Assembly: GCA_002691465.1 (NCBI GenBank)
Contig: NZHP01000028.1
Coordinates: forward strand, 5,263-69,262
From: Gammaproteobacteria bacterium
Lineage (GTDB): Bacteria; Pseudomonadota; Gammaproteobacteria; Steroidobacterales; UBA11654
Reading direction: 5' to 3'
DNA length: 64,000 nucleotides
This document shows positions 1 through 64,000 of this stretch, piece by piece. A program made the translations under genes and the position numbers. Each line of letters starts with the position of its first letter. The first letter of the stretch is position 1. Below the pieces are notes generated by a model that was not told the origin of the DNA, did not search any database, and saw only the letters and a list, made by a program, of their open reading frames with translations.

Positions 1-680
1 CCTCATTTAGACTGTTTGCATATTATGGGTTCGATGAAGGTTTGGCCGGACATATTACGCTCAGGGATCCAGAGTATAAGGATCACTTTTGGGTTAATCC
101 GCTTGGAATGAACTTTGCACATATCACAGTCTCAGATTTATTATTGGTCAAGGAAGATGGTGAGATTATTCAAGGCGAAAGACCAATTAATCCAGCTGCT
201 TTTTTCATTCATTCAGCGATTCATGCAGCCAGACCAGATGTAAATTCAGCGGCACATGCCCATTCTATATATGGAAGAACTTTTTCGACATTAGGAAAGG
301 TATTAGATCCCATCACTCAAGATGCAGCGATGTTCTATGAAGAGCAATCGCTTTATTCCGATTATGGCGGAGTAGCCTTTGATAAAGGAGAGGGCGAAGA
401 AATAGCCAAAGCACTTGGTGAAAAAAGAACTGCAATATTGCAAAATCATGGAATATTAACCACTGGTCAAACCGTTGATGTTGCCACCTGGTTGTTTATT
501 TCTATGGACAAATGTTGCCAAAGCCAGTTATTAGCAGAAGCGTCGGGAAAACCAATTATCATTCCGGATGAAATGGCAGAGCATGCTAAAAAACAGGCAG
601 GGACAGATCTGATTCTTTGGGCTAGCTTTCAGCCTCTTTATGATCTTATTTATGAACTATCACCAGATTTTTTGGATTAG
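1..680 (+). CDS. class II aldolase/adducin-family protein (5' end cut by window edge)
   Basis: Frame 3 is open from nt 3 (SFRLFAYYGFDEGLAGHITLRDPE...), upstream of the listed TTG at 42. His cluster AAHAHS and overall pattern fit the class II aldolase/adducin N-terminal domain. Stop at 678-680. Confidence 0.75.
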   Translation, partial: SFRLFAYYGFDEGLAGHITLRDPEYKDHFWVNPLGMNFAHITVSDLLLVKEDGEIIQGERPINPAAFFIHSAIHAARPDVNSAAHAHSIYGRTFSTLGKVLDPITQDAAMFYEEQSLYSDYGGVAFDKGEGEEIAKALGEKRTAILQNHGILTTGQTVDVATWLFISMDKCCQSQLLAEASGKPIIIPDEMAEHAKKQAGTDLILWASFQPLYDLIYELSPDFLD

Positions 681-683
681 AAG

Positions 684-2084
684 ATGCAACATACATTAGA
701 GAAGCAAAAAATTCAGTCAAGACGCCAAATCTATCCAAGTCTATCTATGAGAATAGATCGTCTTGATCGAATGCTTGATATGATGCTTGAATATCAAACA
801 CAAATACCAGAAGCATTATCAGAAGATTTTGGTCACCGACCTGAAATGCTGACGAAATTTGCTGAACTAGTAGCCACATTCGATTCAATACACTTTATCA
901 AAAAAAATCTAAAATCTTGGATGAAGCCAGAGAGAAGGAAGGCAACTCCTCCATTTAACTTATTTGGCGCTAAGGCTTACATCCAATATCAGCCCGTAGG
1001 TGTTGTAGGGATCATAAGTCCATGGAATTATCCATTTAATTTGACTTTTGGCCCACTTGCAGTGGTTCTTGCTGCCGGCAATAGAGCAATGATAAAACCA
1101 TCCGAATATACACCAAGATCATCCAGCTTAATGAAATCCATGATTAATAAATATTTCGATGCTGATGAAGTTGAGGTATTTCCTGGAGATGCTTCTGTTG
1201 GCCAAGAATTTAGCTCGCTGCATTTTGATCACCTGTTATTTACTGGTTCAACCTCGGTTGCAAAAAAAGTCATGGAAGCTGCATCAAAAAATTTAGTCCC
1301 TGTAACACTAGAACTGGGCGGGAAATCACCTGCAATCATTGGTGAAAGCGCAGACTTAAAGAAAGCATCGGATAGAATCTGGAATGGAAAATTGATGAAT
1401 GCAGGACAAACTTGTATTGCACCCGATTATGTCTATGTCAAAGAAGAGATTCTTGGAGATTGGATGGAGGCAACTAACAATTCTATCTCATTAATGTACC
1501 CCTCTATTTTTGATAATGACGATTACACGTCAGTGGTTAATGAAGGACATTATGCAAGACTTGATGGCTATATTGAGGATGCAAAAAATAAGGGGGCTGA
1601 TGTCATAGAGATTAATCCAGCAAACGAGTCAGAAAAATCCCACAATAAAATGATGCCCACAATTATTCTTAATGCAACCGATGATATGTTGGTGATGCAG
1701 GAGGAAATATTTGGTCCGATTATGCCAGTTAAAACTTACAATCAAATTGATGAAGTTGTTGATTACATCAATTTGCACGAAAGACCGCTTGGGCTTTACT
1801 ATTTTGGAAATAAAAAGAGCGAAGAAGAATTTGTCATGTCTAATACTGTTTCTGGCGGTGCCGCACTCAATGATGTTATTTTTCAATTCATACAGGACGA
1901 TCTTCCTTTTGGAGGCATTGGTCCTAGTGGAATGGGAAATTACCACGGGATTGAGGGTTTTAGAACCTTTTCTCATGCAAGAGGGGTTTATAAACAAACA
2001 TCGTTTGAGACTGTTTTGAAGCTGATGCGACCACCGTTTGGTAAATTAGTCGATCAAATTGTTTCAACCAAGATAAAAAAGTAA
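684..2084 (+). CDS. NAD(P)+-dependent aldehyde dehydrogenase (coniferyl-aldehyde DH-like subfamily)
   Basis: 466 aa. Motifs LELGGKSPAII, catalytic Cys in NAGQTCIAPDY, QEEIFGPIMPV. ATG 4 nt after the previous stop. Confidence 0.9.
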   Translation: MQHTLEKQKIQSRRQIYPSLSMRIDRLDRMLDMMLEYQTQIPEALSEDFGHRPEMLTKFAELVATFDSIHFIKKNLKSWMKPERRKATPPFNLFGAKAYIQYQPVGVVGIISPWNYPFNLTFGPLAVVLAAGNRAMIKPSEYTPRSSSLMKSMINKYFDADEVEVFPGDASVGQEFSSLHFDHLLFTGSTSVAKKVMEAASKNLVPVTLELGGKSPAIIGESADLKKASDRIWNGKLMNAGQTCIAPDYVYVKEEILGDWMEATNNSISLMYPSIFDNDDYTSVVNEGHYARLDGYIEDAKNKGADVIEINPANESEKSHNKMMPTIILNATDDMLVMQEEIFGPIMPVKTYNQIDEVVDYINLHERPLGLYYFGNKKSEEEFVMSNTVSGGAALNDVIFQFIQDDLPFGGIGPSGMGNYHGIEGFRTFSHARGVYKQTSFETVLKLMRPPFGKLVDQIVSTKIKK

Positions 2085-2450
2085 TTGAGCCTAACCATTA
2101 ATTCACTCATAAAAGAAAAAATACATGATCTGGGCATCGATGTAATCGATAGACATATCTTTCTTTGCGCAGATCAAACTGAACCAAAGTGTGCACCCAA
2201 GAGAAAAACGTTGGAATCCTGGGATTTTCTCAAGGCAAGACTTGCAGAGTTAGAGATTGATAATCGAGGCGGCATTTACCGATCAAAAGTTAACTGCCTT
2301 AGAGTTTGCTCGAATGGTCCAATCGCAGTTGTTTATCCAGATGCTGTTTGGTATCAAAACTGCACTCCTGATGTTTTAGAAAGAATCATCCAAAAGCATC
2401 TGATAGAGGGCATAATTGTTGATGAGTATGTTATTTCAAAGCCGAGTTGA
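2085..2450 (+). CDS. thioredoxin-like [2Fe-2S] ferredoxin-family protein
   Basis: 121 aa. Four Cys in the pattern IFLC..PKC...NCLRVC followed by GP(I/V)xVVYPDxVWY, typical of the TRX-like ferredoxin family. TTG start directly after the ALDH stop. Confidence 0.6.
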
Positions 2451-4533
2451 TGGTTTCGAATAAATAGGTCTCATTTGCTCTTTGGATGAGATAGGCATGA
2501 ATATCCTCGACATCCCGTTCGCTTAAACGACTTGCAAATCCAACCATTCCTTTATCGACATAAAGTCCACCGAGTGTGATCGCATTGAATTTCTCATGAG
2601 TTTCAACTGACATATACCTGAGATCAGCCAGTACTCCGCCTCCAACGGCACCAGCTCCATGGCACATATGGCATTCCCAATGATACAGGTCTTCGCCTCT
2701 GGCAATACTTGCTTGATCTTCTATAGGTGCGGGAGGTTTTGGCATCTCTAAATTTCTTGGCCTTTCTGGAAGTTTTAAATCACCGTCTAGTGCGAAAGTA
2801 ACTATCCGCCCATTGATGGGCCCACCGGTATTCTTAGGCGGCAGGCCGGCCTGAAGTGCAAACACTCCTCCATAACCAACGACGACACTGACATATTGTC
2901 TTCCATCAATGCTATACGTGATGGGGGCGGCGACAATTCCGTTCTTCAAGTCTTCGCTCCATTTTTTTTCGCCAGACTTTGCATCATATGCAACAAGTTC
3001 ACCATCAGACGTGCCTTGAAAGACAAGATTGCCATCCGTCGATAAAACTCCCCCATTCCAAGGGAGTGTTAGATATTGCTTCCAAACCTCCTTTTGTTCG
3101 ACTGGATCCCATGCACTCAGACGACCTCTTATACTTCTTGCCAATAGCATTAGCTGAAGAAGATTCTTAGGCGGTGCCATGACTGTTAGATCACCCGCAG
3201 TATTCCATCCTTTAGCATCGTATTCATAATCATCATCTTTCTTCATCGGCATATAGAGCTCTTGAGCCGGAATGTAGACCAAGCCCGTTTTCGGGTTATA
3301 TGACATGGGCATCCAATTGTGTCCACCAAGAGCGCCAGGAAAGATTAGTTTTTCGGCTTCATCATAATCAGCCAGCTCTGTTTTGACCGGTCTTCCAGTT
3401 TCGAGATCAATATGACTGGCCCATGTGGCTTGAACGTATTTTTCTGCTGATAGAAGTTCACCGTTTGTTCGGTCAATCACGTAAAAGAAACCATTTTTAG
3501 GAGCTTGCATCAGTACTTTCCTTGCTTCGCCTTTGATAGTGATGTCAGCAAGAATGATGTGTTGAGTCGCTGTATAATCCCAATTATCTCCTGGTGTTGT
3601 TTGATAGTGCCATACGTATTCTCCAGTCTCCGGTCTTAAAGCAACTATTGAAGACACAAATAAATTATCCCCGCCACCCGGGCTTCTAATCTTATAGTTC
3701 CATGGGGAAGCATTGCCAGTGCCAATGTAGAGAAGATCTAGTTCAGGATCATACGCCATTGAGTCCCATACTGTTCCACCACCACCATATTCCCACCATT
3801 TAGCTCCTTTCCAAGTTTTAGAAGCCATTTCCATTGCTGAATTCTCAAATCCTTCATCAGGGTTTCCTGGAACCGTGTAGAAACGCCATGCCATTTCACC
3901 ATTGTCAGTATCGTAAGCACTGACATATCCTCTGACCCCAAAATCAGCACCTCCATTGCCAATGATCACTTTATCTTTAATAATCCTTGGAGCACCCGTG
4001 ATGCTATATGGCTTGCTGTTATTGACTGTCATTTTCTCCCAAATGACTTCGCCTGTTTTGGCATTTAGTGCTATGAGTCTCCCATCCAATGTTCCGACAA
4101 ATATTTTTCCTTCCCAAATTGCAACGCCTCGATTAACTACGTCGCAACAAACAAAATAAGCTTTTTCTTTTGGCACCTTTGGATCAAACTTCCAGAGCAA
4201 TTCCCCATTAAGAGCATTGTGAGCATATACCACGCTCCATGCACCTGTAGAAAACATGACACCATCAGAAACAATTGGGGTTGCTTCATGACCCCTATTG
4301 CTGTCAAGATCCGCAAACCATTCTATTCCGAGCCGATCAATATTCACTGTATTGACCTGATTCAATTCACTGAATCTTTGTTCATCATAAGTTCTGCCAT
4401 GAGATAACCACTCTTGGCTATTGTTTTTGGATTTCTCAATCGAATCTCCATTGACTTGAAAATCAGCACCATGAACTTCCGATAGAAGTAAGGAAAAAAG
4501 AGCGAATGATAGTATTTTAGAGAAAAATTTCAT
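2431..4533 (-). CDS. quinohemoprotein PQQ-dependent alcohol dehydrogenase (type II ADH)
   Basis: 700 aa. Sec signal peptide ([23 protein letters not shown]), repeated Trp-docking propeller pattern, adjacent Cys pair ([10 protein letters not shown]), C-terminal heme-c site CHMCH. Confidence 0.9.
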
Positions 4534-4653
4534 GAAAATATTCTACAACAAAATTGCCCTATTTATTTTTGCACTTAAAAACTTTTTCGTGGTTGTTTGA
4601 CTTTTGGTTTAATTTATATTCATCTATGAAATCTAAAGATTAAAGGGGGAACC

Positions 4654-6069
4654 ATGATCCTTAAGTTCAAATATTCATTTTTAATTACAGGCGCCTTATT
4701 TATTTTCTGCGGAACATTCAATGTTCAATCTCAAATCAATGAAAAAGAGCTGATCAATTATGCTTATGAATCAACATACAAACCGGTAGAGAGCGATAAG
4801 ACAATTATCATCAATGCGAATATTCTGACAGGGCGAGGCGACTCAGTATTGGGGGGCGCCATTTTAATGGAAAACAATAAGATTATAGCGATTGGTGAGG
4901 GCATAGACACTTCAGATGCAAACATCGTAGATGCCGAAGGCAAATGGGTGACACCAGGCATTATCGATATACACTCTCACATGGGTGTTTATCCTGCGCC
5001 AAGCTTAAGATCAAACTCTGATGGAAATGAGGCAACCAGTCCATCTACTCCCCATGTTTGGGCTGAGCATTCGGTTTGGACACAAGACCCACAATATACT
5101 TTGGCCTTGAAAGGTGGAGTCACTTCTTTTCATGTACTGGTGGGATCTGCAAATTTGATAGGTGGCAGAGGCGTGACCCTAAAGAATGTTCGAAGCAGGA
5201 CGGTCCAAGGCATGAAATTCCCAAATGCACCTTACTCTCTGAAAATGGCATGCGGTGAGAATCCAAAAAGGGTATATGGTGGAAGAAACACAGAGCCGCA
5301 AACACGTATGGGAAATGTTGCAGGTTATCGAAAGGAATGGATTAAAGCACAAACATACCAAAAGCGTATTAATGAGTATTCTGAAAAGTCAGATGAAGCG
5401 AAAGAAATGATTGATAGCCCAACTCGAAACATCGGGATGGAAACTCTGGTCGGTGTTTTAGAAGGCGATATTTTGGTTCATATGCATTGTTATCGAGGCG
5501 AAGAAATGGCAGTGATGCTGGATGTAGCAAAGGAATTTGATTATAAAATAAACACTTTTCATCACGCTGTAGAAGCCTATAAGATCGCTGACATATTGGC
5601 AAAAAATTCCGTCTGCGCTGCAGTATGGGCTGATTGGTGGGGATTCAAGCACGAAGCATTTGATATGGTCTGGGAGAATACAGCCATTATTGATCAGGCA
5701 GAGAATAAAACTGGTTGTGCTATAGTTCATTCCGATTCAGCACTTGGTATACAACGCCTTAATCAAGAGGCTGCGAAAGCATTGGCGGCTGGTCAGAAAG
5801 CAGGATTAGACCTTGATAGGCAAAGAGCAATTCAATGGATTACTTTGAATCCTGCCAAAGCATTGGGTATTGGCGATCAGGTAGGCTCAATTGAGCCTGG
5901 AAAAATGGCGGATATCGTCATATGGTCTGACGATCCATTCAGTGTTTATGCGAAGGCAGAAAAAGTTTTCATAGATGGACATTTAAAATTCGATATCAAT
6001 GATCCCGACTCTTTTGAAAGGACAGACTTTGATCTTGGAATTATTGACCCGGAAGGAGATAGATTATGA
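4654..6069 (+). CDS. exported metal-dependent amidohydrolase (imidazolonepropionase/prolidase-like)
   Basis: 471 aa. Signal peptide, HxH metal motif PGIIDIHSHMG, C-terminal GSIEPGKMADIVIW. Good SD (aaggggga) before the ATG. Confidence 0.85.
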   Translation: MILKFKYSFLITGALFIFCGTFNVQSQINEKELINYAYESTYKPVESDKTIIINANILTGRGDSVLGGAILMENNKIIAIGEGIDTSDANIVDAEGKWVTPGIIDIHSHMGVYPAPSLRSNSDGNEATSPSTPHVWAEHSVWTQDPQYTLALKGGVTSFHVLVGSANLIGGRGVTLKNVRSRTVQGMKFPNAPYSLKMACGENPKRVYGGRNTEPQTRMGNVAGYRKEWIKAQTYQKRINEYSEKSDEAKEMIDSPTRNIGMETLVGVLEGDILVHMHCYRGEEMAVMLDVAKEFDYKINTFHHAVEAYKIADILAKNSVCAAVWADWWGFKHEAFDMVWENTAIIDQAENKTGCAIVHSDSALGIQRLNQEAAKALAAGQKAGLDLDRQRAIQWITLNPAKALGIGDQVGSIEPGKMADIVIWSDDPFSVYAKAEKVFIDGHLKFDINDPDSFERTDFDLGIIDPEGDRL

Positions 6070-7313
6070 ATTTAATTAGATTTAGATCTTTCATTTTTTT
6101 CTGTTTGTTGTCCCTCTCAATTTTTGCAAAAGCAGATGACATTTTAATCAAGAATGCCACGGTTGTGACATCGAGTGATTTAGGCGTTATAAATGAGACT
6201 GACATATTGATTCAGGACGGAATAATTTCCAAAATAGGTCTTGATATTTCTAGTGAAAGCGCCTTCATTATAGAGGCTAGTGGCCGAATTATTACACCAG
6301 GTTTATTAGCGCCAGCCACTAATCTAGGATTAATTGAAATTGAGTTGGAGGCTGATACAAGAGATGATCGAACCAAACACTTTTCTGCTGGATTCAGCAT
6401 TTCTTCAGCATTTAACCCAAGTTCAACATTGATCCCATACAACAGAACTGCAGGAATCACCTCTGCGGTTGTATTTCCATCCTCAGGAAAAGGCGATTTA
6501 TTTCAAGGCCTTGGATCCGTCTTTAAGACTCACGGAAGGATTGATACTCAACCAATAGTTACCGACATTGCCATGGTGATGCAAATGGGAGGTGGACAAG
6601 ATTCTAGAGCATCCACTTTCTTGGAACTGGAGGATGCAGTTATGAAAGCTAAGCAGTTTAAGAGATCTCGAAATTTAATTCTAAGAGGAGGATTTTTTGA
6701 TACTGGAGAATATTCTGAAAGGGATCTAGAAGCTTTATCAGACTTGATGGATCAGAACAAACCTCTGATAGTAAAAACCAATCGAGCCAGCGATATGTTA
6801 AGAATAATTGAATTCTCTAAAAAGCATTCAATCAATATCATTTTCCATGGCGCTAAGGAAGCATGGCGAATCGCAGATCAATTGGCTGAAGTGAACATAC
6901 CAGTAATTATTGATCCAATGGATAATATTCCAAGCTCATTTGATTCTATTGGGGCAAGAATTGATGCAGCATCTCTTCTAACTGACTCAGGAGTTAACGT
7001 ATTGATTGGAATAGCGGATGCTCACAACTCTTTTCTTAGTCGGCAAGGGGCTGGAAATGCTGTCGCTAATGGAATGGATCGGTATGAGGCACTAAAGTCA
7101 TTAACCATAAATGTTGCTGAAGCATTCGGATTAGCTGATTCAATCGGAAGTATTGAAGTTGGTAAAAATGCTGATTTAGTTCTTTGGGATGGAGATCCTC
7201 TTGAGGTGGGTACTTTTTCCGATGTAGTTATTATCAATGGAGAAATAATGAGTGATATGACTCGCTCGAAAAGACTTCGTGATCGCTACCTAGAGGTAAT
7301 CGGATTAAAATAA
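6066..7313 (+). CDS. exported amidohydrolase-family paralog lacking the HxH metal motif
   Basis: 415 aa. ATGA overlap with the upstream gene, signal peptide, conserved C-terminal GSIEVGKNADLVLWDGDPLE. The HxH position reads ITPGLLAPATNLG. Confidence 0.8.
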   Translation: MNLIRFRSFIFFCLLSLSIFAKADDILIKNATVVTSSDLGVINETDILIQDGIISKIGLDISSESAFIIEASGRIITPGLLAPATNLGLIEIELEADTRDDRTKHFSAGFSISSAFNPSSTLIPYNRTAGITSAVVFPSSGKGDLFQGLGSVFKTHGRIDTQPIVTDIAMVMQMGGGQDSRASTFLELEDAVMKAKQFKRSRNLILRGGFFDTGEYSERDLEALSDLMDQNKPLIVKTNRASDMLRIIEFSKKHSINIIFHGAKEAWRIADQLAEVNIPVIIDPMDNIPSSFDSIGARIDAASLLTDSGVNVLIGIADAHNSFLSRQGAGNAVANGMDRYEALKSLTINVAEAFGLADSIGSIEVGKNADLVLWDGDPLEVGTFSDVVIINGEIMSDMTRSKRLRDRYLEVIGLK

Positions 7314-7314
7314 A

Positions 7315-9093
7315 TTAATTTCTTTTCGAAATTGTTTCATCTACTGATGTCAAATAGTCAGAAAGGCTGATGTCATTTGTAGATTCTGAGAGTTGATCAA
7401 TGATTTCGTCAGTTGATTTAAAATTAGGCGTATAATTTGCAAATGCATTGTCTCCTCTATCAACAGCTGTTTGATCAATCAGTGATATTATTGAAGAAAG
7501 TTCACTTTCATTGAAAGAGACAAATTGAATAATTTCTTTGTCTTGAGCTACTTCCTCAGTAAGCACTGACATGGCAGCCTCTACTTCAATAAGATCGATA
7601 TAATCAGAGAAATCTCGATTTTGATTATCTGAAAGATCAATTCCATTGGTCCATGCCAAATATACTCTTGGTTCTTTCTCTGATGATCCAGACTTCTTAT
7701 CCTTGTATATATCAAATCCTAGCCCGACATCAAAACTTCCCAATGGTATCTCATACCAAAATAAGTCAAATTGATAGCCGATATTGAAGTTTAAGAAATC
7801 TGTTTCATTTTCTGTAAACAAATAGCCTGGTTGAGAGCCTCTATTCATCCTTCCAATTGCGAGAGTGGACTTATATATCTGAGTATCATCTTGAACTAAA
7901 ATACCACCAAACGAGATTGCTATAGAATCTCCATCAAGCGAGTTGCCGATATTGGAACCATTGTAATGGTAGGCAGATGGATATTCCTGATTTTGGTAAG
8001 CACAACCATATTTACTTTGACCACTGAAGATTCCACATGTCGTGGAAGAAAATTCTGTAAAGACCCTGTAAGATTCAAAGTTTTTTCTATCAGGAAAGTT
8101 CCCCCATGTTTCAAGACCTAATATCCCAACAGATTTATCGATAGATGTTCCCGATATCTGTCCATAGGTTGCATAAGGAATTTCATTAAATTCACCAGAA
8201 AGGCGATAGTCTAAAGTATTAAGATCATATACATCCCCAGATCCTAAAAAACCGTCTATGAGTTTACTGAATCCGCATCCATTATTTTTATCGCAAATGA
8301 CCGCAGATTTAGAATAGCCAATTTCAAGCTTATCCATTGGCCGAATACCTAACCTTAGAGCGGTAAAGCGACGTTGGGGAGTTAGGCCTGTATTTTTAAT
8401 ATCTCCAAGAATAAAAGCAAGGTCCCAGCTTCCCAAAAATGATAGAACACTATTCTTAAATGGATCTGAAAAATTTCTTTCGATTGACAAACCTCTTATA
8501 GGCCTAGGATTAGTTGATAAGACGGTACTACCCATCCAACCAGGACCCCACCAGTTTTTCTTGGAGCCTAAGGTGATTGAGTAATTTCCTCTAGCCAACG
8601 AAATATATGACTCATCAAGTAACTGATAAGTACCTGTTTTCTCAAATTTAAGATTCATAGCTAAATTATTTGACATGTATGAACTACTTGAGGCGGCCAT
8701 CTTCTTTACATTTACTGGATCAAAGAATGTCATGATTCGATCAGGATTCTTAGCAACTTTTATTTCAGCATTAGCAGAAATGCCTCCAATTTGTTCTTCA
8801 ATGACTTTTTTTCTAATTCTTTGAAGAGATAGGAGTACTTCGGGCGATACTTCACTCACATTCTCAACATTGAGATTAAATGCAACATCACCCCAAGCAA
8901 TTGGCCATGTATTTAAGGGGATATCTAATATCCCTGAATCTGAGAGAATCTGGAGGTCATGCCTTACAAGGATATCATCTGGCGATGCCCATGGAGCTGT
9001 CTCCAAGTATTGAATTGGAAGAAAAAGCAGGTTAAAAAGTATGAAAGACTTTGCCCAGTATTTTTTGATAAAATTTTTCTGCATGTGTGGCAT
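7315..9093 (-). CDS. capsule-assembly Wzi-family outer-membrane protein (with acidic C-terminal extension)
   Basis: 592 aa. Signal peptide. N-terminal RHDLQILSDSGILDIPLNTWPIAWGDV matches the Wzi-family signature (xRxDLxxLxDxGxIxxxxxTWPxxxxxI). Alternating beta-strand-like body. Alternative start at 9084. Confidence 0.6.
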   Translation of the reverse strand: MPHMQKNFIKKYWAKSFILFNLLFLPIQYLETAPWASPDDILVRHDLQILSDSGILDIPLNTWPIAWGDVAFNLNVENVSEVSPEVLLSLQRIRKKVIEEQIGGISANAEIKVAKNPDRIMTFFDPVNVKKMAASSSSYMSNNLAMNLKFEKTGTYQLLDESYISLARGNYSITLGSKKNWWGPGWMGSTVLSTNPRPIRGLSIERNFSDPFKNSVLSFLGSWDLAFILGDIKNTGLTPQRRFTALRLGIRPMDKLEIGYSKSAVICDKNNGCGFSKLIDGFLGSGDVYDLNTLDYRLSGEFNEIPYATYGQISGTSIDKSVGILGLETWGNFPDRKNFESYRVFTEFSSTTCGIFSGQSKYGCAYQNQEYPSAYHYNGSNIGNSLDGDSIAISFGGILVQDDTQIYKSTLAIGRMNRGSQPGYLFTENETDFLNFNIGYQFDLFWYEIPLGSFDVGLGFDIYKDKKSGSSEKEPRVYLAWTNGIDLSDNQNRDFSDYIDLIEVEAAMSVLTEEVAQDKEIIQFVSFNESELSSIISLIDQTAVDRGDNAFANYTPNFKSTDEIIDQLSESTNDISLSDYLTSVDETISKRN

Positions 9094-9165
9094 TCTACTC
9101 TTTCGTCAAAAAATCTAAACATATTATGCATTTTTGACGAATGTTATGTCATTATCGTCAGCAAT

Positions 9166-11028
9166 ATGTTTTCAATTGATATTAAAAAAATATTATTAGT
9201 ATTCCTAGCAGGCTATCTTGCTTCGTGCAGTATTCCAAAAACTGATTTTGAGCCAGATGAAAATACGCTTTTGACAATAGATAAAGGGTCCATCATTGGT
9301 TCAAATAATGGCAATACATATCAATGGCTTGGCATCCAGTACGGTTCAATTCCAGATTCGAGCTATAGATGGAAAAGAGGAGCTGAAACAGAAAAATGGG
9401 ATGGTGTTTTTGAGGCGCTAGAATTTGGCAATACCTGCGTTCAAAAGGGATCACTAATTAATACTACAAAAAGAAGAAATTGGGGTGATATTGTCGGATC
9501 TGAAGATTGTTTATACCTCAATGTTTGGGCGCCTAAAGATGTATTTGATGACTTATCTCAGAGTAAGCCAGTGATGCTCTGGATCCATGGCGGCAGTAAT
9601 GTTTCCGGTAATGCAGATTTTTACGATCCGAGTGAATTGGTTAGCAGTCAGGATGTAATAGTTGTGTCGATAAATTACCGTTTGGGACCATTTGGTTGGT
9701 TTAGACATCCAGATATAACCTCAACTGCTGAGAATCCAGAAGATCAATCAGGCAACTATGGCAATATTGATTCCATTCAAGCGCTTGAATGGGTTCAAAG
9801 AAACATTGAAATTTTCGGTGGCGATTCTTCAAATATCACAATTTTTGGGGAATCTGCTGGCGGTTATAACGTAGCTGCTTTATTGTCCGCAAAGCAAGCG
9901 AATGGACTTTTTCATAAAGCCATTATACAAAGTGGTGGAATCAGACCAGGTGATATTGAGCATTCTGAGTCATATTTAGAGAAAAACTTACCGTGGAAGA
10001 GTTACTCTTCAAGAGAACTCGTAAATGAGTTACTGGTAATGAATGAAATGGCATCGGATAGAAATTCAGCTGAAACATTGCAAGAAAATTTGTCTCAAAA
10101 AGAAATCGAAGCTCTAATGAGAAATGCCTCATCCACAGAAATTTATGAAGCATACTTAGTAACAAAGACCAACACCGATGATATGTTGAGACCATTTCCT
10201 GATGGTAATTTATTGAGTGAACTAGGAATTCTGGGTTCTTTGGAGAGTGGGTTTAATATGGATGTTCCAATAATGATTGGAACAAATCGAGATGAAATGA
10301 AATTATTTCTCCTCAATAATCCTCGATTGACAAGAGAGTTTCTGAGAATACCTCGAATAAGAGATTTGGATTTATGGAATGCGGTTTCAAAACACAGAAG
10401 CAATTCGTGGAAATACTTGGCCGTTGATGAACCTGCCCAGAACTTGACAAGGTCTGGGAGATCAAATATCTATGCTTATCGATTTGATTGGGATGATGAG
10501 CCAAGAAAATATGGAGTTGATCTAAAGAATTTACTTGGTGCTGCACATGCTTTTGAGATTCCTTTCGTGATGGGTAATTTTGATGAAGATGCACTTACGA
10601 AATACATACTCAGTAGAAAAAATCTGGAGGAGGTCAAAACACTTTCCCAGTCAATGATGAGTTATTGGGCTGAATTTGCTTACAACGGAGATCCAGATAA
10701 AGGCAGAGAAGGAAATCTAACTGATTGGCAGGCTTGGGATCCCAGAAAGGGCAGTGACAAGTATATTATATTCGACTCAACACATGATGGGGGAATAAGG
10801 ATGACAAACGACTATCTCACAGAAGAAAAACTGATTGAAATGTTGGCCACAGACAATCAAATTAAAGATTATAAATGGAAGTGTGAGATTCTTGATGCTG
10901 CAATCATGTTTGATCATCTCACGACTCAAAATGTACTAACTGACTTTAATAATAATCAATGCGGTGATCTTGATCCTTCGACAGGATGGAGAAAATATTG
11001 GTACGATGAAAAGGAGCAACGCTACTAG
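9166..11028 (+). CDS. type-B carboxylesterase/lipase-family lipoprotein
   Basis: Listed ORF starts at 8959, but Met70 (ATG 9166) begins a lipoprotein signal (MFSIDIKKILLVFLAGYLASC). Nucleophile elbow IFGESAGG. EDCLYLNVW motif. Confidence 0.85.
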   Translation: MFSIDIKKILLVFLAGYLASCSIPKTDFEPDENTLLTIDKGSIIGSNNGNTYQWLGIQYGSIPDSSYRWKRGAETEKWDGVFEALEFGNTCVQKGSLINTTKRRNWGDIVGSEDCLYLNVWAPKDVFDDLSQSKPVMLWIHGGSNVSGNADFYDPSELVSSQDVIVVSINYRLGPFGWFRHPDITSTAENPEDQSGNYGNIDSIQALEWVQRNIEIFGGDSSNITIFGESAGGYNVAALLSAKQANGLFHKAIIQSGGIRPGDIEHSESYLEKNLPWKSYSSRELVNELLVMNEMASDRNSAETLQENLSQKEIEALMRNASSTEIYEAYLVTKTNTDDMLRPFPDGNLLSELGILGSLESGFNMDVPIMIGTNRDEMKLFLLNNPRLTREFLRIPRIRDLDLWNAVSKHRSNSWKYLAVDEPAQNLTRSGRSNIYAYRFDWDDEPRKYGVDLKNLLGAAHAFEIPFVMGNFDEDALTKYILSRKNLEEVKTLSQSMMSYWAEFAYNGDPDKGREGNLTDWQAWDPRKGSDKYIIFDSTHDGGIRMTNDYLTEEKLIEMLATDNQIKDYKWKCEILDAAIMFDHLTTQNVLTDFNNNQCGDLDPSTGWRKYWYDEKEQRY

Positions 11029-11036
11029 GAGATATG

Positions 11037-11489
11037 ATGCAGTATTGGCTTATGAAATCAGAACCTGAAACCTACAGCATAGACGACCTGAAGGAATTTA
11101 AAACAGATCACTGGGATGGGATACGAAATTACCAGGTAAGAAACTTCTTCAGAGATCAGATGATAGTTGGAGACAAAGCATTTTTTTATCATTCAAATTG
11201 CAAGGAGCCAGGAATAGTGGGATTGATGGAGATCGCAAGCAAAGCATACCCCGACCACACGGCTTTTGATTCTAAAGAGAAATACTTTGATGCAAAAAGT
11301 GATCCAGAGAATCCAAGATGGCTAATGCTCGATGTAAGGTACATTCGTCACACCAAGAGAAATATTACACTTTCTGAATTGAGAGAACATGAGTCTATAA
11401 AAGACATGAGACTTTTACAAAAAGGTAACCGCTTATCCGTAATACCCATGACAAAAAATGAATGGGATTATATTTTAGGGCTGGAATGA
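11037..11489 (+). CDS. EVE (PUA-like) domain protein
   Basis: N-terminus MQYWLMKSEPETYSIDDL is typical of EVE-domain proteins. SD aggag lies 5 nt before the second ATG (11037). The first ATG is at 11034. Confidence 0.8.
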   Translation: MQYWLMKSEPETYSIDDLKEFKTDHWDGIRNYQVRNFFRDQMIVGDKAFFYHSNCKEPGIVGLMEIASKAYPDHTAFDSKEKYFDAKSDPENPRWLMLDVRYIRHTKRNITLSELREHESIKDMRLLQKGNRLSVIPMTKNEWDYILGLE

Positions 11490-11890
11490 AACGATTTACA
11501 AACATCATTTCACTCGCATTTTTATTGTTGATGTCATCTGTTTATGCAGGAGACTCCAGGGTATTTTTTATAAAACCTTCAAATGGCGATGTGGTCGATA
11601 GGACTTTTGAAGTTGTTTTTGGCATCAGTGGAATGACATTGGCACCCGCAGGTACCTATGATAGTGGCACAGGTCACCACCATTTAATTATCGATGCACC
11701 GCTTCCTGACCTTTCGATGCCTGTTCCAGCAAATAAACAGTATCTTCACTTTGGTAAGGGACAAGACAAAACCATGATCACCTTAGAGCCTGGCAATCAT
11801 AAACTTCAAATGATACTTGGCGATGGAAATCACATCCCCCATAGTCCACCGATTTACTCTGAAATCATTGAGATTGAAGTCAAACCTTAA
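11486..11890 (+). CDS. DUF4399-like periplasmic protein
   Basis: ATGA overlap with the EVE gene. Signal peptide MKRFTNIISLAFLLLMSSVYAG. GTGHHHLIIDAP motif. Confidence 0.65.
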   Translation: MKRFTNIISLAFLLLMSSVYAGDSRVFFIKPSNGDVVDRTFEVVFGISGMTLAPAGTYDSGTGHHHLIIDAPLPDLSMPVPANKQYLHFGKGQDKTMITLEPGNHKLQMILGDGNHIPHSPPIYSEIIEIEVKP

Positions 11891-12701
11891 TCTTCTCAGC
11901 TTTTTTCATGAATGCTGAAATAAGCCTAACAGTTTCTTTTGTTTGCAGCTCAGTGGATGCTATGCCCGACTCAGCAAGAGGTTCAATCTGAACTCCTTCC
12001 AGTTCTCTTTTTATGATATCCAATTTATTGTAAAAGAAGTCGTCAATGGCTGACATTACCATCAGTGGCGCTCTTATTGTTTTTATCAATGATTTAAAGT
12101 CTTGATCCCATACAGCTGCAAAGGCTTGTTCTCTTCCTTTAATTGATCTTATAGCACCCAAAAACTCAGTGTTCACCAGATCGGAATCATAAGATGGAAA
12201 GAGCGATTTCATTAATTCAAAGCTCTCCAAAAGATATTTTCCTTCAATATCTCTTTCCACAACAGATGATGTCATTTTCTTAAACGAATCTCTCTCATCC
12301 TCATCCAGATAAGCGACACCATTAAGAATTAGAGATATTGTCCGATCTTTCCATGCATTTGCAATTTCAGCAGCAATGTGTGTCCCCGTGTGATGAGCAT
12401 AAATATGAAAGTTTTCGATTCCAAGGGTATCGATTGATTCACACATCCAGTCGCGATAATCTTTCATATCAGGATTTCCATTCGGATCAAAAGAAGATCC
12501 AAATCCAGGCGTATCGATTGCATACAATGGCCTATCATGGAACATCTCTCTAATGATTGGTTCATACATGATTGAGCTGGATGGAGTTCTATGAAGGAGT
12601 ATGAGAGGGATTCCATCTTCACAATCATTCGTTCTATAGTGTATTTGACCAATAGGAAGCGATAGATAGGCTTTCTTGATTAAATTATTTTTCGCATTCA
12701 T
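11880..12701 (-). CDS. alpha/beta-hydrolase-fold protein (catalytic residues apparently substituted)
   Basis: 273 aa. Pattern PLILLHRTPSSS...AIDTPGFGSS...IYAHHTGTHIAAEIA follows the epoxide-hydrolase/dehalogenase-like scaffold, but the nucleophile position is His. Confidence 0.7.
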   Translation of the reverse strand: MNAKNNLIKKAYLSLPIGQIHYRTNDCEDGIPLILLHRTPSSSIMYEPIIREMFHDRPLYAIDTPGFGSSFDPNGNPDMKDYRDWMCESIDTLGIENFHIYAHHTGTHIAAEIANAWKDRTISLILNGVAYLDEDERDSFKKMTSSVVERDIEGKYLLESFELMKSLFPSYDSDLVNTEFLGAIRSIKGREQAFAAVWDQDFKSLIKTIRAPLMVMSAIDDFFYNKLDIIKRELEGVQIEPLAESGIASTELQTKETVRLISAFMKKAEKIKV

Positions 12702-12751
12702 CTTTATTCTTAGACTAATCTAATTGTTTATAAATTGATATAATCCTCAGC

Positions 12752-13315
12752 ATGAAAAGAATAATTGTTGGAATATCTGGTGCAAGCGGAGTCATTTATG
12801 GCATTCGACTTCTTGAGATGCTAAAGGACATCGATGATGTGGAGTCTCATTTGGTGATGACCAATGGAGCTAAACTCAATATCACGCTAGAAAGCGATTT
12901 TGAGCCAAAAAGTGTTGAAGAACTTGCTGATGTGGTTCACAGCGATAAGAATTTAGGTGCCAGTATTGCCAGTGGATCTTACGAAACCGAAGGCATGATC
13001 ATTGCTCCATGTTCAATGAAAACACTTTCGGGTGTTGCCAATTCATATGCTGCAAATTTAATTGTTAGAGCTGCAGACGTGGTTTTGAAGGAAGGCAGAA
13101 GCTTGATTATTATTCCTAGAGAAACACCACTTCATTTAGGACACATTGACCTTCTGCGGAAAGTTTCATTAATGGGAGCCCATGTAGTACCGCCAAACCC
13201 AGCTTTTTATAATCATCCGGAATCAGTCGATGACATCGTCAATCACACTGTTGGCAGGGTGTTAGACTTAATTGGGGTAGACAATGAAGTGGTCAGTCGA
13301 TGGAAAGGTGTTTAA
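12752..13315 (+). CDS. ubiX: flavin prenyltransferase UbiX
   Basis: 187 aa. MKRIIVGISGASGVIYGIRLLE..., APCSMKTLSG, PRETPLH motifs. Confidence 0.9.
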   Translation: MKRIIVGISGASGVIYGIRLLEMLKDIDDVESHLVMTNGAKLNITLESDFEPKSVEELADVVHSDKNLGASIASGSYETEGMIIAPCSMKTLSGVANSYAANLIVRAADVVLKEGRSLIIIPRETPLHLGHIDLLRKVSLMGAHVVPPNPAFYNHPESVDDIVNHTVGRVLDLIGVDNEVVSRWKGV

Positions 13316-13321
13316 TAAAGG

Positions 13322-13834
13322 ATGATCGATTCGTCTGTCGAAGGAATTCAAGAAAATGCAATTAAGATGCTCGAAGAGCATCACACGGTCACTATCTCAA
13401 CAAGAGATGAAAAATCGGTTTGGTCTGCGACAGTTTTTTACGTCTCAGATTCATTTTTAAACCTATTTTTTCTATCTGCTGATAAAAGCAAGCACATTCA
13501 GCATATCAATATGATTCCCGAAGTTTCAGCAACAATATACAAAGATCAAAAAGATTGGGAAAAGATTAAGGGAATTCAAATGTCAGGAATAGTTGAAGAG
13601 CTTAAAGGTCAAGATCGAGAAAATGCAATCAACCAATATCTTGCAAAATATGAATATCTATATCGAGTGATAAATAAACCATTGAATCAAGACGAGGAGA
13701 AAATTGGATCACAATTTTCATCCATCCCTTTTTTTAAACTTCAGCCGACGTTTATAAGAATCATAGATAACCAAGTTGCATTTGGCCATAGAGAGCAAAT
13801 TGAAAAAAGAGAGGGAAGGTGGGAGCTATTTTAA
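13322..13834 (+). CDS. pyridoxamine-5'-phosphate-oxidase-like (FMN-binding split-barrel) protein
   Basis: 170 aa. Size and pattern (HHTVTISTRDEKSVWSATVFYV...) are reminiscent of the PNPOx-like split-barrel family. Weak by-eye call. Confidence 0.5.
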   Translation: MIDSSVEGIQENAIKMLEEHHTVTISTRDEKSVWSATVFYVSDSFLNLFFLSADKSKHIQHINMIPEVSATIYKDQKDWEKIKGIQMSGIVEELKGQDRENAINQYLAKYEYLYRVINKPLNQDEEKIGSQFSSIPFFKLQPTFIRIIDNQVAFGHREQIEKREGRWELF

Positions 13835-14619
13835 AGGTCATCTGTGGAGTAGCTTGGGAGTTGCCCGAGGTGAGCACCGCTGTCAACAATCAAAATTTCC
13901 CCAGTAATCAAAGGCGCCCCCTCCAAGAACCAAACTAAGACCTCTGCCACATCTTCAGCAGTTGCCACCTTTTTGAGTGGAAGATTGGTTTCCGCCTGCT
14001 CTATGAGAGATTCATAAGCTTCATCGCTCATCCCGCCTTTTAACCATCGGGTTTTTATGGGACCAGGCGCCACGGCATTGATTCGAATTTCAGGCCCTAA
14101 GACATGAGCCAAAGATTTAGTCATTGCATTGAGCGCAGCTTTTGAAGTGACGTAAGCTATCGAGGAACCAACTGAATTTATTCCGGCTAATGAGGAGTCA
14201 TTTACAATTGCACCGGAACCCGCTTCTTTCATATGAGGAACCACTGCTTTGATCATTTGATAAGCGCCAACAACATTCACAGCGTAAATCGATTGGAAAT
14301 CGTCGATGGTCAAACCATCCAAGTTTTCAAAAGGATTGAATTTAGTCTGGCCAGCATTATTGACAAGATAGTCTATTCGACCCCATTTTTTAATGGCTTC
14401 AGCCACCATCGCTTTGCATTCATCATCTTTTGACACATCTGCTTGTATTACAATTGTCTCAGCGCCCAGTTCTTCTGCATGCTTTGCAGTCTCCAAAGCC
14501 TCATCCTTTGATCGCGTATAATTGATGACAACATTGCATCCTTTCTCTGCCAGAAGAATCGCTGTTGCAGCACCAACACCTGTTGCGGAACCAGTAATAA
14601 TTGCTACTTTTTTAGCCAT
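13831..14619 (-). CDS. short-chain dehydrogenase/reductase (SDR)
   Basis: 262 aa. TGSATGVGAA cofactor loop, NNAG, catalytic YVTSK. Confidence 0.9.
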   Translation of the reverse strand: MAKKVAIITGSATGVGAATAILLAEKGCNVVINYTRSKDEALETAKHAEELGAETIVIQADVSKDDECKAMVAEAIKKWGRIDYLVNNAGQTKFNPFENLDGLTIDDFQSIYAVNVVGAYQMIKAVVPHMKEAGSGAIVNDSSLAGINSVGSSIAYVTSKAALNAMTKSLAHVLGPEIRINAVAPGPIKTRWLKGGMSDEAYESLIEQAETNLPLKKVATAEDVAEVLVWFLEGAPLITGEILIVDSGAHLGQLPSYSTDDL

Positions 14620-14739
14620 GACATCTCACTCAATATTGATTTTCTATTGTATCGGTTAAACTTTGCAAAATCTTTGATTTAATTTGCATACCTGAAAAGG
14701 CACAATAATCTAATGGATTATGATTAAAGGAGATAAAGA

Positions 14740-16236
14740 GTGCAATTTAATGATATGAGAGGATACATTGATGTCCTCAGAAAAGAGAACCTGCTTCATG
14801 ACTTAGACATTCAACTGAATGTAGCTAGAGAAACATCAGAGCTTCAAGCTTTGATGAGGCATTTGCATAATGATAACGGTCCCGCACTCATGTTAAATAA
14901 TCTTGAAGGTTATAACATGCCAGAAGTACCTCTTTTATTTAATCCCTATGGAACCCGAGAAAGAACAGCAATGATCTTAGGAGAGCGTGATCCACTCAAG
15001 GCAAAAGCAAAGCACGCAAATGTTTTGGCTGATCAATCCAGCTGGATTGAGCCCAATGTTATGAGCAAGGAAGATTCGCCTTGCAAACAGAATATAATCT
15101 CAGAAAAAAATATTGACCTTGCAAAGCAGCTTCCGCACGCATGGTTTGGTAAAGAGGGGCCATCCTATATAACGAATGCCATTGTAATCACCAAGGATCC
15201 AGAAACAGGCATTGCAAATACCGGTTGTTATCGATTGACACAATTATGGAATGCATCTCACCCTCACGGGGAGATCTATTCAGAAGAAGAGCAGAGGAGA
15301 TGTCTATCCATCTTTGCGTTTTGGAATCCTCCTGGGAATCACATTGGTCTCCACTGGGCGAAAGCGCAAGAGATGGGCAAGCCATTGGAAATTGCGATTG
15401 CCTGCGTTGTAGACCCTGTGATCCAACTGGCTGGTGCGACAAGTCTTCCCTTCGGATTGGACGAGATGAATTTTGCAGGCGGACTAAAGGGAGAAGCAAT
15501 TGATGTGGTTCCTTGCGAAACAATTGATATCGATGTTCCTGCAAGATCAGAATTGATTATAGAAGGTCAGTTTTTACCGAATCGGGATATTACCATAGGC
15601 CCTCATTCTAACCCCATTGGTTATTACGATGATGAGCAATTATTTCCTCTGATGGAGGTTCAATGCATCACCCATAGAGATGAACCTATATGGTATTCAA
15701 CAATGGAAATGATGCCCCCATTTGATCATAACTATATGGCTGTTTTGCCGATAGAGGGAGAATTACTCAGTGATCTTCAAAAAAAGATTCCAGAGGTCAA
15801 TGATGTAGTGGTAACTCCAAACTTGAGTTACTTTATTCAACTCTCAGTTGATGGAGCTCAGAAGCCACATCCAGAGTTTGGTAAATATGTTTTGCACGCA
15901 GTTTGGGGTGCAAGCGGAAGATGGGGAAGAACTGCAAAAATAGTAGTAGTAGTTGGACCGGATGTAAACCCTTATGATCTTAATGAGGTTGAATGGGCAA
16001 TATTAACTCGTGTGCAGCCACATTCAGACACCATCATTAATAAATCAGGACAAGCATTCCTAATGGATCCTTCGGCACCCAAAGATTCGAGTCATGGAAT
16101 TGCACTTCAGTCTGAACAGATGGGAATTGATGCAACAATAAAGGTTTACGAGCGTTTTCATTCATATCCTGAATACAGCAATGCTGACTCTGAATCTGTA
16201 TCCGCTATTGCAGAAAAACTAAAAGGATCATTCTAG
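14740..16236 (+). CDS. UbiD-family (prFMN-dependent decarboxylase-like) protein, atypical active-site segment
   Basis: 498 aa. GTG start 7 nt after aaggag. Collinear with UbiD throughout (NTGCYR, DEMNFAGGLKG, ITHRDEPIWYST), but the EGP[FY]G[ED] segment reads IGPHSN. Confidence 0.85.
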   Translation: MQFNDMRGYIDVLRKENLLHDLDIQLNVARETSELQALMRHLHNDNGPALMLNNLEGYNMPEVPLLFNPYGTRERTAMILGERDPLKAKAKHANVLADQSSWIEPNVMSKEDSPCKQNIISEKNIDLAKQLPHAWFGKEGPSYITNAIVITKDPETGIANTGCYRLTQLWNASHPHGEIYSEEEQRRCLSIFAFWNPPGNHIGLHWAKAQEMGKPLEIAIACVVDPVIQLAGATSLPFGLDEMNFAGGLKGEAIDVVPCETIDIDVPARSELIIEGQFLPNRDITIGPHSNPIGYYDDEQLFPLMEVQCITHRDEPIWYSTMEMMPPFDHNYMAVLPIEGELLSDLQKKIPEVNDVVVTPNLSYFIQLSVDGAQKPHPEFGKYVLHAVWGASGRWGRTAKIVVVVGPDVNPYDLNEVEWAILTRVQPHSDTIINKSGQAFLMDPSAPKDSSHGIALQSEQMGIDATIKVYERFHSYPEYSNADSESVSAIAEKLKGSF

Positions 16237-16253
16237 TTAGCTGATCTAAAAAG

Positions 16254-17873
16254 GTGACGGTGAGCAAGAAAACAAAGCAATTCAGAGATTTGTTGCTTAG
16301 CAATAACCTCGAATTCTTGCTCGAGGCACACAATGGAATCAGTGCCAAGATTGCTCAAGAGGCTGGCTTCAAGGGCCTTTGGGCAAGTGGATTGGCAATT
16401 TCTGCTCAATACGGAGTTAGAGATAGCAATGAGGCAAGCTGGACCCAAGTCCTCGAAAACATAGAGTTCATGTCTGATGCCAGCGATATACCGATCATGC
16501 TCGATGGCGATACTGGGTACGGTAATTTCAATAACGTGAGACGCTTGGTTAAAAAACTCGAACAGAGGAATATTGCGGCAGTTTGCATCGAAGACAAGCT
16601 TTATCCTAAAACGAATAGTTTCATTGATGGAAATAAGCAAGAGCTTGCAGGTATTGACGAATTTTGCAGTCGCATCAAGGCTGGAAAAGATGCACAGGCA
16701 GATGATGACTTCTCAATTGTCACCAGGATTGAGGCATTCATAGCTGGATGGGGTTTAGGCGAGGCTTTAAAAAGAGCTGAAGCCTATCACGAGGCAGGTT
16801 CTGATGGAATTTTAATCCACAGCGCAAGGTCTGACCCAAGTGAGATTTTGGCCTTTAAGAAAGAGTGGAGCGAGACCTCGCCGGTGATTGTGGTGCCAAC
16901 AAAATATTACTCAACACCGACTGAGGTATTTGAAGATGCAGGCTTTTCCATTGTCATCTGGGCAAATCATATGATCAGGTCATCCATTAGAGCCATGCAA
17001 GAATCTGCTAGAGAAATACATGATTCATCTTCAATTTTGACAATTGAAAATGAAATCGCTTCAGTGAAGGAAATTTTTAGGTTGCAAGGCGTCTCTGAGC
17101 TTATAGAAGCAGAGGAAAACTATTTACCAAGAAAGGAGAGCACAACAGAGGCAATTATTCTTGCTGCTTCGCGAGGTGAGGCAATGGGAAGTTTAACCAA
17201 TCATCAGCCCAAAGCTATGATATCACTTAAAAATAAAAGCATCTTAGAGCACATTACTGACACCTATCGAAGTCACGATGTTGAAAGAATTCATGTGGTT
17301 CGAGGATATAAAAAAGAAGCAATTAATTTTCCAGAACTGAGTTATTTCGATAATGACGATTATGAAAACACTTCCGAGTTATCCTCGTTTCAAAAAGCCA
17401 TTGATAATGTGGACAGCGATATTTATTGCTCATTCGGAGATGTATTATTCAAGCCTTACCTATTGCAGTTATTGGATGAATCGAAAGATGATCTGGCAAT
17501 CACAGTAGATACCCAATGGCAAGATTCTGTAAATAAAGACAGAGCCGCAGACTACGTTACTTGTTCTGAGCCGCACTCAAGAGAAAATTATGGCGACTCA
17601 ATCTTTTTAAAGTCAATAGGAGAAACACTGGATGCCGATTCCATTCATGGCGAATGGATGGGAATTGCAAAGATTTCTTCAAAAATTTTACCCATGATAA
17701 AAAAAGAGGTTGATGCTTTATCGAAGCATGAAGATTTTCATTCAATGAAGATGCATCATTTTTTTGAACACCTTTGCAGACTTAAGCAACCGATAAGAAT
17801 TATTTATAGCACAGGAAATTGGCTAGATATCGACTCGCTCGAGGATCTGATAAGAGCAAATAATTTCATATGA
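16254..17873 (+). CDS. aepX: phosphoenolpyruvate phosphomutase fused to a C-terminal nucleotidyltransferase-like domain
   Basis: 539 aa. PepM-specific [10 protein letters not shown] motif (nt 16587-16619). [26 protein letters not shown]-terminal ~240 aa has an NTP-transferase-like pattern ([15 protein letters not shown]...[14 protein letters not shown]). Confidence 0.9.
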
Positions 17874-19015
17874 TTTCAGCTGAAAGATTTTTAGATGAAG
17901 CTTTTAAATTGGGTTTTAGTACCTATACCGGAGTGCCTTGCTCGTTCTTAAAACCTCTGATCAATGCATCAATAGAGTCAGACAAATTATCATACATTCC
18001 GGCCGTCAATGAGGGCGATGCAGTTGGCATTGCTGCTGGAGTATATCTTGGCGGCGGCTTGCCCGTTGTAATGTTTCAGAATTCTGGATTAGGCAATGCT
18101 GTGAATCCATTTACTTCACTGATTCAAACTTTCGAAATTCCCATTTTAATGATTGCCACCCTGAGAGGTGATCCAAACAGTCATCCCGACGAACCACAAC
18201 ATCGACTCATGGGTAAAATCACAACTCAATTGCTCGATCTAATGGAAGTAAGTTGGTCTTGGTTTCCAGAAGATGAGGACGATATGAAAAAGACAATGGA
18301 GTTTATCAAAGACAGAATAATTGACTCTAAAAAACCACATGTTCTTGTGATGAAGAAAGGCTCAGTAGAGCCTTATGAGCTCAATGAGCAGCTTGAAAGT
18401 ACAATTGTGAACGGTCTAATCACCAATGATTATGAGAATGATGAATCAGAAATGGTGACAAGAATAGAGTTCATGGAAAAGATCATTGAAAAAACAAATC
18501 AGAATCACGATTTAATCATTGCCACAACGGGATATTCTGGAAGGGAACTATACGCAGCCTCAGATCGTAAAAATCATTTCTACATGGTCGGTTCAATGGG
18601 ATGCGCGATAGATATAGGATTGGGATTATCAATCCAAAGGCCTGACAAGAGAGTTATTGTCATAGATGGCGATGGCGCTATCCTTATGAGATTGGGAGCG
18701 ATGTCCACGGTGGGCTTCATGGCGCCCAAAAATCTCAATCACATTGTTCTTGATAATGGAGCATATGAATCAACCGGCTCTCAAAAAACAGTTTCTTCTC
18801 TAATTGATTTTAAAATGATTGCTCACTCGAATCGTTATAGAAACTCCATCAAGATGAATTCCTTGAAAGACTTTGATTCGTTGTTAGACTCAAATATGAA
18901 AGGACCAAACTTTATTCATTTTCCAATAAAGAAAGGGGTATCAAGTAAACTTCCTCGCCCTTCGATTACACCAAAAGAGGTTGCAATAAGATTCAGGGAA
19001 AATATCGAAAACTAA
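17870..19015 (+). CDS. aepY: phosphonopyruvate decarboxylase (TPP-dependent)
   Basis: 381 aa. ATGA overlap with pepM. N-terminus ...[21 protein letters not shown] motif [12 protein letters not shown]...[10 protein letters not shown]. Confidence 0.85.
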
Positions 19016-19016
19016 A

Positions 19017-20114
19017 ATGAGTAATATAAAGCAAAATACCTTATTGAATCCCGGCCCAGTCAATATGTCGGATCGAGTGAAAAATCGAATGATCAGAGAA
19101 GATTTTTGTCACCGTGAAAAAGAATTCTCAGCTTTAGTAAAAGACGTCAATTCCCAGATTGTTAAAATTTATGATGGCATGAAAAATTATGAATCTGTAA
19201 TCATCAGCAGCTCTGGAACAGGAGCCGTTGAGGGCATGTTGACTTCTTTTATTCACGACGAGAAGTCATTAATAATCAGCAACGGTGTTTATGGCGAAAG
19301 AATGGAAAGGATTTTAAGGGTTCAAAATAAGAAATTAGAAATGATTCAATTTGATTGGCTTGATCCGATTAATATTAAATCAATCAAAAACTGTCTTGAC
19401 TCCGATCAGAGCATAAAGAATCTAATTTTAGTCCATCATGAAACGACCACTGGAAGGTTGAATGAGTTGAAAGAAGTAGGGCAACTTTGCAAAGACTATG
19501 ATCTCGGTTTATATCTAGATGGAGTCAGTAGTTTTGGCGCAGAAGAAATAGCTGCAAATGAAATCAATTTGAAAGCCGTTTCTGCATCTGCGAATAAATG
19601 CCTTCACGGTGCGCCTGGTTTAGCATTTGTGGTGGCGCACAAGGATCAATGGGAGAGAGCGCCTGAAAAAACATCTGGCGTATACTTTGATTTACACCAG
19701 TACTATGCCATGCAAAAAACAGATGGTTTCTCGCCATTTACTCAAGCCACACATTTGGTTTCAGCTTTTAATGAGGCAATGCTTGAATTCAACGAGATGG
19801 GTGGATGGAAAGCGAGGAATAATTTATTTCGGAGTAGGGCAGAAGAAATCAATGCTTGCTTGGATCGACTTGGCATTGAAACACTGATACCAAAGGAAGA
19901 TTACTCATCTGTTCTGAGGTCTTACCAACTTCCTGAAGGCATTTCTTATGAGGATTTACATGCATTCATGAAAAAGAATGGTTTTGTAATTTATCAAGGG
20001 CAAGGAAGTTTCAAAAAGAACATATTTAGAATATCAACCATGGGTCATATCAAAGAATCAGACATAACTTTGTTGTGCAGTTTATTTGAAGAATTCTTCA
20101 AAAATCATGATTAA
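19017..20114 (+). CDS. aepZ: 2-aminoethylphosphonate:pyruvate aminotransferase (class V)
   Basis: 365 aa. LLNPGPVNMS N-terminus. PLP-Lys context SASANKCLHGAPG. Position directly after ppd. Confidence 0.85.
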   Translation: MSNIKQNTLLNPGPVNMSDRVKNRMIREDFCHREKEFSALVKDVNSQIVKIYDGMKNYESVIISSSGTGAVEGMLTSFIHDEKSLIISNGVYGERMERILRVQNKKLEMIQFDWLDPINIKSIKNCLDSDQSIKNLILVHHETTTGRLNELKEVGQLCKDYDLGLYLDGVSSFGAEEIAANEINLKAVSASANKCLHGAPGLAFVVAHKDQWERAPEKTSGVYFDLHQYYAMQKTDGFSPFTQATHLVSAFNEAMLEFNEMGGWKARNNLFRSRAEEINACLDRLGIETLIPKEDYSSVLRSYQLPEGISYEDLHAFMKKNGFVIYQGQGSFKKNIFRISTMGHIKESDITLLCSLFEEFFKNHD

Positions 20115-20856
20115 GCAGGCTGTCATATTGGCAGCAGGCATGGGAAGCCGATTAAGCAATCACAATGATCAAAAGCCAAAAGGATTTCTTCAACTTGGAA
20201 AAAAATCAATCATTGAAGAGTCAATCGATAAGCTCATCAAGAACGGAATCGAAAAAATATGGATTGTTACAGGTTATCAATCAGGACAATTTGAAGAATT
20301 AATCAAAAAATATAAATCAACGATTAGTCTTGTAAAAAATAAAGATTATACTCAATCGGGAACACTGCATTCGCTGTCGATGATTTCTGAAAAGGTTTCA
20401 CCTCCATTCCTGTTGCTTGAGTCAGACATCATTTTTGAATTCAGGGCGATTGAAATGATCATCGGTGATCTAAGAGATAATTGCATCTTGCTGAGTGGGT
20501 TCAGTGATTGTGGAGACGAAGTATTTGTCGAAACGTCAGCCTCCAAATTGGTTTCGATGTCAAAAAACATCAACGAGCTGAGCAGCACTCCAACTGGCGA
20601 GTTGGTTGGAATAACCAAAATAGGAAGCGAGTTATTTACAAAAATGATGCAATTTTATAAAAGGAATCCAATAAAAAAAATGGCTGATTATGAGACAGAT
20701 GCCTTGGTCGGTGTTGCCAAAGATATTCCGATACCCTGTTTGTTAATAGAAGATTTAATATGGTCAGAGATAGATGATGAGACTCATCTAAAACGCGCAA
20801 AGAAAGAAATTTATCCCATGGTTCTTAAAACTGATTTAGAATATCTCACTAAATAA
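20107..20856 (+). CDS. LicC/PntC-like nucleotidyl(cytidylyl)transferase
   Basis: ATG 20107 overlaps the aepZ stop by 8 nt. Canonical AVILAAGMGSRLS...KPKGFLQL signature. About 250 aa. Confidence 0.75.
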   Translation: MIKQAVILAAGMGSRLSNHNDQKPKGFLQLGKKSIIEESIDKLIKNGIEKIWIVTGYQSGQFEELIKKYKSTISLVKNKDYTQSGTLHSLSMISEKVSPPFLLLESDIIFEFRAIEMIIGDLRDNCILLSGFSDCGDEVFVETSASKLVSMSKNINELSSTPTGELVGITKIGSELFTKMMQFYKRNPIKKMADYETDALVGVAKDIPIPCLLIEDLIWSEIDDETHLKRAKKEIYPMVLKTDLEYLTK

Positions 20857-20880
20857 ATTGTCTAATAAAGGCATGTATCG

Positions 20881-21075
20881 GTGAAAAAAAGAGCAATAGT
20901 TTTCTCAATCATATTTATTTGCTATGCAAATGCAGCTCATGCATATCTAGATCCAAGTACAGGCGGCATGTTGATCTCAGCCATAGTCGGAATGTTTGCA
21001 ACACTCGGTCTTGTGATTAAATCATATTGGTACAAATTAAAGTCACTCTTCATAAAGAAAGAAAAAAAGAATTGA
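20881..21075 (+). CDS. small (64 aa) membrane protein, unknown function
   Basis: GTG start. Signal-like N-terminus, then YLDPSTGGMLISAIVGMFATLGLVI transmembrane segment and a Lys-rich tail. Lies inside the operon with 24-nt and 13-nt spacers. Confidence 0.4.
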   Translation: MKKRAIVFSIIFICYANAAHAYLDPSTGGMLISAIVGMFATLGLVIKSYWYKLKSLFIKKEKKN

Positions 21076-21088
21076 TCGATCCTCATAT

Positions 21089-22219
21089 ATGAAGACTTTC
21101 TTTAAGGAATTTCAAGGATACAGAGCATACAAGAAACTTCCCAAGTCATATAAGAAGGTCGTTTTCTACTCAGAAAGTTTTCAAGACTGGCACCACCTTA
21201 AACCTCCTTTGAATGCCTTATTGGATGAGGATATAGCCGTCACCTATGTCACTTCAGATGATAAAGATCCTGGCTTATTAAAACTGTCTAAAAAATACAG
21301 ATCCATTTATATTGGTAAAGGATTTTTTAGGATTCTATTTTTCCAGTTTCTAAGGGCCAAGTTATTGATATTGACGATGATGGATTTAAATAATTTTGAA
21401 TTAAAAAGATCCATGCATCCAGTTCACTATGTCTACATCTTTCACAGCCTAACAAGTACACATATGGTAGACACAGAAAAGTCATTTGATCACTACGACA
21501 CTATATTTTGTGCCGGTCCTCACCAAAAGAAAGAAATTGAGCTCAGAGAGAAAAATAAAGATTTAAAGGCAAAGAATCTCGTTCCTTATGGATATCCCAG
21601 GATAGAAAAACTGATTCAATTAAGCTCAAAACCAAAGAATGAAAAAAAAGTCATACTTTTGGCACCCACATGGGGTGAGCAAAGCATTATTAACCTTATG
21701 GGAATGGAGATTTGCTCAATAATCATTAATCAGGGTTATTCCTTGATACTTCGACCGCATCACGAAACAATCAAACGATCACCCCAGCTCATCGATGAAA
21801 TAGAAAATAAGTATTCTCATCTTGAAACCTTTAGATTGGTGAGGGAAATGGGAGACGCTGAATCGCTCCTGCAATCCGACTTATTAATTTGTGATTGGTC
21901 AGGTACAGCAATTGAATATGCATTTGGACTGGAAAAACCTGTCATATTTATAGACATACCGCCACGAGTTAGAAATCCAAATTGGAGAGAAATTCAATCA
22001 GAGCCATTAGAAATGAGTATCAGAGAAAAGGTTGGTCGAGTCATCTGTCCCTCAAAACTCGATGAGTTGCCCTCGTCTATTTCTCAATTATTGAATGAAG
22101 ATCAGATCTCCTCGAGTCTGATCAAATCACTGCGTGAAGAATTTATATATAATTTAAGTGATTCAGAAATTATTGGTAGAGAAGAGATAAAGAAATTACT
22201 AAAGACACTCAAAAACTAA
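21089..22219 (+). CDS. TagF-like CDP-glycerol glycerophosphotransferase-family protein
   Basis: 376 aa. Motifs ILLAPTWGE, LRPHHET, LLICDWSGTAIEYAFGLEKPVIFID parallel the TagB/TagF family (APTWR, HP, TDYSS...KPxIF). Confidence 0.6.
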   Translation: MKTFFKEFQGYRAYKKLPKSYKKVVFYSESFQDWHHLKPPLNALLDEDIAVTYVTSDDKDPGLLKLSKKYRSIYIGKGFFRILFFQFLRAKLLILTMMDLNNFELKRSMHPVHYVYIFHSLTSTHMVDTEKSFDHYDTIFCAGPHQKKEIELREKNKDLKAKNLVPYGYPRIEKLIQLSSKPKNEKKVILLAPTWGEQSIINLMGMEICSIIINQGYSLILRPHHETIKRSPQLIDEIENKYSHLETFRLVREMGDAESLLQSDLLICDWSGTAIEYAFGLEKPVIFIDIPPRVRNPNWREIQSEPLEMSIREKVGRVICPSKLDELPSSISQLLNEDQISSSLIKSLREEFIYNLSDSEIIGREEIKKLLKTLKN

Positions 22220-22296
22220 ATTTTCCATCTAAATGGTTCCTTTGGTATGGTTTTTTTAACGGAATCATTGCTTCGCTAATATCAATTCAGTACTTA

Positions 22297-23991
22297 TTGC
22301 TCTTTCCTTCAGACATGACTCTGCTGTCTTCAAGTTATGTCCTGTTTGCAACCTTGACCCACTTTATTTCCATGCATTTCTTGCCTTTATTCCTACTTTC
22401 ATTGATTCAACGGAGAGTCGGTTTTGGAAGAGTATGTGTCATCTCAGCAATTATTTATGCATCAATCATTAATACCTTGATCGTTATAGATGCAAATTTC
22501 TTTGCAACCAATCGATTTCATATGAGCCTAATGACCGTAATGCTTTTTGATGATGCAACTTATTTTTTTTCAGGTCTTCAATTCGTGATTATGATCATCT
22601 TTCAATATTATCTGGCCAGTGAAATCGGAAAGTCTATAAAGAAGAATTCAAAACAATCATATCTCGGTATTTCTTTGGCAGCGGTCACTATCAGCACATG
22701 GCTTTATGTTCAGGGCGTGCATATATGGGCAGACGCAACTTATCAATCATCCATCACAACCTTTACAAGATATTTACCATTGTTCAGACCCATTCATGCC
22801 AAACGAGATCTCGCTAGATTGGGATTGATCGACTCAGATCAACTGAGAGAGAAGAATCTATCTCAAGAAATTAAAAATACTGAATTGCTTTATCCCAAGA
22901 ATGCATTGCAGTGCCAAAGTGATGCACAATCAAACAATGTCCTTATTATACTGGTTGATGCACTACGTCCTGAGATGGTCAATGATTCAATGATGCCAAA
23001 TGCATCAAAGCTCTTTTCAGAAAGCATTAACTTTGAGAATCATTTTTCGGGTGGAACTTCTTCCAGAATGGGAATGTTTTCACTATTTTATGGTTTGCCT
23101 TCTACATATTGGAGAGTGTTTCACGATAATTTGAAACCCTCATTGTTGATTACGATGTTTGATGAGAGCAATTACGATGTTCAGGCCATCAGCTCATCAG
23201 GTCTGGGAAGTCCTGCTGTACTCGATAGGACAGCTTTTGCTGGTATGGCAAAGATCAATCTTAAGCCGCTCGGAGATTCTGAGTCAACGAGCCTGAAATT
23301 AGTAACAGACCGATGGGTTAAAGAAATCAATCAGTCGAAAGAATCAAAATTCTTTACTTTGCTTCACTATGATCCCCCAATTAATGAAGTAAACCCAACT
23401 GAATCCTTGGAAATTAACAACAAATTTATTAGGAATAATGATGTCTCTCACAATCTTGAGGTTTCAAGATATACTCAGTCCATTCGAGAGGTGGACAAAG
23501 AAATTGGAAGACTTATCAAGACTATAAAAGAAAGAGACTTGCTTAAAAATACCATTCTTATTTTGACTTCAGATCATGGGTATGAGCTCGATGATTATCA
23601 AGAGAATTACTATGGGCATTCCAGCAACTATAGTCCAGCCCAAACAAAGGTACCTCTAAGAATAATATGGCCAAGTAAAGACCCTAAAAAATACTCATTT
23701 CGATCCTCTCATCACGATATTGCTCCGACCTTGATGAAAGAAGTACTGGGTTGCTCAAACGATTATTCGGATTACAGCACTGGAAATAGTTTATTTGATC
23801 AAAAGCCATGGAGCTATTTGATTGCAGGAAGCTATGATTCATTCTCTATTTTGACCGACAAGAAGACCATCACGTCCTATGGGGCTTACTTTGAGGTCAG
23901 GGATGAAAATTACAATCTCACAAAAATCGAAGACTCTGATTATAAAGATCTAGAGGACGCGATATCCGATATGAGTGAGTATTATAAATAA
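22297..23991 (+). CDS. YejM/PbgA-like inner-membrane protein (DUF3413 N-domain + sulfatase/alkaline-phosphatase-fold domain); 5' end uncertain
   Basis: 564 aa from TTG 22297. Collinear with my recollection of E. coli YejM (DATYQSSITTFTRYLPLFRPIHAKR, NVLIILVDALRPE, SGGTSSRMGMFSLFYG). Contains ILTSDHGYE. A homologous first TM helix is encoded in frame upstream (22180-22296) without a canonical start. Confidence 0.8.
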   Translation: MLFPSDMTLLSSSYVLFATLTHFISMHFLPLFLLSLIQRRVGFGRVCVISAIIYASIINTLIVIDANFFATNRFHMSLMTVMLFDDATYFFSGLQFVIMIIFQYYLASEIGKSIKKNSKQSYLGISLAAVTISTWLYVQGVHIWADATYQSSITTFTRYLPLFRPIHAKRDLARLGLIDSDQLREKNLSQEIKNTELLYPKNALQCQSDAQSNNVLIILVDALRPEMVNDSMMPNASKLFSESINFENHFSGGTSSRMGMFSLFYGLPSTYWRVFHDNLKPSLLITMFDESNYDVQAISSSGLGSPAVLDRTAFAGMAKINLKPLGDSESTSLKLVTDRWVKEINQSKESKFFTLLHYDPPINEVNPTESLEINNKFIRNNDVSHNLEVSRYTQSIREVDKEIGRLIKTIKERDLLKNTILILTSDHGYELDDYQENYYGHSSNYSPAQTKVPLRIIWPSKDPKKYSFRSSHHDIAPTLMKEVLGCSNDYSDYSTGNSLFDQKPWSYLIAGSYDSFSILTDKKTITSYGAYFEVRDENYNLTKIEDSDYKDLEDAISDMSEYYK

Positions 23992-25436
23992 TGCTGATGC
24001 TAACCAGAATCTCGTTAGTAGTTTTTATATTCTCACAACAAGTCTTGTCTCTTGAGCAGCCGCTTGATCAGAATCATTTTGGTCAGATTACATTTGATTC
24101 TGAAAAGCCATCGATTGAAAGCTGGATCAGCTGTTTTCCAGATTGTTTCTCAGAAGGAAATGATTCGATTGAACTCAATAATGACTCAAGGACTTTTTTA
24201 AAGATTTTGAACAGTATGAGTGAATCTCCTAGTAGTTATCTGATGACATCAAAAAGAGCAGGCGATGATTTTGAAATCATTTACAATGCCACTCGAAATT
24301 CAAATGAAATCTCACAAATCACTTTCAAGAAAAGTGAAGAGAGTGATTTTTTGGAAGTCATTGTTCGATCACATAATCAAATAGCATTAGAAATTGACTT
24401 AGAAAAGCTTTTAAGCGAAGAAGACATATATGGACTGGGCGGTATTTATAATGGCACCTGGTTGGTAAGAGTCGATGATCAAGGCACCGAGAATCTTACA
24501 AGTTTAAGTGAAATAAAAATAGATTCTGGTTCATGGGTTGGTGCCCGAACAAGATTTTGGTCATTCCTCATTTCATCTCCAAATCAAAAGTTATCAATCA
24601 ATGAAATCAACACTTCAAGCTCAAAATTGGTTATTTCTTCGATGTCATTAGATGGATTCCATAAATTTAAATTATATTTTGGACCTTTGAATACCAAACA
24701 GTTGACTCAATTAGACTCAAAGCTAAGTGATCTTATGTACTCAGCACTTTGGGATTGGCTGAGACAATTATGCTTTTTTATTGAATGGATTTTTGTTTGG
24801 CTTTTAAGCATGACTGGAAATCCAGGTTTCTCGATCCTTTTTCTCGCGTGCATGCTCAAAGTCATCATTTTCCCTCTGAATCAAATAGCTGAAAGATTGC
24901 AGGATGATGTCAATGAGATTCAGTCATCGTTGCAACCCAAGATCAATGAAATCAAGAAAGTTTTTTCGGGCGAAGAGGCCAATCAAAAAATCATGAAACT
25001 TTACAAAGATAAAAATATAAGTCCCTTTTATTCAATGAAGAGTTTATTTGGTTTTCTGATACAGATTCCAATTTTCATAGCAGTCTTTGATGTCTTAGGA
25101 GAATCAATCTATTTAATGAATGAGCCTTTTTTATTTATTGATGATTTGAGTAAACCGGATAGATGGGTTTTACTGCCAATTTTTATCCCATTTTTTGGAC
25201 CTTCATTTAACCTTCTGCCATTGTGCATGATGATCATAAGCATGCTCAGTGCATTCCTGTATTATGATCGAAACTTGTCCAGTGATTTATTGAATAACCA
25301 AAAAAGAAATTTGTACTTCATGTCTCTATTGTTTTTTGTTTTGTTGTTCACTTTTCCATCCGGGATGGTGCTTTACTGGACAGCTTCAAATATTCTGCAA
25401 GTACTGCAGATGCAAATAAAAAAGGCCCTTCAGTAA
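23991..25436 (+). CDS. YidC/Oxa1-family membrane insertase homolog (divergent, short periplasmic domain)
   Basis: 481 aa. TAATG overlap with the upstream gene. MKLYKDKNISPF, LIQIPIFIAVF, PFLFIDDLSKPD, PSGMVLYWTASNILQ parallel the E. coli YidC core. Confidence 0.8.
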   Translation: MLMLTRISLVVFIFSQQVLSLEQPLDQNHFGQITFDSEKPSIESWISCFPDCFSEGNDSIELNNDSRTFLKILNSMSESPSSYLMTSKRAGDDFEIIYNATRNSNEISQITFKKSEESDFLEVIVRSHNQIALEIDLEKLLSEEDIYGLGGIYNGTWLVRVDDQGTENLTSLSEIKIDSGSWVGARTRFWSFLISSPNQKLSINEINTSSSKLVISSMSLDGFHKFKLYFGPLNTKQLTQLDSKLSDLMYSALWDWLRQLCFFIEWIFVWLLSMTGNPGFSILFLACMLKVIIFPLNQIAERLQDDVNEIQSSLQPKINEIKKVFSGEEANQKIMKLYKDKNISPFYSMKSLFGFLIQIPIFIAVFDVLGESIYLMNEPFLFIDDLSKPDRWVLLPIFIPFFGPSFNLLPLCMMIISMLSAFLYYDRNLSSDLLNNQKRNLYFMSLLFFVLLFTFPSGMVLYWTASNILQVLQMQIKKALQ

Positions 25437-25449
25437 AGGGCCTTTTTTT
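25418..25449. terminator. bidirectional rho-independent terminator
   Basis: AAAAAAGGCCCTT cagta AAGGGCCTTTTTT: perfect GC-cored stem (up to 13 bp), 5-nt loop containing the yidC-like stop codon, A-tract and T-tract on either side. Sits between convergent genes. Confidence 0.8.
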
Positions 25450-25464
25450 ACATCCAAGAGGTCT

Positions 25465-26079
25465 TTACATCAAGAATCCGTGACCAGCGCCCACCATGCT
25501 CATCAGCATTGGTATAGACAGCATTGTATTGGTTCTTGAAGCAAGGAAGGCAGTTCTCGCTGCTTTTGCTTTTTCTTCAGCGGTTGCTTCCACGATTCCT
25601 AGAACTTTTTTCTGATTTGGCCATATTAAAACCCAAACATTGAATAGCATTATGGTACCCATCCATGCGCCAATACCTATTGTAGTGGCATACGGATTTC
25701 CAGTTCTCATGCCCAGCTCAAAAGCGTCACCAAGAACGCCATTAAGATATAAATAAGTTGCACCAGTTATCCAAGTTACGAGTGCCGCCCATCTAAACCA
25801 TAGAAGCGCCCTAGGCGCAACATATTTAGTAATTGCTGCGGGACCCGGGCCGTCTTCATCGGCATTTGCCTGTGCAATCGATGGTACTTGAACAAAATTA
25901 AAGTAATAAAGAAGCCCTATCCATGCGACACCTGCACCCACATGCAACCAAATTACTATTCCCTTTAAGCCGGTTCCCATTGCAAACGGTTGAGCGGCCA
26001 TCGAGTTTACGACAGCGATAACGATTGCTATTGCCAACCCAGCTACAATAGTGCCTGTAATCTTGTCTAATGGATTCAT
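25465..26079 (-). CDS. polytopic membrane protein (resembles the membrane domain of PuuD-type proteins)
   Basis: 204 aa from the second ATG (SD agggg is 7 nt upstream; the first ATG at 26085 is only 1 nt from the SD). Motif WLHVGAGVAWIGLLYYFNFVQ. Function uncertain. Confidence 0.6.
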   Translation of the reverse strand: MNPLDKITGTIVAGLAIAIVIAVVNSMAAQPFAMGTGLKGIVIWLHVGAGVAWIGLLYYFNFVQVPSIAQANADEDGPGPAAITKYVAPRALLWFRWAALVTWITGATYLYLNGVLGDAFELGMRTGNPYATTIGIGAWMGTIMLFNVWVLIWPNQKKVLGIVEATAEEKAKAARTAFLASRTNTMLSIPMLMSMVGAGHGFLM

Positions 26080-26212
26080 AATCATACCCCTGATAATTTT
26101 TACGAATAAAAGTATAACAATTTTTATTCAACTCAAACAAATCAGTCAAAAAAATATTCAATATTTTTACAACATAAGAATCTATAATATAACCATAAAT
26201 TAGGAGTGATCG

Positions 26213-26530
26213 ATGACACTAGATGAAAGAATAAAAGAACAATTGGAAGAATTCCCTCTAATCTTATACATGAAAGGCACACCAGATTTCCCTCAATGTG
26301 GTTTTTCAGCAAAGGTATGCGGCATTCTTAAAGCTTCAAACAAACGATTTGCTTTTGTCAATATACTTGAAGACCATGAATTGAGAGATGGACTAAAGAC
26401 TTTCTCGAATTGGCCTACTTTCCCTCAACTCTATGTTAATGGTCAGTTGGTTGGAGGCTCAGATATTGTGGAACAAATGTTCGATTCCGGAGAACTTGCT
26501 ACATTGCTTGATTCTGTTCAGGAAACATAG
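26213..26530 (+). CDS. grxD: monothiol glutaredoxin (Grx4 family)
   Basis: 105 aa. CGFS active site (FPQCGFSAK). WPTFPQLYVNGQLVGG. Confidence 0.9.
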   Translation: MTLDERIKEQLEEFPLILYMKGTPDFPQCGFSAKVCGILKASNKRFAFVNILEDHELRDGLKTFSNWPTFPQLYVNGQLVGGSDIVEQMFDSGELATLLDSVQET

Positions 26531-26571
26531 TTTTTATTGGAGGTTAAGCCATCTCATCACAAGAGAAAGTT

Positions 26572-27861
26572 TTGGTTCCAGATCTTGGTGATTTCAATGA
26601 CGTAGAAGTCGTGGAGATGCATGTAGATTCAGGGGATAGCCTCAACATAGATGATCCAATTTTAACTCTTGAGACCGAAAAAGCAGCGATGGATATTCCG
26701 AGCCCTTCTACAGGCAAGGTCATTGAAGTTTATGTTCAAAATGGAGATAAAATTAATCAGGGGGATGACTTATGTTTGATCGAGCTCGAGGAATCTAAAA
26801 AATCTGAAGCAAAAGAGAAAGAGATCACAAAAGCAGATACTGAGGAAGAGCCAATAGAAATAAAAAAATCTCCTCAAGTCTCTCAGGTTCAGAACCCAGA
26901 TGCTCAAGGTCAAAAAAGTGATCGGCAATTTTTCAATACTTCATTCAATTCTGTTCATGCCAGTCCTTCAGTCAGAAAATTATCTCGTGAGCTGGGTGTA
27001 GACTTAAATCAAGTCAATGGATCTGGAATGAAAGGACGTATTCTTCCAGACGATCTCAAATCTTTTGTCAAAGGAGTTATGAGTGGGCAAAATGCTCCTG
27101 CTCAATCTGCGCTTCCGGAGTTACCTATAGTTGATCATTCTGCATTTGGCGAAATTGAGAGCGTACCCTTGAGCCGAATAAAAAAGATTTCAGGACCTCG
27201 ACTTCAAGCCAGTTGGATCAATATTCCTCATGTTACCCAACATGATGAAGCTGATATAAATCAGCTGGAACAACAGCGTTTAGATTTAAAAAAATCGTAT
27301 AAATCTGAAGGCATATCTTTGTCTATTCTTCCATTCATTATTTTGGCTGTTTGTAAGTTATTAAAGGAAATGCCTGATTTTAATTCATCTTTGGATCAAG
27401 AGAATTCATCACTTATCCATAAAAAATACATAAACATAGGATTTGCGGCAAACACCGACCAAGGGCTAATGGTTCCTGTAATTAAAGATGCAGATCAGAA
27501 AAATTTAAAAGAAATATCGCAAGAGCTTGTCAAGTTGAGCGAAGATGCCAGAAGTGGAAAGATTAAATTAGAAGATCTTCAAGGCGGGACTTTCACGATA
27601 TCAAGTTTAGGTGGCTTTGGAGGGGTGGGATTTACACCGATAATTAATCCTCCCGAAGTTGCTATACTCGGTGTCGCTCGCGCCCAAATAAGACCAATCA
27701 TGATCAAAGGAAAATTCTTGCCTAGACTCATTCTCCCGCTTTCACTTTCTTATGACCATCGAGTGATTGATGGCGTTGGCGGCATTCAATTTACAACAGC
27801 CTTAAAGGGATTGCTTGAGAGTCCCGAGTTATTTCTGCCAGAAGAGGTGAAGAATGGCTGA
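26572..27861 (+). CDS. aceF: dihydrolipoyllysine-residue acetyltransferase (2-oxoacid dehydrogenase E2, single lipoyl domain)
   Basis: Lipoyl site LETEKAAMDIPS, E3-binding domain ASPSVRKLSRELGVDL, catalytic SLSYDHRVIDG. Start ambiguous (TTG 26572, or ATC 26551 behind a strong SD). Confidence 0.85.
   Translation: MVPDLGDFNDVEVVEMHVDSGDSLNIDDPILTLETEKAAMDIPSPSTGKVIEVYVQNGDKINQGDDLCLIELEESKKSEAKEKEITKADTEEEPIEIKKSPQVSQVQNPDAQGQKSDRQFFNTSFNSVHASPSVRKLSRELGVDLNQVNGSGMKGRILPDDLKSFVKGVMSGQNAPAQSALPELPIVDHSAFGEIESVPLSRIKKISGPRLQASWINIPHVTQHDEADINQLEQQRLDLKKSYKSEGISLSILPFIILAVCKLLKEMPDFNSSLDQENSSLIHKKYINIGFAANTDQGLMVPVIKDADQKNLKEISQELVKLSEDARSGKIKLEDLQGGTFTISSLGGFGGVGFTPIINPPEVAILGVARAQIRPIMIKGKFLPRLILPLSLSYDHRVIDGVGGIQFTTALKGLLESPELFLPEEVKNG
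26578..26694 (+). repeat. lipoyl-domain coding segment, copy 1 (paralogous to 27872-27988)
   Basis: By-eye DNA alignment: ccagatcttggtgatttcaatgacgtagaagtcgtggagatgcatgta...ttaactcttgagaccgaaaaagcagcgatggat versus copy 2. Confidence 0.6.
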
Positions 27862-29587
27862 GATAAGAATTCCCGATCTTGGTGATTTTGACGAAGTTGA
27901 AGTGGTGGAGGTGCATGTAAAAGAAGGCGATAGTGTCAAGGAAGGAGATCCAATATTAACCCTTGAGACCGAAAAGGCCGCGATGGATGTTCAAAGTAAC
28001 GTTTCCGGCGTCGTAGAGAAAGTTTCTGTGAGCCTCGGGGAAAAAGTTTCGAATGGTGATTTAGTGAGCACTGTATTAGCTGAATCAGACACTGATAAAA
28101 AGCATGAACCCATCGAAAAGGAAGAAGAGCCAAATCGTAAAAATGAATCCACCAATCCAGTAAAAAAATCAACAGATTCAAATTATGATTACAATCTCAT
28201 TGTGATCGGTGCTGGACCAGGCGGTTATGCCGCAGCATTCAGAGCATCCGATTTAGGTCTAAAAGTCGCTTTAGTCGATAAGAATTCAGATTTAGGCGGG
28301 GTTTGCCTTAATGTAGGATGCATTCCTTCCAAAGCTTTTCTTCATGCGGCGAAGATTTTAGATGACTCAAAAGATGCAGCGGTTAGTGGAATAAAATTCA
28401 ATGAACCAGAAATCGATCTATCCAAAATGAAGGGGTGGAAAAACAAAATCATTGGAGGATTAACCAATGGACTGGAAAGTTTAGCAAAACAAAGAAATGT
28501 CGATGTGATTCAAGGCAATGCAACATTCTCATCAAGGAATGAGATTGCAATTAACCATCAAGGCGAATCACAGACGTTTTCATCCGAGCAATTCATCATT
28601 GCTGTCGGGTCTGAGCCAGCTGTGCTCAATTTTATGCCTGATGATCCTAGGATTATAGATTCGACCGGAGCATTGGAGCCGAGTGAAATTCCATCAAATA
28701 TCTTAATCATCGGGGGAGGAATCATTGGCCTTGAAATGGCAACCATATACTCTGCCCTAGGCAGCGAAGTGACAATCGTTGAACTAACCAAGGATTTAAT
28801 GCCTGGAACGGATCGAGATCTTGTGAGACCACTAGAAAAAGTTCTGAAAAAGAAGTGCGATAAGATCATGAAATCAACCCAAGTGGTTTCTGCCAAAGCC
28901 ACAGATGATGGCATCAATATATCCTTCAAGCAGGACGAAGAAGAATTCAGCGAGGTATTTCAGAATGTCCTTGTTGCAGTTGGAAGGAAATCAAACGGCC
29001 ATCTTCTTGGTCTGAATGAGATAGGCGTGAATATCGATGATCAAGGCATCATCAAGGTCGATCAACAATTCAAAACCAATGTCGAATCAATACATGCCAT
29101 TGGCGATGTGATAGGCGAGCCCATGTTGGCACATAAAGCTAGCTATGAAGGCAAAGTTGCTGCTGAGGTAACAGCAGGACAAAGAGTCAGCAATGATGCC
29201 AGATGCATCCCTTCTGTTGCCTATACTGATCCAGAGGTTGCTTGGGTAGGGCTTTCAGAAGATGAATGCAAAGCCAAAGGGATGAATTATGGAAAAGGTG
29301 TCTTTCCCTGGTCAGCCAGCGGAAGGTCACTAACAATCGGAAGAAACGAAGGCATGACCAAGTTGCTTTTTAATAATTCAACCAAAAAAGTCATTGGGGG
29401 AGGGATCGTTGGACCGAATGCTGGTGACTTGATTTCAGAAATTGCTTTGGCTATTGAGATGGATTGCGACGTGAATGACGTTGCATTGACTGTTCATCCA
29501 CATCCCACGCTATCCGAAACAGTCGCCATGGCAGCAGAAGTTTTTGAGGGAACCATCACGGATTTATACCTTAAACCCAGCAAATGA
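27854..29587 (+). CDS. lpdA: dihydrolipoyl dehydrogenase (E3) with N-terminal lipoyl domain
   Basis: 577 aa. N-terminal lipoyl domain (LETEKAAMDVQS), FAD loop GAGPGGY, redox disulfide GGVCLNVGCIPSK, C-terminal HPHPTLSE. Confidence 0.9.
   Translation: MAEIRIPDLGDFDEVEVVEVHVKEGDSVKEGDPILTLETEKAAMDVQSNVSGVVEKVSVSLGEKVSNGDLVSTVLAESDTDKKHEPIEKEEEPNRKNESTNPVKKSTDSNYDYNLIVIGAGPGGYAAAFRASDLGLKVALVDKNSDLGGVCLNVGCIPSKAFLHAAKILDDSKDAAVSGIKFNEPEIDLSKMKGWKNKIIGGLTNGLESLAKQRNVDVIQGNATFSSRNEIAINHQGESQTFSSEQFIIAVGSEPAVLNFMPDDPRIIDSTGALEPSEIPSNILIIGGGIIGLEMATIYSALGSEVTIVELTKDLMPGTDRDLVRPLEKVLKKKCDKIMKSTQVVSAKATDDGINISFKQDEEEFSEVFQNVLVAVGRKSNGHLLGLNEIGVNIDDQGIIKVDQQFKTNVESIHAIGDVIGEPMLAHKASYEGKVAAEVTAGQRVSNDARCIPSVAYTDPEVAWVGLSEDECKAKGMNYGKGVFPWSASGRSLTIGRNEGMTKLLFNNSTKKVIGGGIVGPNAGDLISEIALAIEMDCDVNDVALTVHPHPTLSETVAMAAEVFEGTITDLYLKPSK
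27872..27988 (+). repeat. lipoyl-domain coding segment, copy 2 (paralogous to 26578-26694)
   Basis: cccgatcttggtgattttgacgaagttgaagtggtggaggtgcatgta...ttaacccttgagaccgaaaaggccgcgatggat. Same length (117 nt), and most positions are identical to copy 1. Confidence 0.6.
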
Positions 29588-29593
29588 TTAATT

Positions 29594-30742
29594 TTACGCT
29601 GTTTTGTTTCTGAAGAGTAAAAAGTAAATCAGAATTGACAATGCAATGAATGCTCCAGAAAAATAGTTAATCAGCGAGGGGTTGCCGCTATTTAGGAGAG
29701 ATGCAATGACCGCATGACCGATTGAAATTCCTCCCAATTGTGAAGCGGGAATCATGACCGAGTAATTTCCAGATTTATCAACTCCTGCAATCATGCCCAT
29801 TAAAAATGGGCCAACGAAGTTCCAAGCAACTTGAAAGCAAACAGCTCTGAGTGTAAAACCGATCCAGCTAATTTCTCCGGTAAAACTCAATATGATCAAT
29901 ATTTGGACCGCTAGCGCCCCAAAAATTGCATGAGACCGGTCTACTTTGTCAATTAGGAATGAAGCCGAAATTGGACCAATGATACTCATTGCTGTGCTGA
30001 TGAATAAGGCTCTTCCGATGGCATCGCCGGTTAAATCATTATCTATTCCATATGGAACCAGGTTATTGAAAAATGGACCGACACCCATTTGCCAAATGAT
30101 CATGATCAATAGACCTATAATTGGTAATAAGACAATCTTTGATGATTCATTGGGATTGGAAACATTGACATCTTGCTGGTTTCCGTCAGACAGGTAGGTC
30201 ACAAAGAAAAGGCCAATAGCAGCCAGACCAATGGCGGGAATAATCATCCCTGAGATTCCATATTTTGTCATTGCGATTGGAACCAGAAGTGCAGTTAAAG
30301 ATCCCATGATCACTTGAGCCGCGACACTGTAAGCAAAGTTTTGGTCTGGATTATTTGTGCGGCCAATGGCAGCCACGCCAAGCGAAAAACAGACGCCATG
30401 CCCAAAGAGTCCCGTTATGAATCGAATAGCAACCAATAATGAAAATGAATTCTCATCAAAAGATCCAATGCTTGATAGAAGGTTCCCTATGATAATGATC
30501 GCGATTCCAAAATATGCGATATTTTCCCATCTGTATTTTTGTATCCAAAAGAAACCCAGCATTGAAGACAATGCCATACCCGCGATCTCGGCAGAAGACA
30601 CTAAGTTGGCTTGCGATTGACTGAACCCCAGCTCAGAAATAATACCGCCAACAAAAAAAGGCATTCCAAAAACAAAGAAAACACCCACACAACTAATCAT
30701 GATGGCTGCAAAGACTTCAATTTTTTTATCTGTCATAGGCAT
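29594..30742 (-). CDS. MFS-type transporter
   Basis: 382 aa, about 12 hydrophobic segments in two halves. No specific substrate signature recognised. Confidence 0.7.
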   Translation of the reverse strand: MPMTDKKIEVFAAIMISCVGVFFVFGMPFFVGGIISELGFSQSQANLVSSAEIAGMALSSMLGFFWIQKYRWENIAYFGIAIIIIGNLLSSIGSFDENSFSLLVAIRFITGLFGHGVCFSLGVAAIGRTNNPDQNFAYSVAAQVIMGSLTALLVPIAMTKYGISGMIIPAIGLAAIGLFFVTYLSDGNQQDVNVSNPNESSKIVLLPIIGLLIMIIWQMGVGPFFNNLVPYGIDNDLTGDAIGRALFISTAMSIIGPISASFLIDKVDRSHAIFGALAVQILIILSFTGEISWIGFTLRAVCFQVAWNFVGPFLMGMIAGVDKSGNYSVMIPASQLGGISIGHAVIASLLNSGNPSLINYFSGAFIALSILIYFLLFRNKTA

Positions 30743-30768
30743 ACAATTATTATGCTACATTTGGTTTT

Positions 30769-31422
30769 ATGAATAAATCAGAGAGGGCAAAATTTATCAT
30801 AAATGCTTTAAATGAAGCATATCCCGAAACGCCAATCCCACTCAATCATCAAGATGTTTATACTTTATTGATTGCAGTCTTACTGTCCGCACAGTGCACT
30901 GACAAAAGGGTCAATGAGGTCACACCAAAACTTTTTGCTTTGGCATCCGATCCTCTCTCGATGACTAAGTTATCGATTGAGTCCATCTATGAGATTATTA
31001 AACCTTGCGGCTTAGGCCCAAAAAAATCAAAAGCAATCAGTGATTTATCGCATATTTTGGTCCATGAGTATGATCAAAAAGTTCCTCAAACGTTTAAGGA
31101 ATTAGAACAACTGCCAGGCGTTGGACACAAAACGGCCTCAGTGGTTATGAGTCAAGGCTTTGGATATCCTGCATTTCCTGTGGATACCCATATTCATCGT
31201 TTGGCTCATCGATGGGGATTAAGCAATGGGAAGAATGTACAGAAGACAGAGAGGGATCTGAAAAGCATTTTTCCTGAAGCAGCATGGAATAGACTCCATC
31301 TGCAAATCATTTATTGGGGGAGGGAACATTGTCAAGCAAGGGCTTGCTTAGGTCTTGAATGCCGCATTTGTAAAACTTGCTATCCAAAAAGGAAGAATCC
31401 CATTAGACACAAACGAGGATAG
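30769..31422 (+). CDS. nth: endonuclease III
   Basis: 217 aa. HhH-GPD motif LPGVGHKTASVV, DTHIHRL, C-terminal Cys cluster. Confidence 0.9.
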   Translation: MNKSERAKFIINALNEAYPETPIPLNHQDVYTLLIAVLLSAQCTDKRVNEVTPKLFALASDPLSMTKLSIESIYEIIKPCGLGPKKSKAISDLSHILVHEYDQKVPQTFKELEQLPGVGHKTASVVMSQGFGYPAFPVDTHIHRLAHRWGLSNGKNVQKTERDLKSIFPEAAWNRLHLQIIYWGREHCQARACLGLECRICKTCYPKRKNPIRHKRG

Positions 31423-31425
31423 TAA

Positions 31426-31767
31426 TCAGCTGACTCTCTGTCCAGGTTTTGCTCCATCATCTGGTGAAATTAAAAAGACGCCCGAATCATCATCGCCAGA
31501 TGCTAGCAACATCCCTTCGGATACACCAAAGCGCATTTTTCTTGGCTTCAGGTTGGCAACAACGACGATCAGTTTTCCAATTAGTTCCGAGGGATCGTAA
31601 TATCCTTTGATGCCTGCAAAAATCGTTCTTTCCTCTGAGCCGATATCCACTCTGATTTCGAGAAGTTTATCGGCTTCTTCAACATCTTTTGCGTCAACGA
31701 TTCTAGCTACCCTCAAGTCTACATTGATGAATTCATCAAAATTTATAATGTTTTCTTCGTTACTCAT
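31426..31767 (-). CDS. stand-alone tRNA-binding domain (equivalent to the MetRS C-terminal EMAPII/Trbp111-like domain)
   Basis: 113 aa. [24 protein letters not shown]...[19 protein letters not shown] aligns with the C-terminal domain of E. coli MetG. Its ATG overlaps the metG TGA (ATGA). Confidence 0.85.
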
Positions 31768-33398
31768 TTTTTTATTATCCTTTCAATATCTTCCTCATTG
31801 ATTCTATAGAGTAGGCTTTCATAATTTTTGATTTTATGATTTTTGATCACATCTGAGATATTTGACCAGTCAAGATCAGATAAGTTCATAAATGATTCTA
31901 CATTATTTGCAACATCAGGCATCACGGGTTTTAGCATGATGGATAATTTTACAAATATATTGAGTGCATTGGTACAAACCCTTTGCACATTCTCTTTTTC
32001 CTTTTCACTTTTGATCATGATCCATGGTTTTTCTTGATCCAAATATTGATTCGCCTTGTCAGCCAAAAGCATAATTTTCCTCATTGATTGACCAAATTCA
32101 CGATTTTGATAGTGCGCTTTTATTTCATCGGCCTTTAAATCGAACGTTTTCATTAAATCCTCATCAATATCTTTAGATAAGTGATTATCAAAATGTTCTC
32201 TGATGAACTTTGAACTTCTACTGGCAATATTGATCCATTTTCCAATCAAATCTGCGTTTATCCTATTTTCAAAATCAGCTGTATCCAGATCAAAGTCATC
32301 GATACCTGAGGAACTCTTATATGCAAAATAATAACGAAGATATTCTGGATCTAGATGATCCAGATACGTCCTGGCCTTAATAAAGGTTCCTCTTGATTTA
32401 GACATCTTCTCACCGTTCACTGTTAAGAAGCCATTCACATAAATTGCATCAGGTTTTTTGAGACCGGCACCATCCAATACAGCAGGCCAAAAAAGAGCAT
32501 GGAAATATATGATATCTTTTCCAATGAAATGGACCATGTGTGTATTTGAATCATTATGAATATAATCTTCGAACTTAAGATCGGAATTATCTGATAGGTT
32601 TTTTAGGGATGCAAAATAACCAATTGGTGCATCCAACCAGACATAAAAGTATTTTTTCTCCTCACCTGGAATAAGAAAGCCAAAGTAGGGGTCGTCTCTT
32701 GAAATATCCCAATCTCTTAAACCGACTTCAAACCATTCCTTCAATTTTGAATTAACAGATGAGTGTATATCGATCGTTTCAATCCATTCACTGAGCATAC
32801 TTTCAAACATTCCCAGTTTCATAAAGTAGTGCTCCGATTCTTTCAAGCTTGGTGCTTTTCCAGATAGTACAGAAACTGGATCAATCAGGTCGGTTGGCTT
32901 ATATGTCGCACCACATTTTTCACAATTGTCACCATATTGATCAGCCGCATTGCATTTGGGACATGTACCTCTGACATAACGATCGGGTAGAAACATACCC
33001 TCCTGTTCATCATAAGCTTGCTCAATCACTTCAGTTCTTATGCAGTCATTCTCTTTGAGTTTCCCATAAATTTCCCTGACCAAGCTTTCATTTTCATTTG
33101 AATGAGTGGTGTGATAATTATCAAAAGACACATGGAAGTCTTTAAAATCATTTTCATGTTGACGGGTATATTCCAATGCAAGTTCTTCTGGCTCAACCCC
33201 TAAATCTTCAGCGCTCAGCATGATTGGAGTTCCATGCGCATCACTCGCACAAACAAAAACCACATCATGTCCTTGCATTCTTAGAAATCTAGACCAAATA
33301 TCAGCTTGAATATAACCAACCATATGACCGATATGAATGGGGCCATTAGCATAAGGCAAAGCATTGGTTACAAAAATTTTTTTATTTTCAAGACTCAT
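31764..33398 (-). CDS. metG: methionyl-tRNA synthetase, catalytic core only (544 aa)
   Basis: HIGH (PIHIGHM), KMSKS (GEKMSKSRG), Zn knuckles [18 protein letters not shown]. Ends ...ERIIKK* at the linker. Confidence 0.9.
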
Positions 33399-33413
33399 GA
33401 TATTTGGAACATT

Positions 33414-35891
33414 TTACCTGAGTTTCATTAACAACACAGGCAGCAGTGTTAAATTAGCAAATAAAGCGAGCAACATCGCAAAAGCAGTGAACAGACCAAA
33501 ATAAATAGTCGGGATGAAATTAGAAAAAGCGAGTATTGAAAATCCCAAGATAATAATCACCGAGGTGAAATAGATCGCTTGTCCAGTACTATTATGTGCT
33601 TTATGTACGGCAATGCTAATGTCTGCATCATTAGACAATTCTTCTCTGAAACGGTGAACATAGTGAATCGAATGATCAACACCAATACCGATACATATTG
33701 CAGCAATTGTAATGGTCATGATATCAAGCGGTATATTCATCAGACCCATTAAACCCAAGACTGAAGAAGACGCAATGACGCTCGGAATCACTGCAATAAC
33801 AGCAAATTTTATGGATCGAAATAAGAATAAGAACATCATCATGATTGCGACAAAAACAAATCCAATAGTAAGAATTTGTGAGGTGATTAGACTCTCTAGG
33901 ACATTGTTATATAAGACCAACATTCCTGTAAGTTTCACCTGAGAATCTTTCAGACCAATTTCATTCGATAAGTCATGCTTGATTTTCTTTAATAGCTCAC
34001 CTCTCTGTAGGTCAGGGTATGACTCAAAGACTCTGAAAGAGATTCTAAGCTGATTCCCATCTTCTGAGAGATATGGGTCAAAAAGTGCTTCTTTTACGTC
34101 TTCTGGTACTTTCTTATAGAGAACGGAAAGAAAGAAAGTATCAATTTCATCACCATCGTTTAAGGTTTCTAAGACATCCATTGTTGTGTCAAATGAAATA
34201 ACTTTTCCTGCTTCATTCAATGATTCAAGATAATCATGAACAGCCTCGATGGTCTTCAGTCGATAGGAGTTATACCAATAGCTGTCACCACCAATGTCAT
34301 ATTCATCGTCTTCTTCAAAAAAAACCTCATCAAAAAAATCATCTTGTATCATTCCTTCATCATCATCGTTGAAGAAATCAGGATCAGCTTCAATAATGAT
34401 ATCCAGAGGCGTTGTGCCACCGAGTTTTGAGTCAATAACAGTCAAGCCTTGAAAAATCTCAGTGTCTTCCTTAAAAGCTTTGATGAACTGATTTTCAGCC
34501 GTCAACTTTGTAATGCCAGAAATACTGATTGCGAACATGATTGTAAAAAAAGCAATAATTTGAAGAGGTTTACGAATCACAAGATTCGCAAAAGCCTTTG
34601 TCAGCAGATGGCTTTTTTCTTTTTTCTCATCGTGATCAATTTTTAAGAAAAGGCTTAATAGCGCTGGAAAGAGGTTAAAGACCAAAATAAAAATTACACC
34701 CATGCTGATTAGCATCATCCACCCAAAGTCGATCACTGGTCTGATACCTGCGATCAATAGAGAACCAAATCCAACCATTGTTGTGATTGTCGTAAATAGA
34801 CACGGTTCGAATTTATCGCGCATAGTCATCATGACCAATGATGAATGATCTTTATCAGGATATAGCTTAACAAGCTCACGGTAGCGAACGGTGAGATGAA
34901 CAGTAATTGAAAGACTGAAAATTAATAACAGAGCCACAAAATTTGCCGAAACTACAGTAACCGGCCACGACATGTAACCCAATACACCAGTCATGATAAG
35001 CAAACCAACAACGCAACAAATCATTGAAATAAACATCCATTGTGGGTTTTTGAATATCACCAAGAGTGCAATCACAAGAAACATCAAGATGAGTAATCCA
35101 AATACTTCGATATCACTTTGAATATAATCGATCATGTCTACCGTGATCATCGGTACACCACCAAGGAATATTTCAGCGGATGATTTATATTTATCCAAGA
35201 CTGTTCTCACATCTGAAACCATGATGGCAGTTTCGTTCCTTTCAGCCTTTCTTAACCTTTTTACTTCTGAAGTAAATCGACCGAGCTCTGCTAATTCTGC
35301 TGAAGAAAGCTCAGAGTCTAATCTTTTTGCTCTGAGCGTATCCCTTTGATCAATTAAATCCTCCAGTTCATTATTTAATCTAATGTTAAGGAGCATTGCG
35401 GTTGTTTTGGCATCTTCGCTGATGATTAGATTTTGATATAAATTGCTGGTAGTGAGCTCAATTTTTGCCAGCTCTCTATCGGTTTCTGGACTTAAGTAAG
35501 TTGGAGCTGAATCAGCTATCTCAGCAAGACTCTTTGGCGGTGATTTAAGTAATGGAACATCCAAAATACTAACGACAGATTCAATTTGTTCCAATTTAGA
35601 TAGGTCATTTTTAAGGTTTGTTAACAGATCAATATTTTTTTCGTCAAATAAATCACCTTTGGGGCTAATGGTGACAACTAAAAACTCATCGTCACCATAC
35701 CTTGCCTTGATGTTTCTGTAGTATCGCAAATCTTCATCATTCTCGAGTAATAATGAATCTGACGATGCATCAAGTTCAAAATATTGGATGTTGTATGAAA
35801 AAAATCCTAAAAACGAAACGACCAACATGATCGTAATAAACGGATTCATGGTTGGTTTTTCCAATAGCCAATTGATGATTTTTTTTAACAT
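33414..35891 (-). CDS. RND-superfamily (MMPL/HpnN-like) exporter
   Basis: 825 aa. Two repeats of a TM bundle plus a large periplasmic loop. Typical MMPL-like architecture. Confidence 0.8.
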   Translation of the reverse strand: MLKKIINWLLEKPTMNPFITIMLVVSFLGFFSYNIQYFELDASSDSLLLENDEDLRYYRNIKARYGDDEFLVVTISPKGDLFDEKNIDLLTNLKNDLSKLEQIESVVSILDVPLLKSPPKSLAEIADSAPTYLSPETDRELAKIELTTSNLYQNLIISEDAKTTAMLLNIRLNNELEDLIDQRDTLRAKRLDSELSSAELAELGRFTSEVKRLRKAERNETAIMVSDVRTVLDKYKSSAEIFLGGVPMITVDMIDYIQSDIEVFGLLILMFLVIALLVIFKNPQWMFISMICCVVGLLIMTGVLGYMSWPVTVVSANFVALLLIFSLSITVHLTVRYRELVKLYPDKDHSSLVMMTMRDKFEPCLFTTITTMVGFGSLLIAGIRPVIDFGWMMLISMGVIFILVFNLFPALLSLFLKIDHDEKKEKSHLLTKAFANLVIRKPLQIIAFFTIMFAISISGITKLTAENQFIKAFKEDTEIFQGLTVIDSKLGGTTPLDIIIEADPDFFNDDDEGMIQDDFFDEVFFEEDDEYDIGGDSYWYNSYRLKTIEAVHDYLESLNEAGKVISFDTTMDVLETLNDGDEIDTFFLSVLYKKVPEDVKEALFDPYLSEDGNQLRISFRVFESYPDLQRGELLKKIKHDLSNEIGLKDSQVKLTGMLVLYNNVLESLITSQILTIGFVFVAIMMMFLFLFRSIKFAVIAVIPSVIASSSVLGLMGLMNIPLDIMTITIAAICIGIGVDHSIHYVHRFREELSNDADISIAVHKAHNSTGQAIYFTSVIIILGFSILAFSNFIPTIYFGLFTAFAMLLALFANLTLLPVLLMKLR

Positions 35892-35988
35892 TTCTTTATC
35901 TTACTCTTACTGGTGCATGTCTAAATTTTAGTGCATCATACTATCTACAATAAATAGTTTAATTTATTTCTATTAATTATCTCGGACA

Positions 35989-36555
35989 ATGACGATTAAA
36001 TCTGATAAATGGATCAAAGAAATGGCATCAAATCATGGGATGATTGAGCCTTATGCAGAATCTCAAATTAGGCATTCAGATGGGAATGATCTAATCTCTT
36101 ATGGCACATCAAGCTTTGGTTACGATGTTCGATGTGCGACTGAATTTAAAGTTTTTACAAATATAAATTCAGCCATTGTAGACCCCAAGTCATTTGATGA
36201 AAATAGTTTTGTTAACTTTGATTCTGATATATGTATTATTCCTCCGAATTCATTTGCATTGGCAAGAACAATTGAGTATTTCAGGATACCGAGAAATGTT
36301 TTGACCATTTGCTTGGGTAAATCTACTTACGCACGTTGTGGAATTATTGTGAATGTTACACCTCTGGAACCTGAGTGGGAAGGTCATGTCACTCTAGAGT
36401 TTTCAAATACAACACCATTACCAGCAAAGATATATGCGAATGAAGGCGTTGCCCAGATGATATTTCTTGAATCTGATGAAGACTGCGAGGAATCGTATCG
36501 AGATCGAAAAGGAAAGTATCAGGGCCAAACAGGCGTTACATTACCCAAAACCTAG
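35989..36555 (+). CDS. dcd: dCTP deaminase
   Basis: 188 aa. [12 protein letters not shown]..., [33 protein letters not shown]. Confidence 0.9.
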
Positions 36556-37214
36556 TTTTTCATTACAATGCTCGGCTTCAAAAGCACTTTGTTATCTAGG
36601 TAAACCTTCTCAGAATCAAAGATCAACCTTTTTTCACAAAACCATTTAATTGCTTTCGAGTATATGATGTACTCACCTTGCTGTACTTTTTTCTGAAGTG
36701 AGTCACGATCATCATGTCTTTCAATTTCGAACTGATATTGAATGATCACTGGCCCTTCATCCAGCTCTGGGACCACAAAATGAACGCTTGCCCCATGTAA
36801 TTCTTCACTATTATCAATTACTCTTTGATGTGTATTCAGCCCTTTATATTTAGGAAGTAAGGACGGATGTATGTTCAGAATTCTTCCTACAAATATGTTG
36901 CAAAAGTTTATATTCAGTATCTTCATGTAACCGGCCAAAATAATTAGATCCGGATTGATCGAAAGCATTTCTATTTCTAAAGATTCATCAAATTCTCTAC
37001 GATTTTTATACGTTGAGTAATCGATGATTTTTGTATCAATGCCTTCCCTTTTTGCCCTTTTAAGTCCCTTAGCTTTTGGATTATCTGAAATTACAGAAAC
37101 CAGCTCGATCTGGAGCATTTCATTATTGATATTTTCAATGATGGTTTGAAGGTTTGTTCCGCTGCCAGAAATTAAACAAACAGCCCTGCATTTTGGCTGA
37201 TCGCTATCAACCAT
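36552..37214 (-). CDS. purN: phosphoribosylglycinamide formyltransferase
   Basis: 220 aa. [31 protein letters not shown]. Confidence 0.9.
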
Positions 37215-38247
37215 GATTGATGATCACAGATTTCTCACCACTCTTGATAGATCCGATTTCATAAGCTTCGATTCCTTCATCTTGGAAGTGGTTGATTACA
37301 GAATCTCTAATATCCTTTTTTACAACGATCACGTATCCAATGCCACAATTGAATGTTTTAAGCATTTCATCAGAATCGATATGAGCCTCTCCCTGAATCC
37401 AATGAAAGACAGACGGCAAGTTCCATGATTTTTTATCAATTATTGCCTGAAAACCATCTGGGATTGACCGGATAATATTTTCTTTGAATCCGCCACCTGT
37501 AATGTGTGCCATTGATTTGACTTCATATTTTTCAAGACAGCTTAGAACCGATTTACTGTATATGATCGTGGGCTTTATAATTCGTGATCCAATTTTTTCA
37601 CCATCGATCAATTCATCTAGATCGACTGAATTTTTTTCAATTATTTTCCTTATAAGCGAATAGCCATTGGAATGGGGGCCAGAGGATGCAAGCCCTATAA
37701 TCGAATCACCTTCTGATATTCTTGATCCATCAATGATTTTTTCGTAATCAACAACACCAACGCAAAACCCTGCAAGATCAAAGTCACCCAGCTGATAGAC
37801 TCCTGGCATTTCTGCAGTTTCTCCACCAATGAGTGCCATTTCAGATTGCACACATCCATTTGCAATCCCCTTTATGATTCTTTTTGCTTGTGCGTTATCA
37901 AGCTTTGAGGTTGCAAAATAATCAAGAAAGAATAGAGGTTTAGCACCAGAAGTAATGATGTCATTGACGCACATGGCAACCAGATCAACCCCGACCCCTT
38001 CAAGAATATCAAGCTCTTGTGCCAGCTTTACTTTTGTCCCAACACCATCTGTTCCTGAAACAAGAACAGGTCGATCAATGCCTTTTGTGCTTAATTCGAA
38101 TAACCCTCCGAAACCACCGATATTAGACAACACATCATCAGTTAGTGTTTCTTTGATTATAGGCTTGATCTCATCGATCAAATCATTGGCTTTGTCAATA
38201 TCTACGCCAGAATCTGAATATGTTATTTTTGACTTTTGGTTACTCAT
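37207..38247 (-). CDS. purM: phosphoribosylformylglycinamidine cyclo-ligase
   Basis: 346 aa. YSDSGVDID, GTDGVGTKVKLA, AHITGGGF. Overlaps purN by 8 nt. Confidence 0.95.
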   Translation of the reverse strand: MSNQKSKITYSDSGVDIDKANDLIDEIKPIIKETLTDDVLSNIGGFGGLFELSTKGIDRPVLVSGTDGVGTKVKLAQELDILEGVGVDLVAMCVNDIITSGAKPLFFLDYFATSKLDNAQAKRIIKGIANGCVQSEMALIGGETAEMPGVYQLGDFDLAGFCVGVVDYEKIIDGSRISEGDSIIGLASSGPHSNGYSLIRKIIEKNSVDLDELIDGEKIGSRIIKPTIIYSKSVLSCLEKYEVKSMAHITGGGFKENIIRSIPDGFQAIIDKKSWNLPSVFHWIQGEAHIDSDEMLKTFNCGIGYVIVVKKDIRDSVINHFQDEGIEAYEIGSIKSGEKSVIINHG

Positions 38248-38366
38248 TCCTAAAAAGTGTGTCCTTTCTAATCCGAGCTATGATAATTAATTGAAAGTCT
38301 ATATTATCATCAAGATAATCATTAATCTTTGAGATATTGTTGATGAGCTCTTATTTTCAATTGCGA

Positions 38367-38921
38367 ATGTCATATATACCGAATGCAATTTGCATTCTTC
38401 GAATAATTTTGGTCATTCCCATCATTGATTTTCTATGGGATAAGCAATACGAGAATGCTTTAGGGCTTATCGCTATCGCTGGTATCTCAGACTTTTTAGA
38501 TGGTTTTTTAGCAAAAAAAAATAATTGGAGATCAAAACTAGGTGCCGCACTTGATCCAGCAGCAGATAAGATTCTCTTGGTGAGCTTATTTGTTGTGCTT
38601 TATTTGATGGATTTGATCCCATTTTGGTTAATGGCAACTGTTCTAATGAGAGATATAATGATCCTTTTCGGCCTTTCGCTTTATTATTATTTTATTGAAA
38701 AGCCAAGACCTGACCCGACTTTCATTAGTAAGCTAAATACTTTTTTGCAAATATTCTTTGTCCTTTTTGTCATCGCCAGCCAAATATTCAATCCAAATTT
38801 GGATCTTTTGGTCCAATTCACAGGAGCTCTGGTTTTTCTGACTTCGATTCTGAGTGGATTGGATTATTGGATTTCATGGTCGATCAAGGCAAAAAAGATC
38901 ATTACTGCCAGGACTGCTTAA
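38367..38921 (+). CDS. CDP-alcohol phosphatidyltransferase-family protein (PgsA-like)
   Basis: Motif DFLDGFLAKKNNWRSKLGAALDPAADKIL (D-G-x2-A-[RK]...G-x3-D-x3-D). N-terminus MSYIPNAICILRI fits the family. Earlier in-frame starts at 38337 (TTG) and 38343 (ATG) are possible. Confidence 0.75.
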   Translation: MSYIPNAICILRIILVIPIIDFLWDKQYENALGLIAIAGISDFLDGFLAKKNNWRSKLGAALDPAADKILLVSLFVVLYLMDLIPFWLMATVLMRDIMILFGLSLYYYFIEKPRPDPTFISKLNTFLQIFFVLFVIASQIFNPNLDLLVQFTGALVFLTSILSGLDYWISWSIKAKKIITARTA

Positions 38922-38925
38922 AATA

Positions 38926-39606
38926 GTGAAGCAGCTCCCACTCCCTGTAAAGATCTCTCAATATATGACTTTTGAGAGTTTTTTCATCGGCCGTAATTCA
39001 GAATTAATAGAGGCTCTAAAAGATGAAGGCCAGAGACTCATCTGGATCGCAGGAGAGTCTGGAAATGGTAAAACGCATCTTCTAAGTTCTTTATGCAATG
39101 AATATGATTCTGCTAATAAGCGAATTCAGTATCTAAATATGGAAGAAGCAAATAACTATTCACCGGAGATTATTGATGGCCTTGAAGCATTGGATCTAAT
39201 TGCAATAGATGCTTTTGATTCTGTGGCAGGAGAGTATTCATGGGAGGAGAAATTCATGCATCTGTATGAAAGCATTCTAAATGTTAACACCCGATTAATC
39301 ATCGCATCCAAAAACACACCAAAAGGGCTGGATTTTAAAATCCCAGATTTGGAATCACGCTTTTCTTTGGGATTGTTATTCAGAATAAATCCCCTTGATG
39401 ATGATGAGCTTGTTACCGCAATTCAGCTCCATGCGAATGCAAGAGGGTTCGAGTTGCCTAAAGATTCTGCAAGGTTCATTATTAAGCGAACACCAAGAAG
39501 CGTCAATTCTCTGATAGATATTTTAAATATCCTTGATTATGAGTCATTATCAAGCCAGAGAAAGTTGACCATACCCTTTGTGAAGTCGATTTTAAAGCTC
39601 AGTTGA
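38926..39606 (+). CDS. hda: DnaA regulatory inactivator Hda
   Basis: GTG 38926, 5 nt after the upstream stop, yields MKQLPLPVKIS..., placing a beta-clamp-binding-like QLPLPV at the N-terminus as in E. coli Hda (QLSLPL). Walker A GESGNGKTHLL. Confidence 0.8.
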   Translation: MKQLPLPVKISQYMTFESFFIGRNSELIEALKDEGQRLIWIAGESGNGKTHLLSSLCNEYDSANKRIQYLNMEEANNYSPEIIDGLEALDLIAIDAFDSVAGEYSWEEKFMHLYESILNVNTRLIIASKNTPKGLDFKIPDLESRFSLGLLFRINPLDDDELVTAIQLHANARGFELPKDSARFIIKRTPRSVNSLIDILNILDYESLSSQRKLTIPFVKSILKLS

Positions 39607-39680
39607 ATCATCCGGTGATTATCGTATAGACGTTGCTTAATTTGATTGATATTCTTTCATTTGTTGATATGACCAAAGAA

Positions 39681-39983
39681 ATGAAGAAATACTTAATATC
39701 CTTAGTGATTGTTTTAGCGCTTAGCGCATGCGCAACATTGCCTCCATTGCAAGAGATGAGTAACGCAAGGCAAACCATTGCAGCAGCAAAAGAAATGAAT
39801 CCCATGACAGAACAATCTGAAAAAATACAAGAAGCTGAACGCCTTTTATCCAGAGCCGAGAGAAGAATGGAGGTCAATCTCTATGAATCGGCTAGACAGG
39901 ACGCTTTGAGAGCCCAAAAAGAAGCAATTGAGTTCATCGAGTGGGCAATTTCACAATCCAATGATAGAAAACAAGACGATTGA
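39681..39983 (+). CDS. small lipoprotein (DUF4398-like, helical)
   Basis: MKKYLISLVIVLALSAC lipobox. Alternative starts at 39669 (ATG) and 39633 (TTG). Helical Ala/Glu/Arg-rich body. Confidence 0.6.
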   Translation: MKKYLISLVIVLALSACATLPPLQEMSNARQTIAAAKEMNPMTEQSEKIQEAERLLSRAERRMEVNLYESARQDALRAQKEAIEFIEWAISQSNDRKQDD

Positions 39984-41222
39984 TCAATCTTTTAGCTGAC
40001 TGGCAACCTCACTGATCTTAATATCTCTTTTCTCACCCGTTATCCTTGACGTCACTTCAATTATATTTTTCTCGATTCCTCTTTTTCCAACAATGACTTG
40101 CTTAGGAATGCCCAACAAGTCTGCATCTGCGAATTTAACTCCTGCTCTTTCATCGCGATCATCTATCAAGACATCTATGCCATCCGATTTGAGCTCTTGA
40201 TAAATTTTTAATGCTTGATCCAAGACACTTGAGTCATTCTTATCATTCAAGACAATAATTAAAATCTCAAATGGTGAAATGGCTTTTGGCCAAATGATTC
40301 CCTTTTCATCGTGGTTTTGTTCGATTGCAGCTGCAACAATTCTGGAGATACCGATACCGTAACAGCCCATGTATGGATTGACATTTTTGCCATTGGAATC
40401 CAAAACCTCGAGTTTCATTGATTTGCTGTATTTATCGCCCAGTTGAAATATGTGTCCTACCTCAATTCCGCGAGCATACGTTAACTCTCCACCTTTCGGC
40501 GCATTTTTATCCTCTAATGTTTCTACGTTTGCTGCAAAGTTTTCATCATCACAAAAAGCGATTTGATCTTCACCAGAATCTGCTATCACATGGAATTCAT
40601 GCGAGACCGAACCACCGATTTCTCCGCTTGTAGCTTCAACTCTCCTAAAATTAAGTTCCAATTTTTTGAATATGCTTTGATACGTTTGATTCATATTTTC
40701 ATATTCTTCTTCAAGGGATTCTTGGTTTAGATGAAATGAGTAAGCATCTTTCATCAGGAATTCTCTCGCTCTCATAACGCCAAATCGAGGTCTGATTTCA
40801 TCTCTGAACTTAGTTTGAATCTGATAGAAGTTGACCGGTAGCTGTTTATAGCTCTTTACACTTTTTCTGAGTATATCTGTAATAACCTCTTCATGCGTAG
40901 GACCGTAACAAAAAAGACGATCATGACGGTCATGAATTTGTAAAAGGAGATCACCGTAGTCTTCCCATCTATTGGTTTCTTGCCATAATTCTGAAGGTTG
41001 TATCGTTGGCATCATTACTTCAAAAGCTCCAGATGCATCCATTTCTTTTCTCACCGTTTGCTCAATCTTTCTTAAGACTTTCAATCCAAACGGCATCCAT
41101 GTGAATATTCCAGAAGCCAATTTTTTTATGAGTCCTGCCCTCAGCATGAGTTGATGTGAAATGAGTTCGGCATCAGACGGAGCATCTTTGAATGTTTTTA
41201 GAGGATAATTCGATAATTTCAT
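39984..41222 (-). CDS. proS: prolyl-tRNA synthetase, bacterial type, lacking the INS editing domain
   Basis: 412 aa. Motif 2 FRDEIRPRFGVMRAREFLMKDAYSF, motif 3 GCYGIGISR, anticodon-binding C-terminus. Only about 30 aa lie between SGEDQIAF and RGIEVGHIFQLG. Confidence 0.9.
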   Translation of the reverse strand: MKLSNYPLKTFKDAPSDAELISHQLMLRAGLIKKLASGIFTWMPFGLKVLRKIEQTVRKEMDASGAFEVMMPTIQPSELWQETNRWEDYGDLLLQIHDRHDRLFCYGPTHEEVITDILRKSVKSYKQLPVNFYQIQTKFRDEIRPRFGVMRAREFLMKDAYSFHLNQESLEEEYENMNQTYQSIFKKLELNFRRVEATSGEIGGSVSHEFHVIADSGEDQIAFCDDENFAANVETLEDKNAPKGGELTYARGIEVGHIFQLGDKYSKSMKLEVLDSNGKNVNPYMGCYGIGISRIVAAAIEQNHDEKGIIWPKAISPFEILIIVLNDKNDSSVLDQALKIYQELKSDGIDVLIDDRDERAGVKFADADLLGIPKQVIVGKRGIEKNIIEVTSRITGEKRDIKISEVASQLKD

Positions 41223-41334
41223 ATTGAAATAGTAAGTAAAAACCCAAATAAATGCATCAAATCATAAGATATATTATTTTTGCCCTCTAAAAATCCAGTT
41301 TTTACATATTCAATGATTTATTTATAATGTCGGA

Positions 41335-42120
41335 ATGGTCTTAAGAAAAGATAAAACTAGAGAAAAGGTAAGCTTAAAAAAGGGCATATTCATTTTGCCT
41401 AACTTATTTACTTCGGCAAATCTATTTGCGGGATGTTTTTCGATATTTTGCTCGATTGACGGTCAGTATGAGATGGCAATAATTTCTGTCATTGTGGCTG
41501 TTTTCTTAGATGGTTTGGATGGAAAGGTTGCAAGAGCTACAAATGCCGTATCTGATTTTGGGAAAGACTATGACAGTCTTTGCGATCTCATTTCCTTCGG
41601 TGTAGCTCCATCAATTTTGTTTTATTCTTGGGCGACAACTCACTTTATTGAGGCAATTGATATCAAATTTATATGGCTTCTGTCATTTTTTTATATCGCG
41701 ACAACTGCTTTAAGGCTTGCCAGATTCAATAATCATCTTGTCTTGAAATCTGAAAATTATTTCTTAGGATTGCCATCACCCGCTTCGGCAACTTTAGTCA
41801 CGGTAATGCTCTGGCAATGCGTGATACATTCATTTGACAATTTAAATGCTCTGATTGTAATTTCTACTTTCTATCTAATCGCGTCTATCCTTATGGTGTC
41901 AAAAATTAAATACAACAGCTTTAAGGATCTTAGAACGCTAAATAGAATGCCCTTCAATGGAGCGTTATTGATTCCGCTAATATTCATTTTAATTATTATC
42001 GATGCACCAAATGTCCTTGGCGTTTTATCCATTTTCTATCTTGTTTCAGGATTACTTGTTGCATCATTGAGAGCGCTAAGAAATCAGTTCAATAAGAAAG
42101 AAAGCGAAGTCTCAGAGTAG
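41335..42120 (+). CDS. pssA: CDP-diacylglycerol--serine O-phosphatidyltransferase (CDP-alcohol type)
   Basis: 261 aa. LPNLFTSANLFAG, DGLDGKVARATNAVSDFGKDYDSLCDLISFG. Confidence 0.85.
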   Translation: MVLRKDKTREKVSLKKGIFILPNLFTSANLFAGCFSIFCSIDGQYEMAIISVIVAVFLDGLDGKVARATNAVSDFGKDYDSLCDLISFGVAPSILFYSWATTHFIEAIDIKFIWLLSFFYIATTALRLARFNNHLVLKSENYFLGLPSPASATLVTVMLWQCVIHSFDNLNALIVISTFYLIASILMVSKIKYNSFKDLRTLNRMPFNGALLIPLIFILIIIDAPNVLGVLSIFYLVSGLLVASLRALRNQFNKKESEVSE

Positions 42121-42123
42121 ATT

Positions 42124-42768
42124 ATGTCCATGGGGGGAAAGCTTTTTCAATCATTGGGGATTGATACTTATAAACTCAGAGATAATAGCCCAAAAAATGC
42201 CAATCAAACTAAAGATAATGATTGGCCTCGGATAGAGTCAAAAGTAACAAACTGTACAAAATGTTCCCTCCATAAAGGGCGAAATAAAACAGTTTTTGGT
42301 GACGGGAACAGAGACGCAGATTGGTTTTTTGTTGGAGAAGCTCCTGGCAAAGACGAAGATCTTCAAGGTAAGCCATTTGTCGGGAGAGCAGGGCGCTTAT
42401 TGACCGAGGTGATTTTTTCCATTGGCTTGTCAAGAGAAGAAGTTTTTATTGCGAATATTCTAAAATGCAGACCGCCCGACAATCGTGATCCTAAAACCCA
42501 AGAAGTGGAACAATGTTTTGCTTACCTAGAAAGACAAATTGATTTGGTTAAACCGAAGATTATAATTGCTGTCGGTAGAATTGCAGCACAATCACTCTTA
42601 GGGTCAGATTTACCGATGGGTAAATTAAGAGGAAGGATTCATGGATTTGGATCCAGTAAAATACCCACATTGGTTATATACCATCCAGCATATTTGTTAA
42701 GAAGTCCTTCTCAAAAACATAAAGTATGGGAAGATTTACAAATAGCAAATGATTTCCTAAAAAAATGA
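42124..42768 (+). CDS. uracil-DNA glycosylase, family 4
   Basis: 214 aa. Cys cluster (CTKCSL), FVGEAPGKDEDLQGKPFVGRAG, HPAYLLR. Confidence 0.85.
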   Translation: MSMGGKLFQSLGIDTYKLRDNSPKNANQTKDNDWPRIESKVTNCTKCSLHKGRNKTVFGDGNRDADWFFVGEAPGKDEDLQGKPFVGRAGRLLTEVIFSIGLSREEVFIANILKCRPPDNRDPKTQEVEQCFAYLERQIDLVKPKIIIAVGRIAAQSLLGSDLPMGKLRGRIHGFGSSKIPTLVIYHPAYLLRSPSQKHKVWEDLQIANDFLKK

Positions 42769-44024
42769 TTTTTAAAAAATATAAGAAAGATGCCATCTCA
42801 TGGGCTTTCTATGATTGGGCAAATTCAGCTTTTGCAACCACTGTGATGGCTGGTTTTTTCCCAATATTTTATAAATCTTTCTGGGCGACTGATTTATCAG
42901 ATTTGGAAAGCACTGCTATGGTTGGTTATGCCAATTCCTTGTCAGGATTGATTGTTGTTTTGTTGGCTCCCATATTGGGAGCATATGCTGATATTGGCAC
43001 CAAGAGAAAAAAACTCTTGATCTCTTTTGCATGTCTTGGAATTGTTTGCACAGCATCATTTTACTTTATTCCTCAGGGCGAATGGATGCTTGCGGCGATT
43101 CTATATGCATTTGCGGCAGTAGGATTTTCAGGAGGCAATGTATTTTATGACTCCCTCATTGTCTCGGTTTCTAATAATGAAAATAGAAATCGCGTCTCAG
43201 CATTGGGTTATTCATTGGGTTATTTGGGTGGCGGATTACTTTTTCTAGTCAATGTTATTATGTTTCTCAATCCACAATTTTTTGGAATAGAAAATCAATC
43301 CAATGCTATTTTGATTTCTTTTGTGATGGTGGCTTTTTGGTGGGCTTTTTTCAGCATTCCAATTCTAAGAAATGTATCTGAGTCAGATACTCAAAAAGAA
43401 GAACCAAGATTCTTTAAAGCCATATTGCAATCCTTCAATGAGGTCTATCAGACATTGATGGAAGTTAGGAAGTATAAAAATGTTGCGATTTTTCTTTTGG
43501 CTTACTGGTTTTATATGGATGGCATTGACACAATTGTCAGAATGGCAACCGCCTATGGCTCTGACATAGGATTGGAGGCTTCATCCATGATTACTGCCCT
43601 AATTTTGACTCAATTTGTAGGATTTCCATCTACTCTTATTTTTGGTTACTTTGCAGATAAGATTAGTTTTAAAAAGATAATCAGTATTGGTATTCTGATC
43701 TACATATTGATATCTATTTTCGCCAGCAGAATCACAACGGCAACAGAATTTTATCTGATGGCAGTTGTGGTTGGACTGGTTATGGGAGGCGTGCAAGCAG
43801 TCAGTCGAGCCTACTTCAGCAGCATCATTCCTGAAGATAAAGAAGCGCAGTTTTTTGGGTTCTATAATCTAGTGGGTAAATCAGCCGTGGTTGCTGGACC
43901 TGCATTACTTGCTTGGATATCCATGATTTTCAATACACCTAGGGCAGGCATATTGGGCTTGTTGATTTTATTTATCCCTGGATTGATTTTGCTTTGGATG
44001 GTTCCAACCCAAAAAAACTCATAA
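42765..44024 (+). CDS. MFS transporter (UMF1 family)
   Basis: 419 aa. N-terminal WAFYDWANSAF signature, 12 TM pattern. ATGA overlap with the upstream gene. Confidence 0.75.
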   Translation: MIFKKYKKDAISWAFYDWANSAFATTVMAGFFPIFYKSFWATDLSDLESTAMVGYANSLSGLIVVLLAPILGAYADIGTKRKKLLISFACLGIVCTASFYFIPQGEWMLAAILYAFAAVGFSGGNVFYDSLIVSVSNNENRNRVSALGYSLGYLGGGLLFLVNVIMFLNPQFFGIENQSNAILISFVMVAFWWAFFSIPILRNVSESDTQKEEPRFFKAILQSFNEVYQTLMEVRKYKNVAIFLLAYWFYMDGIDTIVRMATAYGSDIGLEASSMITALILTQFVGFPSTLIFGYFADKISFKKIISIGILIYILISIFASRITTATEFYLMAVVVGLVMGGVQAVSRAYFSSIIPEDKEAQFFGFYNLVGKSAVVAGPALLAWISMIFNTPRAGILGLLILFIPGLILLWMVPTQKNS

Positions 44025-46766
44025 CAATTTAATTTGCTCTTCGATTCTAGTTTGATCAGACATCAATGATTTGAGTTTTCTCTTTAATTCTTCGACAACT
44101 TCGGTTGGGGCTTTTTCAACAAAGGTATTGTTTGACAATCTATCATGAACCGATTTGAGTTCTTGATTAAGTTTTACTAGTTTCTTTTCCAATCTTGCTT
44201 TTTCCTCTTCTATATCGACCAACCCTTCCAATGGTATATAAATTTTCATTTGATTGAGTAATGCAAAAGCTGACTTTGGGATATCATCGGAAGTATCTTT
44301 TTGGGTGATCGACTCAACCGATGCTAGATTGAGTATAAATGATCCCAGTGATTCCAGTCTTTTACTATCTGTATTTGAGGCATCATTAATGATGATTTTG
44401 ATAGATTCATTTGGCGGAATATTCATTTCAGATCGAATCTGACGAACCGAGGAAACAATATTCTTAAGCCATTCTGTATTTGCAACAATTTCATTATCCA
44501 CCCTCCAGTCATTTGAGGAAGGAAAGTCAGCTTTCATAATACTTCTTCTTTTATTGTCCTCGTTCAATGATTGCCAAATTTCCTCTGTAATAAAAGGAAT
44601 CGTTGGATGCAACATCCTTAGGATTGCATCAAGCATCTTTATTAGATTATTTTTTGTGTAATCCTTTTGTGAATCTGATATCTCGGGATCATTGATCAGT
44701 GTTTTTGCCAATTCGATATACCAGTCACAAAAATCATTCCAAACAAATTCGTACATTGCGGTTGCTGCTAGATCAAAACGATATTGATTGAATTGCCTTT
44801 CGATTTCGTCAATTGTGCCTGCGAATTTTGATTGGATCCATTGGTCAATGGCATGTCCATTCGCATCATTTATATCCAATAACTCAAAATCGTTGGTATT
44901 CATTTTAATGAAACGCGATGCATTCCAAATTTTATTACAAAAATTTCGATAACCTTCTACTCTCCTAAGATCAAGGCGAATATCTCTTCCAGTAGACGCC
45001 TGAATTGCAAAATTAAAGCGAAGTGCATCCGTTCCAAAATCAGGGATGCCATTGGGAAATTCTTTTTTTGTATCATCAATGATTCTTTTTTCCATTTCAG
45101 GTTGCATAAGACCTTGAACTCGTTTCTCAAGAAGGTCCTCAAGACTGATGCCGTCTATTAAATCAATTGGATCGAGAATATTACCTTTCGATTTCGACAT
45201 CTTTTGACCATTTTTGTCTTTAATCAGGCCGTGTATATATATTTCTTTGAAGGGAATCTCCTTCATGAACTTAAGGCCCATCATCACCATTCTTGCGACC
45301 CAAAAGAAGATAATATCAAAGCCCGTTACCAAGACGTTTGTTGGATAAAATGTTTTCAGATCGTATGTTTCATCTGGCCATCCAAGACTGGAGAATGGCC
45401 AAAGGGCAGATGAAAACCACGTATCAAGGACATCTTCATCCTGCGTTAAAGCAATTGAGTTTTTTATGTTATTTTTTTCTCGAACCTCTGACTCACTTTC
45501 TCCGACATAGACATTGCCTTTATTATCATACCAAGCTGGAATTCTGTGACCCCACCACAGTTGCCTTGAGATACACCAATCCTGAATATTCTCTAACCAC
45601 TCGAAGTAGGTTTTAGACCAATTTTCAGGAACAAATTTTAATTCACCGTTTTTGACGACGGTTATTGCAGGTTCTGCCAATGGTTCCATTTTTAAAAACC
45701 ATTGATTAGTAATCAGTGGCTCAAGAATTGCTCCGCTTCTGTCTCCTCTTGGGATTGTGAGTGTGTAATCTTCAATTTCTTGCATCAGACCAAGTGATTC
45801 AATATCTTCCACAATCTTTCGTCTTGCATCAAAGCGATCCAAACCTTGATATTCTTTTGGTGCTGATTGAATGATCTTTGCGCTTTGATCAAGAATGCTG
45901 ATTATTTCAAGATCATGTTTTTTCCCGATATCGAAGTCATTGAAATCATGACCAGGCGTTATTTTTAAACATCCAGTTCCAAATTCTTTATCCACATAAT
46001 CGTCTGCTATGATTGGAATTTTTCTGTCTGTGAGGGGAAGATTCACCAGTTTTCCAATTAGATTTTTGTAGCGTTTATCATCTGGATGAACTGCTACAGC
46101 AGTGTCTCCCAACATTGTTTCCGGCCTTGTTGTTGCGACGACTATGTAGTCATCTAAGCCATCGATTGGATATTTCATATGCCACAATGAACCTTTTTCC
46201 TCCGAGGTCACAACCTCAAGATCAGATAATGCGGTTTGCAATACGGGATCCCAATTGACAAGTCTCTTGCCTCTATAGATCAATCCTTCTTCATAGAGTT
46301 GAACAAATACTTTAGTGACGCCTTGAACAAGATTTTCATCCATGGTGAATTTTTCTCTTGTCCAATCAGTAGAGGCACCCAATCTTTTCATTTGGTTGGT
46401 TATTGTGTTTCCAGACTTCTCTTTCCACTTCCATACTTCTTTTTCGAATTCTTCTCTTCCGAGTTTCTGCCTAGAAGTTCCAGATCTTTCCAATTGCCTC
46501 TCAACAACCATTTGCGTAGCAATGCCCGCATGATCTGTTCCCACCTGCCATAAAGTATTGTTTCCCTTCATTCGTTGATAACGAATGATGATATCCATGA
46601 TCGTGTCTTGAAATGCATGACCCATATGCAATGTCCCTGTCACATTTGGCGGAGGAATCACGATACAGAAGGGGTCGCCTGATTTTGATGGAGAGAAGTA
46701 TCCTGAATCTTCCCATGATGCATATATTCTGGATTCAAGTTCTTTCGGGTTATATGTCTTATCCAA
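44019..46766 (-). CDS. valS: valyl-tRNA synthetase
   Basis: 915 aa. PPNVTGTLHMGH, KMSKSKGN, C-terminal coiled coil. Confidence 0.95.
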   Translation of the reverse strand: MDKTYNPKELESRIYASWEDSGYFSPSKSGDPFCIVIPPPNVTGTLHMGHAFQDTIMDIIIRYQRMKGNNTLWQVGTDHAGIATQMVVERQLERSGTSRQKLGREEFEKEVWKWKEKSGNTITNQMKRLGASTDWTREKFTMDENLVQGVTKVFVQLYEEGLIYRGKRLVNWDPVLQTALSDLEVVTSEEKGSLWHMKYPIDGLDDYIVVATTRPETMLGDTAVAVHPDDKRYKNLIGKLVNLPLTDRKIPIIADDYVDKEFGTGCLKITPGHDFNDFDIGKKHDLEIISILDQSAKIIQSAPKEYQGLDRFDARRKIVEDIESLGLMQEIEDYTLTIPRGDRSGAILEPLITNQWFLKMEPLAEPAITVVKNGELKFVPENWSKTYFEWLENIQDWCISRQLWWGHRIPAWYDNKGNVYVGESESEVREKNNIKNSIALTQDEDVLDTWFSSALWPFSSLGWPDETYDLKTFYPTNVLVTGFDIIFFWVARMVMMGLKFMKEIPFKEIYIHGLIKDKNGQKMSKSKGNILDPIDLIDGISLEDLLEKRVQGLMQPEMEKRIIDDTKKEFPNGIPDFGTDALRFNFAIQASTGRDIRLDLRRVEGYRNFCNKIWNASRFIKMNTNDFELLDINDANGHAIDQWIQSKFAGTIDEIERQFNQYRFDLAATAMYEFVWNDFCDWYIELAKTLINDPEISDSQKDYTKNNLIKMLDAILRMLHPTIPFITEEIWQSLNEDNKRRSIMKADFPSSNDWRVDNEIVANTEWLKNIVSSVRQIRSEMNIPPNESIKIIINDASNTDSKRLESLGSFILNLASVESITQKDTSDDIPKSAFALLNQMKIYIPLEGLVDIEEEKARLEKKLVKLNQELKSVHDRLSNNTFVEKAPTEVVEELKRKLKSLMSDQTRIEEQIKLL

Positions 46767-46767
46767 T

Positions 46768-47202
46768 TCAGTTCACCCTATGAGATTTAATCCTATAATT
46801 TAAATCCTTATATGCTTTCCACTTTATTCTTGCAAGACTTCTTTTTTCTTCAGAGGATAGAACAATTTCATGAATTTTCTTAGGTTGTAATGAAGGATCT
46901 TCAGCTTGATCTGAAAGATTAATTATGACATCGAAGCTCGCATCAGGAAAAGTATCACAACCAATGGATATTGGTACATTTTGGTTTTTATCTTCTAATC
47001 TAGAATGCGGAATAAAACTCTCTTGTCGAAAGGTCCAAAGTTGATCATCAATTAGTTTTGCCTGCTCTTCATTTGAAGCATGAATGTAAATTTGACCAAA
47101 TCGTTTTTTGTAGCCCTTTTCAACCAAACGATAGACATAATTCATCTGCTTTTTTTCATCATCATTCTCAAAGTGATGGAAAATGACTTCGATACTTTTC
47201 AT
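46768..47202 (-). CDS. holC: DNA polymerase III chi subunit
   Basis: 144 aa. Located between pepA and valS as in E. coli. IYIHASNEEQAKLIDDQLWTF resembles the chi N-terminal region. Confidence 0.8.
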   Translation of the reverse strand: MKSIEVIFHHFENDDEKKQMNYVYRLVEKGYKKRFGQIYIHASNEEQAKLIDDQLWTFRQESFIPHSRLEDKNQNVPISIGCDTFPDASFDVIINLSDQAEDPSLQPKKIHEIVLSSEEKRSLARIKWKAYKDLNYRIKSHRVN

Positions 47203-47213
47203 TTATCAAATGA

Positions 47214-48716
47214 TTATGTTTTGGACTCGTTGATGAGAAATTCTGACATCAAGCCCATTGGTCTTCCGGTTGCACCTTTGTTAGCGCCTTCGGCCCAAGC
47301 GACGCCTGCTATGTCAATGTGTGCCCAATCATAATCCCCTACAAATTTTTGGAGAAAGCACCCCGCAGTGATTGTTCCGGCTCCTGAGCCACGAGTACTG
47401 ATATTGGCAACATCAGCAAAGTTGCTCACAATCTGATCGGCATACTCTTCTGTGAGAGGAAGCCTCCATGTCACATCATCAGTCGTTTGTCCGCATTCGA
47501 ATAGTTTTTCAGCGAGCTGGTCAGAATTACTCATAAGTCCGGAGTGATGAGCACCGAGTGCAACAACACAAGCTCCTGTGAGTGTTGCCATGTCGATTAT
47601 TAATTTAGGTTTATATTTTTGAGTATAGGTCAGTGCATCAGCCAAAATTAGCCTTCCTTCAGCGTCAGTATTCAATATCTCAATCGTTGTTCCAGACATT
47701 GATTTTACCACGTCACCAGGCAGTGTTGCAGTACTGCTTGGAACATTCTCACATGCCGGAACAACAAATACAGCATTGATGGGAAGATTAAGTTCCGTAA
47801 CCATTTGCAAAAGACCAATTGTTGTAGAAGCTCCACACATATCGTATTTCATTTCATCCATTTTATTAGAGGGCTTTAGTGAAATACCTCCAGTATCAAA
47901 TGTGATACCTTTGCCAACGACAGCGACTGGTTTTTGATTTTTTGGGCCATTTTTAAATTCAGCAATAATCATTTTTGCTGGCTCCTTAGCTCCAGCCGTC
48001 ACAGATAGAAGCGAGTTCATTCCAAGCTTTTTCATCTGAACTTCATTTAAAACCTTTAATGTTGCCGATTTATTCTTGCTAACTATTTTTCTAGCCACTG
48101 ATGCCAGGTAACTTGGCGTGCAAATATTTGCTGGAAGGTCGCCTAGATGTTTTACGAGCTGCGTTGCCTTTCCTATGGCATCGCCATGTTCTAATCCTAT
48201 TTTTAGGTCTCTTGTAGCTTTCTTTCCGTTTGTTCCAATCTCAATCTTTCGAAGGCCAAGATTCTTTTTATTGCTTTCCTTTGTAGTGGTGTATTGATAG
48301 CTAATAGAATGCCATGATTCAGCTAAAACTCTTGATAATCGATATGCTTTTTTTGGATTATCAATTTTCTCAACGCCATCATGAATTAAACTGACTACAC
48401 TCTTATGATTGCTCTTTGAAATCTTATTGAGTGCTGATATCACTGCTCTTCTATAATTCTTCTGTGAAAAATTTTCATATTTGCCGCAACCAACCAGAAC
48501 AATCCTTTTGTAAGATTTTCCTGTTACGGGAATAATTCTTGTTTGACCAATTTTCCCTTGAATGTCTTTATTTTTAATGAAGTCATCGATCAATTTTCCA
48601 TTTGCAGTACTGACAAGCTTTGCAGCACCCCTTAGTTTTCCATCATTGAATACGGAAATCATTAAGCAATCTGATTTGATCTCATTAATCTTTTTATTAT
48701 TAGTGGCAAATTTCAT
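47214..48716 (-). CDS. pepA: leucyl aminopeptidase (M17)
   Basis: 500 aa. VGKGITFDTGGISLKP, NTDAEGRLILAD. Confidence 0.95.
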   Translation of the reverse strand: MKFATNNKKINEIKSDCLMISVFNDGKLRGAAKLVSTANGKLIDDFIKNKDIQGKIGQTRIIPVTGKSYKRIVLVGCGKYENFSQKNYRRAVISALNKISKSNHKSVVSLIHDGVEKIDNPKKAYRLSRVLAESWHSISYQYTTTKESNKKNLGLRKIEIGTNGKKATRDLKIGLEHGDAIGKATQLVKHLGDLPANICTPSYLASVARKIVSKNKSATLKVLNEVQMKKLGMNSLLSVTAGAKEPAKMIIAEFKNGPKNQKPVAVVGKGITFDTGGISLKPSNKMDEMKYDMCGASTTIGLLQMVTELNLPINAVFVVPACENVPSSTATLPGDVVKSMSGTTIEILNTDAEGRLILADALTYTQKYKPKLIIDMATLTGACVVALGAHHSGLMSNSDQLAEKLFECGQTTDDVTWRLPLTEEYADQIVSNFADVANISTRGSGAGTITAGCFLQKFVGDYDWAHIDIAGVAWAEGANKGATGRPMGLMSEFLINESKT

Positions 48717-48851
48717 TTTTAATTCCTATGTTTTTTATTCTGGTAGCTAGACCAATCAAAGTAATTAGTAGATCATAATTGTAGTGTAATGGTATGGTCA
48801 TTAAAACTAATAAATCTGTACGCATTGTATTTTTTTTGAAGGGCATCTGGT

Positions 48852-49922
48852 GTGAATAAAATTATAAGTCAGTATATATTAAGAGAACTTTCTAAGACCT
48901 GGCTTGGTGTAACACTGGTATTATTGATCGTTCTCATCACGAATAAGTTTGCAGATGTAATAAGCGATATTGCTGCTGGAGATATTCTCTCGTCATCTCT
49001 TCTTCCGATCATTGCGTTATCATCGATTGAGTATCTGATAATACTGCTCCCCTTGAGCACTTTCTTATCCGTGATCATTGTGATTGGTCGTTTTTATAGA
49101 GATCATGAAATGACTGCAATACAGGTTGCTGGGAAAGGCACTGGATTTATTTATAGGATATTCTTCTTTCCGCTTATTATTCTAATTTTTTTATTGGGGT
49201 TTATCTCTACAGTCCTATCACCCAATGCAAAACAGAGCATCTTATTGAAAGAAGAAGAAGCAATGCGCTCGGTGGGTATAGAGTTTTTTGAGCCGGGAAG
49301 ATTCGTAAATTTAAAGGATGGAGCTGTATTTTATGCTCAAGGAAGGTCAGAAAGAAATCGATTCATAAAAGTTTTTCTTCAAAAAGAGACAAAAAATAAA
49401 GTCAGTGTTATTACTTCTGAATATGCTGAAATCCAATCTATGGAGAATAATTTAAGCATACTTGTTTTCTTCAATGGGCAAAGATACGAGGGTCTTCCTG
49501 GAACAACTGACTTTCGCATTCTGAGATTTGCAGAGCATAGGCTGCCACTTTTCTTTGATTCTAATAATGCAAATGAAGAAAGTTATGAAACCAAAAACTT
49601 CAAAGAACTCATCATGAGTGACTCTGTTTCCTCAAAGTCAGAATTACAATGGAGGATTTCACCGCCGATTGCATTGATTATATTGGTGCTTTTGGCAGTC
49701 CCATTGAGTAAGTCATCGCCTAGAGAAGGTCAGTATGGAGGTTTGATTATTGGAGTGTTGATATATCTTGTTTACGTGAATATGCTCGGCGCTGCAAAAG
49801 TTTGGTTTGAGCAGGGCAATAGTCCTATTGAGCTGGGTATTTGGTGGGTTCACGGATGTTTTGCTGTTTTCTTGATTATCTATTTATATTTTAAAAGCAG
49901 ACTTTCAAGGATAGGGCGATGA
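48852..49922 (+). CDS. lptF: LPS export ABC permease LptF
   Basis: 356 aa. YjgP/YjgQ-family topology. Divergent from pepA as in E. coli. GTG start. Confidence 0.85.
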   Translation: MNKIISQYILRELSKTWLGVTLVLLIVLITNKFADVISDIAAGDILSSSLLPIIALSSIEYLIILLPLSTFLSVIIVIGRFYRDHEMTAIQVAGKGTGFIYRIFFFPLIILIFLLGFISTVLSPNAKQSILLKEEEAMRSVGIEFFEPGRFVNLKDGAVFYAQGRSERNRFIKVFLQKETKNKVSVITSEYAEIQSMENNLSILVFFNGQRYEGLPGTTDFRILRFAEHRLPLFFDSNNANEESYETKNFKELIMSDSVSSKSELQWRISPPIALIILVLLAVPLSKSSPREGQYGGLIIGVLIYLVYVNMLGAAKVWFEQGNSPIELGIWWVHGCFAVFLIIYLYFKSRLSRIGR

Positions 49923-50992
49923 ATATTATTGACTTATATCTTTTTAAATCAATTTTTAGAGCGACCTTGGTTGTTGGTTTTGTATTTGCATCTCTGTCAC
50001 TTTTTGTTGATTTTGTAAGTCAGAGCGATGATATAGGGATTGGATCTTATGGCGCATTTGAAGCAATGCAATACTCGCTTATGAAATTGCCAAGTTCATT
50101 GATCAGATTTATTCCAATCATAGTTTTGATCGGATCATTGGTTGCCCTAGGTAATCTTGGAAAAAACAGTGAGCTCATAGTACTTATGTCTTCAGGGTTT
50201 TCATTCTTTAGGCTTTCTTTATCCGTCCTTTTTTCAGGTATTTTGCTTGCACTTATTTTTAGTGGATCTGGAGAATATATCTTTTCTCCACTGGAGAGGT
50301 ATGCCGACCAGTTTAGAACAAAAAATAAGTTCAATATTGAAACTATTGGAGACAGTGGCGGTTTTTGGGTGATCGATGAAAGCAAGATCATAAATATTAA
50401 TTTTGTTAAGGAAAATAGTAGTTTTGGAGAAGTTACAATATTTGAAATCAATGATAACTTTGCAATTCAAAAAATCTCACAAGCTTCATCTGCTGGGATA
50501 GATGATTTCAATCAATGGATACTTAGTAATCTTTCTGAAACGCTTTTTACAGACAATGGAATTGAGTCTAATTTTTCCAGATATCAGATAGAGAGAACTG
50601 ATTTAGATAGAGATCTGGTGAGCTTAAGTGTCACAGATTCTGATGAATTAAATATAATTGAGCTATCAAGATTTATTGATTATCTGGAAAATAATAATCT
50701 AGATACAAAAAAATATCGAACCGCCTTCCATAATCGATTGGCCTCTTTTATGATAATTCCAATTTTAGCTTTATTGGCATTGCAGATGTCAGTTGGTTCT
50801 CAAAGAAAAAGAGGATCTGGATTTAGAATCTTAATTGGAATGATTATTGGCTTAGCATATTTTATAGCTCAGAACACTATACTAGAGTCTTCACAGATCT
50901 TTGAAATAAGACCTGAAATTATTGGTTATATTCCACTGACTTTTGTTGTTTTTATCACCATGATTTTATTCAGCATAAGAAGGACTCCATGA
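49919..50992 (+). CDS. lptG: LPS export ABC permease LptG
   Basis: 357 aa. Paralog of lptF. ATGA overlap with lptF. Confidence 0.85.
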   Translation: MNIIDLYLFKSIFRATLVVGFVFASLSLFVDFVSQSDDIGIGSYGAFEAMQYSLMKLPSSLIRFIPIIVLIGSLVALGNLGKNSELIVLMSSGFSFFRLSLSVLFSGILLALIFSGSGEYIFSPLERYADQFRTKNKFNIETIGDSGGFWVIDESKIININFVKENSSFGEVTIFEINDNFAIQKISQASSAGIDDFNQWILSNLSETLFTDNGIESNFSRYQIERTDLDRDLVSLSVTDSDELNIIELSRFIDYLENNNLDTKKYRTAFHNRLASFMIIPILALLALQMSVGSQRKRGSGFRILIGMIIGLAYFIAQNTILESSQIFEIRPEIIGYIPLTFVVFITMILFSIRRTP

Positions 50993-51612
50993 AGTTTAAA
51001 TTATTTATATCCATGATATTCATTGCTCAATTTTCAGGATGTGCAACATATGAGACTCAACTTAATGATTCAATTCAAGTGAATAATCAAGGAATTGAAG
51101 GAAGACTTAGAACGTTGCAAAATGAGATTGATGAGCTTAGGAAAGAAATAAATCAGATCAACTCGAGAAATTCTCAGTTAAACTCAGGGGTCCTAAAAGA
51201 AGAATCAGAGCTTAATGTAAACTATGACAACTCAGAGAATGGAAAGAAAGAATTTGAGTCATCATTCGAGTTACTCAGAAAAGGCAATTATATTTCTGCT
51301 GAGATTGCACTAAGGGAATATGTAAATAATTTTCCAAATGGGCCTTATACTGATGATGCAAAATTTTGGCTCGCAGAATCGCTATTTTCTCAGAATAAAT
51401 ATAATGAAGCTTTAGGCATGTTTAATCAGATAATCAATCAGTATCCTGATTCTGAAAAAATGATGGAGTCAATACTCAAATCTGGATTTTCTCATCAAGA
51501 GCTAGGAAATCTATCAGCTGCAGAAGCCATATTTCAAAGAGTAATTAGAGACTATCCTAATTCTTCAGCATCCAGTCTTGCAGAGGAAAGACTGAATAAA
51601 ATGAGAGAATAG
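50989..51612 (+). CDS. cpoB: Tol-Pal-associated TPR protein CpoB/YbgF
   Basis: 207 aa. N-terminal coiled coil (LRTLQNEIDELRKEINQI). C-terminal TPR block with YPNGPYTDDAKFWLAES...YPDSEKMMESILK...YPNSSAS. Followed by tRNA-Lys as in E. coli. Confidence 0.8.
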   Translation: MKFKLFISMIFIAQFSGCATYETQLNDSIQVNNQGIEGRLRTLQNEIDELRKEINQINSRNSQLNSGVLKEESELNVNYDNSENGKKEFESSFELLRKGNYISAEIALREYVNNFPNGPYTDDAKFWLAESLFSQNKYNEALGMFNQIINQYPDSEKMMESILKSGFSHQELGNLSAAEAIFQRVIRDYPNSSASSLAEERLNKMRE

Positions 51613-51691
51613 GAGCAGTTTGATAATTAGAAAGAATCTCTGTTTTATTTATTATACCTAATGTATCATTCACCTGATTTTTAATTGCCAT

Positions 51692-51767
51692 GGGCCGTTA
51701 GCTCAGTTGGTAGAGCAGCTGGCTTTTAACCAGTTGGTCGAAGGTTCGAATCCTTCACGGCCCACCA
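51692..51767 (+). tRNA. tRNA-Lys (anticodon UUU), CCA encoded
   Basis: GGGCCGT/ACGGCCC acceptor stem, AGCTCAGTTGGTAGAGC D-arm, anticodon loop CTTTTAA, GGTTCGAATCC T-arm, 3' ACCA. Confidence 0.95.
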
Positions 51768-51879
51768 CTAAATAATGAAAAAGAAGATAAAAAAGTATTG
51801 GATTGTCTCATCAAGTTTATCCCTTGTTTTTTTTCTATTACTTATCATGATTTTGTACTTTACTTTATAGGCTAGAACA

Positions 51880-52542
51880 TTGAGCAAGAAAACGATTCAA
51901 CTCGATGATCATTTGTATCAGTATCTATTAGATATTTCTCTTAGAGAGCATGAAGTTCTCAAAAGCTTGAGGGGTGAAACCTTAAATCTTTCAGGATCTC
52001 AAATGCAAATATCTCCTGATCAAGGACAATTTATGGCATTTTTAGTTAGAGCGATAAGAGCAAATAAAATTCTCGAAATAGGAACATATACAGGGTATAG
52101 CGCTTTAGCTTGTGCTCTAGCAATGAACAATGGATCTTTGATCACTATAGACCGTGACCCGGTCATGACTGAAGTGGCAAGAAAGTATTGGAAGATGGCA
52201 AAAGTAGATCACCTCATAGATCTCATGCTTGATGATGCCATGAATGCACTTAATCATCTTGTATCGATAAATGAGCATCTAGAGTCTTTTGATATGATAT
52301 TTATTGATGCTGATAAAAGAAACTATCAAGCTTACTATGAACTATGTTTAGATCTTATCAGTAAAGATGGAGTCATTTTATTTGATAATGTATTGTGGAG
52401 TGGGGATGTAGCTGACCCCAATAATCAGGAGAAGGATACGATAGCCCTAAGGGAGCTAAATCAATTTTTATTAAATGATGATCGTGTAAATATCTCTATG
52501 ATTCCAGTTGGTGATGGCATAACCATGTTGCAAAGGAGGTAA
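51880..52542 (+). CDS. class I SAM-dependent O-methyltransferase (caffeoyl-CoA OMT-like, family 3)
   Basis: 220 aa. TTG start. EIGTYTGYSALA SAM loop, IFIDADKRNY, DNVLW. Confidence 0.85.
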   Translation: MSKKTIQLDDHLYQYLLDISLREHEVLKSLRGETLNLSGSQMQISPDQGQFMAFLVRAIRANKILEIGTYTGYSALACALAMNNGSLITIDRDPVMTEVARKYWKMAKVDHLIDLMLDDAMNALNHLVSINEHLESFDMIFIDADKRNYQAYYELCLDLISKDGVILFDNVLWSGDVADPNNQEKDTIALRELNQFLLNDDRVNISMIPVGDGITMLQRR

Positions 52543-52545
52543 GAG

Positions 52546-52917
52546 ATGGACGAGTCTTTAAATGTTTTTGATGAACCGTTAGGCGATTGCAGCCTAAATC
52601 CTTTGACTGGTTTTTATAGAAATGGTTGTTGCGATACATCTGATGAGGATGGCGGTAGTCACACAGTATGTTGCATAATGACGACTGAATTCTTAGCTTT
52701 CAGCAAGTCTGTGGGTAACGATCTATCTTCTCCTTCGCCTGAGGCAGGTTTTGATGGGCTCAACCCAGGAGATCAATGGTGTCTCTGTGCACCAAGATGG
52801 CAACAAGCTTTTGAGGCAGATGCTGCGCCCAAAGTTTTACTCTCATCAACACATCGTGGAGCTCTTCAATATTGTCGCTTGGACGATTTAAAAAAATTTG
52901 CAGTTGATCTTAACTGA
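52546..52917 (+). CDS. DUF2237-family protein
   Basis: 123 aa. PLTGFYRNGCCDT...GSHTVC...WCLCAPRW pattern. Confidence 0.7.
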   Translation: MDESLNVFDEPLGDCSLNPLTGFYRNGCCDTSDEDGGSHTVCCIMTTEFLAFSKSVGNDLSSPSPEAGFDGLNPGDQWCLCAPRWQQAFEADAAPKVLLSSTHRGALQYCRLDDLKKFAVDLN

Positions 52918-52961
52918 GAAAAATAGTTAATTATCAATATTGGAATCACTATTTTGCATAT

Positions 52962-53546
52962 ATGAACACAGACACTACAAGCCAAGATCCAAATAGATTT
53001 TTTTGGTATGGCATTTTTATAGCCATTACAATTGTCTCAGCATTGCCACTTTTTGGAGCAAGACTAAGTAATCTTGGTATTAATTATCTTCTGCTTCTTT
53101 TTATTCATGAGTTTGCTGCCTTTCTTTTCTTTGGACACACTTTTTTTTCTAATATATGGGCGATGCAAATCAGATTTAATCAATCTAAGGAGGCAGGAAT
53201 ATGGGCAAGAGGATTCCTAAGAAAACTTGCAATGAGTGTGACATTAACTACCTCAATTATTATTCCTATCTCCGGCTTAATGTTGATTGAATCTTGGGGC
53301 GGTCTTCACGGAGCTCCTTGGGCTTGGAATGCATACCTAGCTTTCTGGCTGATGGCAGCAATTAGCATCACGCCAGACATGATTCGCTATGGACGAAACA
53401 GAAATGCAGATGATCCTAAACACGGCATGATAAGTGGAGCAATTCGAGGAAATCTTGCTCTCGTTCTCACTGTTTACATTATCTGCTGCATGGTCTTGAA
53501 GATCTCATGGATTACACCATTTTCAAAATTAGCGTATTTCGCCTAG
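52962..53546 (+). CDS. integral membrane protein, unknown function
   Basis: 194 aa, four hydrophobic segments. No family recognised with confidence. Confidence 0.5.
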   Translation: MNTDTTSQDPNRFFWYGIFIAITIVSALPLFGARLSNLGINYLLLLFIHEFAAFLFFGHTFFSNIWAMQIRFNQSKEAGIWARGFLRKLAMSVTLTTSIIIPISGLMLIESWGGLHGAPWAWNAYLAFWLMAAISITPDMIRYGRNRNADDPKHGMISGAIRGNLALVLTVYIICCMVLKISWITPFSKLAYFA

Positions 53547-53549
53547 AAA

Positions 53550-54503
53550 TCAGCCATTCTCCATCGCATCTGTATTTGCGGCAGCTTCAGCAAGACCATC
53601 TTTTATGTTTTTTTGCTGAGAAATTGGATCATATTTTGGGCCATCACCTGGCTCAATAAACTGTTCCAATGGTTCAACTACATGATGACCATCAATAGCG
53701 CAAAATCTGGTAATTGAGTAACGTTCCCATTTTGTTGGAGGAACTCTATGAGGAGTCGCTTTGATGAGCCCATTTGTAATGACCTCTGTCATGTCACCAA
53801 TCATTAGAATTATTTCGTAACGGTCTGAATCAACATGCGTCCATTCACCATCAGGGTTCTTAAGTTCCGATCCTTTTTCAGATTGCGTGAGTAACGTAAA
53901 AACTTCATAGTCTGTGTGAGCACTGATACCAAAAAGATTTTCTTCTGGCTCTTCTTTAATCTCCGGATAAAAAATAAGACGCATCGTTGAAGGAGATTTT
54001 TCTGTCATTCGATCTGTGATAAAACCTTTTTCAATCTCAAGCATTTCTTCAATGGTTGACCCAATGATTTTTTCTAGGTTGGAGAAATCCAGATAATAAT
54101 CATAAACAGCTTTTTGAAATTCAGGCATCTTTGGCGGCCATAAGTTCGGCCCATAGTTCTCAAATTTATCATCCACTTCTTCTATTTCATAACACATGTC
54201 AAATGCAGAACACGTGGCTTTGGTTCCTGGCGAGTATGCGGGCTCTTCACCAGCTGGTGACCATCCTCGACCAAAGTGTGCGTATCTGTAATGCGTTGCT
54301 TGTTTTCTTTCATCAGTATCTTCCATGTTGTGAAAAATCTTCGATTGAGCATAAGCTTCATCAATGACTTCATTGGGTATGTTGTGATTAACAAGTAGGC
54401 AGAAACTATCGGAAATTAAGGCGTTTTTGAATTTTTTTAACTCATTTTCGCGATCATTTGGATTTGTTAAATCAGTGAGTTTTTCAACGTCAATTTTTTG
54501 CAT
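53550..54503 (-). CDS. 2-oxoglutarate/Fe(II)-dependent oxygenase (isopenicillin-N-synthase-like)
   Basis: 317 aa. Facial triad context ISAHTDYEVFTLL ... ATPHRV. RYSITRF (2OG-binding Arg-x-Ser). Confidence 0.8.
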   Translation of the reverse strand: MQKIDVEKLTDLTNPNDRENELKKFKNALISDSFCLLVNHNIPNEVIDEAYAQSKIFHNMEDTDERKQATHYRYAHFGRGWSPAGEEPAYSPGTKATCSAFDMCYEIEEVDDKFENYGPNLWPPKMPEFQKAVYDYYLDFSNLEKIIGSTIEEMLEIEKGFITDRMTEKSPSTMRLIFYPEIKEEPEENLFGISAHTDYEVFTLLTQSEKGSELKNPDGEWTHVDSDRYEIILMIGDMTEVITNGLIKATPHRVPPTKWERYSITRFCAIDGHHVVEPLEQFIEPGDGPKYDPISQQKNIKDGLAEAAANTDAMENG

Positions 54504-54590
54504 GAGATTTCTCAGAAAATATCTATCGATAATTATTTGTAATGATCATATTATAAAATGAATCCAACACACAACATCATTTGCATAATT

Positions 54591-54893
54591 ATGGACAAAA
54601 GAATTATTGCTATCAAAGAGCGTCTAGAGGGTGACATCAATATAGTTTCTATAGACATCGAGGACCAGGGATATATGCACAAAGGACACACCGCTCACAC
54701 CGAAGGGAAAATGCATATTTGGGTTGAAATCGTTAGCGATGACTTTATCGATATGAATCCAATTCAAAGACATCAATTGATCTATACTATTCTGAGCGAG
54801 GAGTTAGAGGACGATCTGCATGCAATCTCACTTAATTTAATGACATCCAGTGAACTCGATAACAGCCACAACCATGCGGGAGAAAAAAAATGA
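54591..54893 (+). CDS. BolA-family protein
   Basis: Starts at the internal ATG 54591 (MDKRIIAIKERLEG). HIWVEIVSDDF...IQRHQLIY pattern. Confidence 0.8.
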   Translation: MDKRIIAIKERLEGDINIVSIDIEDQGYMHKGHTAHTEGKMHIWVEIVSDDFIDMNPIQRHQLIYTILSEELEDDLHAISLNLMTSSELDNSHNHAGEKK

Positions 54894-55918
54894 CTGAAAT
54901 AGGCGTAGTTATGGAGCCCGTTCCTAAGTGCTCTTCTGAAATGGCAATTAGGATTGAGGACATGGGATTTGATTCAATACTTTGCCCAGACACACAGAAC
55001 TTGTCGGCCGATCCTTATGGACAACTATCTTTGATGGCTGATCGCACAAAAACAATTAAGTTGGGAACAGGAGTAACTCATCCAGTCACAAGAGCTACTG
55101 CAGTCACAGCATCCGCAATGGCAAGTTTGCAAGAGGAATCTGGCGGTAGAGCAATCTGCGGTATCGGAAGAGGGGATTCCTCAGCCGCACATATTGGTAA
55201 GCGACAAGCTACAACAAAAGAATTAAGAGATTGCATTCAAACGATTCAATCTTACTTTAGAGGAGAATCGATCGATGTGGGAACCATGCAATCGCCAATC
55301 CGTTGGATTGATCCCAACTTCATTCATCCGGTTCCCATGGATGTAGCATGCACCGGGCCAAAAACGATTCAGATGGCTTGCGAAGTTTCAGAAAGGGTTT
55401 CTTTTGCCGTTGGCAGTTCTTACGAAAGAGTTGCTTGGGCTATGGACACTGCGCTTGAGCACACAAAGAAGATAGGAAGAGAAAGGAATGAAATTAAAAT
55501 TGGAGCCTATATTAATCTGATATGTGATCCCAATGAAGAGAAAGCCATAGGCATGGCAAGAATGCTTGCAGGTCTTGTTGCACATTTTACAGCCATGAAA
55601 AATGCACCAGTTGATCATCTTCCTGCCTCTCTTCAAAAAATCTCAAATTCTTTGCAAACTGAATACGATATGAAAAATCATTCAAGCGAGAAAGGCTCAC
55701 ATCTAGAGTTGATTGATGATGATTTTATCGATTGGTTCACGATCTCTGGGCCCTCTGAAAAATGCATTGATCGCTTATCAGCCCTAATAGAACTTGGGCT
55801 TGATCACATTTATTTGTTAGGCGGCTCTCCAATAGCAGAGCCGAGAGATGCTCGTTTAAGAGCAATGGTAGATCAGACTGAGATTTTTGCTAATAAGGTT
55901 TTACCTCATTTCAAATAA
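54890..55918 (+). CDS. luciferase-like (LLM-class) flavin-dependent oxidoreductase
   Basis: 342 aa. TIM-barrel LLM pattern (FDSILCPDTQNL..., GIGRGDS, ISGPSEKCIDRL). ATGA overlap with bolA. Confidence 0.8.
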   Translation: MTEIGVVMEPVPKCSSEMAIRIEDMGFDSILCPDTQNLSADPYGQLSLMADRTKTIKLGTGVTHPVTRATAVTASAMASLQEESGGRAICGIGRGDSSAAHIGKRQATTKELRDCIQTIQSYFRGESIDVGTMQSPIRWIDPNFIHPVPMDVACTGPKTIQMACEVSERVSFAVGSSYERVAWAMDTALEHTKKIGRERNEIKIGAYINLICDPNEEKAIGMARMLAGLVAHFTAMKNAPVDHLPASLQKISNSLQTEYDMKNHSSEKGSHLELIDDDFIDWFTISGPSEKCIDRLSALIELGLDHIYLLGGSPIAEPRDARLRAMVDQTEIFANKVLPHFK

Positions 55919-55919
55919 C

Positions 55920-58529
55920 TTAAAATTCATAATCAATCGAGAGATTTAGTAATCTTCCTCTGGGATCATGCAGTCTTGTGTCAAAACTAAAATCGGGCGC
56001 GTCATAGACCAGAGGTGCAGACTCATCGAAGGCGTTGATTAGATGCAGTCCCAGTTCAATTATCTGACCACTGACCGAAATATCTTTTGTGACACCTACG
56101 TCAAAGACTAAAAAAGAATCTATGTTATTTGTATAACCATTGTTCGTTGCTGACTCAGGAAGCGGTCTTTGATTTTCATATGAATCCAAATATCTCGCAT
56201 TAATAGAGTATCGTGTATCACCTATTCTTAAACCCATCAAAGCATTAAGTCTTAAGCGAGGCAGAGAATGTGTATGTGCATTGTAATTAAACCTCCCAAC
56301 TCTGTTTATCATTTTTGCAGAGTGACCTGCATCATCCTCTTCGTCATGCTCAGGAGTTAAGTATTCCAATAAATGAGTAGCATTGATGCCTAGATCAAAA
56401 ATTTGTCCGCTTTTAAATACTTTTCTATAGTCAACAGACAAATCAAGTCCTTTTACAATTGTCTTCTCTTCATTGAAAAACGTCGTTTTTACAGCGACGA
56501 TATCTCCGTATTCATTTCTTTGAATTGCCAAGCTACTTGGATTATCAAGAATTTTTGTTTGAGCATCTTCAAGCTCAAGACGATCTTTGTAGTCAATTTT
56601 CCAGAAATCCATTGAGACTGAAGTATTCTGATCAAATGACCATGACAGTCCGAGATTTGTATTAATTGAACTCGCGGGCTCCAATTCTGGATTTCCAAGC
56701 TGTATCACTCTCACAAACAAAGAAGTAGTTTGTTCGATCCCATTAATGACATCTCTAACACCACCTAGGGCGATCTCTGAGCTAAATAATTGCGCCATTG
56801 AGGGTGTTGAGAAAGATGTGCCAATTGAAGCTCTTATGTTTAAATTTTCAATTGGTCTGTAATTCAATGTTAGCTTAGGATCCAATGAGGATTCATCATC
56901 AACTTTTTCAAATCTTGATGCAAAAAGTAAGTCAATCCTTTCAGAGAAAATCTTTTCAAGTTCAAAAAATATCGCCTCTTTGTCTCGTTTTGCAAAAGTA
57001 TTTCTTCCCCCACCTAGAAATAGTAAGTCCGCACTTTTGATGAGGTCTCCATCAGAATCAAATTCAGCGCGAGATAGTTCGTTATAAGAGACATCCAGAG
57101 ATTCCTCACTGATTTGTATTCCCATGGCAAGATTATTTGTTCCTAATTTTGTTCTGAGTATTGCATCTATTGATGTGAGCTCACCAATCTTCAAGCTTTG
57201 TTCAGATCCCTTGATGTATTCGATCAGACTTGATGAATTAAGAAGAGGGTTAAATAGATTCCATGTCTCATTACCATTGGCTCCGCCCTTGCCAGCAATA
57301 GCCATTTCCATTCTAGAGTTAATTGTATCCGGTCTATTATGGAAATTTTTATGCTTACTTTTTGTAACAGATAATTCCAGATTTGCTTGATTTTCTAACT
57401 CAATATTCACAGATCCGCTGAAGTGATATTGATCGATGTCTTTTGGAGATATTGGGGAGGGAAATGCAGATCCTAGAGGCCTGCCATACCAAGTAACTGG
57501 GACATTGAATGGGCTACCCCCTTGTCCAGGTAAGATTTTTCTAGACATAAATGATAGTGCCGGATAAGAGGGTGATTGAGGGTTATCATTTACATCAATA
57601 CTTGCATCAATATATTTGAAATTAAAGCTTAAATTATCAATGTCTTTTTTATAACTGAGATAGAATTTTTCATGATCTTCATCATTTACGATATTGAATC
57701 GAGTGCCATAAAGAAACTTGCAAAATGGACCTTGAATTACACCTCCGTTTTGAAGACAGTTAGGGTCAGCAACCCAGTCTCCTTTGGAATATGAACCTAT
57801 ATAGTCTCCAGACGATACGCTATCAGCCTCCGAGACTTTAAACGTATTTCCAAGCGTGCTTAAACCGTTCTCTGCAATCTTAGGTATTTCAATTGATGGC
57901 AGGGCACTCCTTTTGAGGACATTGGCAGCAATGACAAGGTTTGAATCATTAAATCTTTTTCCATAGATGATTCCAAAAACATTATCTTTTTGGTCATAGT
58001 TCGTTGTTTCTTGCTGAGATAAATTCATCTTGAGTCCTTCGAAGTCATCCTCAGTAATGAAATTGATCACACCTGCAACAGCATCACTCCCATAAAGGGA
58101 CGTTGCCCCTTCTTTTAAGACTTCAACTCTATTCAAGGCAATCTCGGGAATGATATTGACATCGATGTAACCCTCTCCTTCATGCGATGGCGTGCCTGCA
58201 AATGTTTGTCTTTTCTGGTTAATTAGGACAAGAGTTGATGCATGATCGAGGCCTCTAAGTGTAATTGCTGCCATGCCTTGGTCTACACCATCAAGTGTAT
58301 TTGATTGAAAATGAGCTCCCGCAGCGCTGGCTAAGTATTTGCTGATTTCTCCAACCGTGCTGACATTCAAATTTTTGAAATCAGTTTGATCGATAATCTG
58401 AGTTCCGATGTCATTTGCTCTCGATCCAATATAACTGCCTGTGACCTTGATTTCTTCAATCTCTTCAGCATCCACTAAAGAAAATAAGCTGAAGAGGATT
58501 AAGAGTAATAGTTTAGATCTTATATTCAT
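55920..58529 (-). CDS. TonB-dependent outer-membrane receptor
   Basis: 869 aa. Signal peptide, plug domain (VEVLKEGATSLYGSDAVAGVINFIT), beta-barrel body, C-terminal ...LSIDYEF. Confidence 0.9.
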   Translation of the reverse strand: MNIRSKLLLLILFSLFSLVDAEEIEEIKVTGSYIGSRANDIGTQIIDQTDFKNLNVSTVGEISKYLASAAGAHFQSNTLDGVDQGMAAITLRGLDHASTLVLINQKRQTFAGTPSHEGEGYIDVNIIPEIALNRVEVLKEGATSLYGSDAVAGVINFITEDDFEGLKMNLSQQETTNYDQKDNVFGIIYGKRFNDSNLVIAANVLKRSALPSIEIPKIAENGLSTLGNTFKVSEADSVSSGDYIGSYSKGDWVADPNCLQNGGVIQGPFCKFLYGTRFNIVNDEDHEKFYLSYKKDIDNLSFNFKYIDASIDVNDNPQSPSYPALSFMSRKILPGQGGSPFNVPVTWYGRPLGSAFPSPISPKDIDQYHFSGSVNIELENQANLELSVTKSKHKNFHNRPDTINSRMEMAIAGKGGANGNETWNLFNPLLNSSSLIEYIKGSEQSLKIGELTSIDAILRTKLGTNNLAMGIQISEESLDVSYNELSRAEFDSDGDLIKSADLLFLGGGRNTFAKRDKEAIFFELEKIFSERIDLLFASRFEKVDDESSLDPKLTLNYRPIENLNIRASIGTSFSTPSMAQLFSSEIALGGVRDVINGIEQTTSLFVRVIQLGNPELEPASSINTNLGLSWSFDQNTSVSMDFWKIDYKDRLELEDAQTKILDNPSSLAIQRNEYGDIVAVKTTFFNEEKTIVKGLDLSVDYRKVFKSGQIFDLGINATHLLEYLTPEHDEEDDAGHSAKMINRVGRFNYNAHTHSLPRLRLNALMGLRIGDTRYSINARYLDSYENQRPLPESATNNGYTNNIDSFLVFDVGVTKDISVSGQIIELGLHLINAFDESAPLVYDAPDFSFDTRLHDPRGRLLNLSIDYEF

Positions 58530-58604
58530 TATCTTTGTCTTGTATAAAATGCGATTTATTATAGTCTATGATTCTAGAAATCATAAATTCTGGATTAAAA
58601 AAAT

Positions 58605-59471
58605 ATGAAAAAATATTCAACTTTCATCCTTTTATTTGCATGCATGCTTTTCATTAAGTCGTCTCCTGTTTTTTCAGCTGATAAGTTATTGGTTGGGGTT
58701 CTTGGTGCGTCAGGCAGAACAGGCGTTCACATCATTGATCAGCTCAAACAAAGAGATGTCGATATAAGAGCCTTTTCAAGAAGAATTGAAGGAATTGATG
58801 ATTCAGCTTCTCTGAGCTGGGTCTTTGCAGATGTGACGGATGAAGAAAGCTTAAATGAAGCATTTAAAGACGTAGATATCATTATTTCTGCAATTGGTGC
58901 TGCTGGTGGAGATACTTCAGAAACTGTAGATTATTATGGAACGATCAATATCGTTGCATCGGCCAAGAAGAATAAGGTCAAGCAAATCATCTACATGTCA
59001 TCAATTGGGGCTGGTGGAGCTGAAAATATTTCCACTGTGATTTTAAATCTTCTAGCTGACAAAACCATGAAATGGAAGGCACTTGCTGAAGATGAGATTC
59101 GCAATAGCGGGATTCCATTTACAATTGTTCGGCCTGGAGGACTTGTTGGTGAGCCATTCTCTCAAGGTATAAAATTTTCTCAAGGCGATAAATTATTAGG
59201 ATGGATACCTAGAGAAGATGTTGCAGCCGTTCTGATTGAGTCAATTTTTAAAGATGGCGCTAAAAATAAGACATTTGAAGTCATTAATGATGACTCACTT
59301 CCAGTTGATGCATGGCGAAATGAGTTTGATTCTCTTGAGCTAAATCAATTTGGTGTGATTGCAAGCGGTGAATTACCGACTAGATATTGGTTAATGCCAT
59401 TATTGGTTTTGATTGCAATTATCTATTTGATCAGGAGAAGAAGAGCAAGGAAGTTAAACCACTCCCTCTGA
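58605..59471 (+). CDS. NAD(P)-binding Rossmann (NmrA/atypical-SDR-like) protein with signal peptide and C-terminal TM anchor
   Basis: 288 aa. MKKYSTFILLFACMLFIKSSPVFSA signal-like N-terminus, GVLGASGRTG dinucleotide loop, C-terminal YWLMPLLVLIAIIYLIRRRRARK. Confidence 0.75.
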   Translation: MKKYSTFILLFACMLFIKSSPVFSADKLLVGVLGASGRTGVHIIDQLKQRDVDIRAFSRRIEGIDDSASLSWVFADVTDEESLNEAFKDVDIIISAIGAAGGDTSETVDYYGTINIVASAKKNKVKQIIYMSSIGAGGAENISTVILNLLADKTMKWKALAEDEIRNSGIPFTIVRPGGLVGEPFSQGIKFSQGDKLLGWIPREDVAAVLIESIFKDGAKNKTFEVINDDSLPVDAWRNEFDSLELNQFGVIASGELPTRYWLMPLLVLIAIIYLIRRRRARKLNHSL

Positions 59472-60659
59472 TTTATATTTTTCAATTTCCTCGGCTGTCT
59501 TGCCCAGCATATCCTCCAATACTTCAGAGGTGTGTTCGCTCAATTCTGGACCAGCCCATTCTGTTGTACCAGGCGTTTCTGTCAAAATAGGAAGCATTGC
59601 TGGAATTTGCAATGTTCTCCCATTGGCTTCGACCTCATGGAACATTCCTCTTGCTATGTAATGTTCATCATTAATCATATCTTCAACACTATAAATGGGT
59701 CCGGCGGGTACTGAAACATCGTCCATAATAGATAAAACTTCTTCGGCCGTATGCTTACGAGTCCATTCTTCGATGGCTGTATCTATGACTTTTTCGTGCA
59801 CAACACGCCCTTGATTTTCCTCGTACCTGTCATCTTCAGCCATATCGGGTCGATCGATTGCATTCATTAATCGTTTAAAAATGGAGTCTCCATTTCCCCC
59901 AATAATGACGTGCTTATCGTCAGATGTGATGTAGGTGTTTGTTGGAACAATACCTGTAATCGTTGATCCCGAAGGCTCCCTAACCGCACCACATCCGGAG
60001 TATTCAGGCACAACGGCTTCCATCATTTGGAATACCGATTCGTATATTGCAGCATCAACAACCTGACCTTTCTTTTCAGGATCTTTTTCTCTTTGGATAT
60101 ATGCCAGCATAACCCCCATTGCTGCGTGTAGTCCTGCTAGAGTATCACCAATGCTTAAATTGGGACGAACAGGCGGACGATCTGGAAAACCATTGACATA
60201 CCTAAAACCACCAAAGCCTTCACAAACTGAGGCATAACCTGGAAGATGTGAGCGAGGCCCTGTTTGACCGTAGCCCGATATCCGTGCAGTGATCAGACCA
60301 GGATTTTCTTTTTTTAATTCGTCCGGACTCATTCCCCATTTTTCCAAAGTGCCTGGCTTAAAATTTTCGATCAAAACATCAGATTTTAAAATTAAGTCTT
60401 TGGCTACCTGTCTGCCTTCATCAGATTTTAGATTCAGCGTGATTGATTTTTTATTTCTTGAAACGCTGTGCCACCAATACGAGGTATTGTTCTCTGTTAG
60501 ACGCCAATATCTAACAGGATCTCCCGTGGGAGGTTCAATTTTGATGACTTCAGCACCAAAATATCCAAGAACGCTCCCAGTGAAAGGTCCAGCAATAAGC
60601 TGACCCATTTCAATGACTCTCATTCCGTCTAAAGGTCTCTTTTTATTCACACTTGTCAT
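59454..60659 (-). CDS. family III CoA-transferase (CaiB/BaiF-like)
   Basis: 401 aa. PLDGMRVIEMGQLIAGPF N-terminus, VLIENFKPG, catalytic-Asp region GDTLAG. Confidence 0.9.
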   Translation of the reverse strand: MTSVNKKRPLDGMRVIEMGQLIAGPFTGSVLGYFGAEVIKIEPPTGDPVRYWRLTENNTSYWWHSVSRNKKSITLNLKSDEGRQVAKDLILKSDVLIENFKPGTLEKWGMSPDELKKENPGLITARISGYGQTGPRSHLPGYASVCEGFGGFRYVNGFPDRPPVRPNLSIGDTLAGLHAAMGVMLAYIQREKDPEKKGQVVDAAIYESVFQMMEAVVPEYSGCGAVREPSGSTITGIVPTNTYITSDDKHVIIGGNGDSIFKRLMNAIDRPDMAEDDRYEENQGRVVHEKVIDTAIEEWTRKHTAEEVLSIMDDVSVPAGPIYSVEDMINDEHYIARGMFHEVEANGRTLQIPAMLPILTETPGTTEWAGPELSEHTSEVLEDMLGKTAEEIEKYKSEGVV

Positions 60660-61525
60660 TTGTTTTCATCCTTAATATTTTCTTGATACCATTTTTTAAT
60701 TCCTGCTCCTATCTCATTTGGAGAATCCTCTTGAATGAAATGGATACCTTCAACAGTGATTTCACTCTGATTATGCCAAGTTCTGCAGAAATCACGAACA
60801 GACCCTTGTATGATTGCACCAGGTTCAGCATTGATGAAGAGTTTAGGGAGATTATTTTTACTCATCCATTCAGAATATTCACTTACTATTTTACACACAT
60901 TTTCTGGCTGTCCTTCGATGGGAATTTCCCTGGGCCAGCTAAGCATGGCTCTTCTATCTTCTCCTGAATGAAAAAATGGCTCTCTATAGATCCCCATTTC
61001 GTCATCATCAAGATCTCTAATGATTGATCCCGTAAGAATTTTCTCAATAAAAACGTTTTTTTGAAGAATCAATTCTTCCCCAGCATCAGATCTTAAGGCT
61101 TGAAAAAGACCACGACTTTGTTCATTCCATTCATCCCATTTGAGCTCTTTGACAATCCCTTCCATGTAAGCGATACCCTCAATTCTATTTTGGTTATGAA
61201 ATGCCCAGTGGAATCCAAGAGCGGAACCCCAATCATGAAGAACAAGAGTGATTTTCTCATTAGGTATAACTTTTTCTATTGCCTGATTGATGTAGTGAAA
61301 GTGTTCCTCGAATTTATAAGAATCTGGACCCGAGTCATCCAATTTATCCGACTTGCCCATTCCAATTAAATCAAAGACAAAACACGATGCGACCGATTCA
61401 AGGTGGGGAGTAATATTTCTCCATAGGTATGACGAAGTTGGGTTTCCGTGAAGAAAAACAATCGGAGTACCATTGCCCGATTGATTGTAGGCAATATTTT
61501 TACCATTTATATTGACGTGCTTCAC
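60656..61525 (-). CDS. haloalkane dehalogenase (HLD-II subfamily-like alpha/beta hydrolase)
   Basis: 289 aa. FLHGNPTSSYLWRN, nucleophile LVLHDWGSALG, IAYMEGIV, catalytic His GIHFIQEDSP. ATGA overlap with the CoA-transferase gene. Confidence 0.85.
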   Translation of the reverse strand: MKHVNINGKNIAYNQSGNGTPIVFLHGNPTSSYLWRNITPHLESVASCFVFDLIGMGKSDKLDDSGPDSYKFEEHFHYINQAIEKVIPNEKITLVLHDWGSALGFHWAFHNQNRIEGIAYMEGIVKELKWDEWNEQSRGLFQALRSDAGEELILQKNVFIEKILTGSIIRDLDDDEMGIYREPFFHSGEDRRAMLSWPREIPIEGQPENVCKIVSEYSEWMSKNNLPKLFINAEPGAIIQGSVRDFCRTWHNQSEITVEGIHFIQEDSPNEIGAGIKKWYQENIKDENK

Positions 61526-61531
61526 AATTTT

Positions 61532-62368
61532 TTAGCTACCAATGGCGTTTTCAATGAGTTCGAGAAATTCATTCTCATTGTCGATATTGCTCACATCGCT
61601 TGCACTGACGGTGTATCCATATTCTGAAGCAATTTTTTCATATTTATTCTTTCGATAATCAAGCAGTTTTGGAAAAATCCATCGAACGAAATCATCAGGA
61701 TCCATAATATTTTGCTCAACATTTTTTTCGTCAGTGTAAATTTTTAAATGCTCATTAAGAAAATCTTCCGTATAGAACATTGGCTTTGGATTTTTTATTG
61801 CTCTTTTGATTAATTCATCTCTTATTGATGAATCTGCTTCAATGTATAGGATTAATGTATTCTCAACCAGAGCATCCATCGATTCTGTGCCATAAAGCTC
61901 ACAAATGCTTCCACCTGCATCATTGATGAAATGATCGTAATTATAAATTCTTTGAGATTTTTCTATAAAATCAGGCACATCCTTCATAGCCTTCATCTCT
62001 GCATCCATGTGCAGTTGTTGTCTCTTTATAAACTCATCAATGCTTAAACCGCCTTTGCTCCGATCTCCTATTTTTCCCAAAAACGATGAGATAGGCATCA
62101 GGTTATCCACGGTAATATTGCTGGAAATATATATGGAGTCTGATTTTAAGAGTTCGGCAAGGAAAGGCACATCCATTGCTTTCTCCTTGATGTTATCCAA
62201 TATAGGTTCTTCTAGATATTTTGTTCCAATTCGATAATCTCCAGAATAGTGAAACCATTTTGATTTGGGTAATTTATTGGCAAGTGTTGTCTTGCCTACG
62301 CCCGACATACCCAATAGCGTGATCGACTTATGTTTCCAATCATTAAAATCTTTTTTGCTCAGTTTCAT
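61532..62368 (-). CDS. P-loop NTPase/kinase-like protein, unknown function
   Basis: 278 aa. Walker A LLGMSGVGKTTL near the N-terminus. No further family assignment. Confidence 0.6.
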   Translation of the reverse strand: MKLSKKDFNDWKHKSITLLGMSGVGKTTLANKLPKSKWFHYSGDYRIGTKYLEEPILDNIKEKAMDVPFLAELLKSDSIYISSNITVDNLMPISSFLGKIGDRSKGGLSIDEFIKRQQLHMDAEMKAMKDVPDFIEKSQRIYNYDHFINDAGGSICELYGTESMDALVENTLILYIEADSSIRDELIKRAIKNPKPMFYTEDFLNEHLKIYTDEKNVEQNIMDPDDFVRWIFPKLLDYRKNKYEKIASEYGYTVSASDVSNIDNENEFLELIENAIGS

Positions 62369-62497
62369 AGTTTTCTTAATTTCAGATACTAGATGAGAAT
62401 TTGTTTCATCAAACCCATTGATAATTATGATAATTTATCGGAAAAGGTTATCATGGGCGACTTTTTATAACAGTAAAAATCTTCAGGAAAATTTGGG

Positions 62498-64000
62498 ATG
62501 AGTCAAAAAGACTGGGAAGTATATAAATTTGGTGGCACAAGCATGAAGAATGCTGATGCACTCAAACAAGTGGGCAACCTGATCATGAATAGTGATTCAG
62601 ACAATCTCATAGTAGTTGTTTCTGCAATGAGTGGAATGACAGATGACCTTTTGAGCTTCTCACAAACAAAAGACGAAAAGTTGCTTGAAGCAATTGAATC
62701 TCGTTACATAGAGACGGTTGGAACTTTACTAAAAGATTCTGCAGAGGAACACAGGCTCATTGAGGAATTCAGGCAAGACATTGAAAAAATAAAGGATCTA
62801 GCAGAGCAAAAGGATCACAACTCCATGAATGTCGAAGAGAATGAAATTTTAGGTTTTGGTGAGATTTGGTCATCAAAGATTCTTTACCATTATTTGGCAT
62901 CACTGAGTGAAATCAAAAGCTCGTGGATAAATCCCATGGAATTTTTGGTCATTCGCAATCAGGAGATGGGCGCCAATGTCAATTGGTCCAAATCAAAAGA
63001 AGCTTTCAATCAAAGCTTTCAGGACATGGAAGGAAAAATAATAATGGGCGGTTTTATTGCATCTGATGAGGAAGGCAGACCAACAAATCTTGGGCGTAAC
63101 GGTAGTGATTATTCTGCGTCCATTCTTGGATCATTATCTGAATCCAATTCAGTGACCATCTGGACTGATGTCGATGGTGTTTTGACAGGTGATCCTAGAG
63201 TGGTCTCTAAGGCAAGAATCATTGAGCAAATGACATATGACGAAGCTGTCGAGTTGTCTTATTTCGGTGCCGAAGTGATACATCCAAAAACGATGGCTCC
63301 TTTGATGCATAAAGGAACGCATCTTTACATCAAAAATACATTCAATCCAGAATCTGCTGGAACTTGCATCTCTTCCAAACAAAAGAATATTCGTGCCGTA
63401 AAAGGAATAACTACAATCAAAGGAATAGCACTTATCAATATAGAAGGAACAGGAATGATTGGGGTCCCAGGCATTGTTAACCGTTTGGGAAGTGTTCTTC
63501 AAATGGCAAATATATCAATTGTTTTAATCTCGCAAGCAGGTTCAGAGCATAGCATTTGTTTTGCTGTTCGTTCGAAAGATATTAAAAAAGCAGCAGATGT
63601 CATTAAACAAGAGTTTGAAAATGATTTTAAGAATAAAAATCTAAACGCACTTCAGGTTGAAGAAGATTGCAGCATTCTCGCCATTGTCGGTTCCGGAATG
63701 ACTGGAACCAAAGGGATTGCGGCTAAGTTTTTCAATGCAATTTCATTGTCTCAAACAAATGTCATTGCAATTGCTCAGGGCTCATCAGAGAAAAACATTT
63801 CAGTAGTCATCAAGAGTGAGCAAATGAATCGGGCCACATCTTTCGTTCATGATGCATTTTTTAATCCAAGCAAGCAGATTGCAATCGGAATCTTAGGATA
63901 TGGATCAATTGGTCAAGAACTCCATAAACAGATCTTAAATGAAAGCTATACGCTTCAAGAGAAAGAGAATATATCTTTGGAGGTCATTGGATTAAGCAAT
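62498..64000 (+). CDS. thrA: bifunctional aspartokinase/homoserine dehydrogenase (3' end beyond the window)
   Basis: Not in the supplied ORF track. ATG 62498, frame open for 501 codons to the window edge. YKFGGTSM, VVVSAMSGMTD, GRNGSDYSAS, TIWTDVDGVLTGDPR, two ACT-like segments, then IGILGYGSIGQEL (HSDH NAD loop). Confidence 0.9.
   Translation, partial: MSQKDWEVYKFGGTSMKNADALKQVGNLIMNSDSDNLIVVVSAMSGMTDDLLSFSQTKDEKLLEAIESRYIETVGTLLKDSAEEHRLIEEFRQDIEKIKDLAEQKDHNSMNVEENEILGFGEIWSSKILYHYLASLSEIKSSWINPMEFLVIRNQEMGANVNWSKSKEAFNQSFQDMEGKIIMGGFIASDEEGRPTNLGRNGSDYSASILGSLSESNSVTIWTDVDGVLTGDPRVVSKARIIEQMTYDEAVELSYFGAEVIHPKTMAPLMHKGTHLYIKNTFNPESAGTCISSKQKNIRAVKGITTIKGIALINIEGTGMIGVPGIVNRLGSVLQMANISIVLISQAGSEHSICFAVRSKDIKKAADVIKQEFENDFKNKNLNALQVEEDCSILAIVGSGMTGTKGIAAKFFNAISLSQTNVIAIAQGSSEKNISVVIKSEQMNRATSFVHDAFFNPSKQIAIGILGYGSIGQELHKQILNESYTLQEKENISLEVIGLSN

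Follow-up and report, generated by a model that had tools for sequence, protein, structure and literature searches.

A putative envelope head-group installation cassette coupled to 2-aminoethylphosphonate activation in a marine gammaproteobacterium

Eight tightly packed genes lie on the + strand at positions 16254-25449 of the window, the whole 64,000-nucleotide stretch of DNA analysed here. The first four encode the synthesis and activation of 2-aminoethylphosphonate (AEP). The last four form a cassette of a 64-aa peptide, a TagF-fold transferase, a DUF3413-sulfatase protein and a YidC paralogue. This cassette recurs in dozens of lineages from sea, sediment and soil, many of them unrelated. 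The best explanation, to which a probability of roughly 0.6 is given, is that the cassette attaches cytidylyl-activated aminoalkyl-phosph(on)ate head groups to the envelope, most probably to LPS, and that the locus is one of phosphonyl tailoring. Within this explanation, we infer which acceptor is used and what the YidC paralogue does. The cassette is thereby a probable candidate for the attachment of AEP to the envelope. The features of the locus are as follows.

14740-16236, + strand: UbiD-family decarboxylase (TIGR00148, 272.9 bits)
16254-17873, + strand: PEP mutase (PepM, residues 1-295) with a C-terminal MobA/LicC-type nucleotidyltransferase domain (about residues 296-539), from profiles
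17870-19015, + strand: phosphonopyruvate decarboxylase (Ppd; TIGR03297, 405.7 bits, cutoff 312.5)
19017-20114, + strand: 2-aminoethylphosphonate aminotransferase, class V (TIGR03301, PF00266)
20107-20856, + strand: PntC-type AEP cytidylyltransferase (match to PDB 6pd1)
20881-21075, + strand: 64-aa procoat-like membrane peptide (sequence and alignment across loci)
21089-22219, + strand: TagF-fold (GT-B) CDP-alcohol-type phosphotransferase without a TM segment (PF04464, AF2/Foldseek)
22195-23991, + strand: DUF3413 (5-TM) plus periplasmic alkaline-phosphatase (AP)-superfamily domain, a YejM/PbgA paralogue (PF11893 and PF00884)
23991-25436, + strand: divergent YidC/Oxa1-family paralogue (PF02096 (60KD_IMP), TIGR03592)
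25418-25449, no strand assigned: bidirectional intrinsic-terminator hairpin (A-tract, 13-bp stem, T-tract)

The host is an abundant marine bacterium. A sequence-only reading of this DNA had described the same-strand series, and all eight ORFs are present where it placed them. Its junctions also stand, with one exception: a 4-nt overlap between pepM and ppd, a 1-nt gap before the AEP transaminase, an 8-nt overlap between this gene and the PntC-type gene (counted from ATG 20107), gaps of 24 nt and 13 nt on either side of the 64-aa peptide gene, and a 1-nt overlap between the YejM-like and YidC-like genes. The exception is the supposed gap of 77 nt ahead of the YejM-like gene, which is probably no gap. 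The canonical-start ORF begins at 22297, but the frame stays open, with conservation at the protein level, back to 22183, and the true start is probably a conserved non-canonical ATT at 22195, overlapping the TagF-like gene. The PntC-type ORF is open from TTG 20086. Its start is probably ATG 20107 (MIKQAVILAAG), where the public gene calls begin too, and the alignment with 6pd1 starts at 6pd1 residue 1.

The series ends, as had been claimed, at a strong hairpin terminator, which overlaps the YidC-like stop codon and is located between convergent genes. It folds at -17.4 kcal/mol (RNAfold; z = -4.4, with 0 of 200 shuffles as stable) and is the strongest T-tailed hairpin of the window in a custom scan of both strands; a pattern scanner did not pick it up. 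At the other end, the UbiD-family gene lies on the same strand only 17 nt upstream of pepM, so that the transcription unit may begin upstream of 16254. This gene is probably context; membership of the pathway is unlikely and a shared transcript is possible. A UbiX-type flavoprotein gene occurs at 12752-13315, and no cassette locus beyond the window's own clade has UbiD.

The route from PepM, Ppd and a class-V aminotransferase to AEP is established chemistry. PepM scores 386.9 bits with TIGR02320 (cutoff 319.6) and 195 bits with PF13714, and the signature [10 protein letters not shown] is present at residue 113; the TPP motif of Ppd, GDG-x26-N, is found at residue 267. Both motifs had been pointed out earlier. 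The AEP transaminase reaches 346.7 bits with TIGR03301, slightly below the cutoff of 360.8. The identity of PepM is thus upheld, but its fusion to a second nucleotidyltransferase domain had been overlooked. This domain (NTP_transf_3, PF12804, residues 300-410) has a distant likeness to PntC/LicC (E ~1e-4), and its presence gives the locus two nucleotidyltransferase domains. The stand-alone enzyme had been called LicC-like. It is a nucleotidyltransferase, but LicC is rejected as its identity in favour of a clear PntC: the best solved relative is Tde1415 PntC of T. denticola (6pd1, E 4.5e-51), as opposed to an E of only 2.6e-13 for LicC 1jyk.

PepM-Ppd-AEPT and PntC, leading to CMP-AEP, constitute the phosphonyl tailoring (Pnt) pathway (Rice et al. 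2019, PMC6697681; Li & Horsman 2022, PMC8942020), of which the step beyond CMP-AEP has been termed ‘enigmatic’ (Rice et al. 2019, PMC6697681). The biosynthetic half of the locus is the same, including the common PepM-nucleotidyltransferase fusion and the second PntC. In published Pnt clusters, however, PntC is accompanied by LicD-like phosphotransferases, glycosyltransferases or CDP-alcohol phosphatidyltransferases, whereas this locus has none of these and encodes a TagF-fold enzyme and three membrane proteins. A profile scan of the nine ORFs from UbiD to the YidC-like gene returned no LicD or CDP-alcohol transferase domain, in line with the earlier view that the usual route is not followed here. 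The suggestion of a possibly undescribed route likewise holds for the literature searched, in which no paper links pepM to TagF, YejM or YidC and the cassette is not described. Profile-HMM assignment, which had been proposed as a check, matched the PepM, Glyphos_transf, DUF3413 plus Sulfatase and 60KD_IMP families.

The proposed transferase matches Glyphos_transf (PF04464) at 42.5 bits (cutoff 22.1). Its AF2 model has a pLDDT of 95, and the top Foldseek matches are TagF 3l7j (E 3.5e-12) and Cps3D 8qoy. The single sequence gave no sequence-level match in a PDB search; the family profile matches TarL 8va1 (5e-6) and Cps3D (1e-4), its RPHP falling on the HP motif of both. The GT-B fold is common to TagF/TarL, Cps3D, Cps1B and Bcs3, and the motifs GYxRxD, APSW, RPHP and SDWSG are shared with TagF/TarL and the capsule polymerases, although identity to the TagF/TarL/Cps polymerases is only 13-18%. 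Family invariants are H119, S123, D137, E149, R222, H224 and E308; in TagF the catalytic-base histidine is H444. The type of chemistry would be that of TagF, in which the acceptor hydroxyl attacks the cytidine-linked phosph(on)ate and CMP leaves. As AEP carries no hydroxyl, transfer would be one capping event, unlike the polymerisation performed by TagF. The enzyme is proposed to be a CMP-AEP:acceptor AEP-phosphonotransferase, the donor being suggested by neighbours and fold only. It also differs from TagF in its occurrence in diderm bacteria and in its proposed anchor, a separate peptide or YidC-like partner.

The 64-aa peptide has no family match in profile searches. It consists of a signal-peptide-like N-terminus, an A-x-A/YLDPxTGxM motif, one TM helix and a basic cytoplasmic tail, and A5, Y6, L7, D8, P9, T11, G12, M14, S17, A18, A24, W34 and Y35 are invariant across loci. 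Its profile gives 3019 matches, and the 120 matches listed are all 61-84 aa long and without a Pfam domain. The TagF-like gene is preceded by the peptide in 30 of 32 lineages, and two natural proteins (P0124 and P0203) have the peptide fused in-frame to the TagF-like domain; in a third (P0253), a YidC-like core is fused to it. These fusions point to a membrane complex.

The YidC-like protein has an N-terminal signal-anchor and a periplasmic domain of ~250 aa, followed by the canonical 5-TM insertase core. It scores 110.5 bits with PF02096 and 115.3 bits with TIGR03592 (cutoff 84.3), whereas no YidC equivalog model exceeds about 107 bits, the cutoffs being at least 365. The protein aligns to residues 307-530 of E. 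coli YidC and keeps all conserved motifs of the core, with a positive residue, K290, at the R366 position; 29 of 40 cassette homologues likewise have lysine here. It departs from YidC in its shorter, divergent periplasmic domain, in its operon linkage to an enzyme and, in some organisms, in its fusion to that enzyme (P0253).

The YejM-like protein shares the architecture of YejM/PbgA/LapC of Enterobacteria (DUF3413 5-TM domain, linker and periplasmic AP-fold domain), and E. coli YejM 5i5h aligns to it in full, TM and linker regions included (E 7.5e-46). The DUF3413-sulfatase architecture given earlier is therefore sound, but orthology to the LPS regulator YejM is rejected: the YejM model NF038282 gives 209.6 bits against a cutoff of 825, and the protein is better read as a paralogue with a predicted intact catalytic site. 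Among 50 cassette homologues, D255, R258, S285, S/T290, D460-H461-G462, H475, S505-H506 and D508 are invariant, and SDHG stands where E. coli YejM has AGRG. A periplasmic AP-fold domain with a Ser/Thr nucleophile, metal ligands and a multi-TM anchor is likewise found in EptA/MCR, LtaS and OpgB. On the outer side of the cytoplasmic membrane, these enzymes take a head group from a lipid and transfer it to an acceptor in the envelope. The head group proposed here, AEP, corresponds to phosphoethanolamine as its phosphonate analogue. The sequence matches to these enzymes are weak (E 1e-3 to 1e-4), the TM domain is DUF3413 rather than EptA_B_N, and those enzymes use bulk phospholipids, whereas the window encodes a dedicated cytoplasmic activation and transfer system.

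In the proposed mechanism, PepM, Ppd and the aminotransferase would supply AEP and the stand-alone PntC would convert it to CMP-AEP in the cytoplasm. The procoat-like peptide and the YidC-like protein would keep the soluble TagF-fold enzyme at the cytoplasmic membrane, on its inner face; this is supported by proteins in which either one is naturally fused to the TagF-like domain. The enzyme would transfer AEP-phosphonyl from CMP-AEP to the hydroxyl of a membrane-bound acceptor with release of CMP, as TagF does with CDP-glycerol, and the AEP-bearing product would then reach the periplasmic face. There the YejM-like protein, through its 5-TM lipid-binding domain and AP-fold domain, may handle the head group and deliver it to a final acceptor in the envelope, LPS (lipid A or inner core) being the most probable one. 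As integral membrane partners of the transferase, the peptide and the YidC paralogue would serve as an anchor or assembly factor, or possibly as the route of the intermediate across the membrane. Cytoplasmic loading of a carrier, membrane crossing and a periplasmic transferase are also the logic of Arn (ArnC/ArnEF/ArnT) and Gtr (GtrB/GtrA/GtrC), although no component is homologous to the cassette, and we know of no precedent for a YidC-family protein and a small peptide as the crossing step.

YejM/PbgA binds lipid A. Homology to this protein, flanking LPS-core genes (GT9 and Kdo kinase at L011, L096 and L097) and an LmtA-like membrane methyltransferase within many pepM versions (weak score) offer hints that LPS is the target. 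Within the window, no LPS genes were found near the locus.

Neighbourhoods were compared across 39 lineages, dereplicated at 80% TagF identity; the metagenome sample, made up of the 80 sequences that best match a single family representative, is biased accordingly. The YejM-like gene is present in 21 of 24 lineages and the YidC-like gene in 19 of 24. Where at least 6 kb of upstream sequence is available, pepM-ppd-AEPT directly precedes the cassette in 10 of 20 dereplicated lineages, compared with roughly 5% of bacterial genomes that carry pepM (PMC8942020). The linkage holds across at least five gene orders and differing flanking genes; at L098, the two halves are parted by 7 kb of unrelated genes. 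This neighbourhood test, which had also been called for, supports the reading of the last four genes as a probable AEP transfer half. Exclusivity for phosphonate does not survive, as pepM is missing from the 10 kb around roughly half of the cassettes. Among these, the L094 group has a PhnY*-like phosphonate hydroxylase and a nucleotidyltransferase, and L069 has a nucleotidyltransferase fused to a Ser/Thr-phosphate decarboxylase homologue; L012, L009 and L013 have no obvious adjoining donor gene. The cassette thus appears to track cytidylyl-activated aminoalkyl-phosph(on)ate donors, other amino-alcohol versions included, and would be a general head-group installation module of which AEP is this lineage's use. 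The YejM-like gene is seemingly missing from the pepM-linked operons of L096 and L097, so the periplasmic handling step may be optional.

This last observation also suits the strongest competing explanation, which is nonetheless unlikely: that the TagF-like enzyme works unaided and decorates the end acceptor on the cytoplasmic side (for example Kdo2-lipid A/core or an undecaprenyl-linked glycan before export), with the YejM-like and YidC-like proteins confined to regulation or biogenesis. The fold match agrees with it, since TagF-family enzymes normally use lipid-linked acceptors at the cytoplasmic face. LapC/YejM acts on LpxC regulation, as an LpxC/LapB regulator rather than a proven enzyme in E. 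coli, and YidC acts on membrane-protein insertion, the motifs for which are all retained here. The YejM-like gene, however, sits in a head-group operon, and its catalytic set (D255, S/T290, D460-H461, H475, H506) is invariant in 50 of 50 homologues yet partly lost in E. coli YejM, which argues for catalysis. The enzyme fusion and the retention of the YidC-like gene would also be unexpected for a pure biogenesis factor.

Less probable is an end product that is itself a phosphonolipid, in which the TagF-like enzyme makes an AEP-diacylglycerol-type lipid (a phosphono-phosphatidylethanolamine analogue) and the remaining proteins distribute or remodel it. Peripheral GT-B enzymes that accept diacylglycerol are well known. 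CMP-AEP is isosteric with CDP-ethanolamine, which the nucleotidyltransferase-decarboxylase version would make. Many pepM versions have a PEMT/ICMT-family membrane methyltransferase between ppd and the aminotransferase, but the window lacks it, and it is left unexplained why the periplasm should have a transferase-type domain whose nucleophile is conserved. Earlier work mentions phosphonolipid clusters that contain sulfatase genes (PMC8942020). A phosphonolipid would fit the head-group installation mechanism too, as the intermediate donor.

It is improbable that the peptide is the acceptor or carrier, phosphonylated on an invariant Thr/Ser/Tyr of its loop, inserted by the dedicated YidC paralogue like M13 procoat and finally processed by the YejM-like protein. 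Its layout of signal peptide, short acidic loop, TM helix and basic tail does resemble M13 procoat, the classic YidC-only type of substrate; Pf3 coat is a further substrate of YidC. The YLDPxTG loop is strictly invariant, and a dedicated YidC paralogue is in the same operon. The in-frame fusions nevertheless indicate a fixed N-terminal anchor, the conserved loop would be periplasmic while the TagF-like domain is cytoplasmic, and a carrier used once would be costly. Coincidental adjacency of an independent envelope module with no functional AEP link is the least credible reading, for although several genomes have the cassette without pepM, and linkage within the window clade alone is uninformative because the clade is syntenic across the whole region, the upstream pepM-ppd-AEPT of half the independent lineages, with differing gene orders and flanks, is far above chance, and the window genes overlap or lie at most 24 nt apart with a single terminator at the end. 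Within the window clade, the whole set is kept from 97% down to 51% TagF identity.

The same-strand series of eight genes that the sequence-only reading placed at 16254-25449 is present in the window. The profile-HMM check of each open reading frame (ORF) returned matches to TIGR02320, Glyphos_transf, DUF3413 plus Sulfatase and 60KD_IMP. The genes run in the following order:

16254-17873, plus strand: PEP mutase (PepM); TIGR02320, 386.9 bits (cutoff 319.6)
17870-19015, plus strand: phosphonopyruvate decarboxylase (Ppd); TIGR03297, 405.7 bits (cutoff 312.5)
19017-20114, plus strand: 2-aminoethylphosphonate (AEP) aminotransferase; TIGR03301, 346.7 bits (cutoff 360.8)
Probable start ATG 20107, plus strand: stand-alone PntC-type nucleotidyltransferase (NT); PDB 6pd1, E 4.5e-51
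Gene 5, plus strand: small peptide of 64 aa; no family match
Gene 6, plus strand: TagF-like protein; Glyphos_transf PF04464, 42.5 bits (cutoff 22.1)
Gene 7, plus strand: YejM-like protein; PF11893 (DUF3413), 85.3 bits, and PF00884 (Sulfatase), 104.9 bits
Gene 8, plus strand: YidC-like protein; 60KD_IMP PF02096, 110.5 bits (cutoff 35), and TIGR03592, 115.3 bits (cutoff 84.3)

The first half of this locus corresponds to the known biosynthetic genes of the Pnt pathway. The identity of PepM is upheld by its TIGR02320 score and by the EDKxxxxxNS motif at residue 113. It had been overlooked, however, that this 539-aa protein carries a fused C-terminal MobA/LicC-type NT domain at residues 300-410, which shows remote similarity to PntC and LicC alike (E about 1e-4). 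Such PepM-NT fusions are common among Ppm enzymes (PMC6697681). For the aminotransferase, TIGR03301 outscores other families by far, yet the score lies marginally under the cutoff. The stand-alone NT had been described as LicC-like. It is a nucleotidyltransferase, but its nearest solved relative is the AEP-specific cytidylyltransferase PntC of Treponema denticola (6pd1), aligned over its full length from residue 1, and not LicC (E 2.6e-13). This structure-database match marks it as a PntC-type cytidylyltransferase with a predicted specificity for AEP.

The published candidates for the step after CMP-AEP are LicD-like enzymes, glycosyltransferases and CDP-alcohol phosphatidyltransferases (PMC6697681, PMC8942020), whereas the locus described here contains none of these. 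Within the nine ORFs from UbiD to the YidC-like gene (14740-25436), there is no Pfam match to LicD (PF04991) or CDP-OH_P_transf (PF01066). The locus is rated as a Pnt pathway whose transfer module is different and far more elaborate; this module, the last four genes, is referred to here as the cassette.

The TagF-like protein has no transmembrane segment, and its PF04464 match spans positions 98-291 of the 367 in the profile. Its AF2 model, built from a 59-sequence alignment, has a pLDDT of 95. The first three Foldseek ranks for this model are occupied by TagF and the capsule polymerase Cps3D (E 3.5e-12 to 7.8e-12, TagF being the best), above generic GT-B enzymes. The family profile also matches TarL and Cps3D at the sequence level, with the GYxRxD, APSW, RPHP and SDWSG motifs aligned. 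The invariant residues include H119, S123, D137, E149, R222, H224 and E308. R222 and H224, from the RPHP motif, are aligned with HP in TarL and Hh in Cps3D; in TagF-like phosphotransferases the histidine of this (K/R)xHP motif contacts the donor pyrophosphate. The invariant H119, H125 and H145 are candidate equivalents of the catalytic-base histidine, H444 in TagF and H300 in TarL. In TagF-family enzymes, the acceptor hydroxyl attacks the cytidine-linked phosphate and CMP is released. CMP-AEP is a direct phosphonate analogue of the donors of this family. From its fold and the neighbouring cytidylyltransferase genes, the TagF-like enzyme would likewise use a cytidine-linked donor and release CMP.

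The domain architecture of the YejM-like protein agrees with the "YejM/DUF3413 sulfatase-fold" label given to it earlier, and it aligns over its full length to E. coli YejM/PbgA (5i5h, E 7.5e-46). Orthology to the enterobacterial protein does not hold, since the orthologue model NF038282 yields 209.6 bits against a cutoff of 825. At the active-site motif, E. coli YejM has AGRG, whereas the cassette protein has SDHG. Across 50 cassette homologues, D255, R258, S285, S/T290, D460-H461-G462, H475, S505-H506 and D508 are invariant. This nucleophile-plus-metal set is the same as that of the EptA/LtaS-related transferases, although the protein reaches only 15-20 bits against NCBIfam cutoffs of 500-1250 for these families and has DUF3413 as its transmembrane domain instead of EptA_B_N. 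Since it has the set of these transferases, the YejM-like protein is read as an enzyme that works on the periplasmic face, as opposed to a LapC-type regulator.

The junction distances between the eight genes are as claimed, except before the YejM-like gene, where the start probably overlaps the TagF-like gene. The YejM-like frame is open and conserved at the protein level from 22183, and KWFLWYGFFNGIIASL corresponds to the N-terminus of YejM. This frame lacks ATG, GTG and TTG upstream of 22297, though the conserved N-terminus is coded from about 22195. An ATT is kept at the 22195 position in the window and in four of its syntenic relatives (L001, L002, L003 and L005), with ATG at the equivalent place in L004, the most distant of them. 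The simplest reading is an AUU start at 22195, which would overlap the 3′ end of the TagF-like gene by 25 nt. Public gene calls (539 aa) begin further in, at an internal ATG, and miss about 60 residues. A programmed -1 frameshift giving a TagF-like/YejM-like fusion is unlikely, as the TagF stop is earlier in L005, a conserved slippery site is missing, and in L004 the YejM-like gene begins with a normal ATG.

The insertase core of the YidC-like protein aligns to residues 307-530 of E. coli YidC, with K290 at the position of R366, the positive charge of the hydrophilic groove; lysine occupies this position in 29 of 40 cassette homologues. All YidC equivalog cutoffs are failed (best 107.3 bits, cutoff 365). 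The window protein has no match to PF14849, the full P1 domain of Gram-negative YidC, and its periplasmic domain is shorter and divergent. The small peptide is the most conserved part of the cassette. It has a signal-peptide-like N-terminus, an A-x-A and a basic tail, with the invariant motif YLDPxTGxM..SA..G..A...L..K..WY. The same layout is seen in M13 procoat, the classic YidC substrate. A profile of the peptide gives 3019 matches, and among the matches listed (120), all are of 61-84 aa and free of Pfam domains.

Natural fusions join these proteins to the TagF-like enzyme. Among the representatives of the TagF-like family, P0124 and P0203 are in-frame peptide::TagF-like fusions and P0253 is an in-frame fusion of a YidC core to TagF-like. 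In either type of fusion, the TagF-like domain comes to lie in the cytoplasm. The fusions are also the grounds on which it is argued that the peptide, the YidC-like protein and the TagF-like enzyme form one membrane complex. Elsewhere in the family, the fusion partner is an ABC ATPase domain in P0175 and a formyltransferase domain in P0133. In JGI, many TagF-like proteins of 380-400 aa are named "YidC/Oxa1 family membrane protein insertase" and many peptides of 61-84 aa "O-antigen/teichoic acid export membrane protein". These names probably reflect the fusions and seem to have been carried over from fused or adjacent genes, which would mislead automated surveys.

A first search for TagF-like homologues returned only sequences of 97-100% identity from the same abundant population, in hundreds to about 2000 near-identical copies from ocean metagenomes, including Tara. 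A scan of genome contigs recovered five loci from species-level relatives (one GORG single-cell genome and four MAGs). These keep the whole locus and its flanks as TagF-like identity falls from 97% to 51%, which indicates purifying selection on all eight genes. As everything is syntenic in these relatives, they do not inform on functional coupling.

Since the first search had returned near-identical sequences only, a library of 50%-identity representatives and then a profile of distant members were used. The library gave 2246 representatives at E <= 1e-3 and 665 at E <= 1e-30; among those listed (150), most are full-length, with about 29-48% identity to the TagF-like protein. The second search used a profile of 42 distant members, and genomic contexts were then chosen only by sequence length. 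One of these (L011) carries PntC, PepM-NT, Ppd, a PEMT/ICMT-type methyltransferase, the AEP aminotransferase, an 81-aa peptide, TagF-like, DUF3413-sulfatase and YidC-like genes, and then LPS-core genes. Another (L010) has PepM-NT, Ppd, the aminotransferase, peptide, TagF-like, YidC-like and PhyH, with the YejM-like gene divergent upstream. In L013, the peptide, TagF-like, YejM-like and YidC-like genes are followed by HAD, lipase and sugar-type NT genes, with no pepM within 10 kb. Two loci (L012 and L009) have the peptide, TagF-like and YejM-like genes only, and more distant TagF-like genes (L014 and L015) occur without the cassette.

The same profile, run against metagenomes, gave the 80 best-matching loci, their sources being sediment, soil and sea water. 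Proteins of four loci served as tblastn queries for annotating them, and dereplication at a TagF identity of 80% left 39 lineages. The small peptide lies upstream of the TagF-like gene in 30 of the 32 lineages with enough flank. Downstream, among the 24 lineages with at least 4 kb of flank, a YejM-like gene is found in 21, a YidC-like gene in 19 and both in 18. The linkage to pepM proposed earlier is borne out across these related loci: PepM with Ppd and the aminotransferase is found upstream in 10 of 20 lineages with at least 6 kb of flank, a share of 50% that is a rough estimate and no population frequency, the 80 loci being the best matches to one representative. Sampling based on the peptide added two further pepM-linked contexts. 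In one (L096/97), the YejM-like gene lies outside the operon, and in the other (L098/99), the AEP genes and the cassette are 7 kb apart with unrelated genes between them.

Cassettes without pepM have other neighbours. In a soil group of 21 loci (including L048 and L094), a divergent NT and a PhyH-family dioxygenase are found directly upstream of the cassette. The best NCBIfam match of the cassette PhyH genes (L094 8894-9694; L010 12623-13396) is the phosphonate hydroxylase PhnY*, at 155-172 bits against an equivalog cutoff of 500, and the same gene type is also found inside many pepM-linked versions. This suggests 1-hydroxy-AEP-type head groups, including at soil loci with no nearby pepM, and the soil group probably handles phosphonate made or imported elsewhere. 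In a further group (L050, L058, L068 and L069), an NT immediately follows the YidC-like gene. In L069 (14632-16449), the one member checked for this feature, a LicC/PntC-type NT is fused to a homologue of the CobD-like L-serine/threonine-O-phosphate decarboxylases (PDB 6oux, 3fkd, 1lc5), which would give a CDP-ethanolamine- or CDP-aminopropanol-type donor. On the evidence of these neighbours, the cassette tracks cytidylyl-activated aminoalkyl phosph(on)ates generally, with AEP as the phosphonate member. The cassette is thus broader than phosphonate biology. Comparative genomics supports the proposal that the last four genes may serve as the transfer half of the AEP pathway, but a phosphonate-specific role does not stand, as pepM-less cassettes occur.

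The proposed mechanism begins with CMP-AEP as the putative donor of the TagF-like enzyme, which would transfer the head group, on the cytoplasmic face, to a membrane-bound acceptor. On the periplasmic side, the YejM-like enzyme would then pass it on to the final acceptor. The YidC-like/peptide pair could anchor the TagF-like enzyme or help the intermediate to cross the membrane. In its most novel form, to which a probability of about 0.2 is given, the YidC/Oxa1-fold protein and the procoat-like peptide would have been recruited as permanent subunits of a machine for small-molecule transfer. In complex with the TagF-fold enzyme, they would carry a membrane-bound, cytidylyl-derived head-group intermediate across the cytoplasmic membrane, where a PbgA/YejM paralogue with catalytic activity would then attach the group, AEP here and phosphoethanolamine-like groups elsewhere, to lipid A/LPS.

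LPS is the favoured target on three hints, each of them weak. The first is the homology to the lipid-A-binding PbgA, transmembrane and linker regions included, and the second is the presence of LPS-core neighbours in L011, L096 and L097. The third is an LmtA-like membrane methyltransferase, of low score, in many operons. This PEMT/ICMT-family gene lies between ppd and the aminotransferase gene in L011 (8027-8626), in L016-L045-type loci and in L096 and L097, and is absent from the window; the NCBIfam model that it fits best is LmtA, the lipid A 1-phosphate O-methyltransferase, at 49.6 bits, a score far under the cutoff.

Other explanations are less well placed. Direct decoration in the cytoplasm by the TagF-like enzyme, with the remaining cassette proteins in non-catalytic roles, is considered unlikely. 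A phosphonolipid as the end product, in place of the favoured LPS, is improbable. The small peptide, with its procoat layout, might itself be an acceptor or a consumable carrier shuttled by YidC; this is highly unlikely and is weakened by the in-frame peptide::TagF-like fusions. Coincidental adjacency of the cassette and the AEP genes is hardly credible, because the linkage persists through at least five gene orders and unrelated flanks, and only about 5% of bacterial genomes have pepM (PMC8942020); chance is thereby excluded.

In the literature searched, with subscription journals outside it, no link of pepM or phosphonates with TagF-type enzymes, DUF3413/YejM or YidC was found; with that scope, the absence of such papers is no proof. 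A large part of the dissolved organic phosphorus in the sea consists of phosphonates, which also drive aerobic methane production. The locus, from a very abundant uncultured marine gammaproteobacterium, provides a concrete four-gene candidate for the missing step after CMP-AEP, the attachment of AEP to the bacterial surface. The cassette is widespread in bacteria of soil and sediment too, so that tests could be made in any carrier that can be cultured. The permanent-subunit arrangement, if true, would be a new kind of envelope-modification system, and a transport role of the YidC-like/peptide pair would be categorically new. Of wider interest for the envelope are a YejM/PbgA paralogue with its catalytic site kept and a YidC paralogue operon-linked, and sometimes fused, to an enzyme. 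A further prediction is that phosphoethanolamine-like groups are also installed by this machinery, with CDP-activated donors and by a route separate from the phosphatidylethanolamine-dependent EptA enzymes.

The series ends, as proposed, at a strong hairpin terminator. With a folding energy of -17.4 kcal/mol (z = -4.4), the hairpin at 25418-25449 is the strongest T-tailed one on both strands of the whole window, as verified by folding and a custom hairpin scan. It is absent from a pattern-based terminator scan because its T-tract pairs with an A-tract. Placed where two convergent genes meet, the hairpin can act as terminator for both: the gene for a Urate_ox_N-family membrane protein of 206 aa (25465-26085, minus strand) converges with the YidC-like gene upon this common bidirectional terminator. 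A homologue of this gene is located in L098 at 18946-19554 (minus strand), a few kb downstream of the cassette.

Upstream, a UbiD-family decarboxylase gene (14740-16236) ends 17 nt before pepM, a gap short enough for the phosphonate genes perhaps to share a transcript with a housekeeping gene. UbiD was rejected as a pathway member, given the UbiX-type flavoprotein nearby (12752-13315) and the absence of UbiD from the other cassette and pepM loci outside the window's own clade. With PDH E2/E3, MFS transporter, Nth and MetRS genes downstream, the locus in this lineage sits among housekeeping genes. Rfam and tRNA scans of the window found neither rRNA nor, near the operon, any riboswitch or leader; the sole Rfam/ARAGORN match in the 64 kb is a tRNA-Lys (UUU) at 51692-51767. 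The adjacent PDH E2-like (429 aa) and E3-like (577 aa) genes at 26572-29587 have a lipoyl-domain region in common, with tblastn cross-hits of 36-61% identity, indicating that the dihydrolipoamide dehydrogenase has its own N-terminal biotin/lipoyl domain.
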